Assembly: GCA_030697795.1 (NCBI GenBank)
Contig: JAUYOV010000007.1
Span: forward strand, 9,810-73,809
Source: a bacterium
Lineage (GTDB): Bacteria; Patescibacteriota; Minisyncoccia; JACQLN01
Reading direction: 5' to 3'
Length of the DNA stretch: 64,000 nucleotides
The notes under the pieces were generated by a model that did no database searches, was not told the origin of the DNA, and saw only the letters and a program-made list of their open reading frames with translations. Positions 1 through 64,000 of the stretch are shown here, one piece after another; positions within the stretch are counted from its first letter, which is position 1, and each line of letters begins with the position of its first letter. The translations under genes and the position numbers were made by a program.

Positions 1-14
1 AGAAACTATAATAT

Positions 15-275
15 TTGTCTATGGTTATTTTTACCAAACACGCTTTGGATAAATTCACTGTCCTCAAAAAACACGAGATTTTAGTATCAAAAAATATAGT
101 TATAAAAGCTGTGACTAAACCAGACACAATAGACCATTCCCGTTCACCTTTGCTAATTGGACAAGTGAGATTTGACAAGAGCCATGTTTTAAGGGTAGTT
201 TATAAAAAAGAAGGCGGGAATAAAAAAATAATAACTTTCTATCCTGGCAGAAAAACACAATATGAAAAAAAATAA
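15..275 (+). CDS. DUF4258-like small protein (putative toxin of a DUF4258/DUF2283 pair)
   Basis: 86-aa ORF. 'IFTKHAL...RVVY...ITFYP' pattern recalled for DUF4258. Overlaps the downstream DUF2283-like gene by 14 bp. Confidence 0.5.
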   Translation: MSMVIFTKHALDKFTVLKKHEILVSKNIVIKAVTKPDTIDHSRSPLLIGQVRFDKSHVLRVVYKKEGGNKKIITFYPGRKTQYEKK

Positions 276-504
276 ATTAAAATTGCGTTACGAACCTGAT
301 GCCGATGTCTTAAGTTGGGAGGTTTCGGCTAAACCTATTGATTTTGCCGAAGAAATCGGCAATATGGTGGTGCATTTTTCCAAAGATAATACACCTGTTT
401 TGTTCGAAATCCTGGATGCCAGCAGTTTTATTAAAAAAGCCGATAATTTGGTCCGCGAAGAATTTACTGCCAATAAAAGAATGACGGTTCCAGTTTCTAG
501 ATAA
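262..504 (+). CDS. DUF2283-like small protein (putative antitoxin partner)
   Basis: 80-aa ORF 'LRYEPDADVLSWEV...EILDAS' typical of DUF2283. Operonic with the DUF4258-like gene. Confidence 0.5.
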   Translation: MKKNKLKLRYEPDADVLSWEVSAKPIDFAEEIGNMVVHFSKDNTPVLFEILDASSFIKKADNLVREEFTANKRMTVPVSR

Positions 505-510
505 TACGAC

Positions 511-581
511 GGGCCTATAGTCTAGTGGTATGACACGTCCATGGCATGGATGAGGTCGGGGTTCGATTCCCCGTAGGTCCA
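511..581 (+). tRNA. tRNA-Ala (anticodon GGC)
   Basis: Cloverleaf read by hand: acceptor GGGCCTA/TAGGTCC with G3:U70, anticodon loop ATGGCAT, T-arm CGGGG-TTCGATT-CCCCG, discriminator A. No encoded CCA. Confidence 0.85.
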
Positions 582-689
582 CAGACACGTTTAACTCGCT
601 TAGTATTTGGCAAAATGATATAGTTTCAATTATCAACAGCCAAGTTGACTTCCAGATCAGATATCTGCTACACTGCGGGTACTAATCTC

Positions 690-725
690 ACTGCCTTCTT
701 GGCGCAAGCCAGGACGGCAGTTTTA
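690..725 (+). terminator. hairpin (ACTGCC...GGCAGT) plus TTTT downstream of tRNA-Ala
   Basis: Inverted repeat followed by a T-run, immediately upstream of the NYN gene start. Confidence 0.4.
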
Positions 726-729
726 ATTT

Positions 730-1332
730 ATGGACCAAACAATTAAAAACCGAGCTTTAGTTTTTATAGATGGAAATAACTTCTACTATAAATTAAAAGA
801 CTTTGTATCCGAGAAATCAGAGATTTTTAAGTTACTAGATTTTGATTATCGGAAATTCTGCACAAACCTAGTAAAAGAAAACCTGTTGGTTGAAATAAGA
901 TATTATGTTGGCGACATCAGAAGAAAAAATGGAATCAACAAAGATAAATCTGAAAAACTTTATGCTAATCAACAAAAACTACTGGCAAAACTACAGCAAC
1001 AAAATATACCCGTGGTATTAGGTAATTTAATACAGCACCCAGATAAAAGCTTCCACGAAAAAGGTGTAGATGTAAGAATAGCAGTATAGATGATAAGACT
1101 TGCCAGAGAAAACAAATACGATATTGCGTATTTGTTAAGTTCTGATACCGATTTAGTACCAGCAGTAGAAGAAGCCAGATCACTTAATAAGCATGTCTGC
1201 TATGTTGGAACACCGAAAGGACAATCGTTCGGTTTAACAAAGACATCCAATAATACAATTCTTTTGAGAAGCGAAGATATAATGCCCTACCTACCAGAAA
1301 CATTACTAGATAATACCAATAGTTCACTCTAG
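730..1332 (+). pseudogene. NYN/LabA-like PIN-domain nuclease gene interrupted by an in-frame TAG (1087-1089)
   Basis: ORFs 730-1089 and 1090-1332 are in the same frame and together give a contiguous NYN domain ('ALVFIDGNNFYY...GVDVRIAV*MIRLA...YDIAYLLSSDTDLVPAVEEA'). The stop sits where the conserved Asp of the 'AVDM' motif is expected. Confidence 0.55.
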
Positions 1333-1409
1333 GATTTAGAGAAATAAGATTATGGAATTGAAAAAATAACATTCCGATCTTTTAATACGTAACGGCATCA
1401 CTCTAAATT

Positions 1410-1440
1410 CCCCCCGAAGGGTTACCCTTCGGGGGATTTA
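1410..1440. repeat. palindromic element CCCCCGAAGGGTTACCCTTCGGGGG+ATTTA (copy 1)
   Basis: Perfect hairpin-forming palindrome. The 23-bp core and flanking ATTTA are identical to the copy at 9536-9563. Confidence 0.8.
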
Positions 1441-1521
1441 ATTGACTCAAATAAAAAATATTGCTTAGCTTTAGATAACATTTAAGCTAGTTCTTCTAAA
1501 CCCCAAACAAGGAGTGGCGTT

Positions 1522-1704
1522 ATGACCGAAAGATCGCGTCGCCCAGCGAAGCCAATTGATGAAGAAGATCCTCACGAACCAGAAGACGGTCCTCGTCGAC
1601 CCAAGATTAATCGACCCGACGTGGGCAGAGTCCTTCGAAGAATGAACCAAGTTCCGCGAGACAAAGCCAGAAGATACGCCAATCCGCAAAACATCGGTCA
1701 ATAA
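1522..1704 (+). CDS. small basic/acidic proline-rich hypothetical protein (60 aa), GC-rich
   Basis: AAGGAG RBS 8 nt upstream of ATG. Clean rho-independent terminator directly downstream. Composition is clearly more GC-rich than the flanks. No family recognised. Confidence 0.35.
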   Translation: MTERSRRPAKPIDEEDPHEPEDGPRRPKINRPDVGRVLRRMNQVPRDKARRYANPQNIGQ

Positions 1705-1711
1705 TCCCCAC

Positions 1712-1743
1712 GGGAACAGCTTTACGCTGTTCCCTCTTTTTAT
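1712..1743 (+). terminator. rho-independent terminator (GGGAACAGC-TTTAC-GCTGTTCCC + TCTTTTT)
   Basis: 9-bp perfect stem followed by a T-run. Confidence 0.6.
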
Positions 1744-1791
1744 ATTCAAAACATTGCCCATAAATACCAAAATTGATAAGATTGGCTCATA

Positions 1792-3573
1792 ATGCAATCT
1801 CAAATTAAACAGACTATAAGTGAAACTGTATCCAAGAAATTCGGCTTAAAAAATGTGCCGGATTTTTCAGTTGATATACCAGAAAAATCAGAACATGGCG
1901 ATTATGCTTCCAACATAGCCATGGTGTTAGCTCGAATATTAAAAAAGAATCCGTTGGAAATCGCCCATATAATTGATATGGAATTAGAGAAGTGGAATTT
2001 AAAAAATGGCTTAAAAACAGAAATTGCGTCGCCGGGTTTTATAAATTTCTTTATAGACACCAAGGGTTTGGGTTTGGTTTTAAAAGAAATAATTAAAAAG
2101 AAAGAAAAATTTGGCAGTGGTTTAAAAAAGAAAGAAACAATAATTATTGAATATTCTTCGCCTAATATTGCTAAACCCATGGGCGTGCATCATTTACGCA
2201 CAACCATAATCGGGCAATCTTTGGTTAATATGTATAACTTTTTGGGTTATAAAGTTTTAGCTATGAGCTTCCCTGGCGATTGGGGCACACAATTTGGTTC
2301 TTTAATAGCCGCTTATAAAAAGTGGGGTAATGCTAAAAAATTTAAAGTCTCGCCCGTTAAAGAAATGCTAAATCTCTATGTAAGATATAGCCATTTAGCT
2401 GAAAACGACGAAACATTGCAAGAAGAAGCTCGGCTGGAATTTAGAAAACTAGAACAAGGTAATAAAGAAAACCGAAGAATCTGGCATTTATTTAGAAAAG
2501 AATCTTTTAAAGATTTCGATAGAGTTTATAAAAAATTAGGCATTAAAATTCCTTTGGTTTTTGCCGAAAGTTTTTTCGAACCCTATTTAAAACAAGTTAT
2601 TGCAGACGCTTCTAATAAAAAAATTGCCGAACGTGGCGAAAACAACTCGCTGGTTGTTAAATTTAAAGACAATACTCCACCATTACTATTACAAAAATCC
2701 GACGGCGCCACACTTTATGCCACTCGAGACCTTGCCCAAATGAAATATCGGGTTCAAAAATGGCATCCTTCTAAAATAATTATTGTGGTGGCCAGCCAAC
2801 AAACGCTTTATTTTAACCAAGTTTTTAAAACCGCCGAAATGCTGGGTTATGCCAAAAAAGAAAATATGCAACATGTTAAATTTGGCATGGTTTTAGATTC
2901 CACTGGCAAAAAATTCGCCACGCGTGAAGGCAAGCTTATTCCCCTAGCCGATGTTTTAGACGAAGCAGTACGTCGAGCAAGAAAAGTTATAGATAAACTT
3001 AATCCTGAATCATTTCAAAAAGCAAAGCCCCGCACTGTCACACGACTTGTCCGCAGTAGCTTTAGCGGAGGCGGGAGCAAGTCTAGTGCTGGGGAAAAAG
3101 ATAAAATTGCCAAGATTGTTGGCCTAGGCGCAGTTAAATTCTTTGATCTTTCGCAAAATCGCTTAAGCGATATCGTTTTTGATTGGGACAAAATGCTAAA
3201 CCTCAAAGGCGCTTCGGCCCCATATATTCAATATTCTTATGCTCGGCTCAAAAGTATTTTAAGAAAAAATAAAAGTAAAATTATAAAATTTAATGTTGAG
3301 CTATTAAAAGAAAAAGAAGAAGTCTCTTTACTGCGCCACTTAATCCATTTTTCCGAAATCATAACCGACTCCGCCATTAAATACGAACCTAACCACCTAG
3401 CCGAGTATTTACTAAGACTAGCCGAGAAAGTAAACCATTTTTATGAAACTACGCCTATTCTTAAATCCGAAAAAGAAGTGCGTGCTTCAAGGTTGGCTTT
3501 AATAACAGCTGTGTGTAGTATTATAAAATCGGGTCTAGAACTTCTGGGCATAGAAGTGACGGAGAGGATGTGA
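1792..3573 (+). CDS. argS: arginine--tRNA ligase
   Basis: 593 aa. N-terminal Arg-tRNA synthetase domain, class I 'PMGVHHLRTTIIGQ' HIGH-like motif, and a C-terminal DALR anticodon-binding region. Confidence 0.9.
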   Translation: MQSQIKQTISETVSKKFGLKNVPDFSVDIPEKSEHGDYASNIAMVLARILKKNPLEIAHIIDMELEKWNLKNGLKTEIASPGFINFFIDTKGLGLVLKEIIKKKEKFGSGLKKKETIIIEYSSPNIAKPMGVHHLRTTIIGQSLVNMYNFLGYKVLAMSFPGDWGTQFGSLIAAYKKWGNAKKFKVSPVKEMLNLYVRYSHLAENDETLQEEARLEFRKLEQGNKENRRIWHLFRKESFKDFDRVYKKLGIKIPLVFAESFFEPYLKQVIADASNKKIAERGENNSLVVKFKDNTPPLLLQKSDGATLYATRDLAQMKYRVQKWHPSKIIIVVASQQTLYFNQVFKTAEMLGYAKKENMQHVKFGMVLDSTGKKFATREGKLIPLADVLDEAVRRARKVIDKLNPESFQKAKPRTVTRLVRSSFSGGGSKSSAGEKDKIAKIVGLGAVKFFDLSQNRLSDIVFDWDKMLNLKGASAPYIQYSYARLKSILRKNKSKIIKFNVELLKEKEEVSLLRHLIHFSEIITDSAIKYEPNHLAEYLLRLAEKVNHFYETTPILKSEKEVRASRLALITAVCSIIKSGLELLGIEVTERM

Positions 3574-3757
3574 GGGCTTTGTTCGTAAACGAAGTGAGCG
3601 GTAACAAAACCTTGCCCAGCACCTTTTTTTGTATAGACCCAATGATAAATTCTGTTTCGATAACAAAGTTTGATATAATATAAACATTATAAACATATAA
3701 AAAGGTGCTGGGTGCTCAACTTTATAGTTGCTCGCCTTGCTCGCAAATAAAATTGGC

Positions 3758-4813
3758 ATGAACCCAATCGTTGAAGCCATCAAAAAAGTTAAGCCCGCGG
3801 TTGTTAGCATTGTTATCACCAAAGAAATTACCGAAGAAATGCTAAGCCAGATGCCTTACTTTGGCGAAGGTGGCGTATTAACTCCGCCAGAAAAAAATTC
3901 TGGGGAAATTAAAAAAGAAATTCCTAAAGACCACGAAAAAATAAAAGTGGGCGGCGGTTCGGGTTTTATAGTTTCCCGCGATGGCTTAGTTTTAACCAAT
4001 AAACACGTAGTCCAAGACCCCGAAGCTACCTATACTGTGGTAACCGAAGACGACTATCACTTCCCGGCCAAGGTTTTAGCCCGTGACCCCATAAACGACA
4101 TTGCTATTTTAAAAATAGAAAACAATAAAGAATTTCCTTACGTTAAACTAGCCGACGCCAATAAACTGGACCTAGGCGAAACTGTGGTAGCTATTGGTAA
4201 CACCTTAGGCGAATTTAAAAATACTGTTTCGGCTGGCGTGGTTTCGGGTTTATCCAGATTCATTACCGCTCAAAATGAATTTAACGGCGAACCCTCTTTT
4301 TTGCGTGGCTTGGTTCAAACCGACGCCGCTATTAACCCCGGCAATTCGGGCGGGCCTTTAATTAATATGCGGGGTGAAGCCATTGGCATAAACGTAGCCG
4401 TAATACTGGGCGCCCAAAATGTTGGCTTTGCCATCCCTATAAATTCTGCGGCCAGAGACTTAGAAGACTTAAAAAAGTTCGGCCGACTACGAAAACCATT
4501 CTTAGGCGTAAGATATTTAATTATAAACAAAGACATGAAAGATAAGTTGAAGTTGCCGGTTGAAGCCGGTGCTTATGTTATGAAAGAAAATGCGCCCGGC
4601 GATGAAGCCGTGGTAAAAAATAGCCCAGCCGACAAAGCTGGCTTAAAAGAAAAAGATATTATATTAGAATTTAACGGCGCCAAATTAACCAGCGAAAAAA
4701 ACTTGCAAGATGTTTTAGAAAACTGCAAAATCGGCGAAAGCGTGCCACTTAAAGTTTTGCGAAACGGCGGAGAATTAGAACTAAAATTGATGCTGGAAGA
4801 AAGAAAGTTTTAA
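3758..4813 (+). CDS. HtrA/DegP-family serine protease with C-terminal PDZ domain
   Basis: Catalytic triad context 'TNKHVV', 'DIAILKI', 'GNSGGPLIN'. PDZ-like C-terminus. Start placed at the ATG rather than the upstream TTG. No obvious signal peptide. Confidence 0.8.
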   Translation: MNPIVEAIKKVKPAVVSIVITKEITEEMLSQMPYFGEGGVLTPPEKNSGEIKKEIPKDHEKIKVGGGSGFIVSRDGLVLTNKHVVQDPEATYTVVTEDDYHFPAKVLARDPINDIAILKIENNKEFPYVKLADANKLDLGETVVAIGNTLGEFKNTVSAGVVSGLSRFITAQNEFNGEPSFLRGLVQTDAAINPGNSGGPLINMRGEAIGINVAVILGAQNVGFAIPINSAARDLEDLKKFGRLRKPFLGVRYLIINKDMKDKLKLPVEAGAYVMKENAPGDEAVVKNSPADKAGLKEKDIILEFNGAKLTSEKNLQDVLENCKIGESVPLKVLRNGGELELKLMLEERKF

Positions 4814-4821
4814 AATAACCC

Positions 4822-4889
4822 CCGCACTTTTTTAACCAAAAAAGTGCGGAATAAAAAAGCCCCGATACTACGTCGGGACTTTTATTTTT
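4822..4889. terminator. two tandem hairpins between convergent genes (CCGCAC.../GTGCGG; CCCGA.../TCGGG + T-run)
   Basis: Inverted repeats with T-runs; a bidirectional terminator region. Confidence 0.55.
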
Positions 4890-4893
4890 GTTG

Positions 4894-5283
4894 TTAAGCA
4901 GAGAAATCAGTATTTCTACCTATACCCGCACCCTTTTGGGTCGCTTTTCTGACCTTGCCGATTTTTTCAGTCAACTTATCAGTCAAACTAGTCTTTTGTT
5001 TTTCAATAGTAAAATTGGGTATGCCTCCACCTTTTCGAGTAAGCTTTAGAGAGGTTGCTTGAAAATCAACATTATTTACTTTCATACTATTACCCTGCCT
5101 TTCTACTTTTATGGGTTTTGGAGTATTTACTCTAGAGCCAAATTCAGGCGTTATAGCCCCTTGAGGGTCATATCTAGTGCCAAGAAACCTTGCTTTTATC
5201 AAGGGTGCTGCTATGGGCCGAGCGTTAACCAAAGACACCGCTTCACGTCCTATAGCACCAGGAAATACCGCGTTTTTTATCAT
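4894..5283 (-). CDS. hypothetical protein (129 aa), moderately GC-rich with strong SD
   Basis: AAGGAGG is 5 nt upstream of the start. No recognised domain. Confidence 0.45.
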   Translation of the reverse strand: MIKNAVFPGAIGREAVSLVNARPIAAPLIKARFLGTRYDPQGAITPEFGSRVNTPKPIKVERQGNSMKVNNVDFQATSLKLTRKGGGIPNFTIEKQKTSLTDKLTEKIGKVRKATQKGAGIGRNTDFSA

Positions 5284-5363
5284 ATTTGCCTCCTTAACAA
5301 CAAGTAAAGAACTGCCTTATATTAAGAATATACGACGACAAAACTAAAAAGTAAAGTCATTAA

Positions 5364-6050
5364 TTACTCTCTTTCTTTGGCATTAGCCTGTGTCATAAAA
5401 ACTCTTGGATTAAGCCAGTTGGATAATTCCGCTAAAGTATCCACATAACCTTTAATATCTAGGTCTGAATTTTTACTAAGCCCAAAGTGCAAATGTTTTC
5501 TTTCGGCTGCGGTCTCGCTAGTGTAAGCCGCGCCCAAGTAGCCTATTAAATAACCAGAAGTTATTTTTTGCCCCTCGCTAACTTTAATATCCCTTAAACG
5601 CAGGTGTCCATAAACACTGGTTAAATCTTTATTACCTTCAAAATTATGTTTTATAGCTACCACCCCGCCATAACCGCTGGCCTCGCCTACCTTAGTTACC
5701 TCGCCCCCATAAATTGAATAAACTGGAATATTTTTATCTAAATCTTCTTCTTCAATTTCTATATCTACACCTGAATGATAACCTACAAATCGGCCCGCAC
5801 GATAAACTCCAAACGGGTTTACTGTTTGGTTATTATAAAAATTTTTTATGGGCAAATATATTTCTCCGTTAGTTGCTCTAAAAGCAGAACTAGCGCTAGC
5901 ATACGATGGATAGCCCAAACTTTCTAAAGTTTTTTCTATAAACTCTTCTTCGGAAAAATTAGCTGTTTTTTTAGAATCAGAATAATTTGTCCAGATACTT
6001 CCCGCAACCAAAGCAGTAAAAAGTATTAATATTAAAATTTTTAATATCAT
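5364..6050 (-). CDS. M23 family metallopeptidase (LytM-like) with N-terminal membrane anchor
   Basis: 'YHSGVD' and 'HLHFG' zinc-binding motifs; hydrophobic N-terminus. Confidence 0.8.
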   Translation of the reverse strand: MILKILILILFTALVAGSIWTNYSDSKKTANFSEEEFIEKTLESLGYPSYASASSAFRATNGEIYLPIKNFYNNQTVNPFGVYRAGRFVGYHSGVDIEIEEEDLDKNIPVYSIYGGEVTKVGEASGYGGVVAIKHNFEGNKDLTSVYGHLRLRDIKVSEGQKITSGYLIGYLGAAYTSETAAERKHLHFGLSKNSDLDIKGYVDTLAELSNWLNPRVFMTQANAKERE

Positions 6051-7700
6051 TTAATTTGTTTCGTTGGTATCAAAATGTTTTAAGGCGTAGGCCAAGCTAG
6101 AACCAATTTTTTTGCCAGGGTTAAAAATATTAGCCGGATCAAATATATTCTTTAAATCTTCGAATATTTTATAAACCTCGCTACCAAAAAATTGTTTTAA
6201 ATATGGCCCCCTTATTAAGCCATCGTTATGTTCGGCAGTAATAGAGCCATTAAACTTAAGTAATAAGTCGTAAACATGGCGGCTTATGCTAAGTATGGAA
6301 TCTTTGGTCTTGGGATCAGCTAAATCCATTAAAGGTATTATATGAAAATTGCCATCGCCCACATGCCCAGCTATGGTATAAATTATGGGGTAGCCATCTA
6401 AAATTTTATAAAGCTGAGGCAAAAATTCTGGCAAATGATCTGGGTTTACAATAATATCGTCTATAAAAGGTGCGGTACGTAGATTTTTTATCTTTTGGCG
6501 TAAAAAATTAAAACTCTCTCTTCTAATTACCCAATATTTTTCTGTATCATAGCCCGGCAAAGTTATTTTAGTATCTAACTTAAACCCCACCAAAGCCTTC
6601 TCAGCGGCTTTTGTTTTTTTATAGGCCATATCCGCGGTCTCGCTAGAAAACTCTGCCAATATAATCAACTTGGGCATACCCTTGGTAAAAATAAGCCAAA
6701 ATTCGTGCAAAAAATTAAAACCTAATCTAAATATATTGCCTTTTAACTTTTTAGCCAGATCCGGTAAAAGTTTAATAGCAATCTTAAAAGTATGATCGTC
6801 GTAAGATTCTAAACTTTCTGGTTTAAATTCTAAAAGCTTGTGCGTTATTTCAGCCAAACGCTTTAAATCCTTAAGAAATACCACCAATAACCGGCGGTTA
6901 TTTTTTGGCTTTATTAAGCCAAATTTAATTTCGGTTATAATTCCCAGCGTGCCTTGAGAACCCACCAAAACTTTAGTGAGATCAAAAACTTTTGTGCTTG
7001 GATTATAAACATCCCATAAATAATAGCCCGAAGAGTTTTTACTAACCTTAGGCTTAACCTGCTGTAGCGCCTCGTAATTATTCATTACCAGATCCGAAAC
7101 TTTTCTATATATTTCCCCTTCTAAATTTTCTAGATTTTTCTTGGCTTCTAACTGGTCTGCCGAAATAGGCCCGAAAGTATATTCCTGGCCATCTCGTAAA
7201 ATAATCTTTAATTCTTTTACATAATCTATGGTTTTCCCGTACGCTAACGTCTTCTCTCCACCAGCGTTATTTGAAACCATTCCGCCCACCGTGCAAATTT
7301 CACGCGAAGCTGGATAACTTGGTAAAAGCAAGCCCTTTTTTAAAGTCTCTTTTTCAAAATCTCTATAAAACAAGCCGGGTTCCACCACGGCATAATCGCT
7401 TCCGACTTCCTTTAATTTATTCATATGTTTAGAAACATCGGCTATTATGGATTCCGAAATTGCCCCGCCCGTCATATCGGTGCCGCCCGAACGCATAGTT
7501 ATAGATAAATTTGAGTCTTGCGACTTATTTTTGGACACAAACTTAACCAAATTTTTTAAATCATCAGTATCTTTAGGAAAAATAACAACTTTAGGTTTAA
7601 TTTTAAACAAACTAGCATCCCGACTATACTTTTCTAAGTCGGTTTCACTAGTTGTTATTTCTCCTTTAAAAAACTCCTTAATTTTTGAACCAATCTCCAT
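6051..7700 (-). CDS. FAD-binding oxidoreductase (PCMH-type, GlcD/D-lactate dehydrogenase-like)
   Basis: FAD_binding_4-like N-terminus ('MRSGGTDMTGG', 'TVGGMVSNNAGG') and FAD-oxidase C-terminal region. Confidence 0.7.
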   Translation of the reverse strand: MEIGSKIKEFFKGEITTSETDLEKYSRDASLFKIKPKVVIFPKDTDDLKNLVKFVSKNKSQDSNLSITMRSGGTDMTGGAISESIIADVSKHMNKLKEVGSDYAVVEPGLFYRDFEKETLKKGLLLPSYPASREICTVGGMVSNNAGGEKTLAYGKTIDYVKELKIILRDGQEYTFGPISADQLEAKKNLENLEGEIYRKVSDLVMNNYEALQQVKPKVSKNSSGYYLWDVYNPSTKVFDLTKVLVGSQGTLGIITEIKFGLIKPKNNRRLLVVFLKDLKRLAEITHKLLEFKPESLESYDDHTFKIAIKLLPDLAKKLKGNIFRLGFNFLHEFWLIFTKGMPKLIILAEFSSETADMAYKKTKAAEKALVGFKLDTKITLPGYDTEKYWVIRRESFNFLRQKIKNLRTAPFIDDIIVNPDHLPEFLPQLYKILDGYPIIYTIAGHVGDGNFHIIPLMDLADPKTKDSILSISRHVYDLLLKFNGSITAEHNDGLIRGPYLKQFFGSEVYKIFEDLKNIFDPANIFNPGKKIGSSLAYALKHFDTNETN

Positions 7701-7738
7701 TAGTTCAATTATAACATTTAGCTGGCTATGGAATGTAG

Positions 7739-8911
7739 CTAAGCTTTATAGATCCAATCGGTTTTCTCTATTAAGTTCTCAAAACTAAAATCTTTGACAA
7801 TTATCTTCTTTAAATTAACAGATATTTTTTGGCTAAATTCTTTGTCGTTATAAATTTTTAAAATAGATTTAGACAAAACCTCAACATTTTTAGGCTCAAT
7901 TAAGATACCTGTTTCACCATCTTTTATTATCTCGCCCACACCGCCAACATTGGTAGCTACAACAGGCACGCCCGCCATACCCGCCTCCAAAAGAGCGTAC
8001 GGAAAACCCTCTTTGGTAGAGCTCAAAACCATTGCATCAAACGCTTTTAGATATTGTGAAGCATTTGATTTATCACCAACTAAAAAAATATTGTTTCCTA
8101 ATTTATAACTATCAACCATTCCTTGGAGCGTTTGACGCTCTGGTCCATCGCCAAAAATAACTAGAATTACCTTCTGTTTTAATTCCTTAATAGATTCTAT
8201 TAAATAATTTAAACTCTTATTATTATATAACCTACCAAAATTAGTTATTACAAAATCATCTTCTGATAATTCTTTACCTATCATTTTACTGATCTCGGCC
8301 CTAGCAATTCCTTTGCTTAAAAAATTTTCTTTATTAACAGCGTTATAAACAATAAAAAGTTTTCTGGCTGGAGCTATTTTATGCTTAAGAGCTTTATTAA
8401 AATCATCTTCAGAAACACAAATAATTTTGTCTTGAAATTTAGCCGCTAACCAAGCAAGAAAAACTGTTACAAAACGTTTTTTGCTAGATATATCTTCCTT
8501 AAAAATCCAGCCATGGGCCGTAAACACAGTTTTTAGTTTATGGTTATTAGTTTTTAGTTTATAAAAGAACGCGGCCAGTGATCCAATTAAACCAACTTTG
8601 GAACTATGCAAATGCACAATATCCGGCTTTTCTTTTTTATATAATTTTAATATTTCAAAAAACACCAAAAAATCATCAAGGATATTTATATCCCTACCTA
8701 AAAATTTTAGATGATGAGTTTGTATTTTTTGAGCGCTTAATTTGCTAGCCAAATTCGAATCCTTCTCACCTCCCATAGCCACAAAAACTTCGTAAGAAGT
8801 TTTAAAACTATTAGCTAAATCAAATACATTTTTTTGCGCTCCGCCTACTACTCCTTGAGTTATGACAAACAATAGCTTTTTATGCATTTTGATGTGCTTA
8901 GATATTAACAC
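7739..8911 (-). CDS. GT4-family glycosyltransferase
   Basis: C-terminal 'EGFPYALLEAGMAGVPVVATNVGGVGEII' GT-B motif. Confidence 0.8.
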   Translation of the reverse strand: MLISKHIKMHKKLLFVITQGVVGGAQKNVFDLANSFKTSYEVFVAMGGEKDSNLASKLSAQKIQTHHLKFLGRDINILDDFLVFFEILKLYKKEKPDIVHLHSSKVGLIGSLAAFFYKLKTNNHKLKTVFTAHGWIFKEDISSKKRFVTVFLAWLAAKFQDKIICVSEDDFNKALKHKIAPARKLFIVYNAVNKENFLSKGIARAEISKMIGKELSEDDFVITNFGRLYNNKSLNYLIESIKELKQKVILVIFGDGPERQTLQGMVDSYKLGNNIFLVGDKSNASQYLKAFDAMVLSSTKEGFPYALLEAGMAGVPVVATNVGGVGEIIKDGETGILIEPKNVEVLSKSILKIYNDKEFSQKISVNLKKIIVKDFSFENLIEKTDWIYKA

Positions 8912-9026
8912 GCAAAAATACTCTTTTGTATCAAAAAATGGCCATTTATTAAGCTTATTGACCTACAGTAAGCTACCTGCTAACATGAGGCATACACATG
9001 AAGAAGCACTTCTTAGGGTTTTGTCC

Positions 9027-9527
9027 TTAAGCGGTGCTTTTTCTTTTACCTAACTTTTGGCTAAGGGTATCCATATAAAACATCTTTTCTTTGGCCGATT
9101 TCCTTAACAAACTTGAGCATGTTTTTATGTGCGGGCTTAAAACAGCGCTTAGCTTTTTATTATCATATAAATAACGCGCCAAAGAATAAAAATCACCGTC
9201 ACTTGTTACAAGGATCGCTTTATCATAATTTGGATAATCGATCATCGCTTGTAAAACCAAATCTGCATCTATATTGCCTTTCACACCGCCTTTGCCGTCT
9301 GGAAGCACTGGCTTAAACTTGAGCACAAAACCAGCTTTTTGAAGTTCATCATATAAATCATTATGCTCTGGTATAAAACCGATGAATAGATACGCAGTTT
9401 TAACCTTATACTTTTCGGCAAGATAAATACGAAAACGTAGCCAATCCAACGCCCAGCCCAAACTTTGAATCCCTTTATAGACATTCTGACTATCTATAAA
9501 CGCATAATTATTTTCCTTCTTTTTCAT
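9027..9527 (-). CDS. NYN-domain (PIN-like) protein
   Basis: 'YAFIDSQNV...GNIDADLVL...ILVTSDGDF' NYN pattern. This is the second NYN gene in the window. Confidence 0.7.
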   Translation of the reverse strand: MKKKENNYAFIDSQNVYKGIQSLGWALDWLRFRIYLAEKYKVKTAYLFIGFIPEHNDLYDELQKAGFVLKFKPVLPDGKGGVKGNIDADLVLQAMIDYPNYDKAILVTSDGDFYSLARYLYDNKKLSAVLSPHIKTCSSLLRKSAKEKMFYMDTLSQKLGKRKSTA

Positions 9528-9531
9528 TTTT

Positions 9532-10041
9532 CTATCCCCGAAGGGTTACCCTTCGGGGATTTAGTTCGGCCATTTTATTAGGAATATCATGCCAATGGCT
9601 AATAGCTAAAAGGGTGCCGTCAATTCTTTTTAGTTCTGGGTTATCTTGGCGATACTTACCTGCTACAGCATTTTGATTTGACTCGTTAAAAATTATTCGA
9701 TGAGCATCTCTAATATAGCTAATTTCTAAGGGTAACTTCTTTCGTATCAATCTTTTAATTCTCTTATGTAACGAAGAAGAGGCCTTCCAATAGCCTCTTT
9801 CCTCAAGAACATCGAGATCTTTTTTGCTTAGCGGAACTGTCATTTAGTTATTAGATGATATAACTTTCCGCGCTTCATCCTTTGAAAGTTTATTGCCTTC
9901 TAGTTTGTTTGAATAGTAAGTAGCCTCAAATCGTTGTTCCGATTCTACAGTCTGTTCCTCCACCGCAGATAATGGCGGCAACTTGTTGATTTTCTGGTCT
10001 AAACTGACTAGATTTTTTAGTTTCTTATTCAAATTTCTCAT
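9532..10041 (-). pseudogene. Fic/Doc-family gene remnant with an in-frame TAA; truncated before the HPFx(D/E)GNGR motif
   Basis: ORFs 9844-10041 and 9532-9843 are contiguous in one frame. 'YYSNKLEGNKLSKDEARKVI' matches the Fic N-terminal motif and 'AVAGKYRQDNPELKRIDG' the Fic core. The reading frame ends at the palindromic element. Confidence 0.5.
9536..9563. repeat. palindromic element CCCCGAAGGGTTACCCTTCGGGG+ATTTA (copy 2)
   Basis: Identical core to 1410-1440. Lies between the Fic remnant and the NYN gene start. Confidence 0.8.
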
Positions 10042-10166
10042 GACCGTACATTCTATAAAATAAACAAAAACATGTCAATACAAAGTTAGCTAGATCTTAT
10101 ATACCCAAATTATAGCAAAGTTTTACTATACCCTTGTCCACACGTACAAAACCTGCAGTTGGCCAA

Positions 10167-10211
10167 CATTCTGCAGAATGTAAGGATGTTATTTCATGTT
10201 AAACACCGAAG
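10167..10211. repeat. 45-bp direct repeat copy A (contains palindrome ACATTCTGCAGAATGT; overlaps the 3' end of the P-loop gene)
   Basis: 41 of 45 positions are identical to 13134-13178. Confidence 0.75.
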
Positions 10212-10770
10212 ATTGTACATCAAAAATCCATATCGCATCTGCCCTTAAAAAGGGTTTCTGCCTATGAGTATATTCATAAATTTCTTTTGTGCCTCCCCCC
10301 ATCCGATACTTTGGGTCAATGATTTTTACAATACTTTCTTGTTGCTTAATTATTTCTTCTAATGATCCGCAATTAAAATAATTCCCATATTCACCTGTCC
10401 AATCATCAAGCCACATACTACGACAGGCATAGATGAGATAGTCTTGATTTATATCAACTTTCTCTAAGATATCAAGAAGCATTATACCCTCAATAATTAA
10501 CGGCTCTGATTGCTTTGCAAAAGTCGATAAATCCTGACATAAAGATCTGTAGTTAATATAATCTATATATTCACCCTTATCTTTTTCTAGGTAATTATCA
10601 ACACTAACTATAATTCCACCAAATCGATCACGAATACACTGGGCTATTTTAGTGCTTTTTCCAACACCTGTTTCACCATCTACTCCAACAATATGCGGTG
10701 ACTTATTTTTTAATTCCCATAGTAATTCTTCTTGATTATTGTTTCGAACAATAATTTTTTTCTCAAACAT
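10189..10770 (-). CDS. P-loop NTPase / nucleoside-kinase-like protein
   Basis: Walker A 'GVDGETGVGKST'. Family is uncertain. Confidence 0.55.
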   Translation of the reverse strand: MFEKKIIVRNNNQEELLWELKNKSPHIVGVDGETGVGKSTKIAQCIRDRFGGIIVSVDNYLEKDKGEYIDYINYRSLCQDLSTFAKQSEPLIIEGIMLLDILEKVDINQDYLIYACRSMWLDDWTGEYGNYFNCGSLEEIIKQQESIVKIIDPKYRMGGGTKEIYEYTHRQKPFLRADAIWIFDVQSSVFNMK

Positions 10771-10784
10771 TAGTAATAAAACAC

Positions 10785-12200
10785 TTATTGAATAACTGTT
10801 ATCGCCACTGTATTAGTTCTCCCTTCTCCGCTACTTGCATTTATACAGGTAAGTGAGTAAGAGAATTCACCCGCAGTTTCAAGAAGTATATTTTGCGAAC
10901 CGCCAATATATTTACTTCCACTCCATGAATTTGATGCTGTACAATTATTAGCACCACCCGTATTTGAAGTTTCCCATCTCAATTTTACTGTTTCTCCAAC
11001 CTTCCCAGAAAAAGTTTCCGCAGGAATATCATTAAAATAGAAAATGATGTGTGGTTTTGGATCTCTAACAGAGATTAAAACATTTTTAGCAACACTTTCC
11101 CCCGCATTTCCAATGCAAGTAAGTACATAAGTGTAACGCCCTACTTGCGAAAAAGCGACTACTTCTTCTCCTACAATTGGTTTTTCACCAATCCATGCTC
11201 CAGACGCAGTGCAGGAAGTAGTATAAGCTGATTTCCAATAAAGCTTCCCAACAGTTCCTAACGATACTCCAGTTACAGACTCAGGATTAAAACTCTGTCT
11301 CGGAGCAAAATCGAGCGTTGGGGATTGTGGGGGTGGTATTTTCGTCTTGAAATCGTCTGTGTAGCTGACAAGGCCACTATTACCAATTGCCGTAATTTGG
11401 AAAGAATAATCTGTTATAGGCACAAGCTGACTTATATTTGAAAAGTGGTTAGTAGAATATCCTGTTTCCGAAATGAACAGCTTTGATGTTAGCCCACCGC
11501 CAGAAAGATATAATTTACTTTCGGTAGGTCGATTTGTTACCCACTCAATCTTTGCAGATGTCATATCTGGCACAACATTAACCGATGAAATTTTTAATGT
11601 TTCCATTAAAGTTGTTTGGGATGATATATTGCTTTGGGGTGTTGGTTGGAATATAGTAGTCGGCGTCTGGGTTGGTACAGTAACTGTTTGCGCTGGAGGG
11701 ATTGGAGTTTTCTTCAGTAATAAATCAAGCTGTTTTTGCAAAGCAGCTACTTGTTCCATTACCGAACTCAATACATTCAATTTGTTGTTTTCGGTTTTTG
11801 TTGGTGCAGTTGAGACAGAAACAGGTGCGACACTCTCAGTGTTCGCTTGTTGATCTGAATCTTTAAGTTCTAAAGCAAATAATTGGTTTAGTTTCTCTCT
11901 AGTTTTGGCACCTACATAGCCAGAAACTGGTCTTATATTTTCCTGTGTTTGCAATTTCTTTACCGCTTTAAGTGTAAGCGAGAAAAAGTTACCAGTGATT
12001 GGACCAGAATATAATCCTCTATCGGCTAAAAATTCTTGAAGTTTTATAACATCAGAATCGCCCTGTAAACCGAAACGAAGATCTCGCTCAAAAGTTTGAG
12101 CCAAAGCAAACAATGGCGCTAGTAAAATTAAAGCAAAAATAAGATACCTTTTCATGGTTTTAGGATATACCCGCAAGGTATCAAAGTAAAGCCAGATCAT
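10785..12200 (-). CDS. secreted protein with N-terminal peptidoglycan-binding (PG_binding_1-like) domain, coiled coil and Ig-like repeats
   Basis: Signal peptide. 'LRFGLQGDSDVIKLQEFLADRGLYSGPITGNF' PG-binding motif. Repeated Thr/Ser-rich beta-rich modules. Confidence 0.65.
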   Translation of the reverse strand: MIWLYFDTLRVYPKTMKRYLIFALILLAPLFALAQTFERDLRFGLQGDSDVIKLQEFLADRGLYSGPITGNFFSLTLKAVKKLQTQENIRPVSGYVGAKTREKLNQLFALELKDSDQQANTESVAPVSVSTAPTKTENNKLNVLSSVMEQVAALQKQLDLLLKKTPIPPAQTVTVPTQTPTTIFQPTPQSNISSQTTLMETLKISSVNVVPDMTSAKIEWVTNRPTESKLYLSGGGLTSKLFISETGYSTNHFSNISQLVPITDYSFQITAIGNSGLVSYTDDFKTKIPPPQSPTLDFAPRQSFNPESVTGVSLGTVGKLYWKSAYTTSCTASGAWIGEKPIVGEEVVAFSQVGRYTYVLTCIGNAGESVAKNVLISVRDPKPHIIFYFNDIPAETFSGKVGETVKLRWETSNTGGANNCTASNSWSGSKYIGGSQNILLETAGEFSYSLTCINASSGEGRTNTVAITVIQ

Positions 12201-12347
12201 AACACCCCCTTACCCGACCCACCAAGCTTAGGTATATGGTGACCATTAGACGGTTTGTTGACACAAAATCTGTTTCTTAATATACTGTAGTCATTAGGGC
12301 TTAGGCCTCCGAGAAACCCCGCCAATAGGCGGGGTTTTGAGTTTCTT

Positions 12348-12758
12348 TTATAATCTTGATTTTTGAAGATTTGAGTTTAGTATCAGAGAGTTAATTATTA
12401 TAGATTCTAGTTCAGGTGCGATTTTATTAACCTCACTCTTTTTTAATTCAAGTATTGATTTTCTTTTTTTGGGTTTAAAATTTTTGGTAATAGCTTTAAA
12501 ATCCCTGTGATGAGTAACAAAATTACTCATAAAATACTCTATAAAAATACCTTCAACTTCGTTCTTTTTATTCAAATAAAAAGCGAACTCATCGTTAAAG
12601 TATTTTTTATGAGAATTTTTAGACAAATCAGGAACTCTCATCGCGAAAGAGTCATTTTCTGCATCGTAATTTGAGATCCATTTTTGATCCCTTACAGTAT
12701 CAGAAAGATTATGGACAAAATTGAGTATATTCTTTTTTTCCTCTAAAGTTGTGGGCAT
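12348..12758 (-). CDS. DUF2283-like protein (putative antitoxin)
   Basis: 'YDAENDSFAMRV...EVEGIFIE' resembles DUF2283. Abuts the upstream small gene. Confidence 0.4.
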   Translation of the reverse strand: MPTTLEEKKNILNFVHNLSDTVRDQKWISNYDAENDSFAMRVPDLSKNSHKKYFNDEFAFYLNKKNEVEGIFIEYFMSNFVTHHRDFKAITKNFKPKKRKSILELKKSEVNKIAPELESIIINSLILNSNLQKSRL

Positions 12759-12759
12759 T

Positions 12760-13092
12760 TTATAATATTTTCTTTAAATCTGAATATCTACTCTCCTTAA
12801 TATCGCTAATCTCATAAGCGGTTACGACACTACATGGACTGTGTCTGATCCAAACAACAACTTTAGCATAGCTAGAACTTGAATATTTCCTATAATAGCA
12901 CCTTTTGTTTTTCTTGTCTTGGTAATCCTGCCAAACTTCCTCTGGATCTTCTATGGTCCTTTTTAAACAATTTATGAAAGCTTTTTTGTGTAATTCGGGA
13001 TGATCGGACTGTTTTTCCTGCCATTTTTTCTTAGTAAAAACAACCGTCTTACCTCTATAATCAACTACGCTAAATATATTCTTTTCTGGCAT
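12760..13092 (-). CDS. DUF4258-like protein (putative toxin)
   Basis: 'VVFTKKKW...HPEL' resembles the 'VIFTKHAL' scaffold of the two other DUF4258-like genes. Confidence 0.35.
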   Translation of the reverse strand: MPEKNIFSVVDYRGKTVVFTKKKWQEKQSDHPELHKKAFINCLKRTIEDPEEVWQDYQDKKNKRCYYRKYSSSSYAKVVVWIRHSPCSVVTAYEISDIKESRYSDLKKIL

Positions 13093-13123
13093 CAGAATAC
13101 TATTATATTTTGATAGATTCTAC

Positions 13124-13178
13124 AACATTCTCACATTCTGCAGAATGTGAGAATGTTATTTTATGTTAAACACCGAGG
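13124..13178. repeat. 34-bp perfect palindrome (13124-13157) plus 45-bp direct-repeat copy B (13134-13178) with an orphan copy of the P-loop gene 3' end (...SVFNIK*)
   Basis: AACATTCTCACATTCTG|CAGAATGTGAGAATGTT is a perfect palindrome. The repeat matches 10167-10211 at 41/45. Confidence 0.75.
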
Positions 13179-13288
13179 GTTTGACACTTAATTTTATAAC
13201 GGCTCAACGGCAAAACCCGTTGAGCCGTTACCCATTGCTAGTAAAAACTGCCCATACTAACACTTGCTAGCACACACCAACTTTGGAT

Positions 13289-13963
13289 CTAATGTAAAAT
13301 TCCAACTTGTTTCTTATTTCGAAGCAAAATAAAGGCAAAACCCAGCCCTACCACGATAAGCATTACCAACAAGCTCCCGTACAAAAATCTGTCCAACGCA
13401 TACCAAAGAGTTTTTTCGTAGAAGAAATATCTTATCGCAACTTTTAGTCCATGAATGATTAAACTATACAAGACCCCCAGAAAAAACATATTTTTATAAC
13501 CAAAATTTGAAATCTTACTTAGCTTATAGGCGGAAGCCAAAACCATCGCTTCCCATAGCCACTGGCTTATTCTAAGTTGTAGCGAGTTGCCTTCTAGGGT
13601 TACTCCAACTAAATATTGCCAAAGGACCGCGGCGATGGCTATCGCAATAAAATACCAAATTGATTTTATGTATTCCCCCAGGGTTTTGCCAAAAACTTTG
13701 ATCTTAAATATCGCCAAGATAAAAAAACTCAAAACTATCGCTAAAAAGATTGGAATAAATACAAAATCATTTCGTATGTCCCAGGATGGGTTGGAAGGTA
13801 AGATAACTAAATTGCTTGTGCCTGGTTCGTAAACACTGGATTGCATGAAAGGTCTTTCAAAAAGCGATTGGCCTGTTTTGGGACAATCTATTTTTTGTTC
13901 TCCAACATAACACCCACCCTTTTTTATCTCGATTTTTCCGGAATAATAAGCAATTGTTTTCAT
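13289..13963 (-). CDS. hypothetical multi-pass membrane protein
   Basis: Several hydrophobic helices; no family recognised. Confidence 0.45.
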   Translation of the reverse strand: MKTIAYYSGKIEIKKGGCYVGEQKIDCPKTGQSLFERPFMQSSVYEPGTSNLVILPSNPSWDIRNDFVFIPIFLAIVLSFFILAIFKIKVFGKTLGEYIKSIWYFIAIAIAAVLWQYLVGVTLEGNSLQLRISQWLWEAMVLASAYKLSKISNFGYKNMFFLGVLYSLIIHGLKVAIRYFFYEKTLWYALDRFLYGSLLVMLIVVGLGFAFILLRNKKQVGILH

Positions 13964-14083
13964 TTATAAAACCCGCTCAAACGGGGCAGGATTTGGGTTT
14001 TGACTAAAATAATTCCTAAAACAGTAAGAATGATTATAAAGATAATATCAATAACTAGCTTTTTATTTTTCATTATTTTGGAT

Positions 14084-14737
14084 TTATTGAGATACGATTA
14101 CCGATTGGATAACATCCCCTTGAGTTATTTTTCTGACAACCGCCATACTGGCGTTATCTACTATTTTACCAAAAACAGTGTGCTTACCGTTTAAGTGAGT
14201 TTGAGCTTTGTATGTAACGATAAAAAACTGGCTACCGTTGGTGTTGGGGCCAGAGTTGGCCATAGCGATAGAGCCTACGTCAACTGGTAAAGACTTGAGA
14301 TTATAATTGTATTTATATCCAGCCGACTCTAGTTGACGAATCGTAGCATCACTAACTCCAATTGATTTGGGGTTAATTTCATCTTCAAATTGATAACCCG
14401 GCCCACCAGAACCTACTCGGGGATCATTCGACTTGGAAAGTGGATCCCCGCCTTGAACCATAAAATCAGAAATAACGCGATGAAACTTTGTGCCATTATA
14501 AAATTCATCTTTAGATAGCTTAACAAAATTAGCTACAGTTTTTGGCGCAACAGTAGAATCTAATTCTAGTTTTATATTACCTTTTGATGTAACAAAAACA
14601 ACATTTATTTTTTCTGAATTTTGTTCCATTGGTTTTGTTTCTATGTTTTTAACTTCTTCGCTTTTTTTGGTAAATATTAATTTATATCCCCCAAAAAGCA
14701 CAGCCATGCCTATTAAAACTATTGTGAATATTTTCAT
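14084..14737 (-). CDS. cyclophilin-type peptidyl-prolyl cis-trans isomerase with N-terminal anchor
   Basis: 'FHRVISDFMVQGGDP', 'MANSGPNTNGSQFFI' and 'TVFGKIV' cyclophilin motifs. Confidence 0.85.
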   Translation of the reverse strand: MKIFTIVLIGMAVLFGGYKLIFTKKSEEVKNIETKPMEQNSEKINVVFVTSKGNIKLELDSTVAPKTVANFVKLSKDEFYNGTKFHRVISDFMVQGGDPLSKSNDPRVGSGGPGYQFEDEINPKSIGVSDATIRQLESAGYKYNYNLKSLPVDVGSIAMANSGPNTNGSQFFIVTYKAQTHLNGKHTVFGKIVDNASMAVVRKITQGDVIQSVIVSQ

Positions 14738-14763
14738 TTTTATTTAATAATAATTTCGCTAGA

Positions 14764-15144
14764 TCACACCAAATTTTTAAGTTCTTCTAAAATATCCTGC
14801 GGAATGGGAATTTGATCTCTAATTGGGCTAACTCCTGGATAACGCCAAGCTGTAATAATATGCTTTCTTTTACCCTGTAATTGATACATCGCCCATAGTT
14901 CTTCTCCTTTAGATGGCTTGCCCCGTGAGCTCGCAGAGCTTTTACGGGGAATCATACACGCCACTGTATTTTCGGCCACACCATTCTCTACCCTTTTGGG
15001 CATCCGAATAATCCGCTTGATAATACTTTCCGACAACCTATAATATTGCATCTTGCCCACTACATGGCGAGTCCAAGAATATTTTTTATCGTCTTGGGGA
15101 TTTTTCCAACCTCCAAAGCTAGTTTTAGGAAACTTGTTCAACAT
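14764..15144 (-). CDS. hypothetical protein
   Basis: ORF only; overlaps the downstream permease start by 20 bp. Confidence 0.35.
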   Translation of the reverse strand: MLNKFPKTSFGGWKNPQDDKKYSWTRHVVGKMQYYRLSESIIKRIIRMPKRVENGVAENTVACMIPRKSSASSRGKPSKGEELWAMYQLQGKRKHIITAWRYPGVSPIRDQIPIPQDILEELKNLV

Positions 15145-16165
15145 CGCTCTTAAATTCTTTTTTATATATATCTAAAAGCGAAAACATTAAAGAAAGCAAT
15201 AATGGGCCTAATAAAAAACCAATAGCGCCAAAAAATTCTAAGCCGCCTAAAACGGAAATCAAAATAAAAAATGGATGAATATTAATGCCTCGCTCAAAAA
15301 GCTTGGGCCGTAAAAGATTATCTATGCCACCCACAATAACTAAACCCCACAACAACAAACCGAAAGCCGCGCCAGCCGACCCCATACTAAATAAATAAAC
15401 TACGGCAGGAATTAAAACCAAAGCCGTACCCACCATAGGAATAAGGGCCGAGATTATGGCGATAGCTCCCCAAATGGCCGGGTTGGGTATTCCAAAAAAC
15501 AAAAAACCTAAACCAGAAAGAACGCCCTGCAACAAAGCCACCAAGAGCGAACCTTTGACCACCGAGCTTACAGTTTGAGCCAGTTTATTAAAAATTTCAT
15601 CATCGTATTCATCGTTAAGTGGGCTTAAGCTTGTAATAACTTTTTTAAATTTACCGCCATCTTTAAATAAATAATAAAGAGCCATTAAAGATAAAAACAA
15701 AGAAAAAACAGCGCCCGAAATACCAGAAAAAACTCCAGCTAAATTACGTACAAAAAAATCCATTATTTTCTCAAAAGCCAATTTTACGTTAAAAGAAACA
15801 TCGGGCGAAATAAGCTGGAGCTTAGAATTAATAATTCGATTTAAATTATTAACATAAGCTTCACCACTGCCATCTTTAAAAATTAAATAAACAACGCTAG
15901 ATTCTTTAACCACTAATGTGCCCAAAAAAGCTATGGGTATAATTATAATTAAAAGCACTAAAAAAACTGTAACCAGAGAAGCCAAAGATTCTCTGTTATT
16001 TAAAAGGTTATTTATTTTTCTATAAACAGGGCTAAATATCGTGGCCAATGTTAAAGCAATAACCACCGCACCGACATAAGGAAGGAGTATGGCCAAATTA
16101 AGGCCCAGCACCGCTAAAAAAATAGCGACAAAGAAGTAAATTTGAGTTTGTTTATCATTTGACAT
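15125..16165 (-). CDS. AI-2E (UPF0118/PerM-like) family transporter
   Basis: 346 aa with about 8 TM segments, typical size and topology. The assignment is tentative. Confidence 0.5.
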   Translation of the reverse strand: MSNDKQTQIYFFVAIFLAVLGLNLAILLPYVGAVVIALTLATIFSPVYRKINNLLNNRESLASLVTVFLVLLIIIIPIAFLGTLVVKESSVVYLIFKDGSGEAYVNNLNRIINSKLQLISPDVSFNVKLAFEKIMDFFVRNLAGVFSGISGAVFSLFLSLMALYYLFKDGGKFKKVITSLSPLNDEYDDEIFNKLAQTVSSVVKGSLLVALLQGVLSGLGFLFFGIPNPAIWGAIAIISALIPMVGTALVLIPAVVYLFSMGSAGAAFGLLLWGLVIVGGIDNLLRPKLFERGINIHPFFILISVLGGLEFFGAIGFLLGPLLLSLMFSLLDIYKKEFKSDVEQVS

Positions 16166-16260
16166 ATGTAATTTGTAATTATATGCCTATTATATAGCAG
16201 TAATTGCTAACTTAATAGCCTACTGATTGAACACCGAGTGTTTAATCACTTTATATCACA

Positions 16261-16518
16261 TTACCTATACACATCATGATCGCCTACATCCAAAAAGACC
16301 GCTTTATGAGCGGCAACCAGCTTAAAAACAATCCTGTATTTTGCGTCTATTGAAAACGAATAAAATTCTTTTAATCGGCCGTGTAACTTGTGAGTTTTTA
16401 ACAACGGAAAGAAAGGATTTTGACGAAATAAAACTTCCTTTTGTTCGGCCTTCTTTTGAACACGCCAGACCAACTTGCGATAGGCTCTTTTAAAATTAGA
16501 GGAGTATTCAATCTCCAT
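16261..16518 (-). CDS. RelE/YafQ-family toxin
   Basis: C-terminal 'HKLHGRLKEFYSFSIDAKYRIVFK...DVGDHDVY' motif. Confidence 0.65.
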   Translation of the reverse strand: MEIEYSSNFKRAYRKLVWRVQKKAEQKEVLFRQNPFFPLLKTHKLHGRLKEFYSFSIDAKYRIVFKLVAAHKAVFLDVGDHDVYR

Positions 16519-16708
16519 GTCTTAAACCACGCAGAGATTTTAATATTTTTGTTTGACCCTGTTTGTATTCGCGCATACCAGCCCGAAGAATCTTTAAAGC
16601 ATCGTTCTCGTTAAAAATAGAATATTTAAAATCAGACCTCTCAATAAGCCGACGAGGAATTTTTAGCACCACATAATCTTTTTTTGTTTCCAGAACCGAT
16701 ATATTCAT
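16508..16708 (-). CDS. putative antitoxin of the RelE pair
   Basis: 66-aa ORF overlapping the toxin start by 11 bp. Confidence 0.45.
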   Translation of the reverse strand: MNISVLETKKDYVVLKIPRRLIERSDFKYSIFNENDALKILRAGMREYKQGQTKILKSLRGLRHGD

Positions 16709-16819
16709 ATTTTTATGATAGCTTTATTGTTAGGTAGCGTCAATTCTTTGTTTATCAAAACACAAATGGACAAACAAATAAAAACGTGATAATATTGCTC
16801 TTCACATCTTAAAGTCAAA

Positions 16820-18643
16820 ATGCTAGATAACTCCAAAATAAGGAACATCGCCATAATCGCACACATCGACCACGGCAAAACCACCTTGGTTGATTTTTTG
16901 CTTAAACAAGCTCATACCTTTAGAGATAATGCCGAAGAAATGAGCCAAGATTTAATAATGGATTCGGGCGAACTGGAACGCGAAAGAGGTATTACCATTA
17001 TGGCTAAAAACGCCGCCATAATTTATAAAGACTACAAAATAAATATAATAGACACGCCAGGACACGCCGACTTTGGCGGCGAAGTAGAACGCACCTTAAA
17101 TATGGCCGATGGCTGTCTTTTGTTGGTGGATGCTCAAGAAGGCCCCATGCCTCAAACCCGCGTGGTTTTGCAAAAAGCTTTACAACTAGATTTAAAACCA
17201 ATAGTGGTTATAAACAAAATAGATAAAGCCAATCGCCGAATTGCCGAAGTATTAGAAGAAATAAATTCTTTATTTTTAGAACTGGCTCACCACGAAAACC
17301 AATTAGAATTTCCGGTTATATACGCCGTTGGTCGCAACGGCCAAGCTTTTGAGCATATGCCCGAAAACCCAGATACCGAAAACAACGCAACATTGGAACC
17401 TCTTTTCGAAAAAATAATTTCGTATATACCCGCGCCCAAAGGCAAAAAAGAAGAGCCTTTCCAAATGCTAGTAACATCTTTGGATTCCGACAGTTACAAA
17501 GGTGCTTACGCTATAGGCCGCGTCACACGCGGCACAATTAAAGCCAAAACATCGGTTGTTATTATTGATTCTAAAAAAGAAAATTCTAGAGGCCGTATAG
17601 AAAATATTTTTGCGTGGAAGGGTCTAAAGAAAGAAGAAATTGAAGAAGCAGTTGCTGGCGATATTGTGGCTATAACAGGGCTTGCTGGTATTGGAATCAA
17701 CTCCACAATTTGCGATCCGGCCAAACCAGAGGCATTGCCTCAAATAGCCATAGAAGAACCTACGCTTAAAATTTTAGTTGGTCCCAATACTTCCCCTTTT
17801 GTAGGCCAAGATGGAAACTTATTAACCGGCCGCCAAATCCAAGAAAGATTAGAAAAAGAGTTAGAAACAAACGTAAGTATGAAAATGGAAGTTAGCGGTG
17901 GAAAGTTTTTGCTGTCCGGCCGAGGCGAATTACATCTTTCTATTCTTTTAGAAACATTACGCCGAGAAGGTTTTGAAATGGAAGTTTCTAAGCCACAAGT
18001 TATTACTAAAACAGAAAATGGTTCTGTTATGGAACCGTGGGAAGAAGTTTTAATAGATACGCCCGAAAAAAACCGTGGTGTTATTTTAGCCGAACTCGCC
18101 AAAAGAAAAGCCGAATTAGCCGACACCTTCCCCCATGCCAGCGACGTTAGGTTTGTTTACAATATGCCGACACGAGCCTTGCTTGGTTTGCGTAGCTCGC
18201 TGATAACTTTAACTCGAGGATTATTTGTTTTAAATTCTCGTTTTATAGATTTTAAAAAGCAAGGCGAAGCTCCAGCCAAAATAAGGAAGGGAGTTTTAAT
18301 TGCGCACGAAGCCGGCAAAGCCGTAGCTTTTGGTTTAGAAGTTGCCCAAGGCCGAGGCCTAACTTTTATTGAACCTGGCACGCCTGTTTACGTTGGTATG
18401 ATTGTGGGTGAAAATAGTAAAGAGCACGATATAGACATTAATGTTTGCAAAGGCAAGCAATTAACCAATATGCGCTCTAAAGGTAGCGATGGCATGATTC
18501 AATTGGCTCCCGCCACAATTTTAAACTTAGAACAATCTTTAGACTTTTTAGAAGACGATGAACTTTTAGAAATCACACCCAAAAATCTGCGACTTCGCAA
18601 AAAATATTTAAGCAAAAATGAAAGGGAGAAAAATAAACAATAA
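16820..18643 (+). CDS. typA: translational GTPase TypA/BipA
   Basis: G-domain 'AIIAHIDHGKTTLVD', 'DTPGHADFGGEVER' and 'NKIDK'. Length is 607 aa. Confidence 0.9.
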   Translation: MLDNSKIRNIAIIAHIDHGKTTLVDFLLKQAHTFRDNAEEMSQDLIMDSGELERERGITIMAKNAAIIYKDYKINIIDTPGHADFGGEVERTLNMADGCLLLVDAQEGPMPQTRVVLQKALQLDLKPIVVINKIDKANRRIAEVLEEINSLFLELAHHENQLEFPVIYAVGRNGQAFEHMPENPDTENNATLEPLFEKIISYIPAPKGKKEEPFQMLVTSLDSDSYKGAYAIGRVTRGTIKAKTSVVIIDSKKENSRGRIENIFAWKGLKKEEIEEAVAGDIVAITGLAGIGINSTICDPAKPEALPQIAIEEPTLKILVGPNTSPFVGQDGNLLTGRQIQERLEKELETNVSMKMEVSGGKFLLSGRGELHLSILLETLRREGFEMEVSKPQVITKTENGSVMEPWEEVLIDTPEKNRGVILAELAKRKAELADTFPHASDVRFVYNMPTRALLGLRSSLITLTRGLFVLNSRFIDFKKQGEAPAKIRKGVLIAHEAGKAVAFGLEVAQGRGLTFIEPGTPVYVGMIVGENSKEHDIDINVCKGKQLTNMRSKGSDGMIQLAPATILNLEQSLDFLEDDELLEITPKNLRLRKKYLSKNEREKNKQ

Positions 18644-18688
18644 AAAAACATCCCGATTTATATCGGGATGTTTTTTTGCTAAAACGAA

Positions 18689-19036
18689 TTAGTATTCGTC
18701 TCTGCGACCGCCACCGAAACCGCCTCGGCCGCCGCCGCTATTACCGCCGCGGCTAAATCCGCCACCGGTTCTGCGAGGAGGCCTATCACCCATAGGGCGG
18801 GCTTCGTTTACAGTCAGTTTACGGCCTTCGAAATCTTTACCGTTCCACATTTCAATGGCTTTCTCGGCGTCTTCGTCGTTAACCATTTCCACGAAACCAA
18901 AGCCTCGTGAGCGGCCAGTCATCTTGTCGGTTATTATGGTAGCCGACTCAACTTCGCCAGCCTGTGAAAAAGCATCTTTCAAACCGTCTTGAGTGGTGCT
19001 GTAAGGCAAACCACCAATATATAATTTCTTTGACAT
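18689..19036 (-). CDS. glycine-rich RNA-binding protein (RRM domain)
   Basis: RNP-2 'LYIGGL' and RNP-1 'RGFGFVEM', with an RGG/GGF tail. GC-rich relative to flanks; structured 5' leader. Confidence 0.85.
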   Translation of the reverse strand: MSKKLYIGGLPYSTTQDGLKDAFSQAGEVESATIITDKMTGRSRGFGFVEMVNDEDAEKAIEMWNGKDFEGRKLTVNEARPMGDRPPRRTGGGFSRGGNSGGGRGGFGGGRRDEY

Positions 19037-19367
19037 TGTGCTCTTATGCTAAATATGTGTAAGGCGACCTCTCTTTGTTTCTATTGGGGCTTTTCGCCTT
19101 ACTATCTATGCTTTGAGCATAAGACTCCGAAACTACGAGATATCTTACAACATCTTATTTATAAACTATTACAAACTTAAAAGCAACCCCGCTCTTGAAA
19201 AGTATATTTTCTCTGATTGCCTTCGGCAATACTTTTCAGGGACGGAGTTTGACCCAGCAGAGCAAATTTGACAAACAAGTTTATAAAGTGTAGTATGTAT
19301 CCAACAGTAACAGACAGTCCTTTCCCACAAAAAGTCGCGTATGACGCGATTAACCAAGGAGGTTAGT

Positions 19368-20120
19368 ATGAAGAAGTGTTTTATGATTCTCTCCGCGATA
19401 CTGATCGGACTGATCAGCTCGCCACCCGCACAAGCCAAGCTGATCCTGCCAAGCGATCTGGTCATCACCACCACAGAGATGGCCGGCACCGGGTTCTCCA
19501 TCGACCAGAAGGTTGAGGGCGATATCCTCACACTCACCTTTGATATCGTGGACAAGGCCGACATCAGAAATTTCGGCTTCGGTCTGAAGTTCGACCCCAA
19601 CGAATACAAGCTGGAACAAGTTGAGTCGGGCTTCATCATCAGTTCAGATAATCCCGACAACGTGTCTATCGGTAGTCTGTTCACGTTAAAGGACGTACCC
19701 AAAACCACCGTGATCACCTTGAGAAAAAAGGGAGACAAATGGGGTACCATCACTCCTCAAGAACTCAATGTGTTCACTAGTGGGAAACGAATACTCGCCT
19801 TCGAACCGGCGCCGTCCTTCGTACCGAAAGCATCGGCAATGCCGAAAGCGTTGACTCTGGGCAACTACCCCAACCCCTTCAACCCCGAGACCGAGATACG
19901 GTATAGTTTGCCCGCCGACGGTCTTGTCGAGTTGAAGATCTACAACATGGTCGGCCAGGTGGTACGCACATTGGTGAGCGGACACATGCCCGCCGGCGAA
20001 CACGTCATCAAGTGGAACGCTACCGACAATAGTGGCCAACCGATCGCCGGAGGCATCTACTTCTACAAGCTTACCTCGGGCGCCCAAACGGCCGTCCGTA
20101 GAATGCTTCTGCTGAAATAG
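19368..20120 (+). CDS. secreted protein with T9SS-type (Por) C-terminal sorting domain
   Basis: AAGGAGG RBS and signal peptide 'MKKCFMILSAILIGLISSPPAQA'. C-terminal 'NYPNPFNPETEIRYSLPADGLVELKIYNMVGQVVRTL...GIYFYKLTSG' matches the T9SS CTD consensus. The region is markedly GC-rich. Confidence 0.7.
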   Translation: MKKCFMILSAILIGLISSPPAQAKLILPSDLVITTTEMAGTGFSIDQKVEGDILTLTFDIVDKADIRNFGFGLKFDPNEYKLEQVESGFIISSDNPDNVSIGSLFTLKDVPKTTVITLRKKGDKWGTITPQELNVFTSGKRILAFEPAPSFVPKASAMPKALTLGNYPNPFNPETEIRYSLPADGLVELKIYNMVGQVVRTLVSGHMPAGEHVIKWNATDNSGQPIAGGIYFYKLTSGAQTAVRRMLLLK

Positions 20121-20221
20121 CATTCGCCCCCGAACTCTGAAGAGGGGGCGGCTGGTCCGATCAGATTTCCCCGACACCGTTCTAGCGGCATCAGGTTCGG
20201 GGGCATTAACCTCCACAACAA

Positions 20222-20258
20222 AGCGCTCCGATGCGAAGCATCGCGAGCGCTTTTTTAA
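20222..20258 (+). terminator. rho-independent terminator (AGCGCTCCGATGCGAAGCATCGCGAGCGCT + TTTTTT)
   Basis: Long GC-rich hairpin plus T-run, directly after the T9SS-CTD gene. Confidence 0.6.
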
Positions 20259-20315
20259 TATTTATCTAGGTCATTCTTCTATGTCCTTTGTAAAAAAACT
20301 TACTAACAACTTATC

Positions 20316-20349
20316 GTGTATTGAGCATACGATCGTATGCTCAATACAC
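20316..20349. repeat. 34-bp perfect palindrome GTGTATTGAGCATACGA|TCGTATGCTCAATACAC
   Basis: Perfect dyad between the GC-rich island and the ABC permease 3' end. Confidence 0.8.
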
Positions 20350-20387
20350 GCAGATTTTAAATCTTAATTTTTAGTTACTATATTCTA

Positions 20388-21176
20388 CTAATCCAACTTC
20401 ATCAACATCCCCTTCTCTTTTACTCTCGCAAACATTCTAGAGAAAAACCAAAGCACTAAAGCCAAGTAAAAAATATTCGTGCCGAAAGCCCAAAGTAAAT
20501 TATTAACCGGCAAGGTTCCGGTAGCAATTACGGCGCGCATACCTTCAAAAACGTGTGCCGAAGGTAAAATTTGAGCCACGTATTGCAAACTTGGCGGTAA
20601 AACCGAAACTGGGTAAAACACCGCGCTAAAGGGTTGTAATAAAAATACCAAACCAAAAGCCAAAACTTGAGCGGCACTGCCAAAGCGCAAAATTATGCCT
20701 GTGGTAAAAAAGCCTAAGGTCCAGCCAAAAATTAAAAGATTTAATATAAATGGAATTAAGTAGAACCCAAAATATAGTAAATTAAACTGATACAACCCCC
20801 AAGCTAAGCCAGCCATAACTGCGCCCACAATAACTATTCTTACTACAGCAATTAAAACACTGGAAATTAGAAACTCGCTTAAGCGCAAGGGTGAGACAAA
20901 AATATTTAATAGATTTCTCTCCCAAACTTCTTCTAAAAACGTAGTAGAAATAGCACGCTGTGACTGGCTCATTAAATCCCAGAAAATTATAGCGCCTAAA
21001 AGTATAGTTACCACATTGAGCCCACCAAAGCTCATTTTTTCTAAATATAAGCTCAAAAAACCCCACAGTAAAAGTTCTATAATCGGCCAAAAGAAAATAT
21101 CCATCAGCCTTGGCACACTGCGCTGGTATAAATACAAGTGACGGATTAATAAAGCGTTGATTCGGTGAAGTTTCAT
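20388..21176 (-). CDS. ABC-2 type transporter permease
   Basis: 262 aa with 6 TM helices. Adjacent to the ABC ATPase gene. Confidence 0.7.
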   Translation of the reverse strand: MKLHRINALLIRHLYLYQRSVPRLMDIFFWPIIELLLWGFLSLYLEKMSFGGLNVVTILLGAIIFWDLMSQSQRAISTTFLEEVWERNLLNIFVSPLRLSEFLISSVLIAVVRIVIVGAVMAGLAWGLYQFNLLYFGFYLIPFILNLLIFGWTLGFFTTGIILRFGSAAQVLAFGLVFLLQPFSAVFYPVSVLPPSLQYVAQILPSAHVFEGMRAVIATGTLPVNNLLWAFGTNIFYLALVLWFFSRMFARVKEKGMLMKLD

Positions 21177-21235
21177 AATTTAGAAATTTAGTAGATAGAA
21201 TGTAGAATGTAGTTTTCTTAACAACTTTCCACTTT

Positions 21236-21970
21236 CTACTTACTATCATCTAGATTTTCCCTCGCTATCGCAATAAAAAGATCATTTAAATCCTTGTGTC
21301 CATATTTTTTAACCAATTCATCCGGCGTGCCATCGTCTTTTAATTTCCCTTTTTGAATAAATATTACACGGTCGCAAATTTCTTCTACCTCCATCATATT
21401 ATGCGAAGTGTATAAAATAGTAAGCCCTTTCTCTTTTTTAATTTTACACAGAAGCTGGCGAGTTCTATCGGCAATATCAGGATCAAGCGAAGCGGTAGGC
21501 TCATCTAAAAGCAAAAGTTTAGGATCGTTGAGCAAGGCTTTGGTTAAATTAAGCCGAGTTAGTTGACCAGTTGATAATTGCGAAGTCATTTTGCCTAAAA
21601 ACTCCCGAATACCAAAAAAATCAGCTAATTCGTCTATTTTAGCTTTGATATTTTTAACTCCATACAAGCGTGCAAATGTAGCCAAGTTCTCCCAAACTTT
21701 TAAATTGCCCGGTAAATTAACATAGGGCGAAGAAAAATTTATTTGGTTTAATATTTTCTCGCGGCTATGTTTCATATCTAAACCAAATATTTCTATAGCG
21801 CCGCTCGTCGGTGTAACTAAATCCAAAATCATTTGTATGGTGGTGGTTTTACCCGCACCATTTGGCCCCAGTAAACCAGTTATAGTTCCCTCTGCCACAC
21901 CAAAAGATAAATTATCAACGGCTGTTACCCCGTTGAATTTTTTAACTAAGTTTTTTATTTCTAATATCAT
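21236..21970 (-). CDS. ABC transporter ATP-binding protein
   Basis: Walker A 'GPNGAGKTT', signature 'LSTGQ', Walker B 'LLLLDEPT'. Confidence 0.85.
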   Translation of the reverse strand: MILEIKNLVKKFNGVTAVDNLSFGVAEGTITGLLGPNGAGKTTTIQMILDLVTPTSGAIEIFGLDMKHSREKILNQINFSSPYVNLPGNLKVWENLATFARLYGVKNIKAKIDELADFFGIREFLGKMTSQLSTGQLTRLNLTKALLNDPKLLLLDEPTASLDPDIADRTRQLLCKIKKEKGLTILYTSHNMMEVEEICDRVIFIQKGKLKDDGTPDELVKKYGHKDLNDLFIAIARENLDDSK

Positions 21971-22189
21971 TGGTGTTCTATTCTACTATTTATCAAACTA
22001 AAAAGACAAGTTTTTGTTTTCGCGAGCGAAAATTGTTTGAATTTTCAACCCACCACTATTAGAGAATATTCCTACCTAATCTTTAACCACTAGTCAATTT
22101 TATATACAAATTGTAATTTTTTATCTTTGTTCCACTACTTCAGGACTAGTAAAAGTGACCCTCCTCATTTTTAAAATAAGAATACATAT

Positions 22190-22242
22190 GCTAACTATAG
22201 TATGTAGAACTAAAACCAGCAAAAACATATACTATAGTTAGC
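22190..22242 (+). promoter_or_regulatory. C-box-like operator: 14-bp inverted arms GCTAACTATAGTAT / ATACTATAGTTAGC, each containing the palindrome ACTATAGT, about 25 bp apart
   Basis: Lies 18-70 bp upstream of the controller-protein start, the usual position for C-protein autoregulatory sites. Confidence 0.5.
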
Positions 22243-22259
22243 TAATATAGGGAAAAGCT

Positions 22260-22481
22260 ATGCACAATAAAATTGAACTACTAGAAAAATTTGGCAAAAA
22301 GATTAGGGAAGAAAGATTTAAAAGAGGTTTTTCACAGGAAGAACTTGCTATTAGAACAGGTGTTCACCGCACTTATATTGGTATGATAGAAAGAGGGGAG
22401 AAAAATATCACCCTAATCAATATAAAAAAAATTGCAAAAGCTTTTGATTTGACAATTGATAAACTTTTAACTAATTTATAA
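22260..22481 (+). CDS. XRE-family HTH controller (C) protein of an R-M system
   Basis: 73-aa Cro/C1-type HTH. Stop codon abuts the ATG of the next gene. Convergent MTase follows. Confidence 0.65.
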   Translation: MHNKIELLEKFGKKIREERFKRGFSQEELAIRTGVHRTYIGMIERGEKNITLINIKKIAKAFDLTIDKLLTNL

Positions 22482-23180
22482 ATGGATATAAAAAAGTTAG
22501 AAAATCTTATTAATGACGAGATGGACAAGGTGATCTTGAAAATAGTAAATGATTTTCAAGAACTTAATATATCAGCCAAATCAAGGGCTGGAGCAGAAAT
22601 AAGTGATTTTCTTGAAGATAGGTTTGTTGAATATACGAAAAGCAATAAATTCTTTACGAAATCTGAAAAATCACCAAAGGGTGCTACAAAAAATCCATGG
22701 GACGCTAAAACAGTTTTCTGCTTAAATAATCTTCAAGAAACAATCTGGATTGATTTTAAGGCATTAAAAACTTCTAGCAAAGACAGTAATCCTGATATTG
22801 GAACTCCAAATAAAATAGTTAGCTTTATCAAAGAAGGTAATTTTTATCTCCTTTATGTTTATGTTTTTTATGAAGAAACAAAAAAGGGATTAAAGTTCGT
22901 AAAGATAAATGGTGATTATATAAAATCTTATTTTTTGAAAGATATTAGCCATACCTTTCGAAGAAACCCCAAAAATCAATTGCAGGTAAATATATCAGAA
23001 TTACCAGAATATCGCACAAGAAAAGATTTTATCAAGCTATTAGTAAAGAAAATTAAAGAATCACATGAACGACAAATAAAAAATTCTGGCAAGGCTCTAA
23101 AAAATTTACCAGAGGAAGAAAAAATATTATTAAAAAAGAATAAAGAATCAGAAGCTAAGATTTTAAAAAATCTGAAATAG
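22482..23180 (+). CDS. putative type II restriction endonuclease
   Basis: Position is between the C protein and the MTase. Very low GC. No motif confidently recognised. Confidence 0.4.
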   Translation: MDIKKLENLINDEMDKVILKIVNDFQELNISAKSRAGAEISDFLEDRFVEYTKSNKFFTKSEKSPKGATKNPWDAKTVFCLNNLQETIWIDFKALKTSSKDSNPDIGTPNKIVSFIKEGNFYLLYVYVFYEETKKGLKFVKINGDYIKSYFLKDISHTFRRNPKNQLQVNISELPEYRTRKDFIKLLVKKIKESHERQIKNSGKALKNLPEEEKILLKKNKESEAKILKNLK

Positions 23181-24876
23181 AATTTTTTACAAAAACAACT
23201 TCTTCTGTGTTCAAATCATAAAACTCATAAATTAACAGGTTAAGTTTATTTTCTAGCTCCTCTTTATCTGTATAGTCTCTGTAGACTCTTTCAACAATGT
23301 TGCAAATTTTTTCTTGCAATTTGATATCGTCAGGAATTGGCATAGAATATAAATCAGAAATTTTTATCTGAGGCTGTTTACCCTTTCTATAGCGAATAAT
23401 TTCCATTTTTTGTGCATAAAAAGTAGCAATCATAGAATTCAAATAACCACACAAAAAATTAAGATAATCTTTTGTTTTTTTATCTCCTTTTTTCAAAGAA
23501 AACACATATAAGCTGTTATTGGCGGAACTCGGGTTTTTATCATAAGTGCAAATAATTTCCTTAGCTGATTGTCTTATAAATATCTTGGGATTATCATATA
23601 CCAAAAAATCACCCAATCCAATTCTTTTTTTATTTTTTATTCCTTTTTTAATAAGTTCTTCTTTCAAATCGTCATTAATTTTATCTTGTAATTTTTTATC
23701 GTAGTAAAAATATTTATCAGAAAAAAGAATACAATATTTATCATAAAGTGCTTTCGATCCTTGATAATATTTATAGTTTTTATAACCTCTTTCATTGTTT
23801 TGCTCTACGCTAACAAATTTATTTTCCATATCCAGCAACATTGTGCATGTTCTAAGTTCTTTCTTAGGAAATTGATCTTTGAGAGTTCTAGATGATTTTT
23901 TGTTAATTTTATCTAGAATATTTTGGGCAATATTCGAAAAATTAAGTCTAAATTTATATTCATCATTTTCATTCAGCCAAGCGGTTTGATTAATTTCTTG
24001 TAGTTCTTCGGTAAAAAAGTTTCTTACCTTCACAACATTTTTTTTATCAAATTTATTTTCTATTTTAATTATTAGCTGCCCACTTGCAACACCATCAAAA
24101 CTTGAAATATTGTTTTCTATTGTATTGATTTTGGTATTTTCTAATAGATATTTCCGTGTGTATTTGTAGGCTGTTTCAAAAAAAGATATATCAATAATAA
24201 AAGCAAGTTTCCCATTTCTTTTAAGATAATCTAAGCTATGTTCGAGAAAAAGCATTACATAATTAATTTTTCCGTTTTTTAAACTTTTTGGAAATTGTCT
24301 ATACTGACTTAAATAATTTACTCTTTGCATCTCATCCCTCTTTTGATCTCTTCTTCCGTATAACGTTACGTAAGGAGGATTGCCAATAACATAATCCATA
24401 CTTTCTAAAATAAGCTCAAGATCTTTATTTTTTGTTTTGTTAAATTCAAATAAAGTAAGATCATTTTTTACTTTTTCAGTAAAATCATATATAAAGGCAT
24501 TGAACTTACCTTTGTATTTCTCACCAAAAAAACTATCATATAAATCTGATATATTTTCTTTTGTCCTTTTTATCATTTCTGGGTCGATATCAATGAAATA
24601 TAAACCATTCTCAATAAAATACCGAATTTTTTCTTTATCTGGGCAACATTGATATATTCTTTCAAGCATTCTTAATAAAAAAATTCCACTACCAACTGCT
24701 GGCTCTAATATTTTTTTGTTTATAATTCCATCTTTAAATTCAATAATATCAAGAATAGAATCAATAATATTTATTTCATTAGTAAAAAAGACCCCATTAT
24801 TCTTTTTAAATTTGTAAGATAACTGATCTTGATAATTTATTTGTTTTTTTATTGTTTTTAAAATTATTTGATTCAT
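23155..24876 (-). CDS. N6-adenine DNA methyltransferase (gamma-class)
   Basis: Motif I 'EPAVGSGIFL' and motif IV 'GNPPYV'. Start moved to the internal 'MNQIIL' so that it no longer overlaps the divergent OLD gene. Confidence 0.8.
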   Translation of the reverse strand: MNQIILKTIKKQINYQDQLSYKFKKNNGVFFTNEINIIDSILDIIEFKDGIINKKILEPAVGSGIFLLRMLERIYQCCPDKEKIRYFIENGLYFIDIDPEMIKRTKENISDLYDSFFGEKYKGKFNAFIYDFTEKVKNDLTLFEFNKTKNKDLELILESMDYVIGNPPYVTLYGRRDQKRDEMQRVNYLSQYRQFPKSLKNGKINYVMLFLEHSLDYLKRNGKLAFIIDISFFETAYKYTRKYLLENTKINTIENNISSFDGVASGQLIIKIENKFDKKNVVKVRNFFTEELQEINQTAWLNENDEYKFRLNFSNIAQNILDKINKKSSRTLKDQFPKKELRTCTMLLDMENKFVSVEQNNERGYKNYKYYQGSKALYDKYCILFSDKYFYYDKKLQDKINDDLKEELIKKGIKNKKRIGLGDFLVYDNPKIFIRQSAKEIICTYDKNPSSANNSLYVFSLKKGDKKTKDYLNFLCGYLNSMIATFYAQKMEIIRYRKGKQPQIKISDLYSMPIPDDIKLQEKICNIVERVYRDYTDKEELENKLNLLIYEFYDLNTEEVVFVKNSISDFLKS

Positions 24877-24947
24877 GTGTTTAGGAATATTTAAATATTT
24901 GCTAATCTTAGTATACAGGGCTATAATAAAAAATACAAACACTATAA

Positions 24948-26708
24948 TTGGCAAAAAATATGAGGATTACTAAGCTTATCATAAAAAATTATCGGAGTTT
25001 TGACTCCGTGGGGCAGAAAATTTTGTTCCCTGCTTTCCACTCTGCCCTTGTAGGCAAGAATAACTCAGGAAAAACAAACATCTTTAATGCGCTAAATTTA
25101 GTTTTGGGTAACAAAAATCCAGCTTATTTAAGATTTGAAAAAGATGATTATTTTGATTCTAATAAGCCAATAGAAATACAAGCCATGATTTCAGATATTA
25201 CTGCAACAGACAAGAGTCATATCTTTTCCATTCCAAACCTTACCAAACAACAGCAAGGTGCTTTAAATAGCAAAGTCAGTGACGGTACAGCGGATATTAC
25301 TTTTCTACTCAGAAAGAACTATGAATATCTTCCTCTGGATGATTCGGATGAAGAATCAGAAAGTAGTCAGGATACTTTTGAAATAAAACTTTGGGGATTT
25401 AATGTTTTTAGAAAGAAAGAAGATGTTAGAAAATCAGTAATAAAAATGTTAATGGTTCCCGCAATAAGAGATTATCAAGATGAGCTTTCAGCTTCCAAGT
25501 GGACGGCATATGGTCAATTAATGAAGGAGGTTTTGGAAAACTCACCCCATTACTCCAATATAAAAACTGATCTTTCAAATCTAAATATAAAAATTCAGCA
25601 GGTTTTTGAAACAGAAAAAACAAAATTACTCGAAGGAGCACAAATAGTATCATACGTTGACGATATAAATTTTCAATTAACAAAAGATGATAGTCCGTCG
25701 GAACTATTGAGAAATCTGGAAATATTTATAACAGAAGGGTCAAAAAAGTTTAATATCGAATATGTTGGAACAGGCACGCAGAATGCAATAATTATTGGAA
25801 TTTTAGAGTTAGCATTAAAAAATAAGAGTTCAAAGATTAAACTTTTCTGCATTGAAGAACCAGAAGCTTTCATACATCCTCACGGAATCAGATATTTGGG
25901 TTCGCTGATAAAAAATATATCAAAAGACCAAAATACTCAGATTTTAGTATCCACACATTCCTTGTCCCTGACGGCTAATTTTGCTCCAAATGAAATTATT
26001 AGGGTAGATAAAACATATGGAAAAACTGTCATCAAGCAAGATGTATCAATAGGCAACACTCATTTTAGAAGATTTATTCATCAGGATAATGCTGAAATAT
26101 TTTTTAGCGACAGAGTTCTCTTTATTGAAGGACCAACAGAAAAACACTTGTTTGGAAATCTTGATAAGCTGACAAAGTTAAATCCAGCCGACCCAAATGG
26201 TATAAATTGCAATTTTGATCGAATTAATCTTGGTGTAATCAGGCTTGATTCTATCAATTCCATTGTGAATTACATAAAAATTGCGGAGGCTTTTAGCATT
26301 CCTTATTCAGCCATAGTAGATAGAGATTTTATTGATGATCCGAGCAAACAAAATAAATGTAAGGAATTATGCTCAGAGGTGGGGGCAAGCTATCAGACGT
26401 CAGATAAAGTAAAATTAATCAGTGATTTGAAAGCAAAAAATATTGTCGTAAATAGCAAAGGAGAAATTGAGGATATATTTTCTGATCAAGAAATTACAAG
26501 TATCACAGGCAAACAAATTGCAGATATTCAAGCAATAAAATCTAGACACACCAAAACTAGTAAAGCTTTCAAGGAAATTTTTGGGGTTGGAAAAGCTGAA
26601 TATGCAATTGTTATAGCTGATTTTTATTCTCAAAATACTCAAACACACCCGCTTGATGATATTATTAGAAAAATTTACAATAATAATATACTAAATATAA
26701 ATATTTAA
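24948..26708 (+). CDS. OLD-family ATP-dependent endonuclease (ABC-ATPase + TOPRIM)
   Basis: Walker A 'GKNNSGKTN', 'IEEPEAFIHPH' and 'STHS' motifs. C-terminal TOPRIM 'LFIEGPTEKHLF'. No UvrD-like partner gene adjacent. Confidence 0.7.
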   Translation: MAKNMRITKLIIKNYRSFDSVGQKILFPAFHSALVGKNNSGKTNIFNALNLVLGNKNPAYLRFEKDDYFDSNKPIEIQAMISDITATDKSHIFSIPNLTKQQQGALNSKVSDGTADITFLLRKNYEYLPLDDSDEESESSQDTFEIKLWGFNVFRKKEDVRKSVIKMLMVPAIRDYQDELSASKWTAYGQLMKEVLENSPHYSNIKTDLSNLNIKIQQVFETEKTKLLEGAQIVSYVDDINFQLTKDDSPSELLRNLEIFITEGSKKFNIEYVGTGTQNAIIIGILELALKNKSSKIKLFCIEEPEAFIHPHGIRYLGSLIKNISKDQNTQILVSTHSLSLTANFAPNEIIRVDKTYGKTVIKQDVSIGNTHFRRFIHQDNAEIFFSDRVLFIEGPTEKHLFGNLDKLTKLNPADPNGINCNFDRINLGVIRLDSINSIVNYIKIAEAFSIPYSAIVDRDFIDDPSKQNKCKELCSEVGASYQTSDKVKLISDLKAKNIVVNSKGEIEDIFSDQEITSITGKQIADIQAIKSRHTKTSKAFKEIFGVGKAEYAIVIADFYSQNTQTHPLDDIIRKIYNNNILNINI

Positions 26709-26726
26709 AAAAACTTGTCGCAATAT

Positions 26727-28097
26727 TTAATGTCCATTCCCCCAGCCGAATAATTTACCCACCATTTCGGGAGTTTCGCGTTTGCGAGCAATTTTTATTA
26801 TACCGTCTTGAGCAATAAGTTTAGCCGGCGAAGACAGCAAACAATGATGCGAAGCCAAAGCATCTTGATATGCGCCCGAATCAAAAAACGCCACATACTG
26901 GTTTTCATCTTCTTTTAATTTTGGCAGAAGCACATAAGCTCCGCCTTCAGTATATTTATCGTCCGAATCACACGAACTCCCGGCGAGCCACACTCTTTTA
27001 AAATCGCCCCTGTTAGCATTGTTAACCGGCGTCACGTGCCATTTTTGTTTTATAGCCCAAGTGTCTAAAAGATCATTCATAAAACTGCCGTCTATTATAT
27101 ACCACGCATTGGCATTACCTTTGGGGATTGGTTTTTCGGCAATAATTTTATAAATAGTAACTTGGGCCGGTGCCACAATATATCTGCCCCATTCCACAAT
27201 TATGTTGGGATGTTTGATGCCAGCTTTATCCGCCATCTTTTTTATTAAACTTACAACATTTTTAGTAACAGCTTTGGCCGTATAGAATTTTTTCTTTTCG
27301 TAATTAATGCCAAAGCCCCCGCCCATATCTATGGTATCCAGCGCTGGATTTTTTCGGGCCAGTTCAATGTAAACCTCCATCGCCCGCTTGAGAGTTGAAA
27401 GAATACTTTTTTGCGAATTCATCTGCGAACCAATGTGGTAATGTAAAATTTTAAAATTCTTTACCGGCGGCAAACTTAAAATTTGATCCTCGCTTAAACC
27501 AAACCTATCTATTTTTTTATTCCAGTGCGTATCGGCTTTAACATTAAGATTCACTCGTATGCCAATATCCCCCTTAAATTTATGGAGTGTCTTTAGTTCG
27601 ACCTCATCTTCCACTATGGGAAAAATGGCCAGTCCCTTAGAGTGAAGATCGTTGATAAGTTTTAGATAATCATCGGCTTTGGGGCCGTTGCACAACACCC
27701 GCAATTTAGCGTGAAATTTCTCGCCTTCCCATAGTTTTTTTATTAACCAAAGCTCATTGACCGAACCTACTTCCATATGCGCCCCCTCCGAAATCAAAGG
27801 CAAAACAAATTCCTTGTTCTGGTTCACCTTCATCGGGTAATGATAAAAAAACTTGCCTTTATAATTTTGAATTTTTATAAAGGCATTAAAATAGTCGCGC
27901 AAATCGGACAATCTTTTTTCTAAAACAAATGGAAAAACCACTTCTAAGGGTGAGCCGTATTTTTTTACCAAAGAATGCAAATTAAAAACATAATTGCCCT
28001 CGTTAACCAAAAGCTCCCCGTTTTTTGTAACATCAAAAAATTCGGTATTAAATTCTTCCACGCCCAACTTCCAATACTTTCTCCAGTTTTTACTCAT
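26727..28097 (-). CDS. fold-III PLP-dependent decarboxylase (Orn/Arg/DAP/carboxynorspermidine decarboxylase family)
   Basis: 'HYHIGSQ', 'GGGFGI', 'EWGRYIVAP' and 'SSCDSDD' motifs. Confidence 0.6.
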   Translation of the reverse strand: MSKNWRKYWKLGVEEFNTEFFDVTKNGELLVNEGNYVFNLHSLVKKYGSPLEVVFPFVLEKRLSDLRDYFNAFIKIQNYKGKFFYHYPMKVNQNKEFVLPLISEGAHMEVGSVNELWLIKKLWEGEKFHAKLRVLCNGPKADDYLKLINDLHSKGLAIFPIVEDEVELKTLHKFKGDIGIRVNLNVKADTHWNKKIDRFGLSEDQILSLPPVKNFKILHYHIGSQMNSQKSILSTLKRAMEVYIELARKNPALDTIDMGGGFGINYEKKKFYTAKAVTKNVVSLIKKMADKAGIKHPNIIVEWGRYIVAPAQVTIYKIIAEKPIPKGNANAWYIIDGSFMNDLLDTWAIKQKWHVTPVNNANRGDFKRVWLAGSSCDSDDKYTEGGAYVLLPKLKEDENQYVAFFDSGAYQDALASHHCLLSSPAKLIAQDGIIKIARKRETPEMVGKLFGWGNGH

Positions 28098-28338
28098 TTA
28101 CATATTTAAACCTCGGCATTATCTTTCCGTTTATTTTAACCTTTTCTAAAAACATATTAAACGGCCGAACCCAAATACCACGCTCGCCATATAACGCTTG
28201 ATATACTACCAACTCTTCTAAGGTTTCACTATGTCTAGCAATGTTTATAACCCTATACCTATTCCCTTTGTAATGTTCGTACTCCCCCAACTTTAAAGTC
28301 TTGGCTTTTTTAGAAAAGGGTTTTAATTTTTTATTCAT
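28090..28338 (-). CDS. DUF1653 family protein
   Basis: 'YEHYKGNRYRV...HSETLEELVVYQALYG...WVRP' pattern. Confidence 0.5.
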   Translation of the reverse strand: MNKKLKPFSKKAKTLKLGEYEHYKGNRYRVINIARHSETLEELVVYQALYGERGIWVRPFNMFLEKVKINGKIMPRFKYVNE

Positions 28339-28349
28339 ACTTTAAATTA

Positions 28350-28565
28350 TTATTCCATTATCCACTGAACCCTGCCAACGAAACCATCCATTAAGCGAAC
28401 TTTTATGCCCCGCGGATGGTTTTCGCGCGGGCTTAAGATATCTTTGACAATGCCCTGTTTATATTTATTGGTGCCATAATTTTCTTTTTCAATAATCCAA
28501 ACGGCTGTACCCTCTTTTATTTTAGACCGCTCTGGCGGATTAGAATTATCGTGATTATTGTCCAT
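28350..28565 (-). CDS. YwbE-family small protein
   Basis: 'KQGIVKDILS...HPRGIKVRLMDGFVGRVQ' resembles B. subtilis YwbE. Start set at the internal Met; the full ORF extends to 28703. Confidence 0.5.
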   Translation of the reverse strand: MDNNHDNSNPPERSKIKEGTAVWIIEKENYGTNKYKQGIVKDILSPRENHPRGIKVRLMDGFVGRVQWIME

Positions 28566-28668
28566 GACAATTTTTATCCTTCGACTTCGCTCAAGACTGC
28601 GAAATATCACTGACCGTGACATTTCTTGTGTTTCTTTCCACTGCCACGCCAGCCAAGGTCGCTTAGAA

Positions 28669-28908
28669 TTAAACTTTGTAAGTATTTTCATTGCGGCGCT
28701 CAATAGTAAGAATGGAAATATCTTTTCCTTCTTTAATAAAAAGAATCCTTATTTTGCCCTTGCGAATTCTAAAAATATTTTGATGCCCGCTTAATTTTTT
28801 AATATCTAAATTGCGCCAATCTAAAGAGATAACTCTTTTAATCAGAATTTCTATAATCCTTCTTTCTTCTTTGTTAAATTTAGAAAGAAGTTTTTTAAGT
28901 CTGGGCAT
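28669..28908 (-). CDS. RelE/ParE-family toxin
   Basis: 'SGHQNIFRIRKGKIRILF' motif. Overlaps the upstream antitoxin by 14 bp. Confidence 0.6.
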   Translation of the reverse strand: MPRLKKLLSKFNKEERRIIEILIKRVISLDWRNLDIKKLSGHQNIFRIRKGKIRILFIKEGKDISILTIERRNENTYKV

Positions 28909-29134
28909 TCAATTTGCGAAGTTCTGCTAGAATTTCTCTGGCAGCTAAGCCATTTTTGTTTATTTTTGTAAAGTCAACAATGGTTTCCCATTGTTCTTCT
29001 GCTTCAGGAGGTACAATCTTAAAAACCGGTTTTGATTTCCTAACAACAGTAAAAGATTTACCCTTATCAATTTGAGAAATATAAATATCTAAGTTTTCCC
29101 TTAATTCTTTTAAGCCAACGATGGTGTTTTTCAT
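28895..29134 (-). CDS. Phd/YefM-family antitoxin
   Basis: 'IVGLKELRENLDIYISQIDKGKSFTVVRKSKPVFKIVP' pattern. Confidence 0.6.
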   Translation of the reverse strand: MKNTIVGLKELRENLDIYISQIDKGKSFTVVRKSKPVFKIVPPEAEEQWETIVDFTKINKNGLAAREILAELRKLNAQT

Positions 29135-29191
29135 ATATCTAAAGTTTATCTAAAGATAAACTTATCGTCAATAGCCTTACAGTGGGGCGCC

Positions 29192-31906
29192 TCATTTGCC
29201 ATGACAATTTTTATACTTAATTGATCTTCCGTCTGACTTGGTCGCTCCGCATGAGCAAGGATCGTTTCTGCCAATTTTTTCGGCAGAGACAGCTTGCCTG
29301 AAACTAGGCAAGCTGTTTTCAGACTTATTATATTGAATCTGCCTAGTTTCTTGCCTTTGCATAACTCCAACTTTAAATATAAGCCCAGCTACTTGGCTTT
29401 CCATATTAGAAATAAGCCCTTTAAACATTCGGTGGCCTTCGGTTTTGTATTCCACCAAAGGATCGCGCTGGCCATAGGCGCGTAAACCCACTGAATCGCG
29501 CAAATGTTCCATTTCGTCTAAGTGATCCATCCAAAGTTCGTCTAGCGTTCGTAAAAAAATCAACTTTTCTATGCTACGCATTTGCTCTTCACCAATTTCT
29601 TTTTCTTTTTCGCTATAAAACTTTTTAACAAAATCTTTTAATGTTTTCGATATTTTTTGGGCATCACCCGCCAAACTTTCTACTTCTGTTTTTACAGAAT
29701 CAGTCGGCATGATTCTGGCCATACTTTCTAGAACACCAGCCACATCTATATTATTTGTTTCAATGGAAGTGTTGGCAGAAATTGCTAATTCTATTTCGGC
29801 CTCTAAAACTTCTAAAACTTTTTCTTTGCTTTCATTTTTAAATTCTGGGCTTATAAATTCTTTTCTTGTTTTATAAACAACATCACGGTGCTTGGTCATT
29901 ACTTCGTCGTATTCTAAAACGTGTTTACGCATATCAAAGTGATATCCTTCTATTTTTGTTTGGGCCGATTCTATGGCGCGAGACACGAGCGAGCTTTGTA
30001 TGGCTTCATCTTCGGGAATATTAAAACGAGTCATCATGTTTTTGATTCGCTCGCCCCCAAAAACACGCATCAAATCGTCCTCCAAAGAAACAAAAAATTG
30101 AGATTCTCCCGAGTCACCCTGCCGGCCGGCACGACCGCGTAATTGATTATCTATTCTACGAGCCTCGTGTCTTTCTGTGCCTAATACAAATAAACCACCC
30201 GCCTCGCGAACTTTTTTAGCGTCCTCCGTATCTACTGGGTTTCCACCAAGAATAATATCTACACCTCGGCCGGCAATATTTGTAGCCAAAGTTACAGAAC
30301 CAGTTTTTCCGGCTTGCGCAATTATTTGAGCTTCGGCTTCGTGATTCTTAGCGTTTAAAACTTTATGCGGTATGCCTATTTGGTTTAACAGCGCGCTTAA
30401 ATGTTCGTTTTTTTCTATGGAACCCGTGCCCAAAAGAACGGGCTGGCCTTTTTCGTGTAATTCTTTTACTTTACGTAATACTGCTTGAAATTTTCCTTTT
30501 TCCGAACGATATATTAAATCGGCTTCGTCCTTACGCACCATGGGCTTATGGGTTGGAATAGTAGCTACATCCAAACCATAAACTTTATGAAATTCTTCTT
30601 GAGAGGTTGTGGCCGTACCCGACATACCCGCTATTTTTTTATACAGCCGAAAATAGTTTTGGAAGGTTATAGTAGCCACGGTACGCGATTCCCTTTTTAC
30701 CGCCACGCCTTCTTTAGCTTCTATGGCTTGGTGCAAACCTTCCGAATACCTGCGACCCGGCATTAAACGGCCAGTAAATTCATCTACAATAATCACTTCG
30801 CCCTCTTTTACTATGTAATCTTTGTCGCGTTTAAAAAGAACTTGGGCGCGCAAAGCTTGTTCTAAATGATGCACTAATCTGATACCACCCCCCGGAACGT
30901 TTGACGTTTCTTCTTCGTATAAGTTTTTAACACCTAAAAATTCCTCTACTTTGGTAATGCCTTCTTGAGTTAAAGTGGCTGACCTACGTTTTTCGTCTAA
31001 AATATAATCTTCAACATTGTTTAATTTTGGCACAATGCGCGCAAATTTTTGATAGAGCGCGCCTGATTCTTCGTCGGGTTGAGAAATTATTAATGGAGTT
31101 CTAGCTTCATCTATTAAAATACTATCAACTTCGTCCACGATAGCAAACCTCCACGAGCCCTCCTCGTTACTTCTTTGAGATAAATCTTTTGTTTCATAAA
31201 CTAAATTATCACGCAAATAATCAAAACCATATTCATTGTTGGTGCCATAAGTAATATCGGTTCTGTAAGCTTCTTTTTTCTGGCACGGCCTTAAAAATTC
31301 ATATACAACTTTAAAACTGCCTAGAATATCCCGCTTTTTATCTTCTTCATCAGTTTTTAAATTTGAATTGTCATTTTGATTTTTTATTTTTGATTTTTGA
31401 TTTTCGTGATCTTGATCATAAATATAGCTATTATCATGATTCACACACCCAACCGTAAGCCCAAGCGCATCATATATCTGCCCCATCCACACCGCATCGC
31501 GCCGTGCTAAATAATCATTAACTGTAACCAAATGAACACCTTTGCCTTCTAAAGCATTAAGATATACAGCTAAAGTGGCGGTTAAAGTTTTGCCTTCACC
31601 TGTTCGCATCTCGGCAATTTTACCTTCGTGTAAAGCTATGCCGCCAATCAACTGCACATCAAAATGACGTTGTCCAAGTGTTCGAACAGAGGCTTCGCGA
31701 CAAGTCGCAAAAGCATCTGGTAAAATCTGATTTAAAGTTTCTCCTTTTTCTAAGCGCTGTTTGAATTCTTGAGTTTTGTTTTTTAATTCTTCGTTAGATA
31801 GTTTTTTGTATTCCGGCTCTAAAGCGTTTATTTTATGAACAGCAACAGAAGCTCGTTTTAAAAAACGAGAATTATCATCACCAAAAATTTTACTAAATAT
31901 TGCCAT
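29192..31906 (-). CDS. secA: preprotein translocase ATPase SecA
   Basis: 904 aa. DEAD-like motor, preprotein-binding domain, and a C-terminal zinc finger 'CSCGATKSDGRSIKYKNCHG'. Confidence 0.95.
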   Translation of the reverse strand: MAIFSKIFGDDNSRFLKRASVAVHKINALEPEYKKLSNEELKNKTQEFKQRLEKGETLNQILPDAFATCREASVRTLGQRHFDVQLIGGIALHEGKIAEMRTGEGKTLTATLAVYLNALEGKGVHLVTVNDYLARRDAVWMGQIYDALGLTVGCVNHDNSYIYDQDHENQKSKIKNQNDNSNLKTDEEDKKRDILGSFKVVYEFLRPCQKKEAYRTDITYGTNNEYGFDYLRDNLVYETKDLSQRSNEEGSWRFAIVDEVDSILIDEARTPLIISQPDEESGALYQKFARIVPKLNNVEDYILDEKRRSATLTQEGITKVEEFLGVKNLYEEETSNVPGGGIRLVHHLEQALRAQVLFKRDKDYIVKEGEVIIVDEFTGRLMPGRRYSEGLHQAIEAKEGVAVKRESRTVATITFQNYFRLYKKIAGMSGTATTSQEEFHKVYGLDVATIPTHKPMVRKDEADLIYRSEKGKFQAVLRKVKELHEKGQPVLLGTGSIEKNEHLSALLNQIGIPHKVLNAKNHEAEAQIIAQAGKTGSVTLATNIAGRGVDIILGGNPVDTEDAKKVREAGGLFVLGTERHEARRIDNQLRGRAGRQGDSGESQFFVSLEDDLMRVFGGERIKNMMTRFNIPEDEAIQSSLVSRAIESAQTKIEGYHFDMRKHVLEYDEVMTKHRDVVYKTRKEFISPEFKNESKEKVLEVLEAEIELAISANTSIETNNIDVAGVLESMARIMPTDSVKTEVESLAGDAQKISKTLKDFVKKFYSEKEKEIGEEQMRSIEKLIFLRTLDELWMDHLDEMEHLRDSVGLRAYGQRDPLVEYKTEGHRMFKGLISNMESQVAGLIFKVGVMQRQETRQIQYNKSENSLPSFRQAVSAEKIGRNDPCSCGATKSDGRSIKYKNCHGK

Positions 31907-32362
31907 AAGCTATCTTTTAAATCTTTTAAGCCCACGTTTGACGTGGTCATTTTCACTGCCAAAAATGTTAGAAAATACTGACATATGAATCAATTCCAGA
32001 CTATATAATTACCACAATTTACGCAAATTTGACATACCTAAACCACACCTGCTACACTGTAACCATCATCATGAAGAAGACCCTTGTAGGGTTTCGTCCC
32101 TACTGGGGGCTTTTTCTTTTTATGGTCTTTTCTCTAATTTTTTACGTTGAGTATCTAAATATAAAATATGTAGGCAAAATTATTATGTTCATTAATCATA
32201 ATCAACCCTATTAAGATAGCGGATTTCAGACAAAATTAAAACCCCGACGTGTATTTGAAGTGTGGGGTTTGAGTACTTTGCACAAATTATTCCAAGGACT
32301 TTATACTATTCTTTCTGCTCTGTTTTTTCTTTATTTTCTAATTCAACATCGTTGTTATCAAA

Positions 32363-32512
32363 TTATTTTTTTATTGCTTTCCACGATAAATCAAAAACAA
32401 TCTCAAATCTTTTTATGGCCGAATCTCTGACTATATCGTCCTTGGGTTTTTCCATAACTTCTTCCAACCGAGCCAAAGCAGATTCAAATTGGTTTAATAT
32501 GGCAATATATTT
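32363..32512 (-). pseudogene. HEPN (HI0074-type) toxin remnant, truncated after about 50 codons
   Basis: Translation 'KYIAILNQFESALARLEEVMEKPKDDIVRDSAIKRFEIVFDLSWKAIKK*' matches the HI0074/HEPN N-terminus and then stops. Overlaps the 3' end of the MNT gene in another frame. Confidence 0.35.
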
Positions 32513-32514
32513 TG

Positions 32515-32847
32515 TCACTTTATTTTTAGTTCTTCTATTTTTTCTAAAGCCACCTGCCGAAACTGATCGGATATATCTTTAAAATCCACCACATCTATTT
32601 TATAAAGCACGGGCAGATTATCTAGTTCGTCCTTAATATCCAACAGCGCGCCCAACGGCACAGGATTTAGGCCATCAATACCCACATCTATGTCCGACCT
32701 GTCATCGCCGCCACCCGAAACCCGCGAACCAAAAAAGAAAACTTTATATTGGGATAAATCCAGATGTTTACCTACGATTTTTATTATCTGATCCTTTAAT
32801 TTCTCTGAAGGATAGTTCTCTAATCTCATATTACGACCATACCACAA
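32515..32847 (-). CDS. MNT-type nucleotidyltransferase (antitoxin of a HEPN/MNT pair)
   Basis: 'FFFGSRVSGGGDDRSDIDVGI' minimal NTase motif. Confidence 0.65.
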   Translation of the reverse strand: MWYGRNMRLENYPSEKLKDQIIKIVGKHLDLSQYKVFFFGSRVSGGGDDRSDIDVGIDGLNPVPLGALLDIKDELDNLPVLYKIDVVDFKDISDQFRQVALEKIEELKIK

Positions 32848-32945
32848 AACATAAATCTAGGCAAAATTAAAACCCTGCTCCGACATAAAAATTGAAACGG
32901 GGAAATAAAAGAGCGCTCCGATTTATTCGGAGCGCCATATATTAC

Positions 32946-33620
32946 TTAACACCTTGCTTCTTCGATGAGACCATCGTCGAATTCGTGATCAACCAGTTTT
33001 TCTGACAACATCACCAGATTGCGTGCAGCTAAGCGAATCGTATTCTCTATCCACTCAAACTTCCGTTCGCCTATCAAACGCAGGCCCACACGAGCTATTG
33101 GACGTTTGAGTATAGATGGTTCAAATATCATTCCCCATGGGACACAAAATAGTCCCATGTGATTCAACGCCCAGTTTACTTGCGATAGAGCCATAGCCGC
33201 CCCATCGCCATCTTGCGAGGCAATGAGTGCAAACGGCTTGCCAGCCAATGGTTCTTTACCGTACTTCTTCCAGATTTCATCTTGGTTATTTTCTATAGCT
33301 GTCATTTTACCAAGAAGAGTAGAAAGAAGAGAGGATGATCCACCCCAGTGAACCGGTGTAGCAATCGCCAATGCGTCAACCTGAATGATTTTTTCCAAAA
33401 CCAACTGGGTATCATCTATATCTTTGTGGATACATGGAAAAGTGCAAAGCCATGGCTTCTTGGAATAACAACCTTCACAAGGAAGGATTTTTTTCTCCTG
33501 AAGCCTCAAAAGTTCTACTTCTGCTCCGAATCCCTTAGCGTGATTCAACAACTGAACTAAAAGCTGTTCACTGCGGCTACCCGACTCGCGTGGACTTGCG
33601 CTGATACCTAGAAGTTTCAT
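32946..33620 (-). CDS. flavodoxin-fold NADPH-dependent FMN reductase / iron-sulfur flavoprotein-like protein
   Basis: 'MKLLGISASPR' start with a 'CEGC...C...C' cysteine cluster. GC-richer than flanks. Confidence 0.5.
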   Translation of the reverse strand: MKLLGISASPRESGSRSEQLLVQLLNHAKGFGAEVELLRLQEKKILPCEGCYSKKPWLCTFPCIHKDIDDTQLVLEKIIQVDALAIATPVHWGGSSSLLSTLLGKMTAIENNQDEIWKKYGKEPLAGKPFALIASQDGDGAAMALSQVNWALNHMGLFCVPWGMIFEPSILKRPIARVGLRLIGERKFEWIENTIRLAARNLVMLSEKLVDHEFDDGLIEEARC

Positions 33621-33723
33621 TCTTTATAAACCTCCTAATATATGGGAAAGAACATTATTTTCTGATGTTCTTATTATATCAAGAAACTCTAGATATTGTC
33701 AATAGACGTTAAACTAGGCTTAT

Positions 33724-34953
33724 TTACTCAATTTTATCCTTACCATTTTTGTCATCACTGCTATGACCATTCCCGTTTCCATTACTAGCTACTTCCCCAT
33801 TTGGCCCGTTTATCTTTTTACCATCTTCGTAAATCCAGATTTTATTTTTACCCAGTTCGGCAAAAAATGGTTCGGGTGGCACTACAAATTCTGGCGAGTA
33901 TACACCTTTTTCCGTTATTTCGTTGTTTAAAATCATTCTAGCCAATATCGCCGCAGGAAAACCAGTGTCTATATTGCAAGTCGCCTTTTCCCAACCCGGC
34001 AAAGTTCCCGCAGTAGCGTCCATTTCCACTGTTTTTGGTTTACCGTCTTTTGTGCCAATAACTTTAAGAAATAAATTTTCTTTTTCGGTGTAGCCTTCCG
34101 GCACGGGAATTCGGCGTAAAACTTCTATAGTAAAATCTAACGGCCTAATATTAACGCTATCTATGGTTATCGCCTCTTTGCTCATAAACCCTAAACCAAT
34201 TAAAGCCTTTAGGGCGGTATAGGAATGCGTAGGAAAACTAGAAAGCACAATTATATTTTTTATGCCCACATCTTTTAAATATTCATAAAAACTATGATGT
34301 TCAATGTGTTTGGTATATTGAGTCTTTTGCTTGCCGATAGTTTTATAGTAATAACTTATGTCGCATTCGTTGGGTTGCTTTAAAACATATTCGCCGTTTT
34401 CAAAAATTTTGGCTTGTTCGCTAAATTCATAAGCAATAGCATCTATAGAAAAAGGCGTCACAAAAACCGGCTGGTTGGAATCCCAGGCAAAACCCACATG
34501 CACAGTTTCTATGCTATCGAACTGCGGTTTTAAATAGCGAAGCATTATATTGGTAATGCCGGGAGTTGAACCTATGCCAGTTATGGCTATGGTGTTTTTT
34601 TCTTTAAATTCTTTATCTAGTTTTAGCTGTTCATAAAACATGGGCTCTTCGGAGCCTAAATCTAAATAGTTCATACCTAAATCCAGAGCCATCTTGGTAA
34701 CAGCCATATTAAAATCATCAACGGCACAGTTTATTAAAACAGTGGATCCGCTTTTTTTAACCACTCTTTTAACCCGATCCATTTTGCGCAAATCAACCAA
34801 AGCAAAATCAGCTTTAGGGTGCTCTATTATTTCTTCTATGCCATAATCGTCGTTCGCGCACAACAAAACACTATGATCATTCTCTAATAAAAACTTAGAA
34901 ACAATTCTCCCCTGCATGCCGTTGGCGCCGATGACCACAAAATCATACTTCAT
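33724..34953 (-). CDS. saccharopine dehydrogenase-family NAD(P)-binding protein (possible carboxy(nor)spermidine dehydrogenase)
   Basis: N-terminal Rossmann 'VVIGANGMQGRIV'. Length and architecture fit the Sacchrp_dh family. Confidence 0.55.
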   Translation of the reverse strand: MKYDFVVIGANGMQGRIVSKFLLENDHSVLLCANDDYGIEEIIEHPKADFALVDLRKMDRVKRVVKKSGSTVLINCAVDDFNMAVTKMALDLGMNYLDLGSEEPMFYEQLKLDKEFKEKNTIAITGIGSTPGITNIMLRYLKPQFDSIETVHVGFAWDSNQPVFVTPFSIDAIAYEFSEQAKIFENGEYVLKQPNECDISYYYKTIGKQKTQYTKHIEHHSFYEYLKDVGIKNIIVLSSFPTHSYTALKALIGLGFMSKEAITIDSVNIRPLDFTIEVLRRIPVPEGYTEKENLFLKVIGTKDGKPKTVEMDATAGTLPGWEKATCNIDTGFPAAILARMILNNEITEKGVYSPEFVVPPEPFFAELGKNKIWIYEDGKKINGPNGEVASNGNGNGHSSDDKNGKDKIE

Positions 34954-35164
34954 TTTTTATTTTTGTTTAACAAAAAATTAATTTACTTTAATAATATATA
35001 AATAAATTTATAATTACAATAGAAAAAACCCAAAAAATATTTTGAGGGTTATAGGTTACAAAACAAAACATTGTTCCGAGCAGCATTATGGAGAAGACTA
35101 TTTGATATAAATAAAGAGGCTCCATATCGTCTGTGAGGAATAATGTTTTGTTTTTACATAAACC

Positions 35165-35560
35165 TTATTTTTTTCTGAATTTAAATTCCCTAAACCTTGC
35201 AAGCGGCGAAAGTCTTAAAAATTTAGAAATTGACCTTGCGCCTCGGCGAAAAACAGTTTCTTTTTTACCTTTAAATTTTAACACTCCACTTCTTAATTCA
35301 TCTCTAACTTCATCTAGCGCCGCCTGAACGCTAAAAGATTCGGCTCGCGCCCGCAATAAATTTTTTCCAATATTTACGTTGGCCTCTGCAAAAAAAACTT
35401 CGCCTTTATTATGATGGAAAGTGCTTCGGCCAACTTCTACTCTCATTTCTACTTCGCCTAAACCCTGAAACAACCTATCTAGAGGCGTTAAAGCAGAATT
35501 TACATATTCATTTATAGATGGTGTTAAAGAAAAATTTGTAGATTTTAATATAATTTTCAT
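35165..35560 (-). CDS. hpf: ribosome hibernation promoting factor (RaiA/HPF, S30AE family)
   Basis: 'MKIILKSTNFSLTPSINEYV...' matches the S30AE fold pattern. Confidence 0.8.
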   Translation of the reverse strand: MKIILKSTNFSLTPSINEYVNSALTPLDRLFQGLGEVEMRVEVGRSTFHHNKGEVFFAEANVNIGKNLLRARAESFSVQAALDEVRDELRSGVLKFKGKKETVFRRGARSISKFLRLSPLARFREFKFRKK

Positions 35561-35561
35561 T

Positions 35562-37109
35562 TTATTGAGTTTTTCTAGCTAATTTTATATAAGCCAACCC
35601 CATAACCAAGCCTAAACTCAATACTCCAATCATCCAGAATAATAACCCGCCAGTCAATTTACTCCAAAACGTGATCCTCTCTTCCTGTTTTTTGTCCAGT
35701 TCAACAAATCCCAAGTCCGAGGCTTCAACTTGGCTATAGAAACTAGCCAAATAATTTTTAGCCGGTAAATTTTCGGGCTTTTGTCTTACTAAATTTGGAA
35801 CTGCCTTTGTATTTTCTAACAAAGCTGCGCCCGAAGAAGTAACAATGTTAGCCCCACCCGGGGTTAGTTCTTTTGTCCAAAAAAATCCGCTTGATGTCCG
35901 GCTGGCTGACGCGCCATAAGTAATTTTTTCAAAAACAACTTCATCTATAACTAAGCTATTGGGATATTTTAGTTTGACTGACCCGAGCGAAGTATCCAAA
36001 TCAGAAATCATTTGAGAAATAACTAAATAGCCTCCTGCAGTAATGATAGAAAACGATGGCAAAATAAAACTCCTTTTTCCACTTTCCAAAATCCACCCAC
36101 TAATATCTAGAGTTGATTTAGTTGGATTAAATATTTCTATCCAAGAAGGAGTTGAAGAAGCCCCGCTCACAAAAACTTCGTTAATGATTGCCTTGCCGCC
36201 AAAAACAAAAGCTCTAATTTGATCTAAGGCTATTTCAGTTCCATTAGAAATTTCTAAAGTAACCAGATAAGTCCCAGAAAATTGATAGCTATATTCTATT
36301 TCTATGCCCTCTTTTACAGAGCCGTCACCTAAATACCATTTATAAGAACTAGCGCCTTCCGATTTTGAAGCATCAAATTTTATTTTTTGATTAGTTTCAG
36401 CTATCACATCTTGCCCTGCCACAGCTTTTAGCAAAATTGCTGGAGTTGACGTGCCGGTAGAAACGCCTGAACCGCCACCGCCCGATAAAATCGGAATTGT
36501 AGTTGATTCTGTGGTTGAGGCTGGCACACTAGGACTCGAAGCAACTCCGCTATTTTGTGCTTTGGGTGTACCAATTATATTTCCGCCATTCGCATCTTTG
36601 CCGTTTTTAGTTACGCTATCATTGGTTTGCCAAGTGCCGTCGGATTTTCTTTCCAGACTGGCTTTAGAAACATTGTCCCCCGCCGGCCAGCCGGCCGAAG
36701 CGTCCAGCGAATCAACTACTGCGCTTGTGGAGTCTTTCAAAACTAAATTTTCACCACTATTATTTAAACCGCTACCCGCGAACGGCCCAAAAATATCGGC
36801 CACAATATCGCTGATACTGTTATCATCAGTGCGTTCAATTAGGTAGTAGCCGAGAGGCGCGATCGTTCCAGAAAGATTAAGAATCAAAGTGGAACCGCCA
36901 GCTTCGTACAAACCCCAGCCGGTAAGATCAATCGCGCTAGACGATGAATTATAAAGTTCAATCCACTCATCGGCGCTATTAGCTGTAGAGCCCATCCAAG
37001 CCACCTCGTTTATTAAAACAGAACCGGCCGCGTTTAACGAGGCCGGTAAAGAAAACAAAAATATGGCGATTAACATCCCAAACATAGACATCAAACGTGG
37101 AAATTTCAT
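35562..37109 (-). CDS. surface protein with two lamin-tail domains, a PKD-like domain and a C-terminal TM anchor
   Basis: 'VLINEVAWMGS...EWIELYN...DLTGWGL' LTD motif, repeated ('AIINEVFVSG...WIEIFNP...DISGWIL'). 'KWYLGDGS...YSYQFSGTYLVTLEI' resembles PKD. Confidence 0.65.
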   Translation of the reverse strand: MKFPRLMSMFGMLIAIFLFSLPASLNAAGSVLINEVAWMGSTANSADEWIELYNSSSSAIDLTGWGLYEAGGSTLILNLSGTIAPLGYYLIERTDDNSISDIVADIFGPFAGSGLNNSGENLVLKDSTSAVVDSLDASAGWPAGDNVSKASLERKSDGTWQTNDSVTKNGKDANGGNIIGTPKAQNSGVASSPSVPASTTESTTIPILSGGGGSGVSTGTSTPAILLKAVAGQDVIAETNQKIKFDASKSEGASSYKWYLGDGSVKEGIEIEYSYQFSGTYLVTLEISNGTEIALDQIRAFVFGGKAIINEVFVSGASSTPSWIEIFNPTKSTLDISGWILESGKRSFILPSFSIITAGGYLVISQMISDLDTSLGSVKLKYPNSLVIDEVVFEKITYGASASRTSSGFFWTKELTPGGANIVTSSGAALLENTKAVPNLVRQKPENLPAKNYLASFYSQVEASDLGFVELDKKQEERITFWSKLTGGLLFWMIGVLSLGLVMGLAYIKLARKTQ

Positions 37110-37375
37110 CTAAAAATATTTCTGATGTTTAATTGATTTCTATTTAGTCCGTCTAATTTTTCTGCGCGAATATCTAAATCTTTTACCACAGTCTCCAAAA
37201 GAGCTTGCCTAAGGCCGGTTGCGGCAGATGTCGCATCAGAAGCTATGGTCATGGTTTGCCAAGCATAAAAATAAAAAACTAATCCCACTAAAAGAGCTAT
37301 TAAACTAGTTAAAATAAAAACTATTTTTAATCCATTTTTTTCTATAAATCTAGCTAAAATTATATTTTTATTCAT
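37106..37375 (-). CDS. small single-TM protein (pilus-cluster associated)
   Basis: 89-aa ORF, translationally coupled to its neighbours. Confidence 0.4.
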   Translation of the reverse strand: MNKNIILARFIEKNGLKIVFILTSLIALLVGLVFYFYAWQTMTIASDATSAATGLRQALLETVVKDLDIRAEKLDGLNRNQLNIRNIFR

Positions 37376-37881
37376 GGTAACTGAATTTGAATATCTAAAT
37401 TTGTTTTAACCTGACCCCCCACACCAGCATCACTCATACTGATACTGATTAATCGCACTAAATAAGGAGAGTTCTCTAACCGAGCAATAAAATTAACCGC
37501 CGCAGAATATGATCCGCCCAAAACTATTTTAAAATTCTGGATATTATCCCCTTCTGAAATATTAGATAAATTTATGGAATTTTCGGTATTTCTGGCCATA
37601 GCTTCTATAAACTCAATAAACTCAACAAATTTATCTTTGTCCACAAAAGAATTATCCAGTCTTTGGCCCAACACTTCTAAAACCTCCCGATCTCTACTTA
37701 TTTGAAACGTGCCCGCTCTTTTAGCGGCCAAAACATTGTATTCATCATTTTTTTGTAAAAAATCTGTTTTAGCTCTTACAATCATGAACCAAAATATAAA
37801 TATTAAGCCCAGCGCCACAAAAATTAGAGTGGTAACAGCCCAAAAAGATTTAGCAAAATATAATAAAGTATTTTTATCCAT
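37372..37881 (-). CDS. PilO-like type IV pilus assembly protein
   Basis: N-terminal TM, about 170 aa, positioned after PilN-like and PilM. Confidence 0.45.
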   Translation of the reverse strand: MDKNTLLYFAKSFWAVTTLIFVALGLIFIFWFMIVRAKTDFLQKNDEYNVLAAKRAGTFQISRDREVLEVLGQRLDNSFVDKDKFVEFIEFIEAMARNTENSINLSNISEGDNIQNFKIVLGGSYSAAVNFIARLENSPYLVRLISISMSDAGVGGQVKTNLDIQIQLP

Positions 37882-38411
37882 TATTTAAAATAAAAAGAGA
37901 AATTAAAAGACGGATTATTTTTTTGCAAATAATTAGTTAAGGGCGAATCAAGCTTTTCAAAATATTCCGACTTTTTTATCTTATCTTCCATATAAACAAT
38001 ATCTTCTCTCTGGCCAGCCTGACCCGCCAGTATTATTTTTTTTGAACCCGTCTCAATATTTAACGATGTTAAAGCTATAGTATGCGGCATAAGGTCTGAA
38101 ACCCTAGACAAAACTGCACCTAGGTTCGTACCACTCTCTCTAAAAGATTGATACTTAGCTAATTGTAAATTTAATTTCTTTACATCGCCTTCTAAACTCC
38201 TAGCTCGATCAGCCTCGACTGTGGTAGTTTCCAAATTAATACTTTGATTTAATTCTCCTGACTGAATCTTAAGAAAAACCAAAGTGTTTAACATAAAAAT
38301 CGCGCCACCAAAAAAAACAATGGCAATTATAAATACAAAAGCATGCAACTGTCTTCTTAAAAGCAGGTTATGTATATTTTCTTTTTCTTGGGGTGGTAAT
38401 AAGTTTATCAA
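37881..38411 (-). CDS. PilN-like type IV pilus assembly protein
   Basis: N-terminal TM plus coiled coil, immediately downstream of pilM. Confidence 0.5.
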   Translation of the reverse strand: MINLLPPQEKENIHNLLLRRQLHAFVFIIAIVFFGGAIFMLNTLVFLKIQSGELNQSINLETTTVEADRARSLEGDVKKLNLQLAKYQSFRESGTNLGAVLSRVSDLMPHTIALTSLNIETGSKKIILAGQAGQREDIVYMEDKIKKSEYFEKLDSPLTNYLQKNNPSFNFSFYFK

Positions 38412-38461
38412 TTTAGCTTTTAGCTTTTAGCTTTCTAGTAATTTCCTAGGAAGCTAAGAAG

Positions 38462-39550
38462 CTAGTTTTCTATCTCATTAAAATTTCTTAAAGCGAGCCC
38501 AATGGCCGACGTATAAGGCAAAGATTCTTCTAAGGATAACTTTACTTTAGAATGCGGCTTAATATTTATTCTAGAAATTGGATTAGCCAAAACAACATTA
38601 AGCCCAACCTCTTGGTTCAACCAATCGGTTATGCCCCACAAGCAAGCGCCGCCTCCGGTTAAAATTATTTTAGAAATTTTTTTGGCGCCTTCGGACAGGT
38701 AATGACTGGCGGGGTGTGTTTCAAAAAAAGTAAGGTAATTTTGTATTTGGTCTTTTAAAGATTCTAAACTGGGCCGTAAAGCTTCCAAAAGTTCCCTACC
38801 CTTCTCTTGATTCTTATCTAAACCAACCATTCTTTTCATAAATTCTGCCTCTTTTAAGTTTAGAGGAAAATGTTCGGACAAGGTTTTGCTAAACTGATTT
38901 CCGGCCACGGTATTGGAAGAAGTAAATCTTAGAATACCTTCAGAAACTATCATAAACCTGGTTTGGGTTGAACCTATATCTAACACTAAGACAGAGTCCT
39001 TGCTTTCCTCCTTAGGAAACAAAGATCTTAAAGCGGCCGCTGATTCGAGTTCTAGGGCTAAGGCCACATAGCCATTTTTCTTAAAAAATTCGGTGTATGA
39101 ATCGGCAATTTTTTTGGGCACAGCTTGGACCATTATATCGTAATGCCCCGCTTCTACATTTGTATTTAAAATTTCATAACCATAATATATTTCGTCTAAA
39201 GCCACCGGCAAGTTAGATTCAACTTCAAACTTAAGAGCGTTCTCGAGCTCTTTATCTTTTAGAACTAGGGGCAATTCCACTACCCTTAAAAAAGCTTTTT
39301 CTTCGGGCAAAGACACAACTAAATATTTTGTTTTGGGAAAATTACTTTTCTCGCTGGCCACTAATGTATTTAAAACTTCCAAAAAAGACGTTTCATTTTT
39401 AATTTCGCCCTCGGCAAAAACACCTGCTGGTAAATAACCCTTCCCAAAAGCAGTTAAATCAAAAAATTCTCCGTTGCCCTTTTTTAAGCTAACAGCTTTT
39501 ATAGAATTTTCAGAAATATCTAAACCGATAGATGTTGGGAAAAAATTCAT
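38462..39550 (-). CDS. pilM: type IV pilus assembly ATPase-fold protein PilM
   Basis: Actin/FtsA-like fold, 362 aa, 'ILTGGGA' motif, in pilus-gene context. Confidence 0.75.
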   Translation of the reverse strand: MNFFPTSIGLDISENSIKAVSLKKGNGEFFDLTAFGKGYLPAGVFAEGEIKNETSFLEVLNTLVASEKSNFPKTKYLVVSLPEEKAFLRVVELPLVLKDKELENALKFEVESNLPVALDEIYYGYEILNTNVEAGHYDIMVQAVPKKIADSYTEFFKKNGYVALALELESAAALRSLFPKEESKDSVLVLDIGSTQTRFMIVSEGILRFTSSNTVAGNQFSKTLSEHFPLNLKEAEFMKRMVGLDKNQEKGRELLEALRPSLESLKDQIQNYLTFFETHPASHYLSEGAKKISKIILTGGGACLWGITDWLNQEVGLNVVLANPISRINIKPHSKVKLSLEESLPYTSAIGLALRNFNEIEN

Positions 39551-39598
39551 AATTCGTCTACTAATTATAAGTAAATTATATCATAAATGTTGATTTTA

Positions 39599-40048
39599 TT
39601 ACTGTGTATCCTGCCATCTTTTTATTTTGGCCGAGGGGCCAGCGCCATCTATGCGCAAGGCTCCGTGGCTAAAGTATTTGTTATTGATCTGGGCGGAAAA
39701 AAGATAGTCTTTAACAGAACTTTCGGTTGTTAAAGACACCGTTACAACCGCATCATCTATATTTAAACTTTCTCCATTACCTGTATCAGCCCAAGCCGCA
39801 TCACGAACCCGTTTTAAAGTATCCTCAATAGCGCCTTCCGTGGCATAAATATTCTTAAACTCTATTACGCTGGTTCTCGCTAAAAAAACACCTTTTAAAA
39901 CCAAAATAGAAAAAACTGAAACCAAAGTGCCTAAAACAACCATCATAACCAAAAAAGAAAACATAGCGGCGTAACCGGAACTAGCTTTTAGTTTATAGCT
40001 TTTAGCTTTTAGAAATTCAGAATTTTTTTGTAATTTGAAAATTGTCAT
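39599..40048 (-). CDS. pilin-like/minor pilin candidate
   Basis: Hydrophobic N-terminal helix in the pilin cluster; no canonical G^FTLxE motif. Confidence 0.35.
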   Translation of the reverse strand: MTIFKLQKNSEFLKAKSYKLKASSGYAAMFSFLVMMVVLGTLVSVFSILVLKGVFLARTSVIEFKNIYATEGAIEDTLKRVRDAAWADTGNGESLNIDDAVVTVSLTTESSVKDYLFSAQINNKYFSHGALRIDGAGPSAKIKRWQDTQ

Positions 40049-40081
40049 TTATTTAGAAATTAGATATTAGATATTAGAAAT

Positions 40082-40609
40082 TTACTGCGTGTATCCTCCT
40101 CTAAGCATCGTAAAAGTAGTTAAAGAAAACGTTTCTGCTGGTTTGATTTTACTTTTAAAATCAAGGTAAAAGCGTACACCCTCTAGGCCAGCTCGGGGAG
40201 TTACGCGCACAAACTTAAATTTGGTTATTTCAATATTGTCCGAAGTTAACACTAGAGGCGTCTCTCCTTCGCGCTTAAACATAATTCGCCCGCCCGAAAG
40301 ATACAATTCGGCTTTGCCCACCGAACCACTGCCCAGCTGAAAAGGTGAAGCTAGACTTAAAACGCCTAGATCATTAGACAAAAGAGAATCTGAAATATTA
40401 ATGCTGTTAGCATTCTTAATTTCTCTAAAAAAGAATCCAAAAACTTGATAGCCAGAAGAAGCTAATTCATCTTTAATGCTAGAAGTTTTATAGTTAGCCA
40501 TTGTGCCCAGCATTAAATTAGAAATAGCCACAAGCAAAACACCTAGTACGCCCACATACAAAACAACTTCTACCAAGGTGAAACCTTTTTTTTCATATTT
40601 AATATTCAT
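40082..40609 (-). CDS. prepilin-type N-terminal cleavage/methylation domain protein
   Basis: 'KKGFTLVEVVLYVGVLGVLL'. Confidence 0.65.
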   Translation of the reverse strand: MNIKYEKKGFTLVEVVLYVGVLGVLLVAISNLMLGTMANYKTSSIKDELASSGYQVFGFFFREIKNANSINISDSLLSNDLGVLSLASPFQLGSGSVGKAELYLSGGRIMFKREGETPLVLTSDNIEITKFKFVRVTPRAGLEGVRFYLDFKSKIKPAETFSLTTFTMLRGGYTQ

Positions 40610-40750
40610 AAATTTCTCCTTCGACCCCGAGTTCAGGATCGAGGGGTAAATCCTAATACCTAAATTCTAAACAATATTTAATTTTACAAACTTGGAATTT
40701 TAAAAATTGGAATTTGTTTCGGATTTCGGATTTAGTGTTTCGTGCTTGAA

Positions 40751-41224
40751 TTAATAATTTGCCAAGTACGTTGTTAATTTTATATTTTTATCTCGGCCCC
40801 GATCATTCCAATTAACCACAGCTTCAATTTTTAAAGTATTACTATCTACCGAACCTCCAGAACTTATAATTTTGCCCGTAGTTATGTCGCGAGAAACAGA
40901 ATATACGTAAAAACTTCTGGAAAATACTCCTTGAATTTTGCCGGTATCCGAGCTTTCAATAGTCCAATCTTTTTGCGATTCGGAAAAAGATAAATAATAT
41001 GGCGTATTGGGAGTTAAATTGCTTAAATTATTCCAATTTTTATCTCTTAATATCCGCACCGCTTCTAAAGTTTCAACTGCAATAGCATTGGCCCGAACAC
41101 TTAAACCTTCGGAGGAAACACTATTAGAAAAAGCTAAATTAAGTTGAACCAACGATGTAACGACTATGCCAATTAAACCCAGCACCACAATCGCTTCAAT
41201 TAAAGTTACGCCTTTATTATTCAT
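40751..41224 (-). CDS. prepilin-type N-terminal cleavage/methylation domain protein
   Basis: 'NKGVTLIEAIVVLGLIGIVV'. Confidence 0.65.
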   Translation of the reverse strand: MNNKGVTLIEAIVVLGLIGIVVTSLVQLNLAFSNSVSSEGLSVRANAIAVETLEAVRILRDKNWNNLSNLTPNTPYYLSFSESQKDWTIESSDTGKIQGVFSRSFYVYSVSRDITTGKIISSGGSVDSNTLKIEAVVNWNDRGRDKNIKLTTYLANY

Positions 41225-41244
41225 ATTTAATTTATACCTATATT

Positions 41245-42168
41245 CTACTGCACTATCATTGTGCCACCGCTAGAACCCGCCGAAACCGTGCCATCAGAAA
41301 AATAAGTGACGAGAAGCCTATCATCTATATAAATTTCTAACGTTGGCCCAGAACTAGCGGGACTACGCACTATAGACATAATGGTATTAGTTGGATCTAG
41401 GTGATTAGAATACATAGTTATTCTCTGCTCTAGCCCGCCCGCATCAAAATCTCCCACGTAATGAAAAACAGTTCTACTGCCATTAAAGTGCGGTCCCATA
41501 ATAAAAACTTCGGTTTGCGACGGCTCGGTTAAAAACTTAAATTTAAGCTCTGAAGTGTTTTGAATACTCCAACCTAAATTAAATTCTTGATGACCTGTAT
41601 CAGCCACTTGCCCTTGGCCACCAGAGCCACCCCCGCCCGCGCTCCCGCCCGAAGTATAGGCATGATAAACTCTGCCAGAACCACTTACATAAATTGTTCT
41701 AGTGTAAGCAGGATCTTTAACGGACGATAATACAATAGTGCCCGGCGTAGTTGTACCGTTAAGATGGCTAAAAGAAATAACATCACCGCCATTATTAAGA
41801 TTTATACTCGTTATTTTTGTACCCGAGGGTAAATTAATAATCTTATTGCTTGAATTATTCGCATTGTAAATTAAACCCTTAAACAAAACTAAATTTGTAT
41901 CATTTAGTTTAACGCTATAGCCAGTTTCATCTTCTTTAACCAAAGAAGACAGGCGAGATTTTTCTAAAGTTAATTTTATTGTATCTGCTCCAGCAGACAA
42001 TCCGCCCGAAACTCTTAGCCCGCCCAAAGAAACAGCACCGCCAGCTAGTAGGATGCTGGTAATAGCTATAACCACAAGAAGTTCTACAAGAGTAAACCCC
42101 GCACAGAAAGACAGTGAAAGTTTCTTATCCTGTTGCGTTGAAATATTGTAGAGTTTTGACCATTTCAT
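41245..42168 (-). CDS. type IV pilin-like protein (307 aa)
   Basis: 'AGFTLVELLVVIAITSILLAGG' class III signal sequence. Confidence 0.7.
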   Translation of the reverse strand: MKWSKLYNISTQQDKKLSLSFCAGFTLVELLVVIAITSILLAGGAVSLGGLRVSGGLSAGADTIKLTLEKSRLSSLVKEDETGYSVKLNDTNLVLFKGLIYNANNSSNKIINLPSGTKITSINLNNGGDVISFSHLNGTTTPGTIVLSSVKDPAYTRTIYVSGSGRVYHAYTSGGSAGGGGSGGQGQVADTGHQEFNLGWSIQNTSELKFKFLTEPSQTEVFIMGPHFNGSRTVFHYVGDFDAGGLEQRITMYSNHLDPTNTIMSIVRSPASSGPTLEIYIDDRLLVTYFSDGTVSAGSSGGTMIVQ

Positions 42169-42249
42169 AAATAGCTTCTAGCTTCCTAGGAAATTAGCTT
42201 TCTAGGATTTCCCCTCTAAGAGCTAATAAGCTAAAAGCTAACATTCTAA

Positions 42250-43497
42250 TTATAGTCCTGTGCCTATCGAATAAATTGGCTGAATTATAGATAAAGCAAA
42301 AATACCCACAGCTACGCCCATAAAAATCATAATTACGGGCTCAATAACCGAAGACATACTTTTAGTGGCTATAGCCACTTCGGATTCAAAAAAACGAGCT
42401 AGTTCCTTTAAAATATCGGCGAGCGAACCTGTTTCCTCGCCTACGGCAATCATTTCAGTTACTACCGGAGGAAAAAGATCGGGATATTTACCCAATAAAA
42501 AAGATAAGTTTTTACCTTTTTCTATTTCGGCTATTGTTTCGGCTACAGCTTTTTTATAAAAATAATTTGTTAAAGAATCGCTGGTAATACGAATAGCTTC
42601 CACCAAAGGAATTCCGCCTAAAAGCAGAGAGCTTAGCGTTCTGGAAAATCTAGCGGAATTTATTTTTTTAGTTATATCGGAAAAGATGGGCGTTTTTAGT
42701 AAAAATAAATTTACCGTCTTTTTGCCAAATTTAGTTTTCCTAAAAATAAAGTAAGATGCATAACTAACAAAAGCCAAAGAAAAAATAAATAAATACCAGT
42801 AGTTACTCATAAAATTAGATAGGCTAAATATTATTTGAGTGCTTAGAGGCAACGGCACGTTAAGTTCGGTAAAAGTATTAGCTAGTTGGGGCAAAACAAA
42901 TGTCATCATTACCACTCCCACGCCCAGCATGGCCAGCACTATTATAATTGGATAAACCAAAGCCCCCTGTATCTTCTTTTTTATCATATGTTCGCGGCGC
43001 AAATGTCTCATAACCAGTTTTAAGGTGCTTTCCAGCTTGCCCGAAGCCTCGCCCACTTTGGCCATACTCACAAAAAGATCGGGAAAAACGTTGGGATGAC
43101 GAGAAATAGCTTGGCTAAAAGATTCACCCGAAGCTACGCGGGCGCTTATATTTTTAAGCACCTCTGAAAAATATTTATTCTTTGTTTGCCGAGACAAAGT
43201 ATCTAAGGCCTTATTAAGAGAAAAGCCAGCTCGTATCATTAAGCCCAAATGGCGAGCAAAAATAACTTTTTCTTGCAAACTAACATATTTAAACAGAGAT
43301 TCTAGGGAATTAAAAACGTCTTTTTTTAAAATTGAAACAGGCTCGGGCGCCGAACCCATAGCACCTTTTTCTTTGGCAAAAACTAAAAACAAACCCTCGT
43401 CTCTTAAAGCGCGAGCTAAAGCTATTTGGCTATCGGCCATTTTAACGCCTTCAATTTTTTTGCCGTCTTTAGAAATGGCTTTATACTCATACTCCAT
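42250..43497 (-). CDS. pilC: type IV pilus/T2SS platform protein PilC (GspF family)
   Basis: 415 aa with two T2SSF repeats and three TM regions. Confidence 0.85.
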   Translation of the reverse strand: MEYEYKAISKDGKKIEGVKMADSQIALARALRDEGLFLVFAKEKGAMGSAPEPVSILKKDVFNSLESLFKYVSLQEKVIFARHLGLMIRAGFSLNKALDTLSRQTKNKYFSEVLKNISARVASGESFSQAISRHPNVFPDLFVSMAKVGEASGKLESTLKLVMRHLRREHMIKKKIQGALVYPIIIVLAMLGVGVVMMTFVLPQLANTFTELNVPLPLSTQIIFSLSNFMSNYWYLFIFSLAFVSYASYFIFRKTKFGKKTVNLFLLKTPIFSDITKKINSARFSRTLSSLLLGGIPLVEAIRITSDSLTNYFYKKAVAETIAEIEKGKNLSFLLGKYPDLFPPVVTEMIAVGEETGSLADILKELARFFESEVAIATKSMSSVIEPVIMIFMGVAVGIFALSIIQPIYSIGTGL

Positions 43498-43499
43498 TT

Positions 43500-44378
43500 T
43501 TATATTATATCACGAGCGTTATTTATTGATATTACCAATTTCTTAACTTTTTCCTCAAGCAAAGAACCTGAACAATGTTTGAGCATACCAAGATAAGAAG
43601 CTAGGTTTTTTGCATCAACTTTTCTAAACATTCTCCTTTTTGTTTTAGTCCTTAAAACTCTATGATTCGGCAAAACTACATAACCCAGAAAATCTATGCC
43701 TTGAGCATACTTTCTGATAATAACCTTATTCGGATGCAAACATAAGACTAATTTGCTAACCAGAAAGTTATTTATCTTTTTGGACAATTCAATTAAATAA
43801 TCCGCTTGTTCACTTAAAATGACAAAATCATCACAATAACGAATATAATACTTTTCTTTTAATTTGTGCTTAATAAACTGGTCTAATTCGTTAAGGTAAA
43901 TATTGGCAAATAACTGGCTGGTTACATTGCCTAAGGGCAAGGCTTTATCTTTATCTTTTTCAAAGCTTTTGATGATTCTCTCGACTAACCACATAGCATT
44001 TTCGTCTTTGATTTTTATTTGAATCAATTTAGTTAAGATATTTTGGTCTATGGAATCAAAGAATTTTTTAATGTCGCATTTTAAAGCGAATACATTTCGG
44101 CTATTGTTTTTACTTAATTGTTTATAGAAAGTTTCTAACCTTGTTACAGCTATATGAGTTCCTTTACCAACTCTACACGAATAAGAATCATATATAAAAT
44201 GTTTATCAAATATTGGATACAAAATTCTAAAGATAGCTTGATGTAAAACCCTGTCCAGAACACAGGCTTTGTGTATATGTCTTAGTTTGGGATCGGTAAC
44301 ATAAAAAGGAATATACTCGCTATGTTTGTATGTTTTGTTTTTTAATTCAAAATTAAGTTGAAACAAGTTGTCTTCCAA
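43500..44378 (-). CDS. diversity-generating retroelement reverse transcriptase
   Basis: RT motifs, including 'LGNVTSQ' (the [I/L]GxxxSQ motif recalled as distinguishing DGR RTs from retron/group II QGxxxSP) and 'RYCDDFVI'. A TR/VR pair lies immediately upstream. Stop codon is 2 bp from the pilC start. Confidence 0.8.
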   Translation of the reverse strand: MEDNLFQLNFELKNKTYKHSEYIPFYVTDPKLRHIHKACVLDRVLHQAIFRILYPIFDKHFIYDSYSCRVGKGTHIAVTRLETFYKQLSKNNSRNVFALKCDIKKFFDSIDQNILTKLIQIKIKDENAMWLVERIIKSFEKDKDKALPLGNVTSQLFANIYLNELDQFIKHKLKEKYYIRYCDDFVILSEQADYLIELSKKINNFLVSKLVLCLHPNKVIIRKYAQGIDFLGYVVLPNHRVLRTKTKRRMFRKVDAKNLASYLGMLKHCSGSLLEEKVKKLVISINNARDII

Positions 44379-44530
44379 GTTAAACTCAAATTCCTGAACA
44401 TCCAGCCGTTTTCTTTTGCCTTTTTTAAATTCGCGCCAAGCTAAAAATAGATTTTCTAAGGAAATAACTTTATCAAAAACATTATGGAAAACTTTCCCAC
44501 TAAAGCCCCCCCGACAGCGTCAATGCGAAT

Positions 44531-44866
44531 TTGGTTCATAGGATTACTGAATTTTATAAGCAAATCTATCTTTTATCCAGCAAGATAAGCAAAAGAGACA
44601 AATTCGGTATTTGGTTAAAGATAGAAAATTCCTGTTTAGAAACATTGTATCTAATAATCAAAGCCTCTTTTGCCCACAAATCAACCAAACTGCCTCCGCT
44701 AAATTCAGCCAGAATAGAAATAGAAGTTTTAAAAAGACTTTTAAGAATTACCCATGAACTTTTAATAATTCAAGATAAAACATACTTAAAACTAGAATCC
44801 GATTTACAGGAAATATCCAAAATGACTAATGGCTGGATCAAATATGAAACACAAAAGGAGCAGTGA
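44531..44866 (+). CDS. possible Avd-like four-helix-bundle accessory protein (TTG start)
   Basis: 111-aa helical ORF between RT and TR. C-terminal 'QEISKMTNGWIK' resembles the conserved end of the Avd/TIGR02436 family. Its orientation is opposite to RT and TR sense, which is atypical. Confidence 0.35.
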   Translation: MVHRITEFYKQIYLLSSKISKRDKFGIWLKIENSCLETLYLIIKASFAHKSTKLPPLNSARIEIEVLKRLLRITHELLIIQDKTYLKLESDLQEISKMTNGWIKYETQKEQ

Positions 44867-44889
44867 TGCTCCCTTTTTAGTGCGGAAAC

Positions 44890-45016
44890 TTCTCACGAGA
44901 ACGGAGACTGCTATTGGAGTTGTCGGGATTGTAGTTACTAACGTTGACCTTGCTATTGTGCCTGTTCCAGTTGACGTTCGGCACATTACCATCGGCATTA
45001 CGCGAACCCGTTTTTT
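44890..45016 (-). repeat. DGR template repeat (TR)
   Basis: 120-bp ungapped core 44892-45011 aligns to 45297-45416 with 20 mismatches. At 18 of them the minus-strand base here is A. Flanking positions continue the pattern. Confidence 0.75.
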
Positions 45017-45207
45017 GCCTAATCTCATCCATTATCACCAATAACCTTTTACAAAGTTATCTGCGTCAGCCGCGAACACACGCGGATTTTTTTATGAAGC
45101 ATCCGCCAAAAATAGCGAAACCTTCTCTAAAACTAGGCAAGCAGTTTCCTTTTTGTTGGCAAACCGCTATCTCACCATGGGCGAGACCGATTGTATTAGC
45201 CAAAATA

Positions 45208-45239
45208 ATTTTATCACAAAAAGAAAACCCGCCAGCTTT
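45208..45239 (-). terminator. hairpin CCCGCCAGC-TTT-GCTGGCGGG + T-run downstream of the DGR target gene/VR
   Basis: Perfect 9-bp GC-rich stem about 55 nt beyond the VR end. Consistent with the hairpin commonly found after a DGR VR. Confidence 0.55.
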
Positions 45240-45284
45240 GCTGGCGGGGGAAAAGGGTACAAGATAAAAATTACAAGGGAAAAA

Positions 45285-46016
45285 TCAGGAAACTACCTCA
45301 CGAGAACGGAGACTGCTATAGGAGTAGCCGGGATAATAGTAACTAACGCAGACCTTGCTATAGTGCCTGCTCCAGAAGACGAACGGCACACCCCCACCGG
45401 CAACACGCGAACCCGTACAGGACGTGGTGTTGTTCCTATCCATATGCTCTTTGGTTTCGCTCCAGTATTTGAAGCCATGTAGCTTGCGCTCCCGAAGGGT
45501 TTCGGTTTTGAGACCCTTCTCCTTGATCTGGTTAGCCGAAAGGTTTTTGAGTTCCTCATCGGCTTCCACCCGGTCGCGCACCCAGATGGCGTAATGGCCA
45601 TTGTTGGAATTCCGTTCTTCCTTGTCCCAATCAATAGCCACATCCAGATTGTCGTAGTAGCGCCAGCACTTGAAGTGCTTATCGCAGACTTCGTAGATTT
45701 GGTTGAGGGTGAGGCCTTGGGCTACCACGATGAGGCGGTCAAAACCGACCTGCTTTTCGGGAATGCGAACCTGCGAGAAGTCCAGTTCCAAACTGAAAAA
45801 CTTACGGTAGAAGTTCTGCCAGTCGGTGAACGGGACGATATTCGGCATCGCCGGGAAAAGACCAACGATCCCTTCGGCCTTGCCAGATTTGGCATTGGCC
45901 ACTTCGGCGGCCATTTCGGGCGAGAATCCTTTCTTGCCCAAAGTTATCAGCATTTCACCGACTAGTCCATGAGAAAAATCCGAGGGCTTGTAGATACGGC
46001 TCGCGACTTCCGACAT
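45285..46016 (-). CDS. DGR target protein (variable C-terminus)
   Basis: 243 aa with GGAGG RBS. VR occupies roughly the last 45 codons ('...TGSRVAGGGVPFVFWSRHYSKVCVSYYYPGYSYSSLRSRE'). GC-rich. Confidence 0.7.
   Translation of the reverse strand: MSEVASRIYKPSDFSHGLVGEMLITLGKKGFSPEMAAEVANAKSGKAEGIVGLFPAMPNIVPFTDWQNFYRKFFSLELDFSQVRIPEKQVGFDRLIVVAQGLTLNQIYEVCDKHFKCWRYYDNLDVAIDWDKEERNSNNGHYAIWVRDRVEADEELKNLSANQIKEKGLKTETLRERKLHGFKYWSETKEHMDRNNTTSCTGSRVAGGGVPFVFWSRHYSKVCVSYYYPGYSYSSLRSREVVS
45295..45421 (-). repeat. DGR variable repeat (VR)
   Basis: Counterpart of the TR; mismatches fall at TR adenines. Confidence 0.75.
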
Positions 46017-46337
46017 CGCACACCTCCATCTAATTAAGTTAAGAAGTACTATTCCTCCTTCGCTACGACGTTATGTCATAGCTACGGAAGGACAAGTTAG
46101 GCTCTATTTGAGCTTAATAGCATATTAACATCTTATACGGTTTTTAGTCAAGTTTGACTACACTTACACTGTTTGCTAGACTTACTTCACAAGTGCCTTC
46201 GGGCTCGCCCTGCAAAGGGCAAACAGAGAAAAACCATCAAAACATATCTTTGATGGTTTTTCTTATACTCTCAAATACTTTTTTAGTATCTACCAAGCTA
46301 AAACTCGGATAAGTAGGTTACCCCAAATATGTCTAAA

Positions 46338-46577
46338 TTATACAGAAACAAAAGTTTTAGCTGTAGTTTTATTTAAAACCAAATCTTTCATCGTAATTTT
46401 CTCAACTCCTTTCTTACCTAATTTTTCTTTTACCCCCAAGATTTCTAAATATAATGGTTTTGATTTTGAATCCACATCTAAAAGTATCTCCGGAGCGATC
46501 TCGAGAGTCTTTTTTACTTTACCCTCTTTAAAGGTGATGCTTAAAGCATCGGCATAAGAATCATAAACTATTTTCAT
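46338..46577 (-). CDS. DUF2283-like protein (putative antitoxin)
   Basis: 'MKIVYDSYADALSITF...' pattern. Confidence 0.5.
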   Translation of the reverse strand: MKIVYDSYADALSITFKEGKVKKTLEIAPEILLDVDSKSKPLYLEILGVKEKLGKKGVEKITMKDLVLNKTTAKTFVSV

Positions 46578-46578
46578 T

Positions 46579-46803
46579 TTATATCTTACTAACCCAATGT
46601 TGAGTAATTACAACGATAATTTTATTATTATTATTTACAAATATAACCTTTAAATAAAGATTGCGAAATTTTTTAAATGCAATCATTTTCCCTCCGTTAG
46701 TTGGCAAAATCTTATCAGGATTCTTAAGAGTCTTTACAACCAAACCCCTAGCTATACTTCTTTGTTTCAACTTTAAGATTGCGTGCTTGGTGAAGCTTAT
46801 CAT
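46579..46803 (-). CDS. DUF4258-like protein (putative toxin)
   Basis: 'MISFTKHAILKLKQRSI...' pattern; abuts its partner. Confidence 0.5.
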   Translation of the reverse strand: MISFTKHAILKLKQRSIARGLVVKTLKNPDKILPTNGGKMIAFKKFRNLYLKVIFVNNNNKIIVVITQHWVSKI

Positions 46804-46824
46804 ACCAACAATTTGTTGACAATT

Positions 46825-48588
46825 TTATTCCCTCGAAGCCCTCAAAACTTCTTCTATACTCGTAATGCCTTGAACGGCTTTTATAAAACCATCTTCTAGC
46901 ATAGTTATCATACCTTCTTCTTCGGCTACTTTTTGAATATCATCTGATGTGGCCGAAGCCACAATAAGTTCTTTAATTTTTGGCGTAATATCTAAAACTT
47001 CAAAAATTCCCACCCGACCCTTATACCCATTGGGCGAATTTTCTGTTTCTTTCGGCCTATAAAAACTTATTGATTCCCATGTGTCTTTTGGCCCGATAAT
47101 TTTTTCGTCTTTAAGTGTTTTTAAAACTTTATCCAAATTTATTTCTTTACCCAGCGCTTCTATTTCTTTTTTTGTAAGATTATATTTGGTCCTGCTATCC
47201 CCCGATAAACATCTAACCAACCTCTGCCCCACAATAGCTGTTAGCGTAGACGAAATAAGAAACGGCTCTACTTTCATATCTATTAAGCGCGGGATAGCGC
47301 CGGCGGCAGAATTTGTGTGCAAAGTAGAAACAACTAAATGACCAGTTAAGGAAGCGTTAATAGCGAGCGCCGCCGTTTCACTGTCGCGGATTTCCCCCAC
47401 CATAATTATATCTGGATCCTGCCTAACCAAAGTGCGTAAACCCTGCGCAAAAGAAAAACCAATATCCGGTTTAACCTGTGTTTGATTAACGCGCGGTATA
47501 CGATATTCTATCGGATCCTCTACTGTAGAAATATTAACTTCGGGCGTATTTAAAATATCTAAAACTGTATAAAGCGACGTGGTTTTGCCCGAACCGGTGG
47601 GACCGGTTGATAAAATTAAACCAGTTGGACGCTTAATGGCGCGATGCAAGATTTCTAGGGCCTTACCCCGATAGCCCAAACTTTCCAAAGTAAAACCTTG
47701 AGAATCTTCTTTTAAAAGACGCATCACAATTTTTTCGCCGTCATAAACCGGTAAAATAGAAACACGAAAAGAAACTTTAAAACCCTTCCCTTCTATTTTA
47801 AAACGGCCGTCTTGAGGCAACCTATGTTCGTCTAATTTTAAATTAGAGAGGACTTTGATGCGCGCCACAATACCATCGTGCACCGCTTGAGGCAGTGTCA
47901 TTACATCTTTTAAAATTCCATCAATGCGATACCTCACCACTACATCTTTTTCTTCGGGTTCTATATGTATATCGGAAGCGCTTTCCAAAATAGCGTGCCG
48001 AATTAAAGTATCAACGATTTTAACCACGGGCAATTCTTCGGCCACGCGTTGTAATTCGGCGTCCGATTTTATTTTGCCATCTTTAGAAGCCAAGCCCACA
48101 ACCTTAAGTACAGCGGAAGATTCACTTTTTATAATATTGTTAAATTCGTCTTCTAAACTACGCTGATACTGCCTTAAAACAGCTTCTAGCGACTGGCGTG
48201 AAGTTAACCTAGGTAAAATATTAAGACTGGCTTTTTTCTTTATAAAATCTATAGTTTGTAAATCGTTAGGATCCAGCATAGCTACCTCAAGATCAGTGCC
48301 TGTCTGGCGAAATGCCACAATATTACTGTTGCGGGCGATTGGTTCTGGAATTATTTTTAAAATTTCCGAATCAACTTTTTGTTGGGTTAGATCCACAAAA
48401 GGAATGCCTAAAACATAAGCTTTGGCTTTGGCTATCATCTCTTCGGAAACAAAATTACGACGAATTAAAACCTCATCTAACCTGCGGCCAGTTTCTTTTT
48501 GATCGGTTTCGGCTAGTTCTAAATTTTTGGCCGAAACTAAATTTGAATCAACTAAAAATCTTTTAAATTTTTCCAAGTCCAACGTCAT
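46825..48588 (-). CDS. pilB: type IV pilus assembly ATPase PilB (GspE family)
   Basis: Walker A 'GPTGSGKTTSLY', Asp/His boxes, N-terminal GSPII domains. Confidence 0.9.
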   Translation of the reverse strand: MTLDLEKFKRFLVDSNLVSAKNLELAETDQKETGRRLDEVLIRRNFVSEEMIAKAKAYVLGIPFVDLTQQKVDSEILKIIPEPIARNSNIVAFRQTGTDLEVAMLDPNDLQTIDFIKKKASLNILPRLTSRQSLEAVLRQYQRSLEDEFNNIIKSESSAVLKVVGLASKDGKIKSDAELQRVAEELPVVKIVDTLIRHAILESASDIHIEPEEKDVVVRYRIDGILKDVMTLPQAVHDGIVARIKVLSNLKLDEHRLPQDGRFKIEGKGFKVSFRVSILPVYDGEKIVMRLLKEDSQGFTLESLGYRGKALEILHRAIKRPTGLILSTGPTGSGKTTSLYTVLDILNTPEVNISTVEDPIEYRIPRVNQTQVKPDIGFSFAQGLRTLVRQDPDIIMVGEIRDSETAALAINASLTGHLVVSTLHTNSAAGAIPRLIDMKVEPFLISSTLTAIVGQRLVRCLSGDSRTKYNLTKKEIEALGKEINLDKVLKTLKDEKIIGPKDTWESISFYRPKETENSPNGYKGRVGIFEVLDITPKIKELIVASATSDDIQKVAEEEGMITMLEDGFIKAVQGITSIEEVLRASRE

Positions 48589-48756
48589 TGTACTCTAATT
48601 ATACAACATCTTTCTTAAATTGTGGCGATTTGATAGAGTAAATGCTGACGGAGAGTAGTATAGTGGGTTAAAAGCAAAAGTCTTTGCTTTTAACGGGCGG
48701 TTATATTTATATTAAGTGATGGATAAAAAACCGCCCCGGAAGTAGCCTGCTTCTTG

Positions 48757-48862
48757 CCCGCCTAAATTTTATCGGGGTGTCGTATACTGGCAGTACGTCT
48801 GCTTTGGGAGCAGATAGACTGGGTTCGATTCCCAGCACCCCGACTGATCAAATTTAGGCGGG
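48757..48862. repeat. perfect 13-bp inverted repeat (CCCGCCTAAATTT / AAATTTAGGCGGG) bracketing tRNA-Pro
   Basis: Arms at 48757-48769 and 48850-48862, each 3-6 nt from the tRNA ends. Confidence 0.8.
48773..48843 (+). tRNA. tRNA-Pro (anticodon UGG)
   Basis: Acceptor CGGGGTG/CACCCCG, anticodon loop TTTGGGA, T-arm CTGGG-TTCGATT-CCCAG, discriminator A. Short D-arm. No encoded CCA. Confidence 0.7.
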
Positions 48863-48865
48863 TGA

Positions 48866-48906
48866 AGGAGCAGGTAGTCCGAGTTCGATTCTCGGCTCTC
48901 CGACCA
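48866..48906 (+). other. orphan tRNA 3' fragment (T-arm CCGAG-TTCGATT-CTCGG, acceptor 3' strand CTCTCCG, A, CCA)
   Basis: T-stem/loop and a 3' acceptor strand ending ACCA, with no matching 5' half or D/anticodon arms nearby. Confidence 0.5.
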
Positions 48907-48912
48907 AGTCAA

Positions 48913-48948
48913 ACTTGGCGCAGCCTAGTATGACTTGGCGCAGCCTAG
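48913..48948. repeat. two tandem 16-bp direct repeats ACTTGGCGCAGCCTAG (period 20)
   Basis: Exact copies at 48913-48928 and 48933-48948, followed by a GCCTCG/CGAGGC hairpin. Confidence 0.8.
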
Positions 48949-48982
48949 GTTGACGCAGGCCTCGTTTGACGAGGCAATAATC

Positions 48983-49234
48983 ATGTATTACGTGTACGCG
49001 TTAAAAAGCCAGAAAGATCTAAACCTCTATATTGGATTCACAACCGATTTAAAAGAAAGAATGGAAAGACATAAAAACGGAGAGGTTTTGTCTACTAAAC
49101 ACAGAAGACTATTAAAATTGATTTTTTATGAAGCTTTCATAAATAAACATGATGCACTAGCGAGAGAAAAATATTTAAAAAGCGGTTATGGGAAAGAGCA
49201 GTTACAAAGCATTTTAAAAAACATACTAACATAG
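48983..49234 (+). CDS. GIY-YIG nuclease-family protein (YhbQ/UPF0213-like)
   Basis: 'YYVYALKS...LYIGFTTDLKERMERHKNG...EKYLKSGYGKEQ' GIY-YIG core. Start set at the ATG at 48983. Confidence 0.65.
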   Translation: MYYVYALKSQKDLNLYIGFTTDLKERMERHKNGEVLSTKHRRLLKLIFYEAFINKHDALAREKYLKSGYGKEQLQSILKNILT

Positions 49235-49305
49235 GCGGGTATCGTATAGTGGTAATACCACAGCTTTCCAAGCTGTTGCTAGGGGTTCGATTCCCCTTAC
49301 CCGCT
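49235..49305 (+). tRNA. tRNA-Gly (anticodon UCC)
   Basis: Acceptor GCGGGTA/TACCCGC, D-stem GTAT/ATAC, anticodon stem ACAGC/GCTGT with loop TTTCCAA, T-arm AGGGG-TTCGATT-CCCCT. Confidence 0.8.
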
Positions 49306-49474
49306 CTAAATGAAAATAATCCCAATTCTCATTGGGGTTATTTTTGTTTATTGAATGGATTTGGGGAATCGAAGGGTATTTTAAAAAGTGAACTGCTTCA
49401 CTTTTTAAAAACCCGGGCTCCGAGGGAACTTGCGAGCCTGAAACGCAGTTTCGTGCGAGCAAGTGGAAGAGGAG

Positions 49475-49492
49475 GATTCCCCTTACCCGCTC
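49475..49492 (+). repeat. 18-bp direct duplicate of the tRNA-Gly 3' end (GATTCCCCTTACCCGCTC)
   Basis: Identical to 49289-49306. Embedded in a run of hairpins between tRNA-Gly and hup. Confidence 0.75.
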
Positions 49493-49601
49493 AAAATTGC
49501 AACAATTTTGAGCGAGGCTCGCTCGCATTCTGCGAGGCGGCCAGCTCCAACAAAAAACCCCACTTTATAAGATGGGAGTTTTTGTTAACTTTTTACAAAG
49601 T

Positions 49602-49874
49602 CTACTTTACAGCTTCTTTCAAAGTCTTGCCGGCTCTAAATTTAGGGGCTTTTTTAGCCGCAATATGAATCTTTTCGCCTGTTCTTGGGTTTATACCTTC
49701 GCGAGCTTTTCTATCGGAAACTCTAAAAACTCCAAAACCAGAAATATTCACGCTATCGCCCTTAATCATGGTTTGAGTAATAACATCAAAAATGGTATCT
49801 ACCATTTCTGCTGTTTCCGATTTGGCTTTGCCAGTTTTGGCAGCTACTGCTGCCACGAATTGATTTTTTGTCAT
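49602..49874 (-). CDS. hup: HU-family DNA-binding protein
   Basis: 90 aa with 'GFGVFRVSDRKAREGINPRTGEKI' arm motif. Confidence 0.9.
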   Translation of the reverse strand: MTKNQFVAAVAAKTGKAKSETAEMVDTIFDVITQTMIKGDSVNISGFGVFRVSDRKAREGINPRTGEKIHIAAKKAPKFRAGKTLKEAVK

Positions 49875-50097
49875 TATTTTTTATTAAGTAATTACTGCGC
49901 TTTCATTCGACCTTTCCAAAAAGTCGCATCTTTACTACCTCCATGATACCCGACCTTCAGTTTTTCCGCAATAAACCTAGCTTTTTGTTGTGGATAATTT
50001 CAGTTATTAGTTTTAAGTTATTAGTTTTGGTTAATCAGTTTTTGTTTCTTAGTCTAATCAAAAACCGTGACTGCAAAACCAGAACCAAAAACTGGCT

Positions 50098-51627
50098 TTA
50101 CTTAGCATACTCCACCGCTCTGTTTTCTCTAATAACGGTTACTTTTATTTCTCCTGGGTATTGAAGCTCGTCCTGAATCTTGCCCGCCATGTCTTTGGCC
50201 AGCTTATGCATGCCAAAATCATCAATTTTATCTGGCATAACAAACACCCTAACCTCTCGGCCCGATTGTATGGCGTAAGACTTTTCTATGCCTTCAAAAC
50301 TATTGGTAATCCTTTCAATATCTTCCAAACGTTTAAGATAAATTTCTACCGAGTCTTTTCTGGCGCCGGGGCGAGCCGCCGAAATAGACTCGGCCACCTG
50401 CACAATTATACTTTCCGGAGTTTCATAGGGATATTCGCCGTGATGCGCCTGCATAGCTTTAATAACATTCTCACCCACGCTAAATTTTTGCAAAATTCTT
50501 CGGCCAATATCTACGTGCGAACCTTGAACCTCGTGGTCTATGGCTTTGCCCACATCATGGAAAAGCGTGCCCATTTTAGCCACGCGAATATTAGCACCCA
50601 GTTCTGCGGCCAACATGCCAGCTATGTGAGCTGATTCAACCGAGTGATCTAAAACATTTTGCCCAAAAGAAGTTCTAAATTTTAATCTGCCCAAGAGCTG
50701 AACCAACCTAGGATCAAGTCCGGTTAAGCCTAAGTCAAAAATTGCCGCTTCGCCCGCTTCTTTAGCTTTTTCATTTACCTTTTCGCGCGCCTGCGCTACG
50801 GCTTCTTCTATTTTGGCGGGCTGAATTCTGCCGTCTTTTATTAAACTTTCCAAAGCGGTTTTGGCAATTTGCCTGCGGACTGGATCAAAACCCGAAATCA
50901 TAACGGAATCGGGAGTTTCATCTACTACAATTTCTACACCGGTTAATTTTTCTAGAGCTTTAATATTTCTGCCTTCTTTGCCAATTATTTTTCCCTTAAG
51001 TTCTTCGGAGGGTAAATTTACATATGTGGTTGTTACTTCGGAAACCACCGAACCCGCGTACCTCTGTAACGAAGAAATCAAAAGCTCTTGAGTTTTTTTC
51101 TCAAGCTCATTTTTATTTTCGTTTCCTAAGCGATGAATTTGTTTTAAAAGATCTTCGCTGTATGTTTTTTCTAACTGCTTAAAAATTTCTTCTTTCGCTT
51201 TTTCCTGATTAAAACCAGAAATTCTCTCTAGCTCCACCAATTCTTTTTTTCTTATTTCCTCTACTGTTTCTTTAGCTTTGGAAACTTGGACGCGCTCCCC
51301 CTCCAGAACTTCTATTTTTCGTTCTGTTTCTTGTATCTTTTTTTCTAAGCCTTCTTCTCTTTTTAGTAAGAGATCTTCTATCTTAGCTAATTGACTCTGA
51401 CGGCGAGTTGTCTCTTCTTTAGCTTCATTTACAATCTCCCGCGCTTTGCTTTTGGCTTCATCTTCTTTTTCCTTAACTTCAGCCCTGGCTTTTTCAACCA
51501 TTTTAGCCAAGCGGGCCTCCAAACTACCAGCTCTTCTTTGAGCTATCTGCTGTCGAATAAAGTAACCTATCCCCAAGCCCATGGCCGCAACCAAAACTAG
51601 CTGGGGTAATATTCCAACTTGAAACAT
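50098..51627 (-). CDS. rny: ribonuclease Y
   Basis: N-terminal TM, long coiled coil, KH domain, and HD domain ('HSVESAHIAG...HDVGKA'). Confidence 0.9.
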   Translation of the reverse strand: MFQVGILPQLVLVAAMGLGIGYFIRQQIAQRRAGSLEARLAKMVEKARAEVKEKEDEAKSKAREIVNEAKEETTRRQSQLAKIEDLLLKREEGLEKKIQETERKIEVLEGERVQVSKAKETVEEIRKKELVELERISGFNQEKAKEEIFKQLEKTYSEDLLKQIHRLGNENKNELEKKTQELLISSLQRYAGSVVSEVTTTYVNLPSEELKGKIIGKEGRNIKALEKLTGVEIVVDETPDSVMISGFDPVRRQIAKTALESLIKDGRIQPAKIEEAVAQAREKVNEKAKEAGEAAIFDLGLTGLDPRLVQLLGRLKFRTSFGQNVLDHSVESAHIAGMLAAELGANIRVAKMGTLFHDVGKAIDHEVQGSHVDIGRRILQKFSVGENVIKAMQAHHGEYPYETPESIIVQVAESISAARPGARKDSVEIYLKRLEDIERITNSFEGIEKSYAIQSGREVRVFVMPDKIDDFGMHKLAKDMAGKIQDELQYPGEIKVTVIRENRAVEYAK

Positions 51628-52017
51628 TTTGTGTGTAAGTTATCGGATGGTTTAAAACCTGTAAAAACATTTTATAAACGTAAAATATTAATGCTTTGTG
51701 CCGCCTTTTCATGCTTTTTGGCCCAAAGTATACCTCCAACAAACTCTAAATCTTTAAATTAATACCTAGTTAAATTTAACACTTATAAGGCAAAAAAGTA
51801 AAGCCCCGTAGTAGTTGAGCTGTAATCAAACCAAGGTTTTTAATATCAAACCTGTTAGAACAAAATTAACGCTGTTTTTTTATGATAAGCGCAATTAGAG
51901 CAACAAGAATAAGTATAAGTGCGCTAAGAATATATAAATTAGTCATTATAGATGTAAAGTTAATCATAATTATTCCACAAGAGCGATACTCAAAGACCAT
52001 GCGGACATAGATAATAT

Positions 52018-52152
52018 TTAACCAAAAATAACTAAACCGATATCAAGAGCGCCATTAACCAATGGCCCTACCAAGACTATGGCAAATAGCACTTGGCCAA
52101 TGTCACGAACTATCTCGGAAAGGGTTTTGAGTTTAACCAAACCAAAAGCCAT
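52018..52152 (-). CDS. possible small hydrophobic protein (44 aa)
   Basis: 'MAFGLVKLKTLSEIVRDIGQVLFAIVLVGPLVNGALDIGLVIFG'; speculative. Confidence 0.25.
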   Translation of the reverse strand: MAFGLVKLKTLSEIVRDIGQVLFAIVLVGPLVNGALDIGLVIFG

Positions 52153-52185
52153 AACACCTTAATTATACTAACAACCCTATCAGCG

Positions 52186-52249
52186 TCAAATAAAATCCCG
52201 CACCTTTTGAAAAGTGCGGGATGAGTCGCCCCGAGTTTTTTCGGAGCGG
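52186..52249. repeat. about 60-bp direct repeat copy 1 with hairpin CCCGCAC-CTTTTGAAAA-GTGCGGG
   Basis: Roughly 85-90% identical to 52787-52848. Ends about 65 nt before the antitoxin start. Confidence 0.75.
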
Positions 52250-52314
52250 ACCAGTGTCCAACATCTGGTGTTGGACAGTTTACAGATGTGTGATTTTTAG
52301 CTAGAGTATACATT

Positions 52315-52548
52315 ATGAATGGCAAAGTAACTATAACCAAAGAAAAATACCAAGAACTCGTCGAAAAAGCCGAGAAATTTGAAGTTATTCAAAAATTGGC
52401 TTTTGATAACCAAGATTTTTTCCAAGAACCAGCTACTAAAAACATTTCCACGATCATAAAGGATATGGAAAAAACGGCTAAATACTCAAAAGCTTTCTTA
52501 AAAAGTCTTGCTTCCGGATTAAAAAAATCAGCTTATTTTTCTAAATGA
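52315..52548 (+). CDS. putative antitoxin
   Basis: 77-aa ORF overlapping the downstream toxin by 4 bp. Confidence 0.4.
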   Translation: MNGKVTITKEKYQELVEKAEKFEVIQKLAFDNQDFFQEPATKNISTIIKDMEKTAKYSKAFLKSLASGLKKSAYFSK

Positions 52549-52793
52549 AAATCTGTTCGCTTCGGAAAGATTTGATTGATTACCTTGTTAAGCGAAAACT
52601 ATTAAAACGTTTTAATAAACAGAAGAAACTTTTTGAAGCCAATCCTTTTCACACAAGTTTAAACACGGAAATTTTAGAGCCAAAAAAATTAAGAATCAGT
52701 AGTTTTAGAATAACTCGCAACTGGCGGGCTATTTTTGTTTATATCGGCCAAGATACAATTGAGATAGTTGATATAAATAATCATTACAAATAA
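52545..52793 (+). CDS. RelE/ParE-family toxin
   Basis: 'SSFRITRNWRAIFVYIGQDTIEIVDINNH' motif. Confidence 0.6.
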   Translation: MKICSLRKDLIDYLVKRKLLKRFNKQKKLFEANPFHTSLNTEILEPKKLRISSFRITRNWRAIFVYIGQDTIEIVDINNHYK

Positions 52794-52848
52794 ATCCCGC
52801 ACCTTTTGAAAGGTGCGGGACGAGCCGCCCCGAGTTTCTCAGAGCGGA
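52787..52848. repeat. about 60-bp direct repeat copy 2 (hairpin CCCGCACC-TTTTGAAA-GGTGCGGG)
   Basis: Matches copy 1, with a compensatory change in the stem. Ends about 62 nt before the gpmI start. Confidence 0.75.
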
Positions 52849-52910
52849 TTGTTGAACCTTGGAGGTTTAATAGGGAGATTTAAAAACTGGCTTCGGGTAT
52901 AATTATAGAT

Positions 52911-54473
52911 ATGAAACCAGTAGTACTAGTAATTTTAGACGGCTATGGCGTGGGCGAAAAAAGTAAGGGAAACGCTATAAGCCAAGCCAATAAGCCTAAT
53001 TTAGATTTTATAGAAAAAAACTACCCATCTGTTTTGCTCCAAGCTTCGGGCGTGCCCGTAGGCCTGCCGTGGGGCGAAGCGGGCAATTCCGAAGTTGGCC
53101 ATACCGCTATGGGTACGGGCCAAGTTTGGCAACAACCCCTAACCCGAATAACTTTAGCTATTCAAAATGGCAGTTTCTTCCAAAACCCTGTTTTAAAAAA
53201 AGCTGCCGATCACGCTAAAAATAATAATTCGGTTTGGCATTTAATTGGACTGGTTGGCTCGGGCTCGGTGCATTCTTATATAGATCATCTTTACGCTCTG
53301 GTGGAAATGGCCAAAAACGAGAATGTAAAAGAAATCTGGCTACACCTTTCCACCGATGGCCAAGACAGCCCACCTAAAGAATCTGCCACCTTGATTCAAA
53401 ATTTAATTGAAAGGTTAAACTGGCTTGGTAAAGGAAAAATCGCAAGTTGTATCGGCAGGTTTTATAGTATGGACCGCGATAACCATTGGGATAGAATCGA
53501 AAAAGCTTATCGTTTAATAGTAGAAGATCAAGGTGAAAAAACTAAAGATTTTATCGCGTCTATAAAAAATCAATATGCTAAAAATATAAACGATAACTAT
53601 ATGGAGCCAATGGTTTTGGTTAACGAAAAAGACGAACCCCAAGGCACTGTCCGAGATGGCGATGTTGTTATATTTTTTAATTTTAGAGAAGACAGAGCCC
53701 GCCAACTGGCAAAAGCTATGGCGGTTTCTAGTTTTAAAGAATTCCCCCGCCCAGAACTAAAAAATATTTTTTACGCCACGCTGACTCAATATGAAAAAGA
53801 CTTACCGGCTGAAGTCATATTTCCTCCGCTTGAATTAAAATATACCCTCTCGCAAATACTTTCAGAAAATGGCAAAAAGCAGTTCAAAATTGCCGAAACA
53901 GAAAAATACGCTCACGTTACTTATTTTTTTAACGGCGGGCGCGAAACAGCTTTTCCCGGCGAAGAAAGGCAACTTATAAAATCCGCGGCGGCGGTACACT
54001 TTAACGATGTGCCGGAAATGAAAGCTTTTGAAATAGCCGAGGGCTTAGCCTCTGCTATAAAATTAGGAAAATATGATTTTATACTGGGGAATTTTGCTAA
54101 CGCCGATATGGTGGGCCACACTGGCGATTTACCCGCCACCATAAAAGCCGTTGGAGCGCTTGATTTGGCGGTAAAAAAAGTAATGGACGTGGTTTTAGAA
54201 GTAGATGGAACTTTAATAATAACCGCAGACCACGGCAACGCCGAACTTAAAATAAATACCTTAAGTGGCGAAATAAATACCGAGCATACCATAAACCCCG
54301 TGCCTTTTTATTTAGTTACGAATAATCTTAAAAAACCGCAGGGTGATAAGAATAAAAATCAGGTTGGTGGAATTTTGCAGGACGTCGCCGCCACAGTGCT
54401 AGACTTAATGCAGATAGCTCCACCTAACGATATGGATGGGAGAAGTCTTCTACCAACTCTCTATGAAGAATAG
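52911..54473 (+). CDS. gpmI: 2,3-bisphosphoglycerate-independent phosphoglycerate mutase
   Basis: 520 aa. 'VLVILDGYGVG' N-terminus and the metalloenzyme/iPGM domain pattern. Confidence 0.9.
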   Translation: MKPVVLVILDGYGVGEKSKGNAISQANKPNLDFIEKNYPSVLLQASGVPVGLPWGEAGNSEVGHTAMGTGQVWQQPLTRITLAIQNGSFFQNPVLKKAADHAKNNNSVWHLIGLVGSGSVHSYIDHLYALVEMAKNENVKEIWLHLSTDGQDSPPKESATLIQNLIERLNWLGKGKIASCIGRFYSMDRDNHWDRIEKAYRLIVEDQGEKTKDFIASIKNQYAKNINDNYMEPMVLVNEKDEPQGTVRDGDVVIFFNFREDRARQLAKAMAVSSFKEFPRPELKNIFYATLTQYEKDLPAEVIFPPLELKYTLSQILSENGKKQFKIAETEKYAHVTYFFNGGRETAFPGEERQLIKSAAAVHFNDVPEMKAFEIAEGLASAIKLGKYDFILGNFANADMVGHTGDLPATIKAVGALDLAVKKVMDVVLEVDGTLIITADHGNAELKINTLSGEINTEHTINPVPFYLVTNNLKKPQGDKNKNQVGGILQDVAATVLDLMQIAPPNDMDGRSLLPTLYEE

Positions 54474-56070
54474 CAATTTTAAAAACAAACTATCTACCAA
54501 GTGGTTTGTTTTTATTTTACTGTCTTTTATTGGCCTATCTTTATATATAAATTCTCTGGCTAATCCTTTTTTTTGGGATGATAACGAATTTTTTGCCAAT
54601 AATTCTTTTGTACAAAACTTTGAAATTAAGAAATTCTTTACAGAAAACGCAACCGCCGGTGGCGGCATAATTGATAATTATTGGAGACCGCTACTATTAA
54701 TCTCTTTTGCGCTAGATTATAAAATATGGGGACTCCTGCCTTTTGGCTTCCACTTAACAAACATATTCCTGCACATTGCCAGTGCATTTTTTTTATTTTT
54801 AATACTTCAAAAACTTTTTAAAAATTATTATATATCGCTGGGTTCCAGTCTTATTTTTTTAATTCATCCCCTGCAAACCGAAGCTGTGACTTACACTAAT
54901 AGCCGAGGGGATTCCTTGTATACGTTTTGGTTTTTGCTTTCGATTATTTTGTATTTAAAATTTAGATCTAATAGCAAATTTAAATTTTATTTATTAGCTA
55001 TTTTTTCTTTCTTATTATCTTTACTATCCAAAGAACTGGCTGTTGTTTTACCCGCAATAATTTTGCTTATCGAAACAACTTTTTTAGGCGCCGAAGAATC
55101 TTTTTTAAGAAAAACTTTAAATAGCTTCAAAAAAACATATTTATTTTGGCTACTTGGAGCAATTTATGTTGCCTCAAGACTAACTTTCCTAAACTTTAAA
55201 GAATCTGTAAATTTACTTTCCGGCGAAAATACATTATTTGCTACAAACATTTTAGTTAGATTAATGACATTCTTTAAAATAGTTCTAAACTATTTTGGAT
55301 TGATTTTTGCGCCATTTAATCTTCATATGGAACGGCTCATTGACCCTGTAACCACCGTGCTTGATGTACGATTTATATCAGGTTTTTTACTTGTTTTATT
55401 TTGGCTTGCTATAAGTTACCAGCTAAAAGCTAAAAGCTTGGTCTTCGGTTTTTTTTGGTTTTTTATAAATCTAGCACCAACTTCTAATATAGTCCCTATA
55501 AACGGTATGCTCTACGAACACTGGCTTTATTTAGCCCAAATAGGCATATGGATTCCACTATTAAGCCTGCTAAGCCAACTCCATAATAAAATAATTATAA
55601 GAAATATTTTAATTATTACGGGTTCTATATATTTAATATTTTTAAGCTATTTAACTATACTAAGAAACAAAGACTGGTCGGACCCAATATCTTTCTACAA
55701 AAAAACCTTAAGCTATGGCCCTTCTTTAAAAATTTATAATAACTTAGGCATGGAACTAGCCAATAAAGGCAAGCTTGAAGAAGCTGTAGAGAACTATAAA
55801 AAAGCGCTGGAAATAGACAGTTCTATCTTTATACTTAACTACAACCTCGGAAATACTCTTAGAGACTTAGGAAAAAATGAAGAAGCCAAAGAACAATATA
55901 AATTGTCTATAGAAAAAAACCCTAAATTTGTTTCTGCTTACAGCAACTTATTAAATATATTAAACCAAGAAAAAAAATATAACGAAATGCGAGAAATTTT
56001 AACAAAACTATCTAGCATTTACCCAGAAGATAAAGCAGTAAAAGAAATTATTAATTCTTTACCAAAATAA
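54436..56070 (+). CDS. polytopic membrane protein with C-terminal TPR repeats (PMT/ArnT-like glycosyltransferase-C fold candidate)
   Basis: About 11 TM helices, then 'YNNLGMELANKGKLEEAVENYKKALEID' TPR units. Confidence 0.55.
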   Translation: MGEVFYQLSMKNSNFKNKLSTKWFVFILLSFIGLSLYINSLANPFFWDDNEFFANNSFVQNFEIKKFFTENATAGGGIIDNYWRPLLLISFALDYKIWGLLPFGFHLTNIFLHIASAFFLFLILQKLFKNYYISLGSSLIFLIHPLQTEAVTYTNSRGDSLYTFWFLLSIILYLKFRSNSKFKFYLLAIFSFLLSLLSKELAVVLPAIILLIETTFLGAEESFLRKTLNSFKKTYLFWLLGAIYVASRLTFLNFKESVNLLSGENTLFATNILVRLMTFFKIVLNYFGLIFAPFNLHMERLIDPVTTVLDVRFISGFLLVLFWLAISYQLKAKSLVFGFFWFFINLAPTSNIVPINGMLYEHWLYLAQIGIWIPLLSLLSQLHNKIIIRNILIITGSIYLIFLSYLTILRNKDWSDPISFYKKTLSYGPSLKIYNNLGMELANKGKLEEAVENYKKALEIDSSIFILNYNLGNTLRDLGKNEEAKEQYKLSIEKNPKFVSAYSNLLNILNQEKKYNEMREILTKLSSIYPEDKAVKEIINSLPK

Positions 56071-56340
56071 AAAGAACGGCTGTTTGCCGTTCTTTTGTCT
56101 TGTCTTACACTCTCTTGATTGGTTCGATAGTAGCATCCGAAAAATCCGACCTCTTCAAGAAATCTGCTTGGCCATAGGTCATTTTTCTAGCTAGCACCCT
56201 AAAAACAGTCCACGTATTCATATCGGTAAAGTAGAGACCATTTCTACAAAGACAATACTCAATCTCCATTCCTCCGTCCATATCATTATCTTCGTCGCCG
56301 TCCATTTTCTTATCTCCCCTTTTAAGGTTGAAAGAACTTT

Positions 56341-56925
56341 TTATTTTTTCCCACTGATTATCTCATCCACAATGCCGTAAGCTTTGGCCTCTTCCGCCGA
56401 CATAAAGTAATCTCTGTCGGTATCTTTTTCTATATCCTTTAAGCTTTTGCCAGTGTGACGCGCTAAAATTTTATTTAATCTTTCTTTAACTTTAATTATG
56501 TGCCGAGCCGAAATTTCAATTTCTATAGCTTGACCTTCCACCCCACCCATAACTTGGTGGATCATAACTTCGCTGTTGGGCAAAGAAAGCCGTCTGCCTT
56601 TTTTGCCGGCTGCCAATAAAACTGCGCCCATAGAAGCCGCAATACCAACACAAATAGTAGAGACATCGCTTTTAATAAGTTGCATCGTGTCGTAAATGGC
56701 GAGGCCTGCCGTAACAGAACCACCTGGGCTATTTATATATAGTTTAATTTCTTTTTTAGGGTCTTGGCTTTCTAAAAACAAAAGCTGGGCAATTACGGTA
56801 TTAGCCACGGCATCATTTATAGACCCGCCCAAAAACACGATCCTTTCTTTAAGCAAGCGTGAATATATATCGTAGGCCCTTTCGCCGTATGAAGTTTTTT
56901 CTATAACTGTGGGTATAAGATTCAT
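56341..56925 (-). CDS. clpP: ATP-dependent Clp protease proteolytic subunit
   Basis: 'GAASMGA', 'MIHQ' and Ser-His-Asp context; 194 aa. Confidence 0.9.
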
Positions 56926-56988
56926 AATTTAAATAGATTATTAGAAAATAGAGGGTAGAAATTTAGAAAAATCCATAAAATCTACCTT

Positions 56989-58257
56989 CTACATTCCACC
57001 TTCTAGTAGTCTAAACACTTTCTCATTGCGTATTATGTTTTTAACATACCCCCTTAGGGCTGTCAAATCAAGGTTTTGGCCGTGTGACAAAGGCGGGGCT
57101 TGGCGCATCATACTTGTTAGCTTCTCCTCTATTTCAGCATCGGCAACTTCCACATTTTCCCTTTTAGAAATTTCCTTTAAAACGAGGGCGGCTTTAACTC
57201 TTTTTTCAGCTTGAGGCTCCCAATCTTTTTTAAGCTCTTCTGGTGTTTTACTTATATGATTTAAATAGTTTTCTAAAGTTAGATTCATTTGACGCAACGA
57301 ATCCGCTAGCTCTGCGGTCATTTTTTCAAATTCCATTTCTACAAGTTCTTGTGGTAATTCCGCATTAATATTTTTAACCAATTCCTCTACTATCTTGGCT
57401 CTGCGCTTTTCTTCGGCTTTAGCTGTTTTTTCCATTTTAATGCCTTCCGCAATATTTGTCTTCAAATTATCTAGAGAAGCAAATTTGCCCAAAGATTTTA
57501 CAAATTCATCGGTAAGTTCGGGTAATTTTCTCTCTTGAACCAAATTAACTTTAACTTCAAAATCTATTTTTTGGCCCGCTAAATCTTTATTGTGATAATT
57601 TGTCGGCGCCGTTAAAGAAAAGTTTTTAGTTTCTCCTTCCTTTAAACCTACTATATTATCTTCAAAGCCCTCTATAAAATGTCCTTCGCCCAAAACCAAG
57701 GGATGTTGTTTTGATTCCCCGCCATCAACCATCTGTCCTTCTTTTTTAACCAAAAAATCAATTTCTACTCTATCGCCTTTTGCGGCGGCGCGGTCAACAT
57801 TTAAATTTTGGGCTCTAGTTTTTTTTATATCTTCCAAAACTTCTGCAATTTCTTTCTCTTCAACCTTAACTTCTTCTAAAGCCACTATTATTTTTTTGTA
57901 TTCACCCGGGTCAATAACTGGCACCACCGAAAAAACAGCGGTAAATTCAATACCGCCATCTTTAGGCAAAACTTTCGAGACTTTGGGCTCGCCCACAAAA
58001 TTTATTTTCTTTTCGTTAATAACTTCTGCCAGTTTTTCGCGAACCGCCAGATCGTAAGCCATATGTTCTATTTTTTCTTGGCCTAATTCGCGAATAACCA
58101 CATCACGCGGCGCAAAACCCGGCCTAAAACCTTTTATGGGGTTATGGCGAGAAAGCTCTTTAGCCGCGGCATCAAAATAATTTTCTAACTCGCTCTCGGC
58201 AAGAGTAACTGCCAATTCTAATTGAGATTTTGGGAGACTTTTAGTTTCAACTCTCAT
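56989..58257 (-). CDS. tig: trigger factor
   Basis: N-terminal ribosome-binding 'GFRPGFAPR' motif, PPIase-like middle and C-terminal domains. Confidence 0.85.
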   Translation of the reverse strand: MRVETKSLPKSQLELAVTLAESELENYFDAAAKELSRHNPIKGFRPGFAPRDVVIRELGQEKIEHMAYDLAVREKLAEVINEKKINFVGEPKVSKVLPKDGGIEFTAVFSVVPVIDPGEYKKIIVALEEVKVEEKEIAEVLEDIKKTRAQNLNVDRAAAKGDRVEIDFLVKKEGQMVDGGESKQHPLVLGEGHFIEGFEDNIVGLKEGETKNFSLTAPTNYHNKDLAGQKIDFEVKVNLVQERKLPELTDEFVKSLGKFASLDNLKTNIAEGIKMEKTAKAEEKRRAKIVEELVKNINAELPQELVEMEFEKMTAELADSLRQMNLTLENYLNHISKTPEELKKDWEPQAEKRVKAALVLKEISKRENVEVADAEIEEKLTSMMRQAPPLSHGQNLDLTALRGYVKNIIRNEKVFRLLEGGM

Positions 58258-58379
58258 AAGAAAAATGCCTAATTACTAATATCTAATCAATTTCTAATGC
58301 TTAAATGCCTAATGTCAAAAAGATTTTTAGTTATTTGTCATTAGACATTAAGGTTTGATTAGAAATTAGAAATTGGAAA

Positions 58380-60356
58380 TTATTTTACAAGTAATCCAAC
58401 AATAAGCAGTGCTACAATATTAACTATCTTAATCATTGGGTTAATAGCAGGACCCGCCGTATCTTTGTAAGGATCGCCGACTGTGTCACCAGTAACTGCG
58501 GCTTGGTGAGCCAAAGATTTTTTACCGCCAAAATGCCCGTCTTCAATATATTTTTTAGCGTTATCCCAAGCCGCGCCGCCCGAAGTCATGGAAATTGCCA
58601 TAAACAAACCAGAAATCAACGAACCGACAATTACACCGCCCAAAGCTTCCAAACCCAAAAACCAGCCCACTAAAATCGGAACAACTATCGGAATTAATGC
58701 CGGAATTATCATTCCTTTTTGAGCCGCAATAGTTACAATATCTACCGCTTTAGCATAGTCTGGTTTTACGGTTCGCTCCATAATACCGGGCATTTCTTTA
58801 AATTGACGTCGAACTTCTAAAACAACTTTAGAAGCAGCTTCGCCTACTGCGCGGATAGAAAACGAAGCAAATATGTAAGGCAACATTGCACCTAACAATA
58901 AACCAATAAGCACTGTTGGGTTAACCAACTGGAAACCAAATCTTAAACCAAATTTTTCTATTTCTGCCACATAAACCACAAACAAAGTTAAGGCCGCCAG
59001 ACCCGCCGAAGCAATGGCATAACCCTTAGTTACAGCTTTGGTTGTATTGCCTACAGCATCTAAAGCGTCGGTATGTTTTCTAACTTTTTCATCTAAACCC
59101 GCCATTTCGGCAATACCGCCGGCATTGTCTGTAATAGGACCAAAAGAATCTATAGCTACAATTATTGCAGCCATTGAAAGCATGCTAGAAGCCGCAATAG
59201 CTACCCCATAAATTCCAAATAAATAGAAAGAAGCTAACACTCCAGCTGAAATAATAATAACGGGTAAGGCCGTGCTTTCCAAAGAAACAGCGAGCCCCGT
59301 AATTATATTTGTACCATGCCCAGATTGAGAAGAATGGGCAATTGATTTTACCGGCCTATATTTTTTAGAAGTATAGTAATCGGTAACTAACACCATTAAG
59401 AACGTAACCACCACACCAACCACAGCCGACCAAAATAAATTAATATTATTTTCTGTATTTATAACTTTTGGAATAGCAAACCAAAGAGCCGCCAAAGTTA
59501 TAATGGCCGAAGCTAACAAGCCTTTATACAAAGCGCGCATAATAGCTTCGCCGGATAATTTTACAAACCAAGAACCTACAATACTGCCTAAAATTGCCGT
59601 AGCACCAATAACCAAAGGTAAAATTATAAAAGAGGGCGCCACAAAAGCGCCCAGCAACATTGTGCCTATCATAGTGGCTACATAAGTTTCAAAAAGATCG
59701 GCGGCCATACCAGCGCAATCCCCCACGTTATCTCCAACATTGTCGGCAATAACTGCTGGGTTTCTAGGATCATCTTCCGGAATACCAGCTTCAATTTTTC
59801 CTACTAAATCCGCGCCCACATCAGCGCCTTTAGTAAAAATACCACCACCCAAACGGGCAAAGATGGAAATTAAACTTCCGCCAAAACCTAAGCCGATAAG
59901 AGCGCTTAAATTATTAGTAATAAAATAAAATCCGGCCACAGCCAGCAAAGCCAAAGCGCACACAAAAAATCCTGTAACAGCGCCACCATTAAAGGCTAAA
60001 GAAAAAGCCTGTTTTAAACCAGTTTTGGCGGCTTCAGCCACGCGAACATTAGACCTCACCGCTACACTCATACCAATATAGCCTGCTAAAGCCGAAAGAA
60101 AACCTCCAATCAAGAAACCGATTGCTGTTGTTAAACTTAAGGCAAAATATATTCCAATCGCCAACAACACAGCGATTATAGATATTGTTTTATACTGGCG
60201 CTTTAAATAAGCGTTGGCGCCTTCGCGTATGGCTTGAGAAATATCTTTTTGTTCTGCCGGACCTTCTGGCTTTTTTAAAACCGAAACAATAAGTAAAACG
60301 CCGTAGATAATTCCTACTAAACCCGACACGATAATAAATATTTGGGATGTGGACAT
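58380..60356 (-). CDS. hppA: membrane-bound proton/sodium-translocating pyrophosphatase
   Basis: 658 aa with many TM helices; '[19 protein letters not shown]' and 'DNVGDNVGD' motifs. Confidence 0.9.
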
Positions 60357-60445
60357 ATTTTATTAAAATTAAATATCAAATATTAAAAACACATATAAAA
60401 ATCTAAAATTTTTAATTTTTATTTGTAATTTTGCATTTTGATTTT

Positions 60446-61747
60446 TTATGTTTTATTTTCATCTGTAGAACTTGTCTCCTCCGAATTAACCGAGGCTTCT
60501 TCGCTTTCCAGTTCCGCCTTCGGTTTTTCTGTAACAATCGGTGCGGTGCCCTTAACATCTATTTTCCAACCCGTAAGTTCGGCCGCTAATCTAACATTTT
60601 GACCTCTTTTGCCAATAGCCAAAGAAAGTTGATCCTCACTCACATCTACCGTAGCTATATGATGCACCTCATTTAAATCAACATTTAAAACTTTGGCTGG
60701 CGAAAGCGCGTTAGCTATTAATTTAGATTCGTCGTCAGACCAAGCTACAATGTCTATATTTTCGCCACCCAACTCATTTATTACAGCGCTAACCCTAATA
60801 CCTCTTTGACCAACACAGGAACCCACCGGGTCAATTCCGGGATCGCTAGAATAAACAGCCACCTTACTGCGCGAACCAGCTTCACGGGCAATAGCTTTTA
60901 TTTCTACCACGCCCGAAGCGATTTCAGGAACTTCTAGTTCAAAAAGTTTAGCAATTATTTTGGGATGTTTGCGCGAAAGTATAATAGCTGGCCCGCGGTG
61001 ATCCTTGTCTACCCTAACCACATAAACTCTTAAGCGTTGGCCTATACGGTATCTTTCTTGTGGAATTTGTTCTTCTGGAAACAAAGCACCTGTGGTTTTG
61101 CCAATATCCAAATATACAGCGCCTCGCTCCATTCTTTGAACAGTAGCCGAAAGAATATCGCCTTCTTTTTCTTTGAAAGTTTCGTAAATAACTTCTCTTT
61201 CAGCTTCGCGAATACGCTGAATAATAACTTGCTTGGCTGTTTGAGCCGCAATACGGCCATAATCTTCTTTGGTATCTAAGGGAATTAAAAGCTCTCCGCC
61301 CAGTTCTATAGCAGATTTAATTTTTTTGGCTTCAGCAATTAAGATATGGCGTTTGGGATTAAAGCGAAATTTTTTATCCTTTGTTTCTTCTTCCTCGTCC
61401 TCCGTAGCCTTGGCGAAGGAGGATTCACCTTCTGAAGGCCGATCTGATTTCTCGACTGACTCTCCTTTTAATTTGGCTTCTCTTTCAGCCCTTTCCGCTT
61501 CCATTTTGGCAATTTCTTCTTCCGAAAAAATCATACTTTCGTCCACAGCCAAAAGAACTTGGAAAAATTTAGCAGTTCCAGTTTTTGGATCCAACTTTAC
61601 CCTTATATTCTGACCTTTCTCGCCATAATCTTTTTTATAGGCGGCCGCCATAGCCATTTCTATGGTTTCCATAACCTTGTCCTTAGAAATGCCTTTTTCT
61701 TCGGCTATTTGATCTATGGCCGAGATAAATTGTTTTAAGTCTATCAT
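60446..61747 (-). CDS. nusA: transcription termination/antitermination factor NusA
   Basis: NusA N-terminal domain, S1 and two KH domains, with acidic insertions. Confidence 0.85.
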   Translation of the reverse strand: MIDLKQFISAIDQIAEEKGISKDKVMETIEMAMAAAYKKDYGEKGQNIRVKLDPKTGTAKFFQVLLAVDESMIFSEEEIAKMEAERAEREAKLKGESVEKSDRPSEGESSFAKATEDEEEETKDKKFRFNPKRHILIAEAKKIKSAIELGGELLIPLDTKEDYGRIAAQTAKQVIIQRIREAEREVIYETFKEKEGDILSATVQRMERGAVYLDIGKTTGALFPEEQIPQERYRIGQRLRVYVVRVDKDHRGPAIILSRKHPKIIAKLFELEVPEIASGVVEIKAIAREAGSRSKVAVYSSDPGIDPVGSCVGQRGIRVSAVINELGGENIDIVAWSDDESKLIANALSPAKVLNVDLNEVHHIATVDVSEDQLSLAIGKRGQNVRLAAELTGWKIDVKGTAPIVTEKPKAELESEEASVNSEETSSTDENKT

Positions 61748-61881
61748 GCAAATTTTATTTAATAAATAAGGACCGCCTCAGCGGTCCTTAACAGTACTCT
61801 AACAATGTATTCTATTATACACGAATAAAAAAACGGGTCAAGCGTTAATCCGCCTGACCCTCATTTGGACTTCTTTTTAAG

Positions 61882-62217
61882 TCAGCCTTTTTTGAGTCTC
61901 CCGTTTTGGGAAGGAACTATAGAAAATAAACTTTTGTCTACGTTTTCCGGGTCAATTATCTCTAACACCTCCAGTTCTTCGATTAAAAGCCATTGAACCA
62001 CAGTGCTTTGACCATTATCAACCACCACTTGAACCCGACTCCGCGAAACACATCTCCAACCGCACAATTCCGGTATGACCAATCCCTCCTTTCCAGTCGG
62101 CTTGTGCCGTACTCGCGCAAAATCAAGTTCCGTAACATATCCCATGTATGCCTCCTTTATGGTTAAATTATTAAAAAGTACTACCAAAATTCTAACACTG
62201 CAAAAAGTGTCGCACAA
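61882..62217 (-). CDS. hypothetical protein upstream of nusA (RimP position)
   Basis: Sits where rimP usually is, but the sequence is not recognisably RimP. Confidence 0.3.
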   Translation of the reverse strand: MCDTFCSVRILVVLFNNLTIKEAYMGYVTELDFARVRHKPTGKEGLVIPELCGWRCVSRSRVQVVVDNGQSTVVQWLLIEELEVLEIIDPENVDKSLFSIVPSQNGRLKKG

Positions 62218-62221
62218 TGTT

Positions 62222-62230
62222 TGGTATAAT
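62222..62230 (+). promoter_or_regulatory. extended -10 promoter element TGgTATAAT upstream of the recombinase gene
   Basis: Consensus TATAAT with upstream TG. Short repeated ATGCGAAT/CATTCG motifs follow in the leader. Confidence 0.4.
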
Positions 62231-62329
62231 GAAAATATACTAATATACGAATTTATGCGAATGCTACAAATAAGCTTAACGAATAATGCGAATAGAAAAC
62301 CAATTTGTTAAATCATTAGTATAATTCGT

Positions 62330-63316
62330 GTGCATTCGTTGATTTGCATATTTATGCATAAACTATTCGCCGACTATTTAAATTATCTAGAAATAGAAAA
62401 AAACCGTTCAATAAAAACGGTAGAAAATTATAATCGCTATTTAAGAAGATTTTTTGATTACACTAAAATAGATTCACCTGCGGGAATTTCTAATGATGTA
62501 GTTAGAAATTACAGATTACATTTAAACCGCATTACTCCGCCCTTAAAAAAGATAACCCAAGCTTATCATTTAATTGCTTTGCGCAATTTTTTAAAATACC
62601 TAGCTAAACGCGATGTAAAAACCTTAACCGCCGATAAAATAGAGCTGGGGAAAATCGGCGATAGGCATATAGACTTTTTAGAAAACGAAGAAGTAGAACG
62701 CTTATTAGATTCGGCCAATGGTAATTCTGTTAAAAATTTACGCGATAAAGCTTTACTAGAACTTTTGTTTTCTACGGGCTTACGTGTTTCCGAACTTTGT
62801 TCGCTAAATAAAGAATCGGTTAATTTAAAGCGCGGGGAATTTGCCGTTCGGGGCAAAGGCGACAAAATACGTGTAGTTTTTCTTTCTGAACCCGCGAGGC
62901 GCGCTTTAGAAAACTATATTTCTAAAAGAGATGACCTAGATGAAGCTTTATTTGCGCGAAACCAAAATTCAAAAACCCCTACTTCGCTCCTCCTTCGCAC
63001 AAGGCTTCGGAAGGACACAGTAAAGCTTCGAAGGGCAAGCAAAAATAAAAACTCGGAACTGCGGCTAACACCTAGAAGTATCCAAAGAATTGTAAAACAT
63101 TATGCTACCAAAGCCGGTATTGTAAAAAATATTCACCCCCACACCTTACGTCATAGTTTTGCTACCGATTTATTGCGCAACGGCGCAGATATACGTTCGG
63201 TTCAAGCTATGCTGGGCCATGCCAACATAACCACCACCCAAATCTACACCCATGTTACGGATACGGGCTTAAAAGAGATTCATAAAACATTTCACGCCAG
63301 AAGACGGCGGGAGTAA
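62330..63316 (+). CDS. tyrosine recombinase (XerC/XerD family)
   Basis: N-terminal core-binding domain. C-terminal 'HPHTLRHSFAT...GHANITTTQIYTHV' catalytic motifs with an internal insertion. Confidence 0.8.
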   Translation: MHSLICIFMHKLFADYLNYLEIEKNRSIKTVENYNRYLRRFFDYTKIDSPAGISNDVVRNYRLHLNRITPPLKKITQAYHLIALRNFLKYLAKRDVKTLTADKIELGKIGDRHIDFLENEEVERLLDSANGNSVKNLRDKALLELLFSTGLRVSELCSLNKESVNLKRGEFAVRGKGDKIRVVFLSEPARRALENYISKRDDLDEALFARNQNSKTPTSLLLRTRLRKDTVKLRRASKNKNSELRLTPRSIQRIVKHYATKAGIVKNIHPHTLRHSFATDLLRNGADIRSVQAMLGHANITTTQIYTHVTDTGLKEIHKTFHARRRRE

Positions 63317-63372
63317 AAAAACAGAAAATGATTAACTAAAAAATATAATTTCAAACGTTGTCATAATATTTT

Positions 63373-63903
63373 TTATTTATCTAGATCTTCTACTTTAAAT
63401 TTAAGCTCTTCAAGGGCTATATCTCTAAAATATATAGCGCCAGCGTAAAAAACATCTTTCAAAGTCAGACCCTTTTTAAAAGCATAGTCTTTCAATTTAT
63501 TTTCATCTTCTTGGGAAAGATTTAAACCTTCGGTATTAAAAATATTTTTAGTGATTTCTTGAACATCATAGGCAGTCGATGGATTTTGTGATTTAATTTT
63601 ACTCATTAATACTTCCTTTTTTGGAGAAATGAGACTAAGAATTCCACTATCATTCAAAGCTTCCATACCAAGTGGAGTTAATTTTATTGGAGACCCAGGA
63701 CGAGCTATACCAAAAAAACTACCTTCAATTTTAGAAACCCTATTAATTAAATCTTTAATTTCTTTTCGAAGCTCGCTAAACCCTTCTTTTAGATCATCTA
63801 TAATCTGAAGTTTTCGGCCAACAGTAAGAGACCATCCATAAAAAAGGATGATACCGGAAACAATGCTACCGATTACCGCCCAAAGAAAACTTACTATATC
63901 CAT
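63373..63903 (-). CDS. hypothetical membrane-anchored protein
   Basis: N-terminal TM; no recognised domain. Confidence 0.4.
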   Translation of the reverse strand: MDIVSFLWAVIGSIVSGIILFYGWSLTVGRKLQIIDDLKEGFSELRKEIKDLINRVSKIEGSFFGIARPGSPIKLTPLGMEALNDSGILSLISPKKEVLMSKIKSQNPSTAYDVQEITKNIFNTEGLNLSQEDENKLKDYAFKKGLTLKDVFYAGAIYFRDIALEELKFKVEDLDK

Positions 63904-64000
63904 AAACTAATTATTACATTATCTAGTTAGTTTTGTAATCCCATCGCTTCTTTGACTAACTTGAGTGTTTCTTGGGCTTCGGTGCGGGTTTTGGCCGTGC

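Follow-up and report, generated by a model that had tools for sequence, protein, structure and literature searches.

A single gene for a secreted protein with a T9SS-type C-terminal domain (CTD), carried in the AT-rich genome of an ultra-small groundwater bacterium of the Patescibacteria, is genuine and forms a chromosomal locus of one gene in a Patescibacteria clade. The locus behaves like those of hypervariable surface proteins: the N-terminal domain (N-domain) evolves fast, alleles have been exchanged between lineages and the two domains have been shuffled. That the gene is GC-rich is not the scar of a fresh transfer but a lasting feature of a locus that evolves fast and recombines. The reading that we favor on balance is of a gene at a native locus, derived from an old FCB-type transfer, hypervariable, with its GC content kept up, whose product would be a surface CTD protein that is not exported by a T9SS.

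The locus, its neighbors and its expression signals

The CTD gene lies at positions 19368 to 20120 (forward strand) of the window, by which we mean the whole 64,000-nucleotide stretch of DNA analyzed here, and encodes a protein of 250 aa. The longest ORF around it runs from 19341 to 20120 on the same strand, but the ATG at 19341, which would give 259 aa, was rejected as the start because it lies inside a leader hairpin and is missing from most orthologues; a look-up of the exact product with this 259-aa ORF returned no match. The ATG at 19368 is conserved across orthologues and is preceded, at a distance of 5 nt, by a Shine-Dalgarno (SD) sequence AAGGAGG (19356 to 19362, forward strand). The initial annotation was therefore right about a secreted CTD protein and about its perfect SD, while the length that it gave, 251 aa, is corrected to 250. 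The AAGGAGG core is present in 8/8 orthologues, mostly as ACCAAGGAGGTT. The genome is otherwise poor in such signals, as had been noted, with an SD core in 8 of 47 window genes surveyed and a strong SD in 5 of the 47.

The remaining expression signals are equally well defined. A sigma-70-type promoter (19268 to 19296, forward strand; TTGACA, 17 nt, TAGTAT) matches the consensus at 10 of 12 positions, and TTGACA with a -10-like hexamer stands at the equivalent position in the other orthologous leaders read. Directly upstream of the SD, the 5'-UTR forms a hairpin (19334 to 19350, forward strand). Hairpins of 6 to 8 bp occur in all eight folded leaders (z -2.1 to -3.8) with at least four different stem sequences, and a further one, GCCCAGC/GCTGGGC, is present in L116, the relative with the GC-richest background; the letters of the stem thus vary among orthologues while the pairing is preserved by compensation. 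Downstream, the GC-rich terminator reported earlier was recovered as an intrinsic terminator at 20220 to 20256 (forward strand) with a GC-rich stem followed by a T-run, and each orthologue has its own GC-rich hairpin and T-run 3' of the stop codon. Between stop codon and terminator, this genome alone carries a GC-rich, structured 3'-UTR insert of about 80 nt (20126 to 20205, forward strand), which is absent at the orthologous loci; the 145-nt 3' region folds with an MFE of -65 kcal/mol (z -5.5). The insert was rejected as a repeated mobile element, given that no second copy exists in the window or at any locus examined. Rfam gave no match at gathering score for the RRM leader, the CTD-gene leader or the 3' insert, and only hairpin-type noise at E≤1. 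Reverse-strand ORFs at 19169 to 19753 and 19686 to 20216 were also considered as an antisense gene. This was dropped, since GC-rich DNA is expected to yield long reverse-strand ORFs and the sense ORF has domain matches and conserved start signals; the gene caller's antisense calls in one relative (L006) overlap an intact sense ORF.

The divergently transcribed neighbor (18689 to 19036, reverse strand) encodes an RRM protein of 115 aa with a Gly/Arg-rich tail, ending in GGGFSRGGNSGGGRGGFGGGRRDEY, and matches Pfam RRM_1 (87.8 bits, cutoff 20.7) and NCBIfam NF058537 (103.3 bits, cutoff 100). It had been counted as part of a GC-rich island. However, its GC content of 0.52 (GC1 0.56, GC2 0.51, GC3 0.48) is not a foreign signal, because it resides mainly in first and second positions, i.e., in Gly and Arg codons, and its homologues are widespread in Patescibacteria, where those outside this clade lack a CTD neighbor. 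The RRM gene is a native gene unrelated to the CTD gene and is probably highly expressed; an identical RRM protein is found on 18 contigs. Its promoter and long 5' leader (19037 to 19187, reverse strand) are the best-conserved non-coding DNA at the locus, with 91% to 92% nucleotide identity to relatives whose coding flanks are 78% to 85% identical. Between the convergent BipA and RRM genes, a perfect hairpin with 16-nt arms and A/T runs on each side (18642 to 18677) is likely a bidirectional intrinsic terminator. Literature searches on RRM proteins in Patescibacteria turned up nothing relevant.

The gene stands at the same position in related Patescibacteria, where independent assemblies yielded nine diverged orthologues with identities of 37% to 66% (9/9 related loci examined; relatives were compared over at most 20 kb each and this genome over 64 kb). 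Eight of the nine adjoin the divergent RRM gene and six lie upstream of the 3' end of an ABC-2 gene; the ABC-2 side is seen in L116. The RRM/CTD-gene pair recurs in Hainich groundwater ENA assemblies, in GCA_943356865.1 and GCA_030697855.1, and on Logan contigs. An exact copy of window positions 19123 to 20344 exists in an independent Logan assembly, and at one locus (L001) the sequence matches that of the window exactly through the two junctions. An assembly chimera or contaminant, in which a piece of an FCB-group genome was mis-joined into a Patescibacteria contig, had been suggested earlier; the sharp GC step would fit it, as would the many family members found on contigs of only 1 to 2 kb, although these short contigs also suggest that assemblers often break at this locus. 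Yet at least nine loci from assemblies made independently (ENA, NCBI and Logan) have these junctions, with diverged orthologues, and what precedes the gene, namely its promoter, leader and SD, is conserved, AT-rich and native in appearance. The shared synteny refutes a chimera. The source names of orthologues and relatives agree with the Patescibacteria-like character that had been ascribed to the surrounding genome.

No signature of a mobile element accompanies the gene. There are no integrase, transposase or tRNA target ORFs between BipA and the ABC-2 gene, the nearest tRNAs are at 511 and 48773, and repeats flanking the locus are of chance length only. No empty site was found among the nine related loci, in all of which the gene is present, and the window contains no paralogue.

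Base composition, divergence and allele exchange

The CTD coding sequence has a GC content of 0.53 and a GC3 of 0.70, in a window with a GC content of 0.369 and a GC3 of about 0.32 over the rest of its length. About 70 other window ORFs (leaving out the CTD, RRM and DGR-target genes and the ORF at 1471 to 1803 on the reverse strand) have GC3 values of 0.19 to 0.44, which bears out the contrast with the neighbors that had been described. The last-named ORF (110 aa, TTG start) has a GC3 of 0.56. The GC step starts at the start codon of the CTD gene and stops at the terminator, and the elevation runs through the signal peptide (GC3 0.71), N-domain (0.70), linker (0.68) and CTD (0.79). Elsewhere in the 64 kb, a GC3 above 0.6 is reached by one gene, the target of a DGR (45285 to 46016, GC3 0.66), with an excess like that of the CTD gene. 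The DGR target family, which is unrelated to the CTD gene, has this excess in four genomes; the RT and Avd genes that go with it remain AT-rich. Action of the DGR on the CTD gene was considered and rejected, as no TR/VR-type repeat ties 18600 to 20400 to anything and the window's DGR targets another gene.

The same excess is found in the relatives. In the nine orthologues, GC3 is 0.70 to 0.82 against 0.24 to 0.61 in the flanks, and even in L116 the gene stands at 0.82 and the flank at 0.61. The initial annotation had held that widespread homologues in related genomes, together with a composition uniform with the flanks, would speak against its reading of the region; the homologues are indeed present at every related locus examined, but the composition is not uniform. 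Codon usage differs accordingly, with CTG, ATC, TTC and AAG in the CTD gene where the genome uses TTA, ATT, TTT and AAA. At 4-fold sites, the CTD gene has C at 0.44 and G at 0.28 to 0.37, and AAG, GAG and CTG are preferred.

Could this simply be translational selection on a very highly expressed gene? Such a gene would be expected to have a promoter close to consensus, a perfect SD, a hairpin in the leader and a strong terminator, as this one does, and GC3 is also raised in the RRM gene. Against this, the codon pattern of the CTD gene is that of a GC-rich genome and not that of the codons preferred here: the RRM gene has C at 0.40, T at 0.42 and G at only 0.05 of its 4-fold sites, a C/T-ending bias unlike that of the CTD gene. 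GC3 is 0.24 to 0.42 in the window's other genes for secreted or surface proteins (pilins and an LTD/PKD protein). We consider ordinary translational selection improbable as the explanation of the excess.

Divergence at the locus is deep. Flank genes show dS values of 0.8 to 1.4 with dN of about 0.05 and the RRM gene a dS of 0.24, whereas the CTD gene shows a dS of 1.1 to 1.8 and a dN of 0.26 to 0.63 (NG86 estimates, for which dS above 1 is close to saturation). The dN of the CTD gene is thus 5 to 10 times that of the flanks, and is distributed unevenly between its parts (0.28 in the CTD, 0.70 in the N-domain). A two-state strong/weak (G,C versus A,T) relaxation model at 4-fold sites can account for 14 of the 15 pairs only with an ancestral GC greater than 1.0; it presumes vertical descent and the substitution process of the flanks, and allele exchange breaks the first premise. 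Since relaxation would need an ancestral GC of more than 100%, the composition of the CTD gene has been either maintained or replenished.

These data bear directly on the proposal that the RRM and CTD genes form a recently acquired island, too young to have ameliorated. The atypical GC3 and codon usage, the strong SD in an SD-poor genome and a domain typical of other phyla all made this proposal reasonable. It is contradicted by the orthologues at the same site in relatives whose flanks have diverged to a dS of about 1, by the lack of an integrase, tRNA or flanking repeats, and by the native, widespread RRM gene; the relaxation model, within its premise of vertical descent, also rules out passive retention of a foreign composition. 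Recent acquisition is therefore very unlikely.

Exchange of alleles between lineages is evident in several comparisons. Quartet topologies that receive 92% to 100% support in the N-domain are contradicted at 100% in the CTD, and the gene is a mosaic because these trees conflict. Between L006 and L003, the flanks are 90% to 91% identical, and most of the gene body (718 to 1334 in L006) has no blastn match at E≤1e-5. Conversely, L011 equals L003 across the module of CTD and RRM genes and not past it. Allele replacement of this kind raises the possibility that the GC content is replenished, with unsampled clade members of higher GC content, or another reservoir, repeatedly supplying alleles through homologous replacement. 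Besides the mosaicism and the module-limited identity of L011 and L003, the variation of background GC within the clade (flank GC3 from 0.24 to 0.61) argues for such a supply. The GC3 of the gene is nevertheless above every sampled background, that of L116 included, and exhaustive profile searches returned no family member outside this type of locus. We regard replenishment as an unlikely explanation. The GC-rich codon usage has in any case not decayed toward that of the AT-rich genome, so that either a directional force or a steady GC-rich supply keeps it up; candidate causes are selection on mRNA or codons and GC-biased conversion at a recombination hot spot.

Domains, origin and the T9SS question

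The protein consists of four parts. The signal peptide (19368 to 19436, forward strand; aa 1 to 23) was recognized by inspection from MKK, a 15-residue hydrophobic stretch and the site PPAQA|K, with A23 at -1 invariant in the family. It is followed by a cohesin-like domain (19455 to 19817, forward strand; about aa 30 to 150), a linker (aa 151 to 165) and a T9SS type-A CTD-like Ig domain (19863 to 20117, forward strand; aa 166 to 250). In an AF2 model of the full protein (pLDDT 83.5), the cohesin-like domain has a pLDDT of 83 to 96, and Foldseek matches residues ~30 to 150 to the PDB entries 2jh2, 2vo8 and 2w1n (probability 1.00, TMt about 0.63 for the single modules, rmsd 3.6 to 4.5 Å). Sequence identity to solved cohesins is 11% to 16%, and the window protein has no match to the Pfam cohesin family PF00963 at E≤0.01; PF00963 matches are carried by outgroup homologues (P0016 to P0019 and others).

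For the CTD, the T9SS-type assignment made earlier is upheld by NCBIfam TIGR04183 (37.9 to 38 bits, cutoff 23), which all 14 family members match at E≤0.001. The top Pfam score is that of FlgD_ig (PF13860; 42.1 bits, cutoff 27), and Por_Secre_tail (PF18962) scores 26.2 bits, slightly below its cutoff of 27. At NCBI, the protein is named "FlgD immunoglobulin-like domain containing protein". N-PNPFNP (with Y or F at position 2), G-x-YFY and MLLLK do not vary among the 14 aligned members; the stretches were assigned to T9SS motifs B, D and E by position, without alignment to reference CTDs, and the T9SS-critical motifs D (GxYFY) and E (KMLLLK) are the same in 14/14. A model of the CTD only (pLDDT 87.9) has seven strands, and its Foldseek matches are PorU (6za2, TMq 0.72 to 0.74), PorZ (5m11) and the NucA/RemA CTDs (8glk and 8gl6) as well as FlgD. 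It superposes on the CTDs of PorU and PorZ and on translocon-bound CTDs. The sequence-level PDB matches of the CTD are to FlgD only (3c12, 7eh9, and 7bhq).

The family is small. An initial search recovered 14 members, after which the score falls from 168 to 114 bits. In a set of 5.8 billion proteins, an N-domain profile matched nothing but family members; among 1.84 billion representatives, it matched eight proteins of the same architecture (lengths 234 to 264, and one fragment) and gave one weak match. As judged by these searches, the N-domain family occurs in a single clade of Patescibacteria and nowhere else. Viral origin was rejected: a scan of IMG/VR with the family alignment found no family member and yielded CTD-level matches only, with at most 54% identity over full-length CTD matches. 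The nearest outgroup proteins share the cohesin and CTD architecture and the KKMLLLK end. In one of them (P0017), identity is 35% overall and about two-thirds of the CTD positions are identical; another (P0054) adjoins one or more other CTD proteins on a frameshift-ridden contig with a GC content of 0.57. Named CTD matches belong to Latescibacteria, Cloacimonetes, and Zixibacteria. The horizontal acquisition proposed earlier is plausible with an FCB-type source, since GC-rich, FCB-like organisms are where the T9SS type-A CTD and the cohesin and CTD architecture are typically found. Most likely the whole gene was transferred long ago from FCB-type bacteria, a donor judged from domain distribution and composition only, most outgroup proteins being metagenome fragments. 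The whole cohesin and CTD gene would have entered the ancestor of the clade from a GC-rich FCB-type bacterium and stayed at one locus since entry; in relatives that retain the two flanks, it lies between the native RRM gene and the ABC-2 transporter genes.

How the CTD is used in such a host is a separate question. CTD proteins have been stated to be restricted to Bacteroidota and to track the T9SS core genes, with motifs D and E and their terminal lysines required for secretion and the last 13 to 22 residues necessary or sufficient for it (PMC10202324). No T9SS component was found among the 43 window proteins scanned with Pfam, as had been reported for this window, nor in the Pfam lists of the related loci; a type IV pilus cluster and SecA were found in their place. 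Patescibacteria have been proposed to have no outer membrane (PMC12102498), and literature searches on T9SS or CTDs in Patescibacteria/CPR turned up nothing relevant. Since no T9SS part is present in the window and an outer membrane is thought to be absent, the probable role of the CTD is that of a surface module with an Ig-like fold. The repurposing suggested earlier, as a surface or extracellular protein, is plausible as a predicted role. Exported by Sec from a cell without an outer membrane, the protein would be a surface-associated or released binding or scaffold protein, whose cohesin-like domain may offer a variable binding face and whose conserved CTD may serve as a structural or anchoring Ig module and not as a T9SS export signal.

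If the CTD had a structural role only, one would not obviously expect motifs D and E to be invariant in all members. The domain might still be a working T9SS signal, either for an unrecognized T9SS or by docking on PorV/PorU/PorZ of a diderm FCB host, which would tether the epibiont. In addition to the invariant motifs B, D and E with the terminal KMLLLK, the lower dN of the CTD, its superposition on PorU, PorZ and translocon-bound CTDs, and a published description of motif D/E residues as exposed surfaces to which T9SS subunits bind (PMC10202324) are in line with this. But the window has no T9SS gene, Patescibacteria are proposed to lack the outer membrane, the conserved motifs may serve folding only, and FlgD Ig-like domains match about equally well. 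A working signal is accordingly highly improbable, and docking on the T9SS surface machinery of a diderm host as the reason that the motifs were kept is less probable still. An Ig-like surface module remains our preferred reading.

Implications and comparison with known systems

For genome curation, the locus shows that a GC island with sharp edges in a MAG need be due neither to contamination nor to recent transfer; decontamination by composition would discard the gene in error, and island callers would give it the wrong label. A tentative generalization, less probable than not, is that GC-rich "islands" in these Patescibacteria may not be fresh imports but may mark hypervariable, recombining surface-protein genes whose composition is kept well above that of the genome by a locus-specific directional force. 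That force would be either selection on the mRNA or, at hot spots of recombination, GC-biased conversion. With a GC3 of about 0.75 persisting beside about 0.3 through approximately one synonymous substitution per site, the locus is a clean natural test case for telling apart the effects of selection, biased conversion and gene flow on GC heterogeneity within genomes. It also presents a motif-complete type-A CTD under purifying selection in a lineage thought to be without an outer membrane and T9SS; such an orphan contradicts the textbook view that CTDs track T9SS genes and raises the question of other binding partners. For the biology of Patescibacteria, its product is a candidate for a surface protein that faces a host or the environment and is under pressure to diversify, and it could be compared with DGR targets and pili.

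Among known systems, the protein resembles T9SS type-A CTD cargo (TIGR04183/PF18962) of Bacteroidota and other FCB bacteria, in its Sec signal peptide and C-terminal domain of about 85 aa, in the NYPNPFNP, GxYFY and K-x-LLLK motifs on a seven-stranded Ig-like fold, and in that its nearest sequence relatives have the same cohesin and CTD layout. It differs in being a single orphan gene with no paralogue in the window, in a host thought to lack an outer membrane and without a T9SS gene in 64 kb. Cohesins (PF00963), as in cellulosomes and the glycoside hydrolase modules of Clostridium perfringens, share the predicted fold of the N-domain, but the window protein has neither a PF00963 match, more than 11% to 16% identity, nor a scaffoldin context. 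The FlgD Ig-like domain (PF13860) gives the top Pfam score, at 42 bits, and structural matches equal to those of T9SS CTDs; however, the FlgD N-terminal region is missing, no flagellar genes are nearby, and the motifs and C-terminal ending are of the T9SS-CTD type. The RRM neighbor is like bacterial single-RRM glycine-rich proteins (NF058537; cyanobacterial Rbp type), with one RRM_1 domain, a Gly/Arg-rich tail and a long conserved leader, and is linked to the CTD gene by adjacency only.

DGR target genes offer a parallel in composition, as the window's own DGR target shares the GC3 excess, but the CTD gene has no TR/VR repeat, reverse transcriptase or cassette array. The excess at this locus (+0.2 to +0.5) is far larger than the effect on recombining bacterial genes, which reportedly amounts to a few percent. 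The direction of that effect is documented in one published account (PMC4450053). There is a likeness, too, to hypervariable surface-protein loci that evolve by allelic replacement, with which the CTD gene shares conserved flanks, a barely alignable gene body and a mosaic at the level of domains.

The CTD gene and its conserved locus

The T9SS CTD protein is encoded by an ORF at 19341-20120 (+), within which the ATG at 19368, the start kept across orthologues, gives a product of 250 aa. An AAGGAGG SD at 19356-19362 precedes this codon, and the raised GC content extends from the start codon to a terminator at 20220-20256. The last 85 residues match the T9SS type-A sorting-domain model NCBIfam TIGR04183 (38 bits; cutoff 23); Pfam FlgD_ig also matches (42 bits; cutoff 27), and Por_Secre_tail scores slightly below its cutoff of 27 (26.2 bits). 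The CDS has a GC content of 0.53 and a GC3 of 0.70, in a window with a GC content of 0.369. Nearly all remaining window ORFs have GC3 values of 0.19 to 0.44, and just one further gene in 64 kb exceeds 0.6. The initial annotation was right about the CTD protein, its GC excess, its SD, and its terminator; the gene stands, and only the proposed length of 251 aa changes with the conserved start. The genome had also been described as weak in SD usage, and the SD core is indeed present in only 8 of 47 window genes. Many window genes without an SD (e.g., 6051-7700, 42250-43497, 46825-48588, and 52911-54473) have a TATAAT-like box approximately 5 to 10 nt 5' of the start codon, suggesting that leaderless or very-short-leader mRNAs may be widespread in this genome.

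Between the CTD-gene stop codon and the terminator lies a GC-rich structured insert of approximately 80 nt (20126-20205), and the 145-nt region that includes it is predicted to fold at -65 kcal/mol (z -5.5). The insert is found solely in the window genome and its Logan twin (contig L001), has no further copies, and matches no Rfam family. Separating the CTD gene from its convergent ABC-2 neighbour is a perfect palindrome of 36 bp at 20315-20350 (18-nt arms, no loop); L001 terminates at 20344, just within it.

The CTD gene is divergent from the gene for an RRM protein (18689-19036, -; 115 aa with a Gly/Arg-rich tail), and the pair is bounded by BipA (16820-18643, +) and an ABC-2/ABC transporter pair (20388-21970, -). 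The RRM protein is identical on 18 public contigs, on which the gene order is ABC, ABC-2, FlgD_ig/Por-tail protein (240 to 258 aa), RRM, in some cases a small hypothetical, BipA, AI-2E transporter, and PPIase. This order is repeated across Hainich groundwater assemblies, NCBI MAGs, and Logan assemblies. Additional family members, retrieved one by one, are likewise divergent from an adjoining RRM gene, and the most distant member is located upstream of the ABC-2 3' end. At the nine loci for which DNA was compared, nucleotide identity between the window and its relatives is 78% to 85% in the coding flanks and 91% to 92% in the RRM gene and leader, while the CTD gene is 65% to 70% identical or unalignable. 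Flank genes have a dS of 0.8 to 1.4 and a dN of about 0.05, and the CTD gene has a dS of 1.1 to 1.8 and a dN of 0.26 to 0.63 (NG86). Kept upstream of the CTD gene are the AAGGAGG core, a TTGACA-17-TAGTAT-type promoter, and a hairpin immediately 5' of the SD, the stem of which varies in sequence among orthologues with pairing retained. No integrase, tRNA, or flanking repeat was found at the locus. The chimeric assembly or contaminating fragment considered in the initial annotation is therefore rejected, since diverged orthologues occupy the corresponding site at nine loci, in assemblies from all three sources. A recent island is refuted as well, given the diverged orthologues still syntenic at such flank dS, the conserved leader signals, and the lack of mobility marks.

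Some features near the gene vary among relatives. A hypothetical gene of 128 or 145 aa lies between RRM and BipA in several of them (e.g., contig L002, 10462-10848) and is missing from the window. Contig L006 is without the ABC/ABC-2 pair, and its CTD gene adjoins an ornithine/arginine decarboxylase gene; there (1-1400) the public gene caller chose antisense ORFs over the intact CTD gene. The sole clearly strain-specific segment nearby is an insertion at 22260-26708 (GC 0.23 to 0.32), missing from L002 to L005, whose synteny passes from 22040 to 26711. It encodes an HTH_3 controller-like protein, a SwaI-like restriction endonuclease, an Eco57I/N6-type methyltransferase, and an OLD-family AAA_15+TOPRIM nuclease, and looks like a defence island.

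The RRM gene had been counted as part of the foreign island and is instead native. Its GC content of 0.52 is highest at codon positions 1 (0.56) and 2 (0.51) because of Gly/Arg codons, and its GC3 (0.48) shows a C/T-ending bias. Homologues with 61% to 75% identity occur in Azambacteria, Paceibacterota, Falkowbacteria, Peregrinibacteria, and other Patescibacteria, each with a modest GC excess over its own genome and none with a CTD neighbour. In the relatives with an identical RRM protein, the gene has an unusually low dS (0.24, versus 0.8 to 1.4 in the flanks), and its 5' leader of about 150 nt (19037-19187; no Rfam match) is likewise better conserved than the coding flanks. Such conservation suggests autoregulation or constraint at the RNA level and fits a gene that is probably highly expressed and possibly autoregulated.

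Mosaic alleles and persistent GC-rich codons

The CTD locus is clade-restricted and syntenic, and the gene is fast-evolving and recombining. Identity matrices for the N-domain and CTD conflict. The window allele combines an N-domain of the type found in family proteins P0002 to P0005 (69% to 77% identity) with a CTD of the P0006/P0008 type (72%), and P0014 has the most divergent N-domain (25% to 32%), yet a CTD 77% to 85% identical to that of the P0002 to P0005 group. In bootstrapped quartets, the N-domain topology is supported at 92% to 100% and the contradictory CTD topology at 100%. L006 and contig L003 are 90% to 91% identical in the flanks, and most of the CTD-gene body between them is not alignable by blastn. 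Positions 1-1538 of contig L011, covering the CTD+RRM module, are 100% identical to L003 8831-10368; past the module, L011 carries a 145-aa gene missing from L003, and identity drops to just 86% over the BipA end (2147-2333). L011 is either a very recent between-lineage transfer of the module or a chimeric short Logan contig.

GC-rich codons persist throughout the family. CTD-gene GC3 is 0.70 to 0.82 in all nine orthologues (flanks, 0.24 to 0.61), and the excess is even across the signal peptide, N-domain, linker, and CTD. The gene uses CTG, ATC, TTC, and AAG where the genome uses TTA, ATT, TTT, and AAA, a GC-rich-genome pattern unlike the C/T-ending bias of the RRM gene. We modelled relaxation from the divergence between strong (G,C) and weak (A,T) bases at the 4-fold sites in flank genes, which gives the relaxation expected for each pair split. 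CTD-gene GC4 is now 0.74 to 0.86, and an ancestral value above 1.0 is needed in 14 of 15 pairs; passive non-amelioration is thus excluded under this model, which assumes vertical descent, an assumption contradicted by the mosaicism of the gene. Exchange among the sampled genomes cannot raise the gene above all their backgrounds. The excess is more probably held by selection acting on the mRNA or on codon choice, or else by conversion that is GC-biased and tied to frequent recombination. An unsampled GC-rich reservoir is a less likely source, and CTD-gene GC3 surpasses every sampled background. Since the GC3 effect of recombination reported for bacterial genes is only a few percent, the CTD gene would be an extreme case of such conversion. 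Higher GC3 does tend to accompany recombination in bacterial genes (PMC4450053).

The only other window gene with GC3 above 0.6 is the target of a complete DGR (43500-46016) within the type IV pilus cluster. The RT (43500-44378, -) and a bAvd-like gene on the opposite strand (44531-44866, +) are AT-rich, while the target (45285-46016, -) has a GC3 of 0.66 and a strong SD; both GC3 outliers belong to the few strong-SD genes. The TR (44892-45011) and VR (45297-45416) differ at 20 positions, 18 of them TR adenines on the coding strand of the target. The target family has 582 matches, many in Parcubacteria, Sungbacteria, and Minisyncoccia. Homologues in three other Patescibacteria genomes (L113 6001-6714, L114 6001-6750, and L115 6001-6687) have GC3 values of 0.49, 0.71, and 0.74 versus about 0.28, 0.55, and 0.49 in their neighbours (excess roughly 0.15 to 0.25); the bAvd and RT genes next to the L115 homologue are at 0.29 to 0.36, below the GC3 of the genome. 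GC3 excess is thus common to two unrelated hypervariable gene families, and for this reason we do not take GC-richness here as straightforward evidence that a gene is foreign and recently acquired. The large pilus region (35562-48588) encodes PilM, a PilN-like protein, several N-methyl pilins, PilC, and PilB, and adjoins the gene for a secreted LTD+PKD-domain protein (35562-37109); codon usage is ordinary and AT-rich in all of them.

Family extent and probable origin

A full-length search returned 3,528 matches, nearly all via the CTD. Full-length relatives number 14 (37% to 65% identity), all matching TIGR04183, and beyond them the score falls from 168 to 114 bits. The taxon-specific names in the family are Patescibacteria group bacterium, and the others are "bacterium" or unnamed. 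An N-domain-only profile recovered only family members from a word-indexed set of 5.8 billion proteins; an exhaustive search of 1.84 billion representatives gave eight proteins of the same architecture and one weak match, and the single placeable distant member was again at the same locus. IMG/VR contained no family members. The nearest outgroup consists of small metagenomic cohesin+CTD proteins such as P0017, which has 35% overall identity, roughly two-thirds of CTD positions identical, and a shared KKMLLLK end. One outgroup protein is encoded on a contig with GC 0.57 (gene GC3 0.81), next to a second CTD protein. Named CTD matches are from Latescibacteria, Cloacimonetes, and Zixibacteria. 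The horizontal acquisition proposed in the initial annotation survives as a probable old event and not as a recent import: the outgroup proteins and the GC 0.57 contig suggest that the complete two-domain gene passed once, long ago, from a donor of FCB type to the clade ancestor, with both direction and donor inferred. Such a transfer, followed by repurposing as a hypervariable surface protein, is the best explanation, at moderate confidence. The protein combines domain families that are already known, here in a lineage where they were not expected, and had already been named by the NCBI pipeline.

Protein architecture and the T9SS question

The CTD gene stands alone with strong expression signals and encodes an exported-looking protein of two beta-sandwich domains. 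By inspection, the N-terminus (MKK, hydrophobic stretch, AQA|K) resembles a Sec signal peptide, with the alanine at -1 of the putative cleavage site invariant in the family. An AlphaFold model built from a 40-sequence alignment (mean pLDDT 83.5) has two beta-sandwiches with a linker of low confidence between them, and residues ~30-150 of the predicted model match cohesin modules (2jh2, 2vo8, and 2w1n; probability 1.00, TMt ~0.63). Constraint falls on the CTD (dN 0.28, versus 0.70 for the N-domain), and N-PNPFNP, GxYFY, and MLLLK are invariant in the family. The protein would be exported via Sec and remain on or near the cell surface, with the cohesin-like domain as a variable binding face and the CTD as a conserved Ig-like module for structure or anchoring.

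A recent review describes CTD proteins as confined to Bacteroidota and tracking T9SS core genes, with motifs A, B, D, and E as surface-exposed candidate binding sites and the last 13 to 22 CTD residues needed or sufficient for secretion (PMC10202324). Among the 43 window proteins scanned, which include SecA and the type IV pilus cluster, no T9SS component was found, in agreement with the initial annotation. Because it has also been proposed that Patescibacteria have no outer membrane (PMC12102498), the CTD here is presumably not a T9SS signal. The invariance in this family of motifs described as candidate binding sites is nonetheless noteworthy, and we retain at low probability the possibility that the CTD still engages some T9SS component, such as one borne by a diderm host. 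The interest of the gene lies chiefly in its persistent GC-rich composition and its fully conserved T9SS motifs in a presumed T9SS-less lineage. At the sequence level, FlgD is the sole PDB match to the protein. When the CTD is modelled alone (seven strands; pLDDT 87.9), it superposes on the PorU and PorZ CTDs, on CTDs bound in the T9SS translocon, and about as well on the Ig-like domains of FlgD.

Follow-up and report, generated by a model that had tools for sequence, protein, structure and literature searches.

A 4.6-kb block in the chromosome of a member of the Patescibacteria (CPR) carries genes for a controller protein (C), a restriction endonuclease (R), a DNA methyltransferase (M) and an OLD-family ATPase-TOPRIM nuclease (OLD), and the question that it raises is whether OLD merely lies next to a restriction-modification (R-M) system or serves as an accessory to it. 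The borders and composition of the block, the identity of its genes and the surroundings of related OLD genes were analysed, and all four genes of the preliminary description were confirmed at, or close to, the positions given there.

Borders, composition and mosaic structure of the block

The block occupies approximately positions 22095-26724 of the window, i.e. the whole 64-kb stretch of DNA that was analysed, and its GC content of 0.285 is 5 sd below the window mean (0.375, sd 0.018, minimum 0.342, across 501 other segments of the same size in the stretch), which bears out the preliminary description of an acquired island much more AT-rich than its flanks. Profile searches identified ABC transporter ATPase and permease genes on the left flank, and a PLP-dependent Orn/Arg decarboxylase gene on the right. 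The latter is convergent with OLD, and 18 bp separate the two stop codons, while 289 bp of intergenic DNA are present on the left; the additional statement that the block has almost no spare intergenic DNA thus applies to its right side only.

Comparison with other loci allowed both borders to be placed. The left arm, i.e. the regulatory region 5' of C (22095-22259, + strand), is homologous to other cassettes from approximately 22095-22107: the alignment with the related loci L123, L004 and L002 begins approximately 165 bp 5' of C, and blastn matches start at 22107 (L123) and 22163 (L004). At the right end (26709-26724, + strand; alignment with L123, L134 and L037, blastn end points at 26711-26721), homology to other OLD loci stops 2-3 bp short of the decarboxylase stop codon (26727), and homology to the host relative L181 picks up again at 26710 (blastn). 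Between these borders, the R-M part displays 82-87% nucleotide identity to L001-L003 and 76% to L004, and the OLD part 90% to L037, where it is found 3' of a different methyltransferase-helicase system; the closest OLD protein (91% identity) is joined to a restriction system of another kind. The junction of the two mosaic segments, as defined by blastn, is the M/OLD intergenic region, and L123 possesses both arms (the C region, and the M/OLD box with OLD) but a ScaI-type R-M system between them.

Judged from its sequence, the block is horizontally acquired mosaic DNA in which two defence modules have been joined. Native DNA, inherited vertically in the lineage, would agree with the finding that neither an integrase or tRNA nor flanking direct repeats mark the block borders, and that the recovered relatives of the decarboxylase locus include no clean empty site. 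We nevertheless consider such an origin highly improbable in view of the deviating GC content, of the copies of each half at 82-90% nucleotide identity in other taxa and other gene contexts, and of the different content beside the decarboxylase gene in relatives: MazE-Fic 3' of the gene where the decarboxylase is 89% identical, and an FAD oxidase at the decarboxylase-adjacent position in a 77% relative.

The SwaI-type genes and their controller

The 232-aa gene at 22482-23180 (+ strand) had been presumed to encode the endonuclease, although no recognised fold had been assigned to it. The presumption proved correct and the lack of a fold did not, as the protein matches the SwaI-like profile PF22081 throughout its length (positions 1-208 of 208; E 1.3e-93, 312.8 bits against a cut-off of 27) and R.SwaI (PDB 5TGQ; E 2.8e-64, 54% identity). 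Alignment to 5TGQ further revealed that D74, D91 and K93 of R correspond to D76, D93 and K95 of SwaI, all three being identical, and that six of six base-contacting residues are likewise identical (R35, K70, N103, D105, K164 and Q168, corresponding to R35, K72, N105, D107, K166 and Q170 of SwaI). These features assign R to the SwaI family of Type IIP restriction endonucleases with a PD-(D/E)xK fold, and because all of the catalytic and base-contacting residues of R.SwaI are kept, ATTT^AAAT is its predicted target. The window shows no depletion of the predicted recognition site, ATTTAAAT, with 10 copies compared to 11.9 expected.

The methyltransferase gene (23155-24876, - strand, with its ATG at 24876) encodes a protein of 573 aa, and not 574 aa as previously given, that matches Eco57I (2.9e-15), N6_Mtase (1.3e-11), TaqI_C (7.7e-11) and the PADLOC model MTase_II (1.9e-18). 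Its motif order (PAVGSG, NPPY, then the C-terminal TaqI_C domain) fits that of a gamma-class N6-adenine (m6A) DNA methyltransferase, the class originally proposed, and its convergence with C-R also stands, the 3' ends of M and R overlapping by 26 bp (23155-23180).

The C gene (22260-22481, + strand) encodes a 73-aa XRE-type HTH protein with matches to HTH_3 (4e-16), the PADLOC model Control_protein (3.4e-20) and, in the PDB, C.BclI (2b5a; 1.8e-17), C.AhdI (1y7y; 3.6e-15) and C.Esp1396I (4e-8), in keeping with its initial recognition as a C protein. It is located 5' of R in the same orientation, an order that is also present in at least 24 related loci, and its TAA stop codon directly abuts the ATG of R at 22482, as the preliminary description had it.

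Directly 5' of C, a palindromic C-box operator is predicted (22190-22242, + strand), which is composed of GCTAACTATAGT (22190-22201), the degenerate inverted half-site ACTAAAACCAGC (22209-22220) and ACTATAGTTAGC (22231-22242), the last being an exact inverted copy of the first, positioned 18-29 bp 5' of the C start codon. The operator contains a 21-nt inverted repeat, and both occurrences of ACTATAGT in the whole 64-kb window fall inside it. These boxes are kept in L002, L004 and L123 although the flanks diverge, and variants are present in L005 and L007-L014. Furthermore, the shared M/OLD regulatory region (24899-24927, + strand) carries the C-box-like sequence TTGCTAATCTTAGTATACA (24899-24917), overlapping a promoter-like TTGCTA-17-TATAAT that is directed at OLD (promoter scan score of 10/12). 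This M-upstream box is kept in the window, L001-L004 and L123, and its L004 version matches the middle half-site of the C operator in reverse complement; by this similarity it is regarded as a putative C-box 5' of M and OLD. A ATTTAAAT site is located at 24889-24896, 13 bp 5' of the ATG of M. The window and L003 have it in exact form, but ATTTAAAC takes its place in L001, L002 and L004, and the meaning of the site is uncertain because conservation is only partial.

The cassette, in which C-R is convergent with M, recurs in 36 genomes of many phyla, with M co-inherited with R in 34 of the 36 loci, and C-R-M is an ordinary SwaI-family R-M system.

The OLD protein and the surroundings of its clade

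The OLD gene (24960-26708, + strand) is divergent from M, as had been described, and encodes 582 aa when counted from the ATG common to its homologues. Profile searches returned AAA_15 (2.5e-29), OLD-like_TOPRIM (PF20469; 2.3e-11) and the PADLOC models Old (9.7e-47) and GajA (2.8e-46), and all of the motifs on which the OLD-family assignment had been based were located, those seen being GKNNSGKT, IEEPEAFIHPH, STHS, IEGPTE and VDRD. In an alignment of 45 clade sequences, K38, R170, E300, H306, H333, E390, D454, D456, E504 and K532 are invariant, and E394 is nearly so (at least 90%). The N-terminal ABC ATPase accordingly retains the Walker A Lys (K38), Walker B Glu (E300), D-loop His (H306) and H-loop His (H333), and the metal-binding Glu and DxD, the second acidic pair and the basic transition-state residue of the TOPRIM domain are all present. 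TsOLD, in which ATPase and TOPRIM residues are required, served as reference (PMC7049728); every required residue has a conserved counterpart, the assignment of E504 and K532 relying on the position of their motifs as opposed to a structural superposition. The protein is thus an intact member of the OLD family of ATPase-TOPRIM proteins.

An AF2 model (pLDDT 82) has OLD-family proteins as its best PDB matches, with TsOLD (Foldseek, 2.3e-20) closely trailed by GajA (4e-19), and TsOLD (6p74) was also retrieved by sequence search (4.5e-16; 19% identity). The fold resembles class 1, 2 and 3 OLDs almost equally and does not discriminate between classes 1 and 2; a helical C-terminal region after the TOPRIM domain (approximately 503-573) carries the invariant K532. 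No UvrD/helicase, reverse transcriptase (RT) or AriB partner of OLD is present in the window, nor is there an RT ORF or an Rfam retron match. The lack of a UvrD partner, which had already been pointed out, speaks against class 2 (Gabija), the 3' neighbour being the convergent decarboxylase gene 18 bp away. The lack of an adjacent RT ORF and of an Rfam retron match speaks against class 3 (retron), and the fusion of ATPase and TOPRIM in a single ORF, as opposed to an AriA/AriB split, against class 4 (PARIS). The earlier designation, a standalone class 1 OLD, agrees with the missing partners, but the word standalone does not suit relatives that repeatedly adjoin R-M genes and in many cases seem to share an operon with them, and the fold search places GajA close behind TsOLD. 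According to the published description, class 1 OLDs are isolated and lie apart from defence genes (PMC10568477), which misfits the clade because R-M genes recur as its neighbours.

The clade comprises OLDs with at least 36% identity. Its gene orders include C, TdeIII R, M, OLD (L136, L141); C, Tsp45I R, M, OLD (L134); C, M, TdeIII R, OLD (L125-L133); C, M, an unknown gene, OLD (L135); C and ScaI R convergent with M, followed by OLD in the direction of C and R (L123); C, M, a ResIII helicase, OLD (L037); a C5 methyltransferase and OLD (L041); a type IIG enzyme, a 206-aa gene and OLD (L145); OLD, then type III Mod and Res (L154); and M with OLD (L156, L171, L155, L157). The clade thus repeatedly adjoins restriction systems of different types (TdeIII, Tsp45I, ScaI, IIG, III). 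In at least 14 contexts, gaps of -4 to +30 bp separate its OLD gene from same-strand R-M genes, and the systems are of unrelated families. According to an unbiased Pfam count, 110 neighbouring genes in 31 clade contexts included 15 DNA methyltransferases, seven type II endonucleases and seven HTH_3 proteins, compared to three N6_N4 methyltransferases among 149 neighbours at 40 distant OLD loci. The methyltransferase share is consequently ~14% against ~2%, to be read with the control set being viral and only distantly related to the clade, and with the clade loci being imperfectly independent, as most of them are short contigs from metagenomes of similar groundwater habitats. In a seed-based control, a methyltransferase was present within three genes in 4 of 79 loci and adjacent in none of the 79. 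UvrD domains were encountered among the control-set neighbours and in none of the clade neighbours. Approximately ten of roughly 25 informative clade contexts have no recognisable methyltransferase, and the OLD of the window is divergent from M and not co-transcribed with the R-M genes.

As the clade is found repeatedly beside or inside R-M operons of many types, we favour, with some confidence, a reading of the block as two modules, in which a SwaI-type, C-controlled R-M system is joined by OLD as an R-M accessory, second-layer nuclease and not by an unrelated neighbour; the OLD of the window is probably linked to R-M in this manner, as opposed to being a solitary gene. The preliminary view of OLD as a class 1 defence gene that is independent of the R-M system, each working by itself in a defence island without any functional or regulatory link, seems rather unlikely, though it has evidence on its side. 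The SwaI-type cassette travels without OLD in ~34 of the 36 genomes, and elsewhere unrelated defence genes (KAP NTPase, PHP-ABC ATPase with HNH, CBASS-like genes) take the M-side position, which fits plain defence-island clustering; additionally, OLD has its own promoter-like site, divergent from M, and no helicase, RT or AriB partner, and single-gene class 1 OLDs, e.g. Vc OLD, can defend alone (PMC12392090). Such independence is, however, difficult to reconcile with clade OLDs that overlap or lie at most 30 bp from same-strand genes of unrelated R-M families, with the enrichment of methyltransferases over the control, and with an OLD promoter-like site that overlaps a conserved C-box-like element.

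Proposed function and comparison with known systems

In the proposed scheme, C would bind the C-boxes 5' of its own gene, resulting in delayed, autoregulated expression of the co-transcribed R, and, like C.Esp1396I, would probably also bind the related box at the promoter of M. R would cut unmethylated ATTT^AAAT, while M would shield host sites by m6A. OLD would be transcribed divergently from M, out of the shared intergenic region with its putative C-box, and its most likely role would be RecBCD-like, ATP-dependent degradation of DNA after the first break by R, with that of a backup abortive effector as the alternative.

One form of this alternative has OLD as a guard of the R-M system: on sensing that a phage interferes with restriction, it would destroy nucleic acids of the host or the phage, tRNA possibly among them. 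A role as backup suicidal effectors has been proposed for the OLD-ABC/TOPRIM modules that are recruited to BREX and R-M-like loci (PMC12839542), and within the family PARIS and P2 Old cleave tRNA (PMC11464382, PMC12445682). Analogies are provided by PARIS, in which AriA/AriB senses Ocr, by P2 Old, which responds when RecBCD is inhibited, and by PrrC, which responds when EcoprrI is inhibited, and the recurrent R-M linkage of the clade would also suit a guard. Known protein anti-restriction factors are, however, type-specific and act mostly against type I and BREX systems, and since the R-M partners of the clade are many and unrelated (IIP, IIG, III), a common trigger is hard to picture; a sensor surface is not identifiable from the OLD sequence either, and we regard guarding as doubtful.

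The accessory reading may be carried further, albeit tentatively. The clade could represent a distinct, context-defined OLD class dedicated to R-M and wired into a C-protein/HTH circuit, acting as an exonuclease that finishes restricted DNA in lineages without RecBCD, or as the restriction nuclease itself in loci composed of a methyltransferase (with or without a helicase) and OLD. In that case, the conserved C region and the C-box of the M promoter would be recombination joints at which R-M specificity cassettes are swapped within a constant C...OLD frame, as between the window and L123. The genome-reduced carriers may be without RecBCD-type enzymes.

The R-M system is in itself routine, its endonuclease being probably an isoschizomer of SwaI encoded by an uncultured CPR bacterium, and may interest enzyme suppliers as a new source of a rare 8-bp A:T cutter. 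Single-gene (class 1-type) OLDs have been described as isolated, with a largely obscure trigger and role; in contrast, OLDs of this clade repeatedly close R-M operons of types II, IIG and III whose specificities are unrelated. We know of no experimental tie between class 1-like OLDs and R-M function. If the link is functional, it would offer a testable handle on the role of single-gene OLDs, be it a site-specific cut followed by ATP-driven degradation or backup killing, and it would extend the auxiliary-effector idea, a recent proposal for OLD modules, from BREX to the classical R-M systems of genome-reduced bacteria.

Among known systems, that of SwaI (R.SwaI, PDB 5TGQ/5TGX/5TH3; Staphylococcus warneri) shares full-length endonuclease homology (54%), the D-D-K triad, the six base-contacting residues and an m6A methyltransferase partner with the system of the window. 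The latter differs in its Patescibacteria host, its attached OLD gene, its cleavage specificity, which is a prediction, and its C protein with C-boxes, a controller being unmentioned in the SwaI structure paper. The Esp1396I, AhdI and BclI systems possess a homologous C protein, palindromic C-boxes with an ACTnTAGT core 5' of C and a related single box 5' of M; with its C-R operon convergent with M and candidate C-boxes 5' of both C and M, the layout of the window is Esp1396I-like. Its operator spacing is unusual, however, as 41 bp lie between the starts of the exact inverted boxes and the half-site between them is degenerate, and the putative M-upstream box also overlaps a predicted divergent promoter for OLD.

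Class 1 OLDs (P2 Old, Thermus scotoductus OLD 6P74, Vibrio cholerae OLD) are likewise single polypeptides of ABC ATPase and TOPRIM without helicase, RT or AriB, and TsOLD is the best match of the window OLD in sequence and fold, with all catalytic residues matched. Conversely, identity to TsOLD is only 19%, GajA scores almost equally, the C-terminal helices of the model (K532 among them) appear closer to class 2, and the clade is located in or beside R-M operons and is not isolated. Finally, OLD-family nucleases embedded in or adjoining modification-based restriction loci are known from the OLD-ABC/TOPRIM modules at BREX and R-M-like loci (PMC12839542) and the Gabija pair beside PluTI R-M (PMC2875022). 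In contrast to these, the partners of the clade are classical R-M systems of small size (type II, but also IIG and III) that have C-type regulators, its OLD is encoded by one fused gene with neither GajB nor AriB, and it is carried mainly by CPR and groundwater metagenome lineages.

The restriction-modification genes and their control elements

All four ORFs named in the preliminary description were found in the window, and that description was of a real system and right in outline. The controller gene C (22260–22481, plus strand, 73 aa) ends in a TAA stop codon that abuts the ATG of the endonuclease gene R (22482–23180, plus strand, 232 aa). The methyltransferase gene M lies on the minus strand, convergent with R and overlapping it by 26 bp; its ATG at 24876 is common to homologues and gives a protein of 573 aa rather than the 574 aa first proposed. 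The OLD gene (24960–26708, plus strand, 582 aa) starts at an ATG whose M1 is nearly invariant among homologues.

The C protein matched the HTH_3 and PADLOC "Control_protein" models (3.4e-20) as well as the crystallised controllers C.BclI (1.8e-17), C.AhdI (3.6e-15) and C.Esp1396I. The product of R, previously thought to have no recognised fold, is SwaI-like, as it covers the whole of the Pfam profile PF22081 ("SwaI-like", E 1.3e-93) and matches R.SwaI (PDB 5TGQ) at 2.8e-64 with 54% identity. Catalysis by R.SwaI requires D76, D93 and K95, while R35, K72, N105, D107, K166 and Q170 account for all of its base contacts (PMC5415892). All nine residues are identical in R, and on this basis ATTT^AAAT specificity is predicted, which would make R an isoschizomer of SwaI. 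In M, a TaqI_C specificity domain comes after an Eco57I/N6_Mtase catalytic domain, and the position of PAVGSG before NPPY places it in the gamma class; a search of its sequence against the PDB returned no match. The predicted recognition site, ATTTAAAT, occurs 10 times in the window as against 11.9 expected, which gives no signal of avoidance. The R-M system adds a member to a well-known family whose structure has been solved. With good support from the families concerned, C would be expected to time the expression of R, m6A deposited by M to protect host sites, and R to cleave ATTT^AAAT.

In a scan limited to one genome per species, 36 SwaI-like endonuclease loci (51–89% identity) were identified in Patescibacteria, Bacteroidota, Cyanobacteria, Leptospira, Firmicutes, Proteobacteria and others. 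A homologous methyltransferase is convergent with R in 34 of these loci, and most carry a C gene. OLD is no part of the SwaI-type cassette in these loci: an ATPase gene occupies the equivalent position only in L001, where its N-terminus is 36% identical to the window OLD, the other M-side neighbours being KAP NTPase, PHP-ABC ATPase with HNH, or CBASS-like genes. L001 is the closest relative of the cassette (R 89%, M 85.5%). At 2417–2680 of L001, homology to the M-OLD spacer of the window extends through the intergenic region as far as the start of the ATPase gene, and the contig breaks off 61 codons into this gene. Judged from these sequences, a different ATPase appears to sit there in the same docking position as the window OLD.

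Upstream of C, GCTAACTATAGT at 22190–22201 is accompanied by its exact reverse complement at 22231–22242, with a degenerate inverted half-site (22209–22220) between the two; the ACTATAGT octamer occurs twice in the 64 kb, both times within these boxes. The boxes are kept amid diverged surroundings in two related SwaI-type cassettes (L002 and L004) and in L123, a locus carrying an OLD relative. About ten further cassettes possess variants, and more distant ones have a classical GACTTATAGTC-type box. Additionally, a C-box-related element, TTGCTAATCTTAGTATACA, lies at 24899–24917, 23–41 bp upstream of the M start, and is conserved in the window, L001–L004 and L123; in L004, its sequence and that of the middle half-site in the C operator are exact reverse complements. 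In Esp1396I, a C-R operon is convergent with M and C sites are present at both promoters. The window would appear to be laid out alike, with C-R convergent with M and C-box-like sites at both promoters. A second C-box-like site just upstream of OLD (24941–24952) was rejected, being conserved as a box in neither L001 nor L123. At 24889–24896 of the window, 13 bp ahead of the start codon of M, there is an exact ATTTAAAT site. L003 has it unchanged, and the corresponding sequence of L001, L002 and L004 differs by one base (ATTTAAAC); the site might allow methylation-sensitive autoregulation of M or be due to chance in AT-rich DNA.

Composition, mosaicism and host context

The block is flanked by an ABC transporter on one side and a PLP-dependent Orn/Arg decarboxylase on the other. 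It had been said to have almost no spare intergenic DNA, which holds for the tight right junction (18 bp) and fails for the left one (289 bp). Its foreign composition was confirmed, with a GC content of 0.285 as against a mean of 0.375 (sd 0.018, minimum 0.342) for 501 other windows of the same length; the R-M part stands at 0.263 and OLD at 0.321. At the nucleotide level, 22188–24917 is 86% identical to L002, 87% to L001 (to 24973), 82% to L003 and 76% to L004, while for 24958–26711 the identity to OLD of L037, an OLD-clade locus, is 89.7%. L123 shares both arms (22107–22441 and 24899–26721), not the R-M genes in between, and both arms are common to the window and L123 only. The two mosaic segments overlap at the C-box/promoter region 24899–24941, which is plausibly a recombination joint. 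Co-inheritance of a frame running from C to OLD was rejected as a general rule, since C identity does not track OLD identity (33% and 91%, respectively, in L037). Homology to other OLD loci stops at about 26721, 2–3 bp from the decarboxylase stop. Acquisition of the block is supported by its composition and mosaicism.

No att-like direct repeats, tRNA or integrase were found at the block borders, and an Rfam scan yielded only three tRNAs, all distant from the block. Decarboxylase homologues of 89–91% identity belong to Patescibacteria and those of 64–79% to Niyogibacteria, Nomurabacteria and Doudnabacteria. The close relatives (89–91% decarboxylase identity, contigs of 2.3–2.7 kb) contained no clean empty site, and the 28-nt tail of one of them, L181, had no match in the window. 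A relative of 89% carries MazE-Fic downstream of the gene, where one of 77% has an FAD oxidase with the SecA-decarboxylase synteny kept. Between SecA and the decarboxylase in the window (28669–29134, minus strand) are two overlapping 79-aa ORFs resembling a toxin-antitoxin pair of type II: the upstream ORF matches Phd/YefM antitoxin (3.9e-7), and the downstream one, with no Pfam match, has a RelE/ParE-like look. As MazE-Fic pairs adjoin the same decarboxylase gene in L181 and L182, small addiction and defence modules seem to accumulate in this part of the genome.

Elsewhere in the window, GC rises sharply to 0.52–0.57 (window 0.37) in a patch that contains a 259-aa ORF at 19341–20120 (plus strand). 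Its product has a signal peptide and, at the C-terminus, a FlgD_ig / Por_Secre_tail domain of the kind used for type IX secretion sorting. Such a tail and such a composition are unusual in Patescibacteria, and the segment could be another acquisition or an assembly chimera. The ORF adjoins a gene at 18689–19036 (minus strand) for a 115-aa RRM_1 RNA-binding protein (4.3e-25) with a Gly/Arg-rich tail.

The OLD protein and its genomic neighbours

A Pfam profile search assigned AAA_15 and OLD-like_TOPRIM domains to OLD, its PADLOC scores for Old (9.7e-47) and GajA (2.8e-46) were equal, and TsOLD was the sole match in a PDB sequence search. In an alignment of 45 clade sequences the ATPase residues K38 (Walker A), R170, E300 (Walker B), H306 (D loop) and H333 (H loop) are invariant, as are E390, D454, D456, E504 and K532, with E394 nearly so (at least 90%). 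The conserved residues correspond to ones required in TsOLD (PMC7049728), so the TOPRIM catalytic residues, whose loss would have refuted the preliminary description, are retained and OLD is intact. The AlphaFold model (pLDDT 82) has a helical C-terminal region and matches TsOLD (2.3e-20), GajA (4e-19) and retron Eco8 OLD (8e-17) almost equally, and for these reasons the fold does not decide between class 1 and class 2. No UvrD-like, RT or AriB partner is present in the local context, in line with the preliminary description as regards UvrD; its further reading of a stand-alone class 1 gene fits this absence and is at odds with clade relatives (at least 36% identical to OLD) that repeatedly adjoin R-M genes. 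The gene is more aptly regarded as an OLD with a probable R-M link.

At the locus of the closest homologue (91% identity), OLD is preceded on the same strand by genes for an HTH protein, a 560-aa N6_N4 methyltransferase and a 737-aa ResIII helicase, spaced 4–15 bp apart. Other homologues lie behind a C5 methyltransferase gene or behind an operon of unknown genes that begins with an HTH gene. A metagenome scan for the clade gave 58 loci, which were subjected to ORF calling and Pfam annotation. OLD ends apparent operons of C, TdeIII endonuclease and methyltransferase (L136, L141), of C, Tsp45I endonuclease and methyltransferase (L134), of C, methyltransferase and TdeIII endonuclease (L125–L133), and of C, methyltransferase and a 348-aa unknown (L135). 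L123 has the window's layout, with C and a ScaI endonuclease convergent with a methyltransferase and an OLD 87% identical to that of the window. Furthermore, OLD follows a type IIG Eco57I-like enzyme and a 206-aa gene (L145), precedes type III Mod and Res (L154), or follows a methyltransferase (L156, L171, L155, L157, L131, L132). The same-strand gap to OLD is −4 to +30 bp in at least 14 contexts.

Deduplication at 90% OLD identity left 31 contexts with 110 neighbouring proteins, many on short contigs from similar habitats; among the 25 top families listed were 15 DNA methyltransferases, seven recognised type II endonucleases, three ResIII proteins and seven HTH_3 proteins. Among the 25 top families listed for 149 neighbours of 40 control OLD loci, which are viral and distant from the clade, were three N6_N4 methyltransferases, five UvrD helicases (Gabija) and phage structural genes. 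By a seed-based method, a methyltransferase lay within three genes in 4 of 79 control loci and adjacent in none of the 79. The control set came from an IMG/VR scan for phage-borne clade copies, which returned only relatives of at most 28% identity. R-M genes are thus enriched around the clade, which lends moderate support to a functional or regulatory tie between OLD and R-M systems. About ten informative clade contexts lack a recognisable methyltransferase. It is also possible that OLD acts independently, with shared regulation or hitch-hiking.

In several loci (L037/L038/L124 1–6169, L156, L171, L155, L157 and L176/L177) OLD comes directly after a methyltransferase, or after a methyltransferase accompanied by a ResIII or SNF2 helicase, and no restriction endonuclease is recognisable; in such loci the restricting activity of an R-M-like system could belong to OLD itself. 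Another clade locus (L147 402–2354, 42% identity) adjoins an ArdC-N / M78 peptidase / DnaG-primase fusion protein of a kind typical of conjugative elements, which suggests that some clade members are carried on plasmids or ICEs.

If OLD is tied to R-M systems, we would tentatively and speculatively propose that it degrades DNA after the first restriction cut. This role is favoured because the unrelated partner R-M types share only broken DNA as a product, and because P2 Old and TsOLD are 5'-3' exonucleases acting on linear DNA (PMC7049728, PMC10568477). The main alternative, in which OLD would serve as an abortive backup like PARIS or P2 Old, is likewise speculative and rather unlikely. Reviews present class 1 OLDs as single genes that are not near other defence genes (PMC10568477; PMC6755086), and eleven uncharacterised OLD clades have been listed (PMC12796447); no description of a fused OLD clade ending classical type II R-M operons was found in open-access text. 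In 2010, a helicase-OLD pair was pointed out beside the PluTI R-M system (PMC2875022), and a 2026 survey proposed that BREX and R-M-like loci recruit OLD-ABC/TOPRIM modules as backup effectors (PMC12839542). The R-M-linked OLD is a modest addition to this already emerging theme.

Follow-up and report, generated by a model that had tools for sequence, protein, structure and literature searches.

A DGR and a putative toxin-antitoxin pair between pilB and pilC of a Paceibacteria-like CPR bacterium, and the poly-G tract at the start of its reverse transcriptase gene

How does a complete DGR come to lie inside a type IV pilus operon, does it belong to the pilus in any functional sense, and can its reverse transcriptase (RT) be made at all? 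These questions are raised by a locus in which pilB and pilC are 3327 nt apart, the interval being filled, as had been predicted, by a DUF4258/DUF2283 pair and a DGR consisting of a target gene with its VR, a TR, an antisense bAvd gene and the RT gene (Table 1). The explanation that best accounts for the locus as a whole, and that we consider probable, is that two independent accessory modules entered the short pilB-pilC spacer, that the pilus site is a permissive one, and that RT synthesis may be governed by a poly-G switch. Throughout, the window refers to the whole 64-kb stretch of DNA that was analysed.

The inserted segment and its limits

The original prediction that pilB and pilC are normally adjacent is borne out by related genomes. 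Specifically, 80 loci with pilB homologues were recovered, and the gap between the two genes is at most 156 nt in 60 of the 74 related loci in which pilC lies downstream of pilB. In the closest relatives, L007 (pilB 86% identical) and L006 (79%), the gaps are 38 and 105 nt respectively, and pilC is followed by the pilin, pilM and pilN genes, a downstream order that is also that of the window. The alignment with both relatives restarts at the pilC ATG, and this synteny shows that the segment was inserted, by comparison with related genomes. Its junctions are tight, with 21 nt between the pilB stop and the beginning of the DUF4258 gene, and 2 nt at the other end, where the proximity of the RT stop (TAA, 43502-43500) to the pilC start (ATG, 43497-43495) had been correctly recognised. 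As a separate observation, the pilB-pilC spacer of at least 10 related genomes holds genes of mobile type (Fic, NYN, ORF6N-like, DUF559 and TA-like), which are named from their ORF sequences only.

Table 1. Features of the pilB-pilC interval and its flanks, in window coordinates
Feature	Position	Strand	Evidence or remark
pilB, type IV pilus assembly ATPase, left flank of insertion	46825..48588	-	Pfam T2SSE 1.4e-118, MshEN
DUF4258 protein, 74 aa, putative RelE/ParE-superfamily (BECR fold) toxin	46579..46803	-	Pfam PF14076, 28.8 bits, cut-off 25
DUF2283 protein, 79 aa, putative antitoxin	46338..46577	-	Pfam PF10049, 44 bits, cut-off 23
Perfect 15-16 bp hairpin after TA pair	46227..46263	-	Inverted repeat I20
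Sigma-70-like promoter of target gene (TTGACT, 18-nt spacer, TG before TAATAT)	46122..46151	-	Promoter scan, consensus match only
DGR target gene, 243 aa	45285..46016	-	52% GC; SD GGAGGTG at 46021-46027
VR, 120 nt, last ~40 codons of target	45297..45416	-	83% identical to TR
GC-rich 9-bp hairpin, then U-run	45228..45248	-	Terminator scan; -21.3 kcal/mol, z = -3.2
TR, 120 nt, AAY-codon-rich	44892..45011	-	Pairs with VR at 3' end of target ORF
10-bp hairpin, then UUUUGUGUUU	44853..44876	-	Directly past TR, abuts avd stop on other strand; z = -2.5
bAvd accessory protein, 111 aa, TTG start	44531..44866	+	Pfam bAvd 2e-14
DGR RT	43500..44539	-	Pfam RVT_1 (43500-44378); motifs LGNVTSQ, YCDD
G7 homopolymer (C7 on + strand), RT codons ~10-12	44506..44512	-	+1 G restores RT frame
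Extended -10 box TGaTATAAT in last RT codons	43504..43512	-	Perfect, ends 6 nt before pilC ATG
pilC, pilus platform protein, right flank of insertion	42250..43497	-	Pfam T2SSF 4e-64

The inserted genes had also been described as GC-richer than the pilus genes (39% in pilB, 37% in pilC) and as carrying strong SDs. The first statement is correct where the target gene (52%) and the region of the TR (44%) are concerned, but not for Avd and RT (31% each) or the TA pair (30%), and the second is true of the target gene alone, with its GGAGGTG 11 nt upstream, and not of the other inserted genes. Nor can the compositional shift be taken as a sign of foreign origin, since a GC-rich target combined with an AT-rich RT is a property of the family, found in all 49 homologous loci examined.

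Two modules and their signals

Treating the segment as one 'DGR + TA' unit is not in keeping with the wider family, as no TA pair was found beside its other cassettes, and DNA homology to these is limited to 46040-43590, stopping at 46040. The first module would therefore be the putative DUF4258/DUF2283 toxin-antitoxin pair, the DUF2283 gene lying 1 nt downstream of the DUF4258 gene. The DUF4258 protein had no match in NCBIfam or PHROG, and its family has been listed as a BECR toxin of unknown activity (PMC11980606). The pair is probably read together with pilB, and the hairpin that follows it (-19.9 kcal/mol, z = -4.8, with 0 of 200 shuffles folding equally well) likely forms the end of a pilB-TA transcript.

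The second module is a compact, self-contained DGR of a CPR-specific lineage, with the order promoter-like site, strong SD, target gene, VR, GC hairpin, TR, hairpin, opposite-strand avd and RT. The target has 582 homologues, all from Patescibacteria where the source is named, and in the family alignment a conserved core is followed by a hypervariable C-terminus. No Pfam domain was found in the target protein, nor, on inspection of its sequence, any signal peptide, transmembrane segment or class III prepilin motif; its AlphaFold model has a pLDDT of 87.6, and a C-type lectin fold was not recovered from it with Foldseek (best E-value 0.2). There is no further TR copy in the window. The TR and VR differ at 20 positions. 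Of these, 18 are adenines in the TR and affect the first or second codon position without exception, and the remaining two are synonymous third-position changes away from TR adenines. The VR shows past DGR activity. By the established DGR mechanism, TR RNA would be reverse-transcribed with adenine errors and the cDNA would replace the VR, and about 13 AAY-derived codons of the target's ligand-binding surface, at its C-terminus, would be recoded.

The hairpin behind the target lies 37-57 nt past the stop codon and 49-69 nt beyond 45297, where the VR ends. It is by prediction an intrinsic terminator, a hairpin of the kind that typically flanks the VR at DGR target sites, or both. Hairpins related to the one that follows the TR are also found behind the TR of avd-less cassettes (the L128, L151 and L131 sequences). 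The bAvd assignment is accompanied by hits to NCBIfam DivGenRetAVD (6e-14, under the cut-off of that family) and to the PHROG entry 'Avd protein of DGR' (4e-15). The gene runs opposite to TR and RT, its first codons overlapping the RT ATG head to head, and this orientation is found in every homologous cassette that has avd.

How pilC is expressed behind such an insert is a further point. Co-transcription with RT is possible, and an independent start of pilC is at least as likely, because of the perfect TGaTATAAT box in front of it and the three stable hairpins that separate it from pilB. The box is a candidate promoter of a leaderless transcript: pilB itself has a perfect TATAAT 9 nt upstream of its ATG, and a -10-like box 4-11 nt upstream of the start is found in 10 of 45 window genes (against a background of 6.5%). 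The extended box is absent before pilC in L006 and L007, and in the window pilC expression would probably be maintained by the -10 box that the last codons of the cassette form.

The poly-G tract at the start of RT

As assembled, RT is frameshifted within the G7 tract. The conserved N-terminus extends upstream to ~44510 and offers no in-frame ATG, GTG or TTG there, and the frame of the RT domain runs from that point to the stop at 43500; no usable start is left, since the authentic ATG (44539-44537) lies one base out of frame across G7. With one G added, RT has 346 aa and an N-terminus that matches its homologues. The TTG at 44378, with which the RT ORF opens, was rejected as a start, being an artefact of the frameshift. 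The NCBI annotation gives an RT of only 292 aa, from TTG (P0121). Among the 119 closest RT homologues, 78 have a GGG motif in the N-terminal part that precedes the conserved RT motif; a large number of these begin M-x-Q...GGG and others MGGG.

The tract is likely a phase-variable switch on RT. It is the sole G or C run of at least 7 in the window, and a tract of 7-12 G is found at the matching site in 27 of 33 related cassettes, where it is in frame with the upstream ATG in 5 and out of frame in 21, with both wrong frames occurring. Indeed, by our own tally, ~36 of the 44 G/C runs of at least 8 in 2.1 Mb of fetched loci are RT poly-G tracts.

An alternative, which we regard as unlikely, is that the frameshift is plain decay or a sequencing error, that the G run encodes a Gly-Gly-Gly linker and plays no part in regulation, and that length differences are assembly noise. 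No tract in the family is shorter than G7 and the window copy could be a decaying RT, the two non-adenine synonymous VR changes likewise suggesting drift since the last homing event, but the other 337 RT codons are intact and cassettes without the tract have the RT ATG in frame. It also speaks against this alternative that a pure G run is retained in ~23 divergent lineages, although in RT bodies only 18% of the Gly codons are GGG. More specifically, differences in length between assemblies could partly be homopolymer assembly errors, and one scaffold (L173) breaks with an N-gap at the tract, yet no 7-nt A or T homopolymer varies in length in the same contigs, and several tract lengths occur within one Wildermuthbacteria lineage, whose 12 contigs are at least 99.5% identical over 3.3-5.9 kb and carry G9 (6), G10 (4), G11 (1) or a gap-interrupted tract (1). 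In 3 of these contigs tract length is the sole difference from the reference, and nearly all non-tract differences in the lineage fall in the VR. Similarly, G8 and G9 are found in pairs of sequences that are >99% identical (L112 and L113, L136 and L155). As gene callers place different starts on identical DNA (L166 and L176), 'truncated alleles' at the protein level are not evidence.

If the tract acts as a switch, slipped-strand changes in its length would turn RT synthesis, and hence hypermutation, on and off, and the switch would be OFF in the window genome. In the L045 lineage the tract precedes the ATG of RT and falls outside the ORF, so that it must have some role besides the switching of frames.

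Pilus location and known systems

It had been suggested that the insertion links hypervariable protein production to pilus functions. The diversified protein would then act together with the type IV pilus, in a role such as that of a variable adhesin, a receptor-binding protein or a regulatory partner, and the cassette would be retained inside the operon for co-expression with pilB and pilC. The position of the cassette within the operon and its tight junctions are consistent with this, as are parts of the literature on CPR host attachment, which depends on type IV pili (PMC12206443, PMC9894109), and on Bacteroides DGRs that diversify pilus adhesins (bioRxiv 10.1101/2024.11.15.621889), but the insert is absent from the two closest relatives and from the 60 of 74 loci with a short spacer, and the target-TR-avd(-)-RT cassette recurs in >30 unrelated contexts in metagenome loci (e.g. 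beside FtsJ/M50, tRNA synthetases/TatD or HU/RNase Y). The target is also provided with a promoter-like site and terminator hairpins of its own, and its want of secretion, membrane or prepilin features is shared by CPR targets according to Roux et al. (PMC8144416). Functional coupling is thus quite improbable, and most likely the pilus operon served only as a permissive landing site. A weak preference of DGRs for pilus loci is conceivable, since in L096, a second short contig, a family target lies directly upstream of pilC (150 nt), and DGR RTs are found <10 kb from pilB in L045 and L025.

DGRs were first discovered in phages, and mobile elements commonly carry DGRs as well as TA pairs. That the segment is the remnant of a phage, as had also been put forward, or of another integrating element which carried the two together is nevertheless very improbable: mobile-type genes do occupy the spacer elsewhere and a tyrosine recombinase adjoins an RT-less target in L001-L003, but no integrase, phage structural gene, terminal repeat or target-site duplication was found in or beside the insert, the target has no relative in 2.9 million IMG/VR contigs, the TA pair accompanies the cassette nowhere else, and CPR DGRs are reported as cellular (PMC8144416).

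The prototype of such systems is the DGR of Bordetella phage BPP-1 (mtd-avd-TR-brt), with which the window DGR shares adenine-specific TR/VR substitutions at codon positions 1 and 2, a target ORF with the VR at its 3' end, an Avd accessory protein, the RT motifs [ILV]GxxxSQ and YxDD, and a GC-rich hairpin downstream of the VR. Unlike BPP-1, the window DGR is chromosomal in a CPR bacterium, its avd lies on the opposite strand between TR and RT, its target is a small protein in which neither a recognisable domain nor a C-type lectin fold was found, and the 5' end of its RT holds a frame-interrupting poly-G tract.

A second point of comparison is the CPR/Patescibacteria DGR lineage, which is reportedly also the subject of Paul et al. 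2017. It corresponds to what Wu et al. 2018 (PMC5758913) call the 'CPR set' and Roux et al. 2021 (PMC8144416) clade 2. Like the window DGR, it consists of compact, cellular cassettes of groundwater-type Patescibacteria with targets lacking transmembrane or known domains, and VR diversification between samples was seen here in a related lineage. The pilB-pilC location is specific to the window genome, and neither these two surveys nor the literature retrieved by full-text searches mentions a conserved poly-G tract of hypervariable length where RT begins.

Bacteroides DGRs for type V pilus adhesins also lie inside a pilus gene cluster, but there, according to the preprint cited above, the VR is in the pilus tip or adhesin protein, whereas the window target has no pilin features and cassettes of its type are mostly found away from pilus genes.

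Finally, the tract resembles homopolymeric-tract contingency loci, such as the poly-G of Neisseria pgtA (PMC2193922), the poly-G genes of Campylobacter and the homopolymer tracts of Mycobacterium tuberculosis (PMC10334774), in being a run of 7-12 G near the 5' end of an ORF. The run differs in length by 1-3 nt among sequences that are otherwise identical, and each change brings the ORF behind it into frame or takes it out. Reversible switching is here a prediction, and the tract occurs in an AT-rich CPR host that otherwise has almost no runs of this kind. In contrast to those loci, the gene that would be gated is not one for a surface structure or a modification enzyme, but a mutator, the DGR RT.

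A complete DGR and a putative toxin-antitoxin pair between pilB and pilC

The 3327 nt that separate pilB from pilC are filled, gene by gene, by a complete DGR and a putative toxin-antitoxin (TA) pair, just as the original prediction had it, and the 2-nt distance between the end of the RT and pilC is also borne out (see the table). The gene map, the template and variable regions (TR and VR), the RT motifs and Avd all support that observation. Specifically, the TR and the VR form a direct repeat of 120 nt, with the VR making up the final ~40 codons of the target ORF (243 aa). There are 20 mismatches between the two copies, of which 18 fall on adenines of the TR (11 A>T and 7 A>G, out of 35 TR adenines) and lie without exception at codon position 1 or 2 of the target, the remaining two being third-position and synonymous. 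No second target of this TR is present within the 64-kb window. The motif 4 sequence [ILV]GxxxSQ is the defining mark of DGR RTs, and the translated RT contains LGNVTSQ as well as YCDD (Pfam RVT_1, 3e-21). Avd is recognized by Pfam (bAvd, 54.4 bits against a cut-off of 40) and by the PHROG family 'Avd protein of DGR' (4e-15), and scores under the cut-off with the NCBIfam model DivGenRetAVD (52 bits against 80). In its make-up the element is typical of the CPR (Patescibacteria) DGR lineage. avd (start TTG 44531, +) and the RT (start ATG 44539, -) overlap head to head by 9 nt, so the promoter of each must lie inside the other gene. Some homologous RTs (P0131, P0134 and P0164) carry a fused domain of the uracil-DNA glycosylase superfamily (PF03167).

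Features of the pilB-pilC segment and its flanks (GC content of the whole window, 37%)
Feature	Position	Strand	GC	Remarks
pilB	46825-48588	-	39%	T2SSE and MshEN domains
DUF4258 gene	46579-46803	-	30% (TA pair)	21-nt gap after pilB
DUF2283 gene	46338-46577	-	30% (TA pair)	1-nt gap after the DUF4258 gene
Non-coding stretch, 321 nt				between the DUF2283 gene and the target ORF
Hairpin	46227-46263	-		z -4.8
Target ORF, 243 aa	45285-46016	-	52%	no Pfam domain
VR	45297-45416			120 nt
Hairpin with U-run	45228-45248	-		z -3.2
Non-coding stretch with TR			44% (TR region)	between the target ORF and the bAvd gene
TR	44892-45011			120 nt
Hairpin	44853-44876	-		z -2.5
bAvd gene	44531-44866	+	31%	Pfam
G7 tract	44506-44512			27 nt after ATG 44539-44537
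RT	ends 43500	-	31%	RVT_1 (Pfam)
pilC	42250-43497	-	37%	T2SSF; 2-nt gap after the RT
Three pilin-like genes, 149-aa ORF, pilM, pilN		-		beyond pilC

The two co-oriented genes next to pilB reach 28.8 bits (DUF4258, cut-off 25) and 44 bits (DUF2283, cut-off 23). Within the RelE/ParE superfamily, DUF4258 has the BECR fold and is a putative toxin (PMC11980606), and the pair can be read as a putative type II TA system. Just upstream of pilB, a GIY-YIG domain ORF (48935-49234, +) lies between tRNA-Pro and tRNA-Gly (48773-49306), and GIY-YIG homologues are also found near pilB in four other loci (L013, L059, L064 and L080).

Insertion, composition and genomic context

The adjacency of pilB and pilC that had been assumed to be normal, and the synteny comparison proposed along with it, were followed up by scanning one genome per species, which yielded 80 loci with pilB homologues (all Patescibacteria, mostly with Paceibacteria-type names) in which homologues of the window genes were located by tblastn. 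Adjacency is indeed the rule, the gap being 156 nt or less in 60 of the 74 loci that have pilC downstream. The two closest relatives have gaps of 38 nt (L007; identity of 86% for pilB and 74% for pilC) and 105 nt (L006; 79% and 63%), and both keep the pilin-pilM-pilN order downstream. DNA homology between the window and these two relatives ends at the pilB stop codon and restarts at the pilC ATG. By sequence comparison the segment is therefore an insertion specific to this lineage, and its edges show neither flanking repeats nor a target-site duplication.

In the other 14 loci the pilB-pilC gap ranges from 279 nt to 7.4 kb. Small accessory genes in these long gaps, named from their ORF sequences, include ORF6N-like, NYN-domain, Fic and RecG genes, a TA-like pair, and DUF559 with a glyoxalase-like gene, and two of the loci have a second pilus gene set. 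Inserts are rarer at other junctions of the same loci (one of about 20 for pilC-pilin, none of eight for pilM-pilN), so the spacer looks permissive; the inserts suggest repeated arrival of accessory genes at this site in Paceibacteria. Spacers with accessory genes, including GC-rich ORFs, are those of L023, L024, L033, L037, L045, L072, L075 and L078. Possible DGR targets were suspected in the GC-rich gap ORFs of L045 and L024, an idea that was rejected, as BLASTP and hhalign gave no significant similarity to the target family or to the target of L045, and the 3′ end of the L045 gap ORF does not match the TR of that locus. L045 also carries a 51-nt promoter-like repeat (4031-4081 and 12438-12488, 86% identical; TTGACA, 17-nt spacer, TATAAT), which precedes both its DGR target and the unrelated GC-rich ORF in its pilB-pilC gap.

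Beyond the pilus locus, 36 target homologues were aligned and 80 metagenome loci were fetched. The arrangement target (+), TR, Avd (-) and RT (+), with similar spacing, recurs in at least 30 of 85 loci with a target homologue, and avd is absent from a few of these cassettes. Neither DUF4258 nor DUF2283 was found beside another cassette in the fetched metagenome loci, and blastn similarity between the window and other cassettes extends from 46040 to ~43590 only, so the TA pair and the ~300-nt spacer next to it form a module separate from the DGR. Four loci (L001-L003 and L086) have a close target homologue (~10001-10702 in L001; 77% identical in amino acids and 82% in nucleotides, including 180 nt past the stop codon) that lacks TR, Avd and RT and is followed by an opposite-strand tyrosine recombinase; this may be an orphan or relocated target.

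The inserted genes had been described as GC-richer than the pilus genes and as carrying strong Shine-Dalgarno (SD) sequences. This is true of the target gene, which has GGAGGTG, and for GC also of the TR region, but the TA pair, Avd and RT fall below both pilB and pilC in GC, and no other gene in the neighbourhood has a strong SD. Across 49 homologous loci the target exceeds its flanks in GC without exception (median +10 points), and the RT is richer in AT than the flanks (mean GC of 31% against 40%). The compositional shift is therefore a property of the cassette family and in itself no sign of recent transfer, so it fails as a mark of foreign origin.

With regard to the proposed co-transcription of RT and pilC, the last RT codons (CGT GAT ATA ATA TAA) contain TGaTATAAT, ending 6 nt before the pilC ATG, and pilB has TATAAT 9 nt before its own ATG. 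Boxes resembling a -10 element occur 4-11 nt upstream of the start in 10 of 45 window genes (22%, against a background of 6.5%), which suggests that leaderless transcripts are frequent in the window. We infer that pilC has its own start, probably without a leader; the RT and pilC may still be co-transcribed, but this is not needed. The -10 box at pilC is absent from L006 and L007, and a new box of this kind at the junction may be how a compact genome keeps an operon working after an insertion. Across the window most genes lack an SD, and perfect TATAAT boxes precede pilB, pilC and the genes at 6051-7700 and 52911-54473.

A link to pilus or surface functions, one of the two roles suggested for the insertion, is unsupported. 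Elsewhere the cassette lies mostly in non-pilus contexts (FtsJ/M50 protease, tRNA synthetases/TatD, HU/RNase Y, an integrase). The target protein, whose N-terminus (MSEVASRIYKPSDFSHG...) is hydrophilic, lacks a signal peptide, a transmembrane segment and a prepilin motif, and Pfam does not find in it the N_methyl domain that the neighbouring pilin (41245-42168) has; CPR DGR targets likewise lack such features (Roux et al., PMC8144416). The target gene also has a promoter-like site of its own (TTGACT, an 18-nt spacer, and TG before TAATAT), and three stable sense-strand hairpins lie between pilB and pilC (see the table). A weak preference of the cassette for pilus loci may exist: pilB and pilC are 7 kb from the cassette in L157, DGR RTs lie less than 10 kb from pilB in L045 and L025, and a target of the family stands directly upstream of pilC in one other locus, the 1.5-kb contig L096 (target 322-1038, pilC from ~1188, with no RT between them). 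The other suggestion, a phage-derived insertion, fares no better, since IMG/VR holds no relative of the target and PHROG matches are limited to Avd and RT; no integrase or recombinase, flanking direct repeats, or phage or conjugation genes are present in or beside 43498-46824. We conclude that the data support no dedicated role in the pilus and no origin from a phage.

A poly-G tract at the 5′ end of the RT

The RT ORF as listed starts at TTG 44378, a start that would remove a conserved N-terminal motif (..VFHNVFDKVISLENLFLAWREF..). Its frame is open upstream to ~44510 and offers no ATG, GTG or TTG before codon 45. The ATG at 44539-44537, which shares bases with the avd start of the opposite strand, begins a +1-frame reading (MNQIRIDAVGG), and the two frames meet at a run of seven G (G7), the only G or C run of at least 7 nt in the 64-kb window. 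As assembled, the RT is not translatable as an intact protein, since this authentic ATG reads in +1 with respect to the RT domain; one additional G would give an RT of 346 aa. GGG lies N-terminal to the conserved RT motif in 78 of the 119 closest homologues, and many begin M-x-Q-...-GGG, which confirms the RT N-terminus.

The tract is a feature of the cassette family. When 33 related cassettes were compared at the DNA level, 27 had a G7-G11 run at the RT 5′ site, although GGG accounts for only 18% of the glycine codons elsewhere in these RTs. The upstream ATG is in frame in five cassettes and out of frame in 21, with both wrong frames represented, whereas all six cassettes without the tract have an in-frame ATG. 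By our tally, this tract accounts for about 36 of the 44 G or C runs of at least 8 nt in the 2.1 Mb of fetched loci. The site is shared by the window, L004, L091, L093, L099, L102, L103, L112, L113, L117, L119, L120, L128, L132, L134, L136-L138, L148, L151, L153-L155, L159, L160 and L166-L177; in L045 the tract lies upstream of the RT ATG, a caveat for the gating proposed below.

Contigs of relatives also show length polymorphism that moves the ORF in and out of frame. L112 (G8) and L113 (G9) are 99.1% identical over 6.3 kb, and L136 (G8) and L155 (G9) are 99.3% identical. Twelve Wildermuthbacteria contigs from different samples (L166-L177; in L166 the target is at ~923-1606 and the RT at ~2366-3436) share at least 99.5% identity over 3.3-5.9 kb, and their tract is G9 in six, G10 in four and G11 in one, with a scaffold gap at the tract in the last. 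Three of them differ from the reference by tract length alone, and almost all other differences lie in the VR (15-19 substitutions per contig). G9 is the in-frame length, and the in-frame contigs have more distinct VRs than those with G10 or G11, in a comparison of only five contigs with five. 'Truncated' RT proteins in 90% clusters were also considered as OFF alleles and set aside: L166 and L176 are 100% identical in DNA, yet their RTs are called with different starts, at 311 and 356 aa, so only tract lengths read from DNA count as evidence.

Conservation throughout the family combined with variation in length is as expected of a hypermutable contingency tract, from which we infer that the tract probably gates RT translation by slipped-strand length change. 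Transcriptional slippage is an alternative to slipped-strand gating, and homopolymer assembly error is a possible source of the length differences; none of the A or T runs of 7 nt in the twelve Wildermuthbacteria contigs varies. The G7 of the window, the shortest tract seen in the family, could also reflect decay. A directional programmed ribosomal frameshift is unlikely, given that the lineages include both wrong frames, and a role of the poly-G as an SD surrogate is rejected, as no in-frame start follows the tract.

Under slipped-strand gating, the tract, placed after the start codon and before the RT domain, would change in length and turn the RT, and hence hypermutation, on or off, so that a phase-variable switch would control a targeted mutator. 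In most populations the RT would then be silent and the VR frozen, with diversification confined to a minority. As a general account, with the DGR RTs of a large Patescibacteria lineage gated by a conserved tract of 7-12 G and the pilB-pilC copy in the OFF state, we give this model an even chance of being right.

Taken alone, the position in the pilus locus amounts to a lineage-specific insertion of element types already known and has little impact; the poly-G tract is the more consequential point. To our knowledge, there is no settled answer to how the cost of DGR hypermutation is kept down in cells, and we know of no established regulatory mechanism for CPR DGRs. If the switch is real, automated annotation would be affected, with RTs called as truncated or with arbitrary starts. 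In the full-text literature searched on DGRs with homopolymers, phase variation, poly-G or frameshifts no such tract is described, and two large DGR surveys (PMC5758913 and PMC8144416) do not mention it, so the family-wide tract is apparently undescribed so far. A heritable, stochastic RT switch, if true, would account for the many DGRs that seem inactive in metagenomes.
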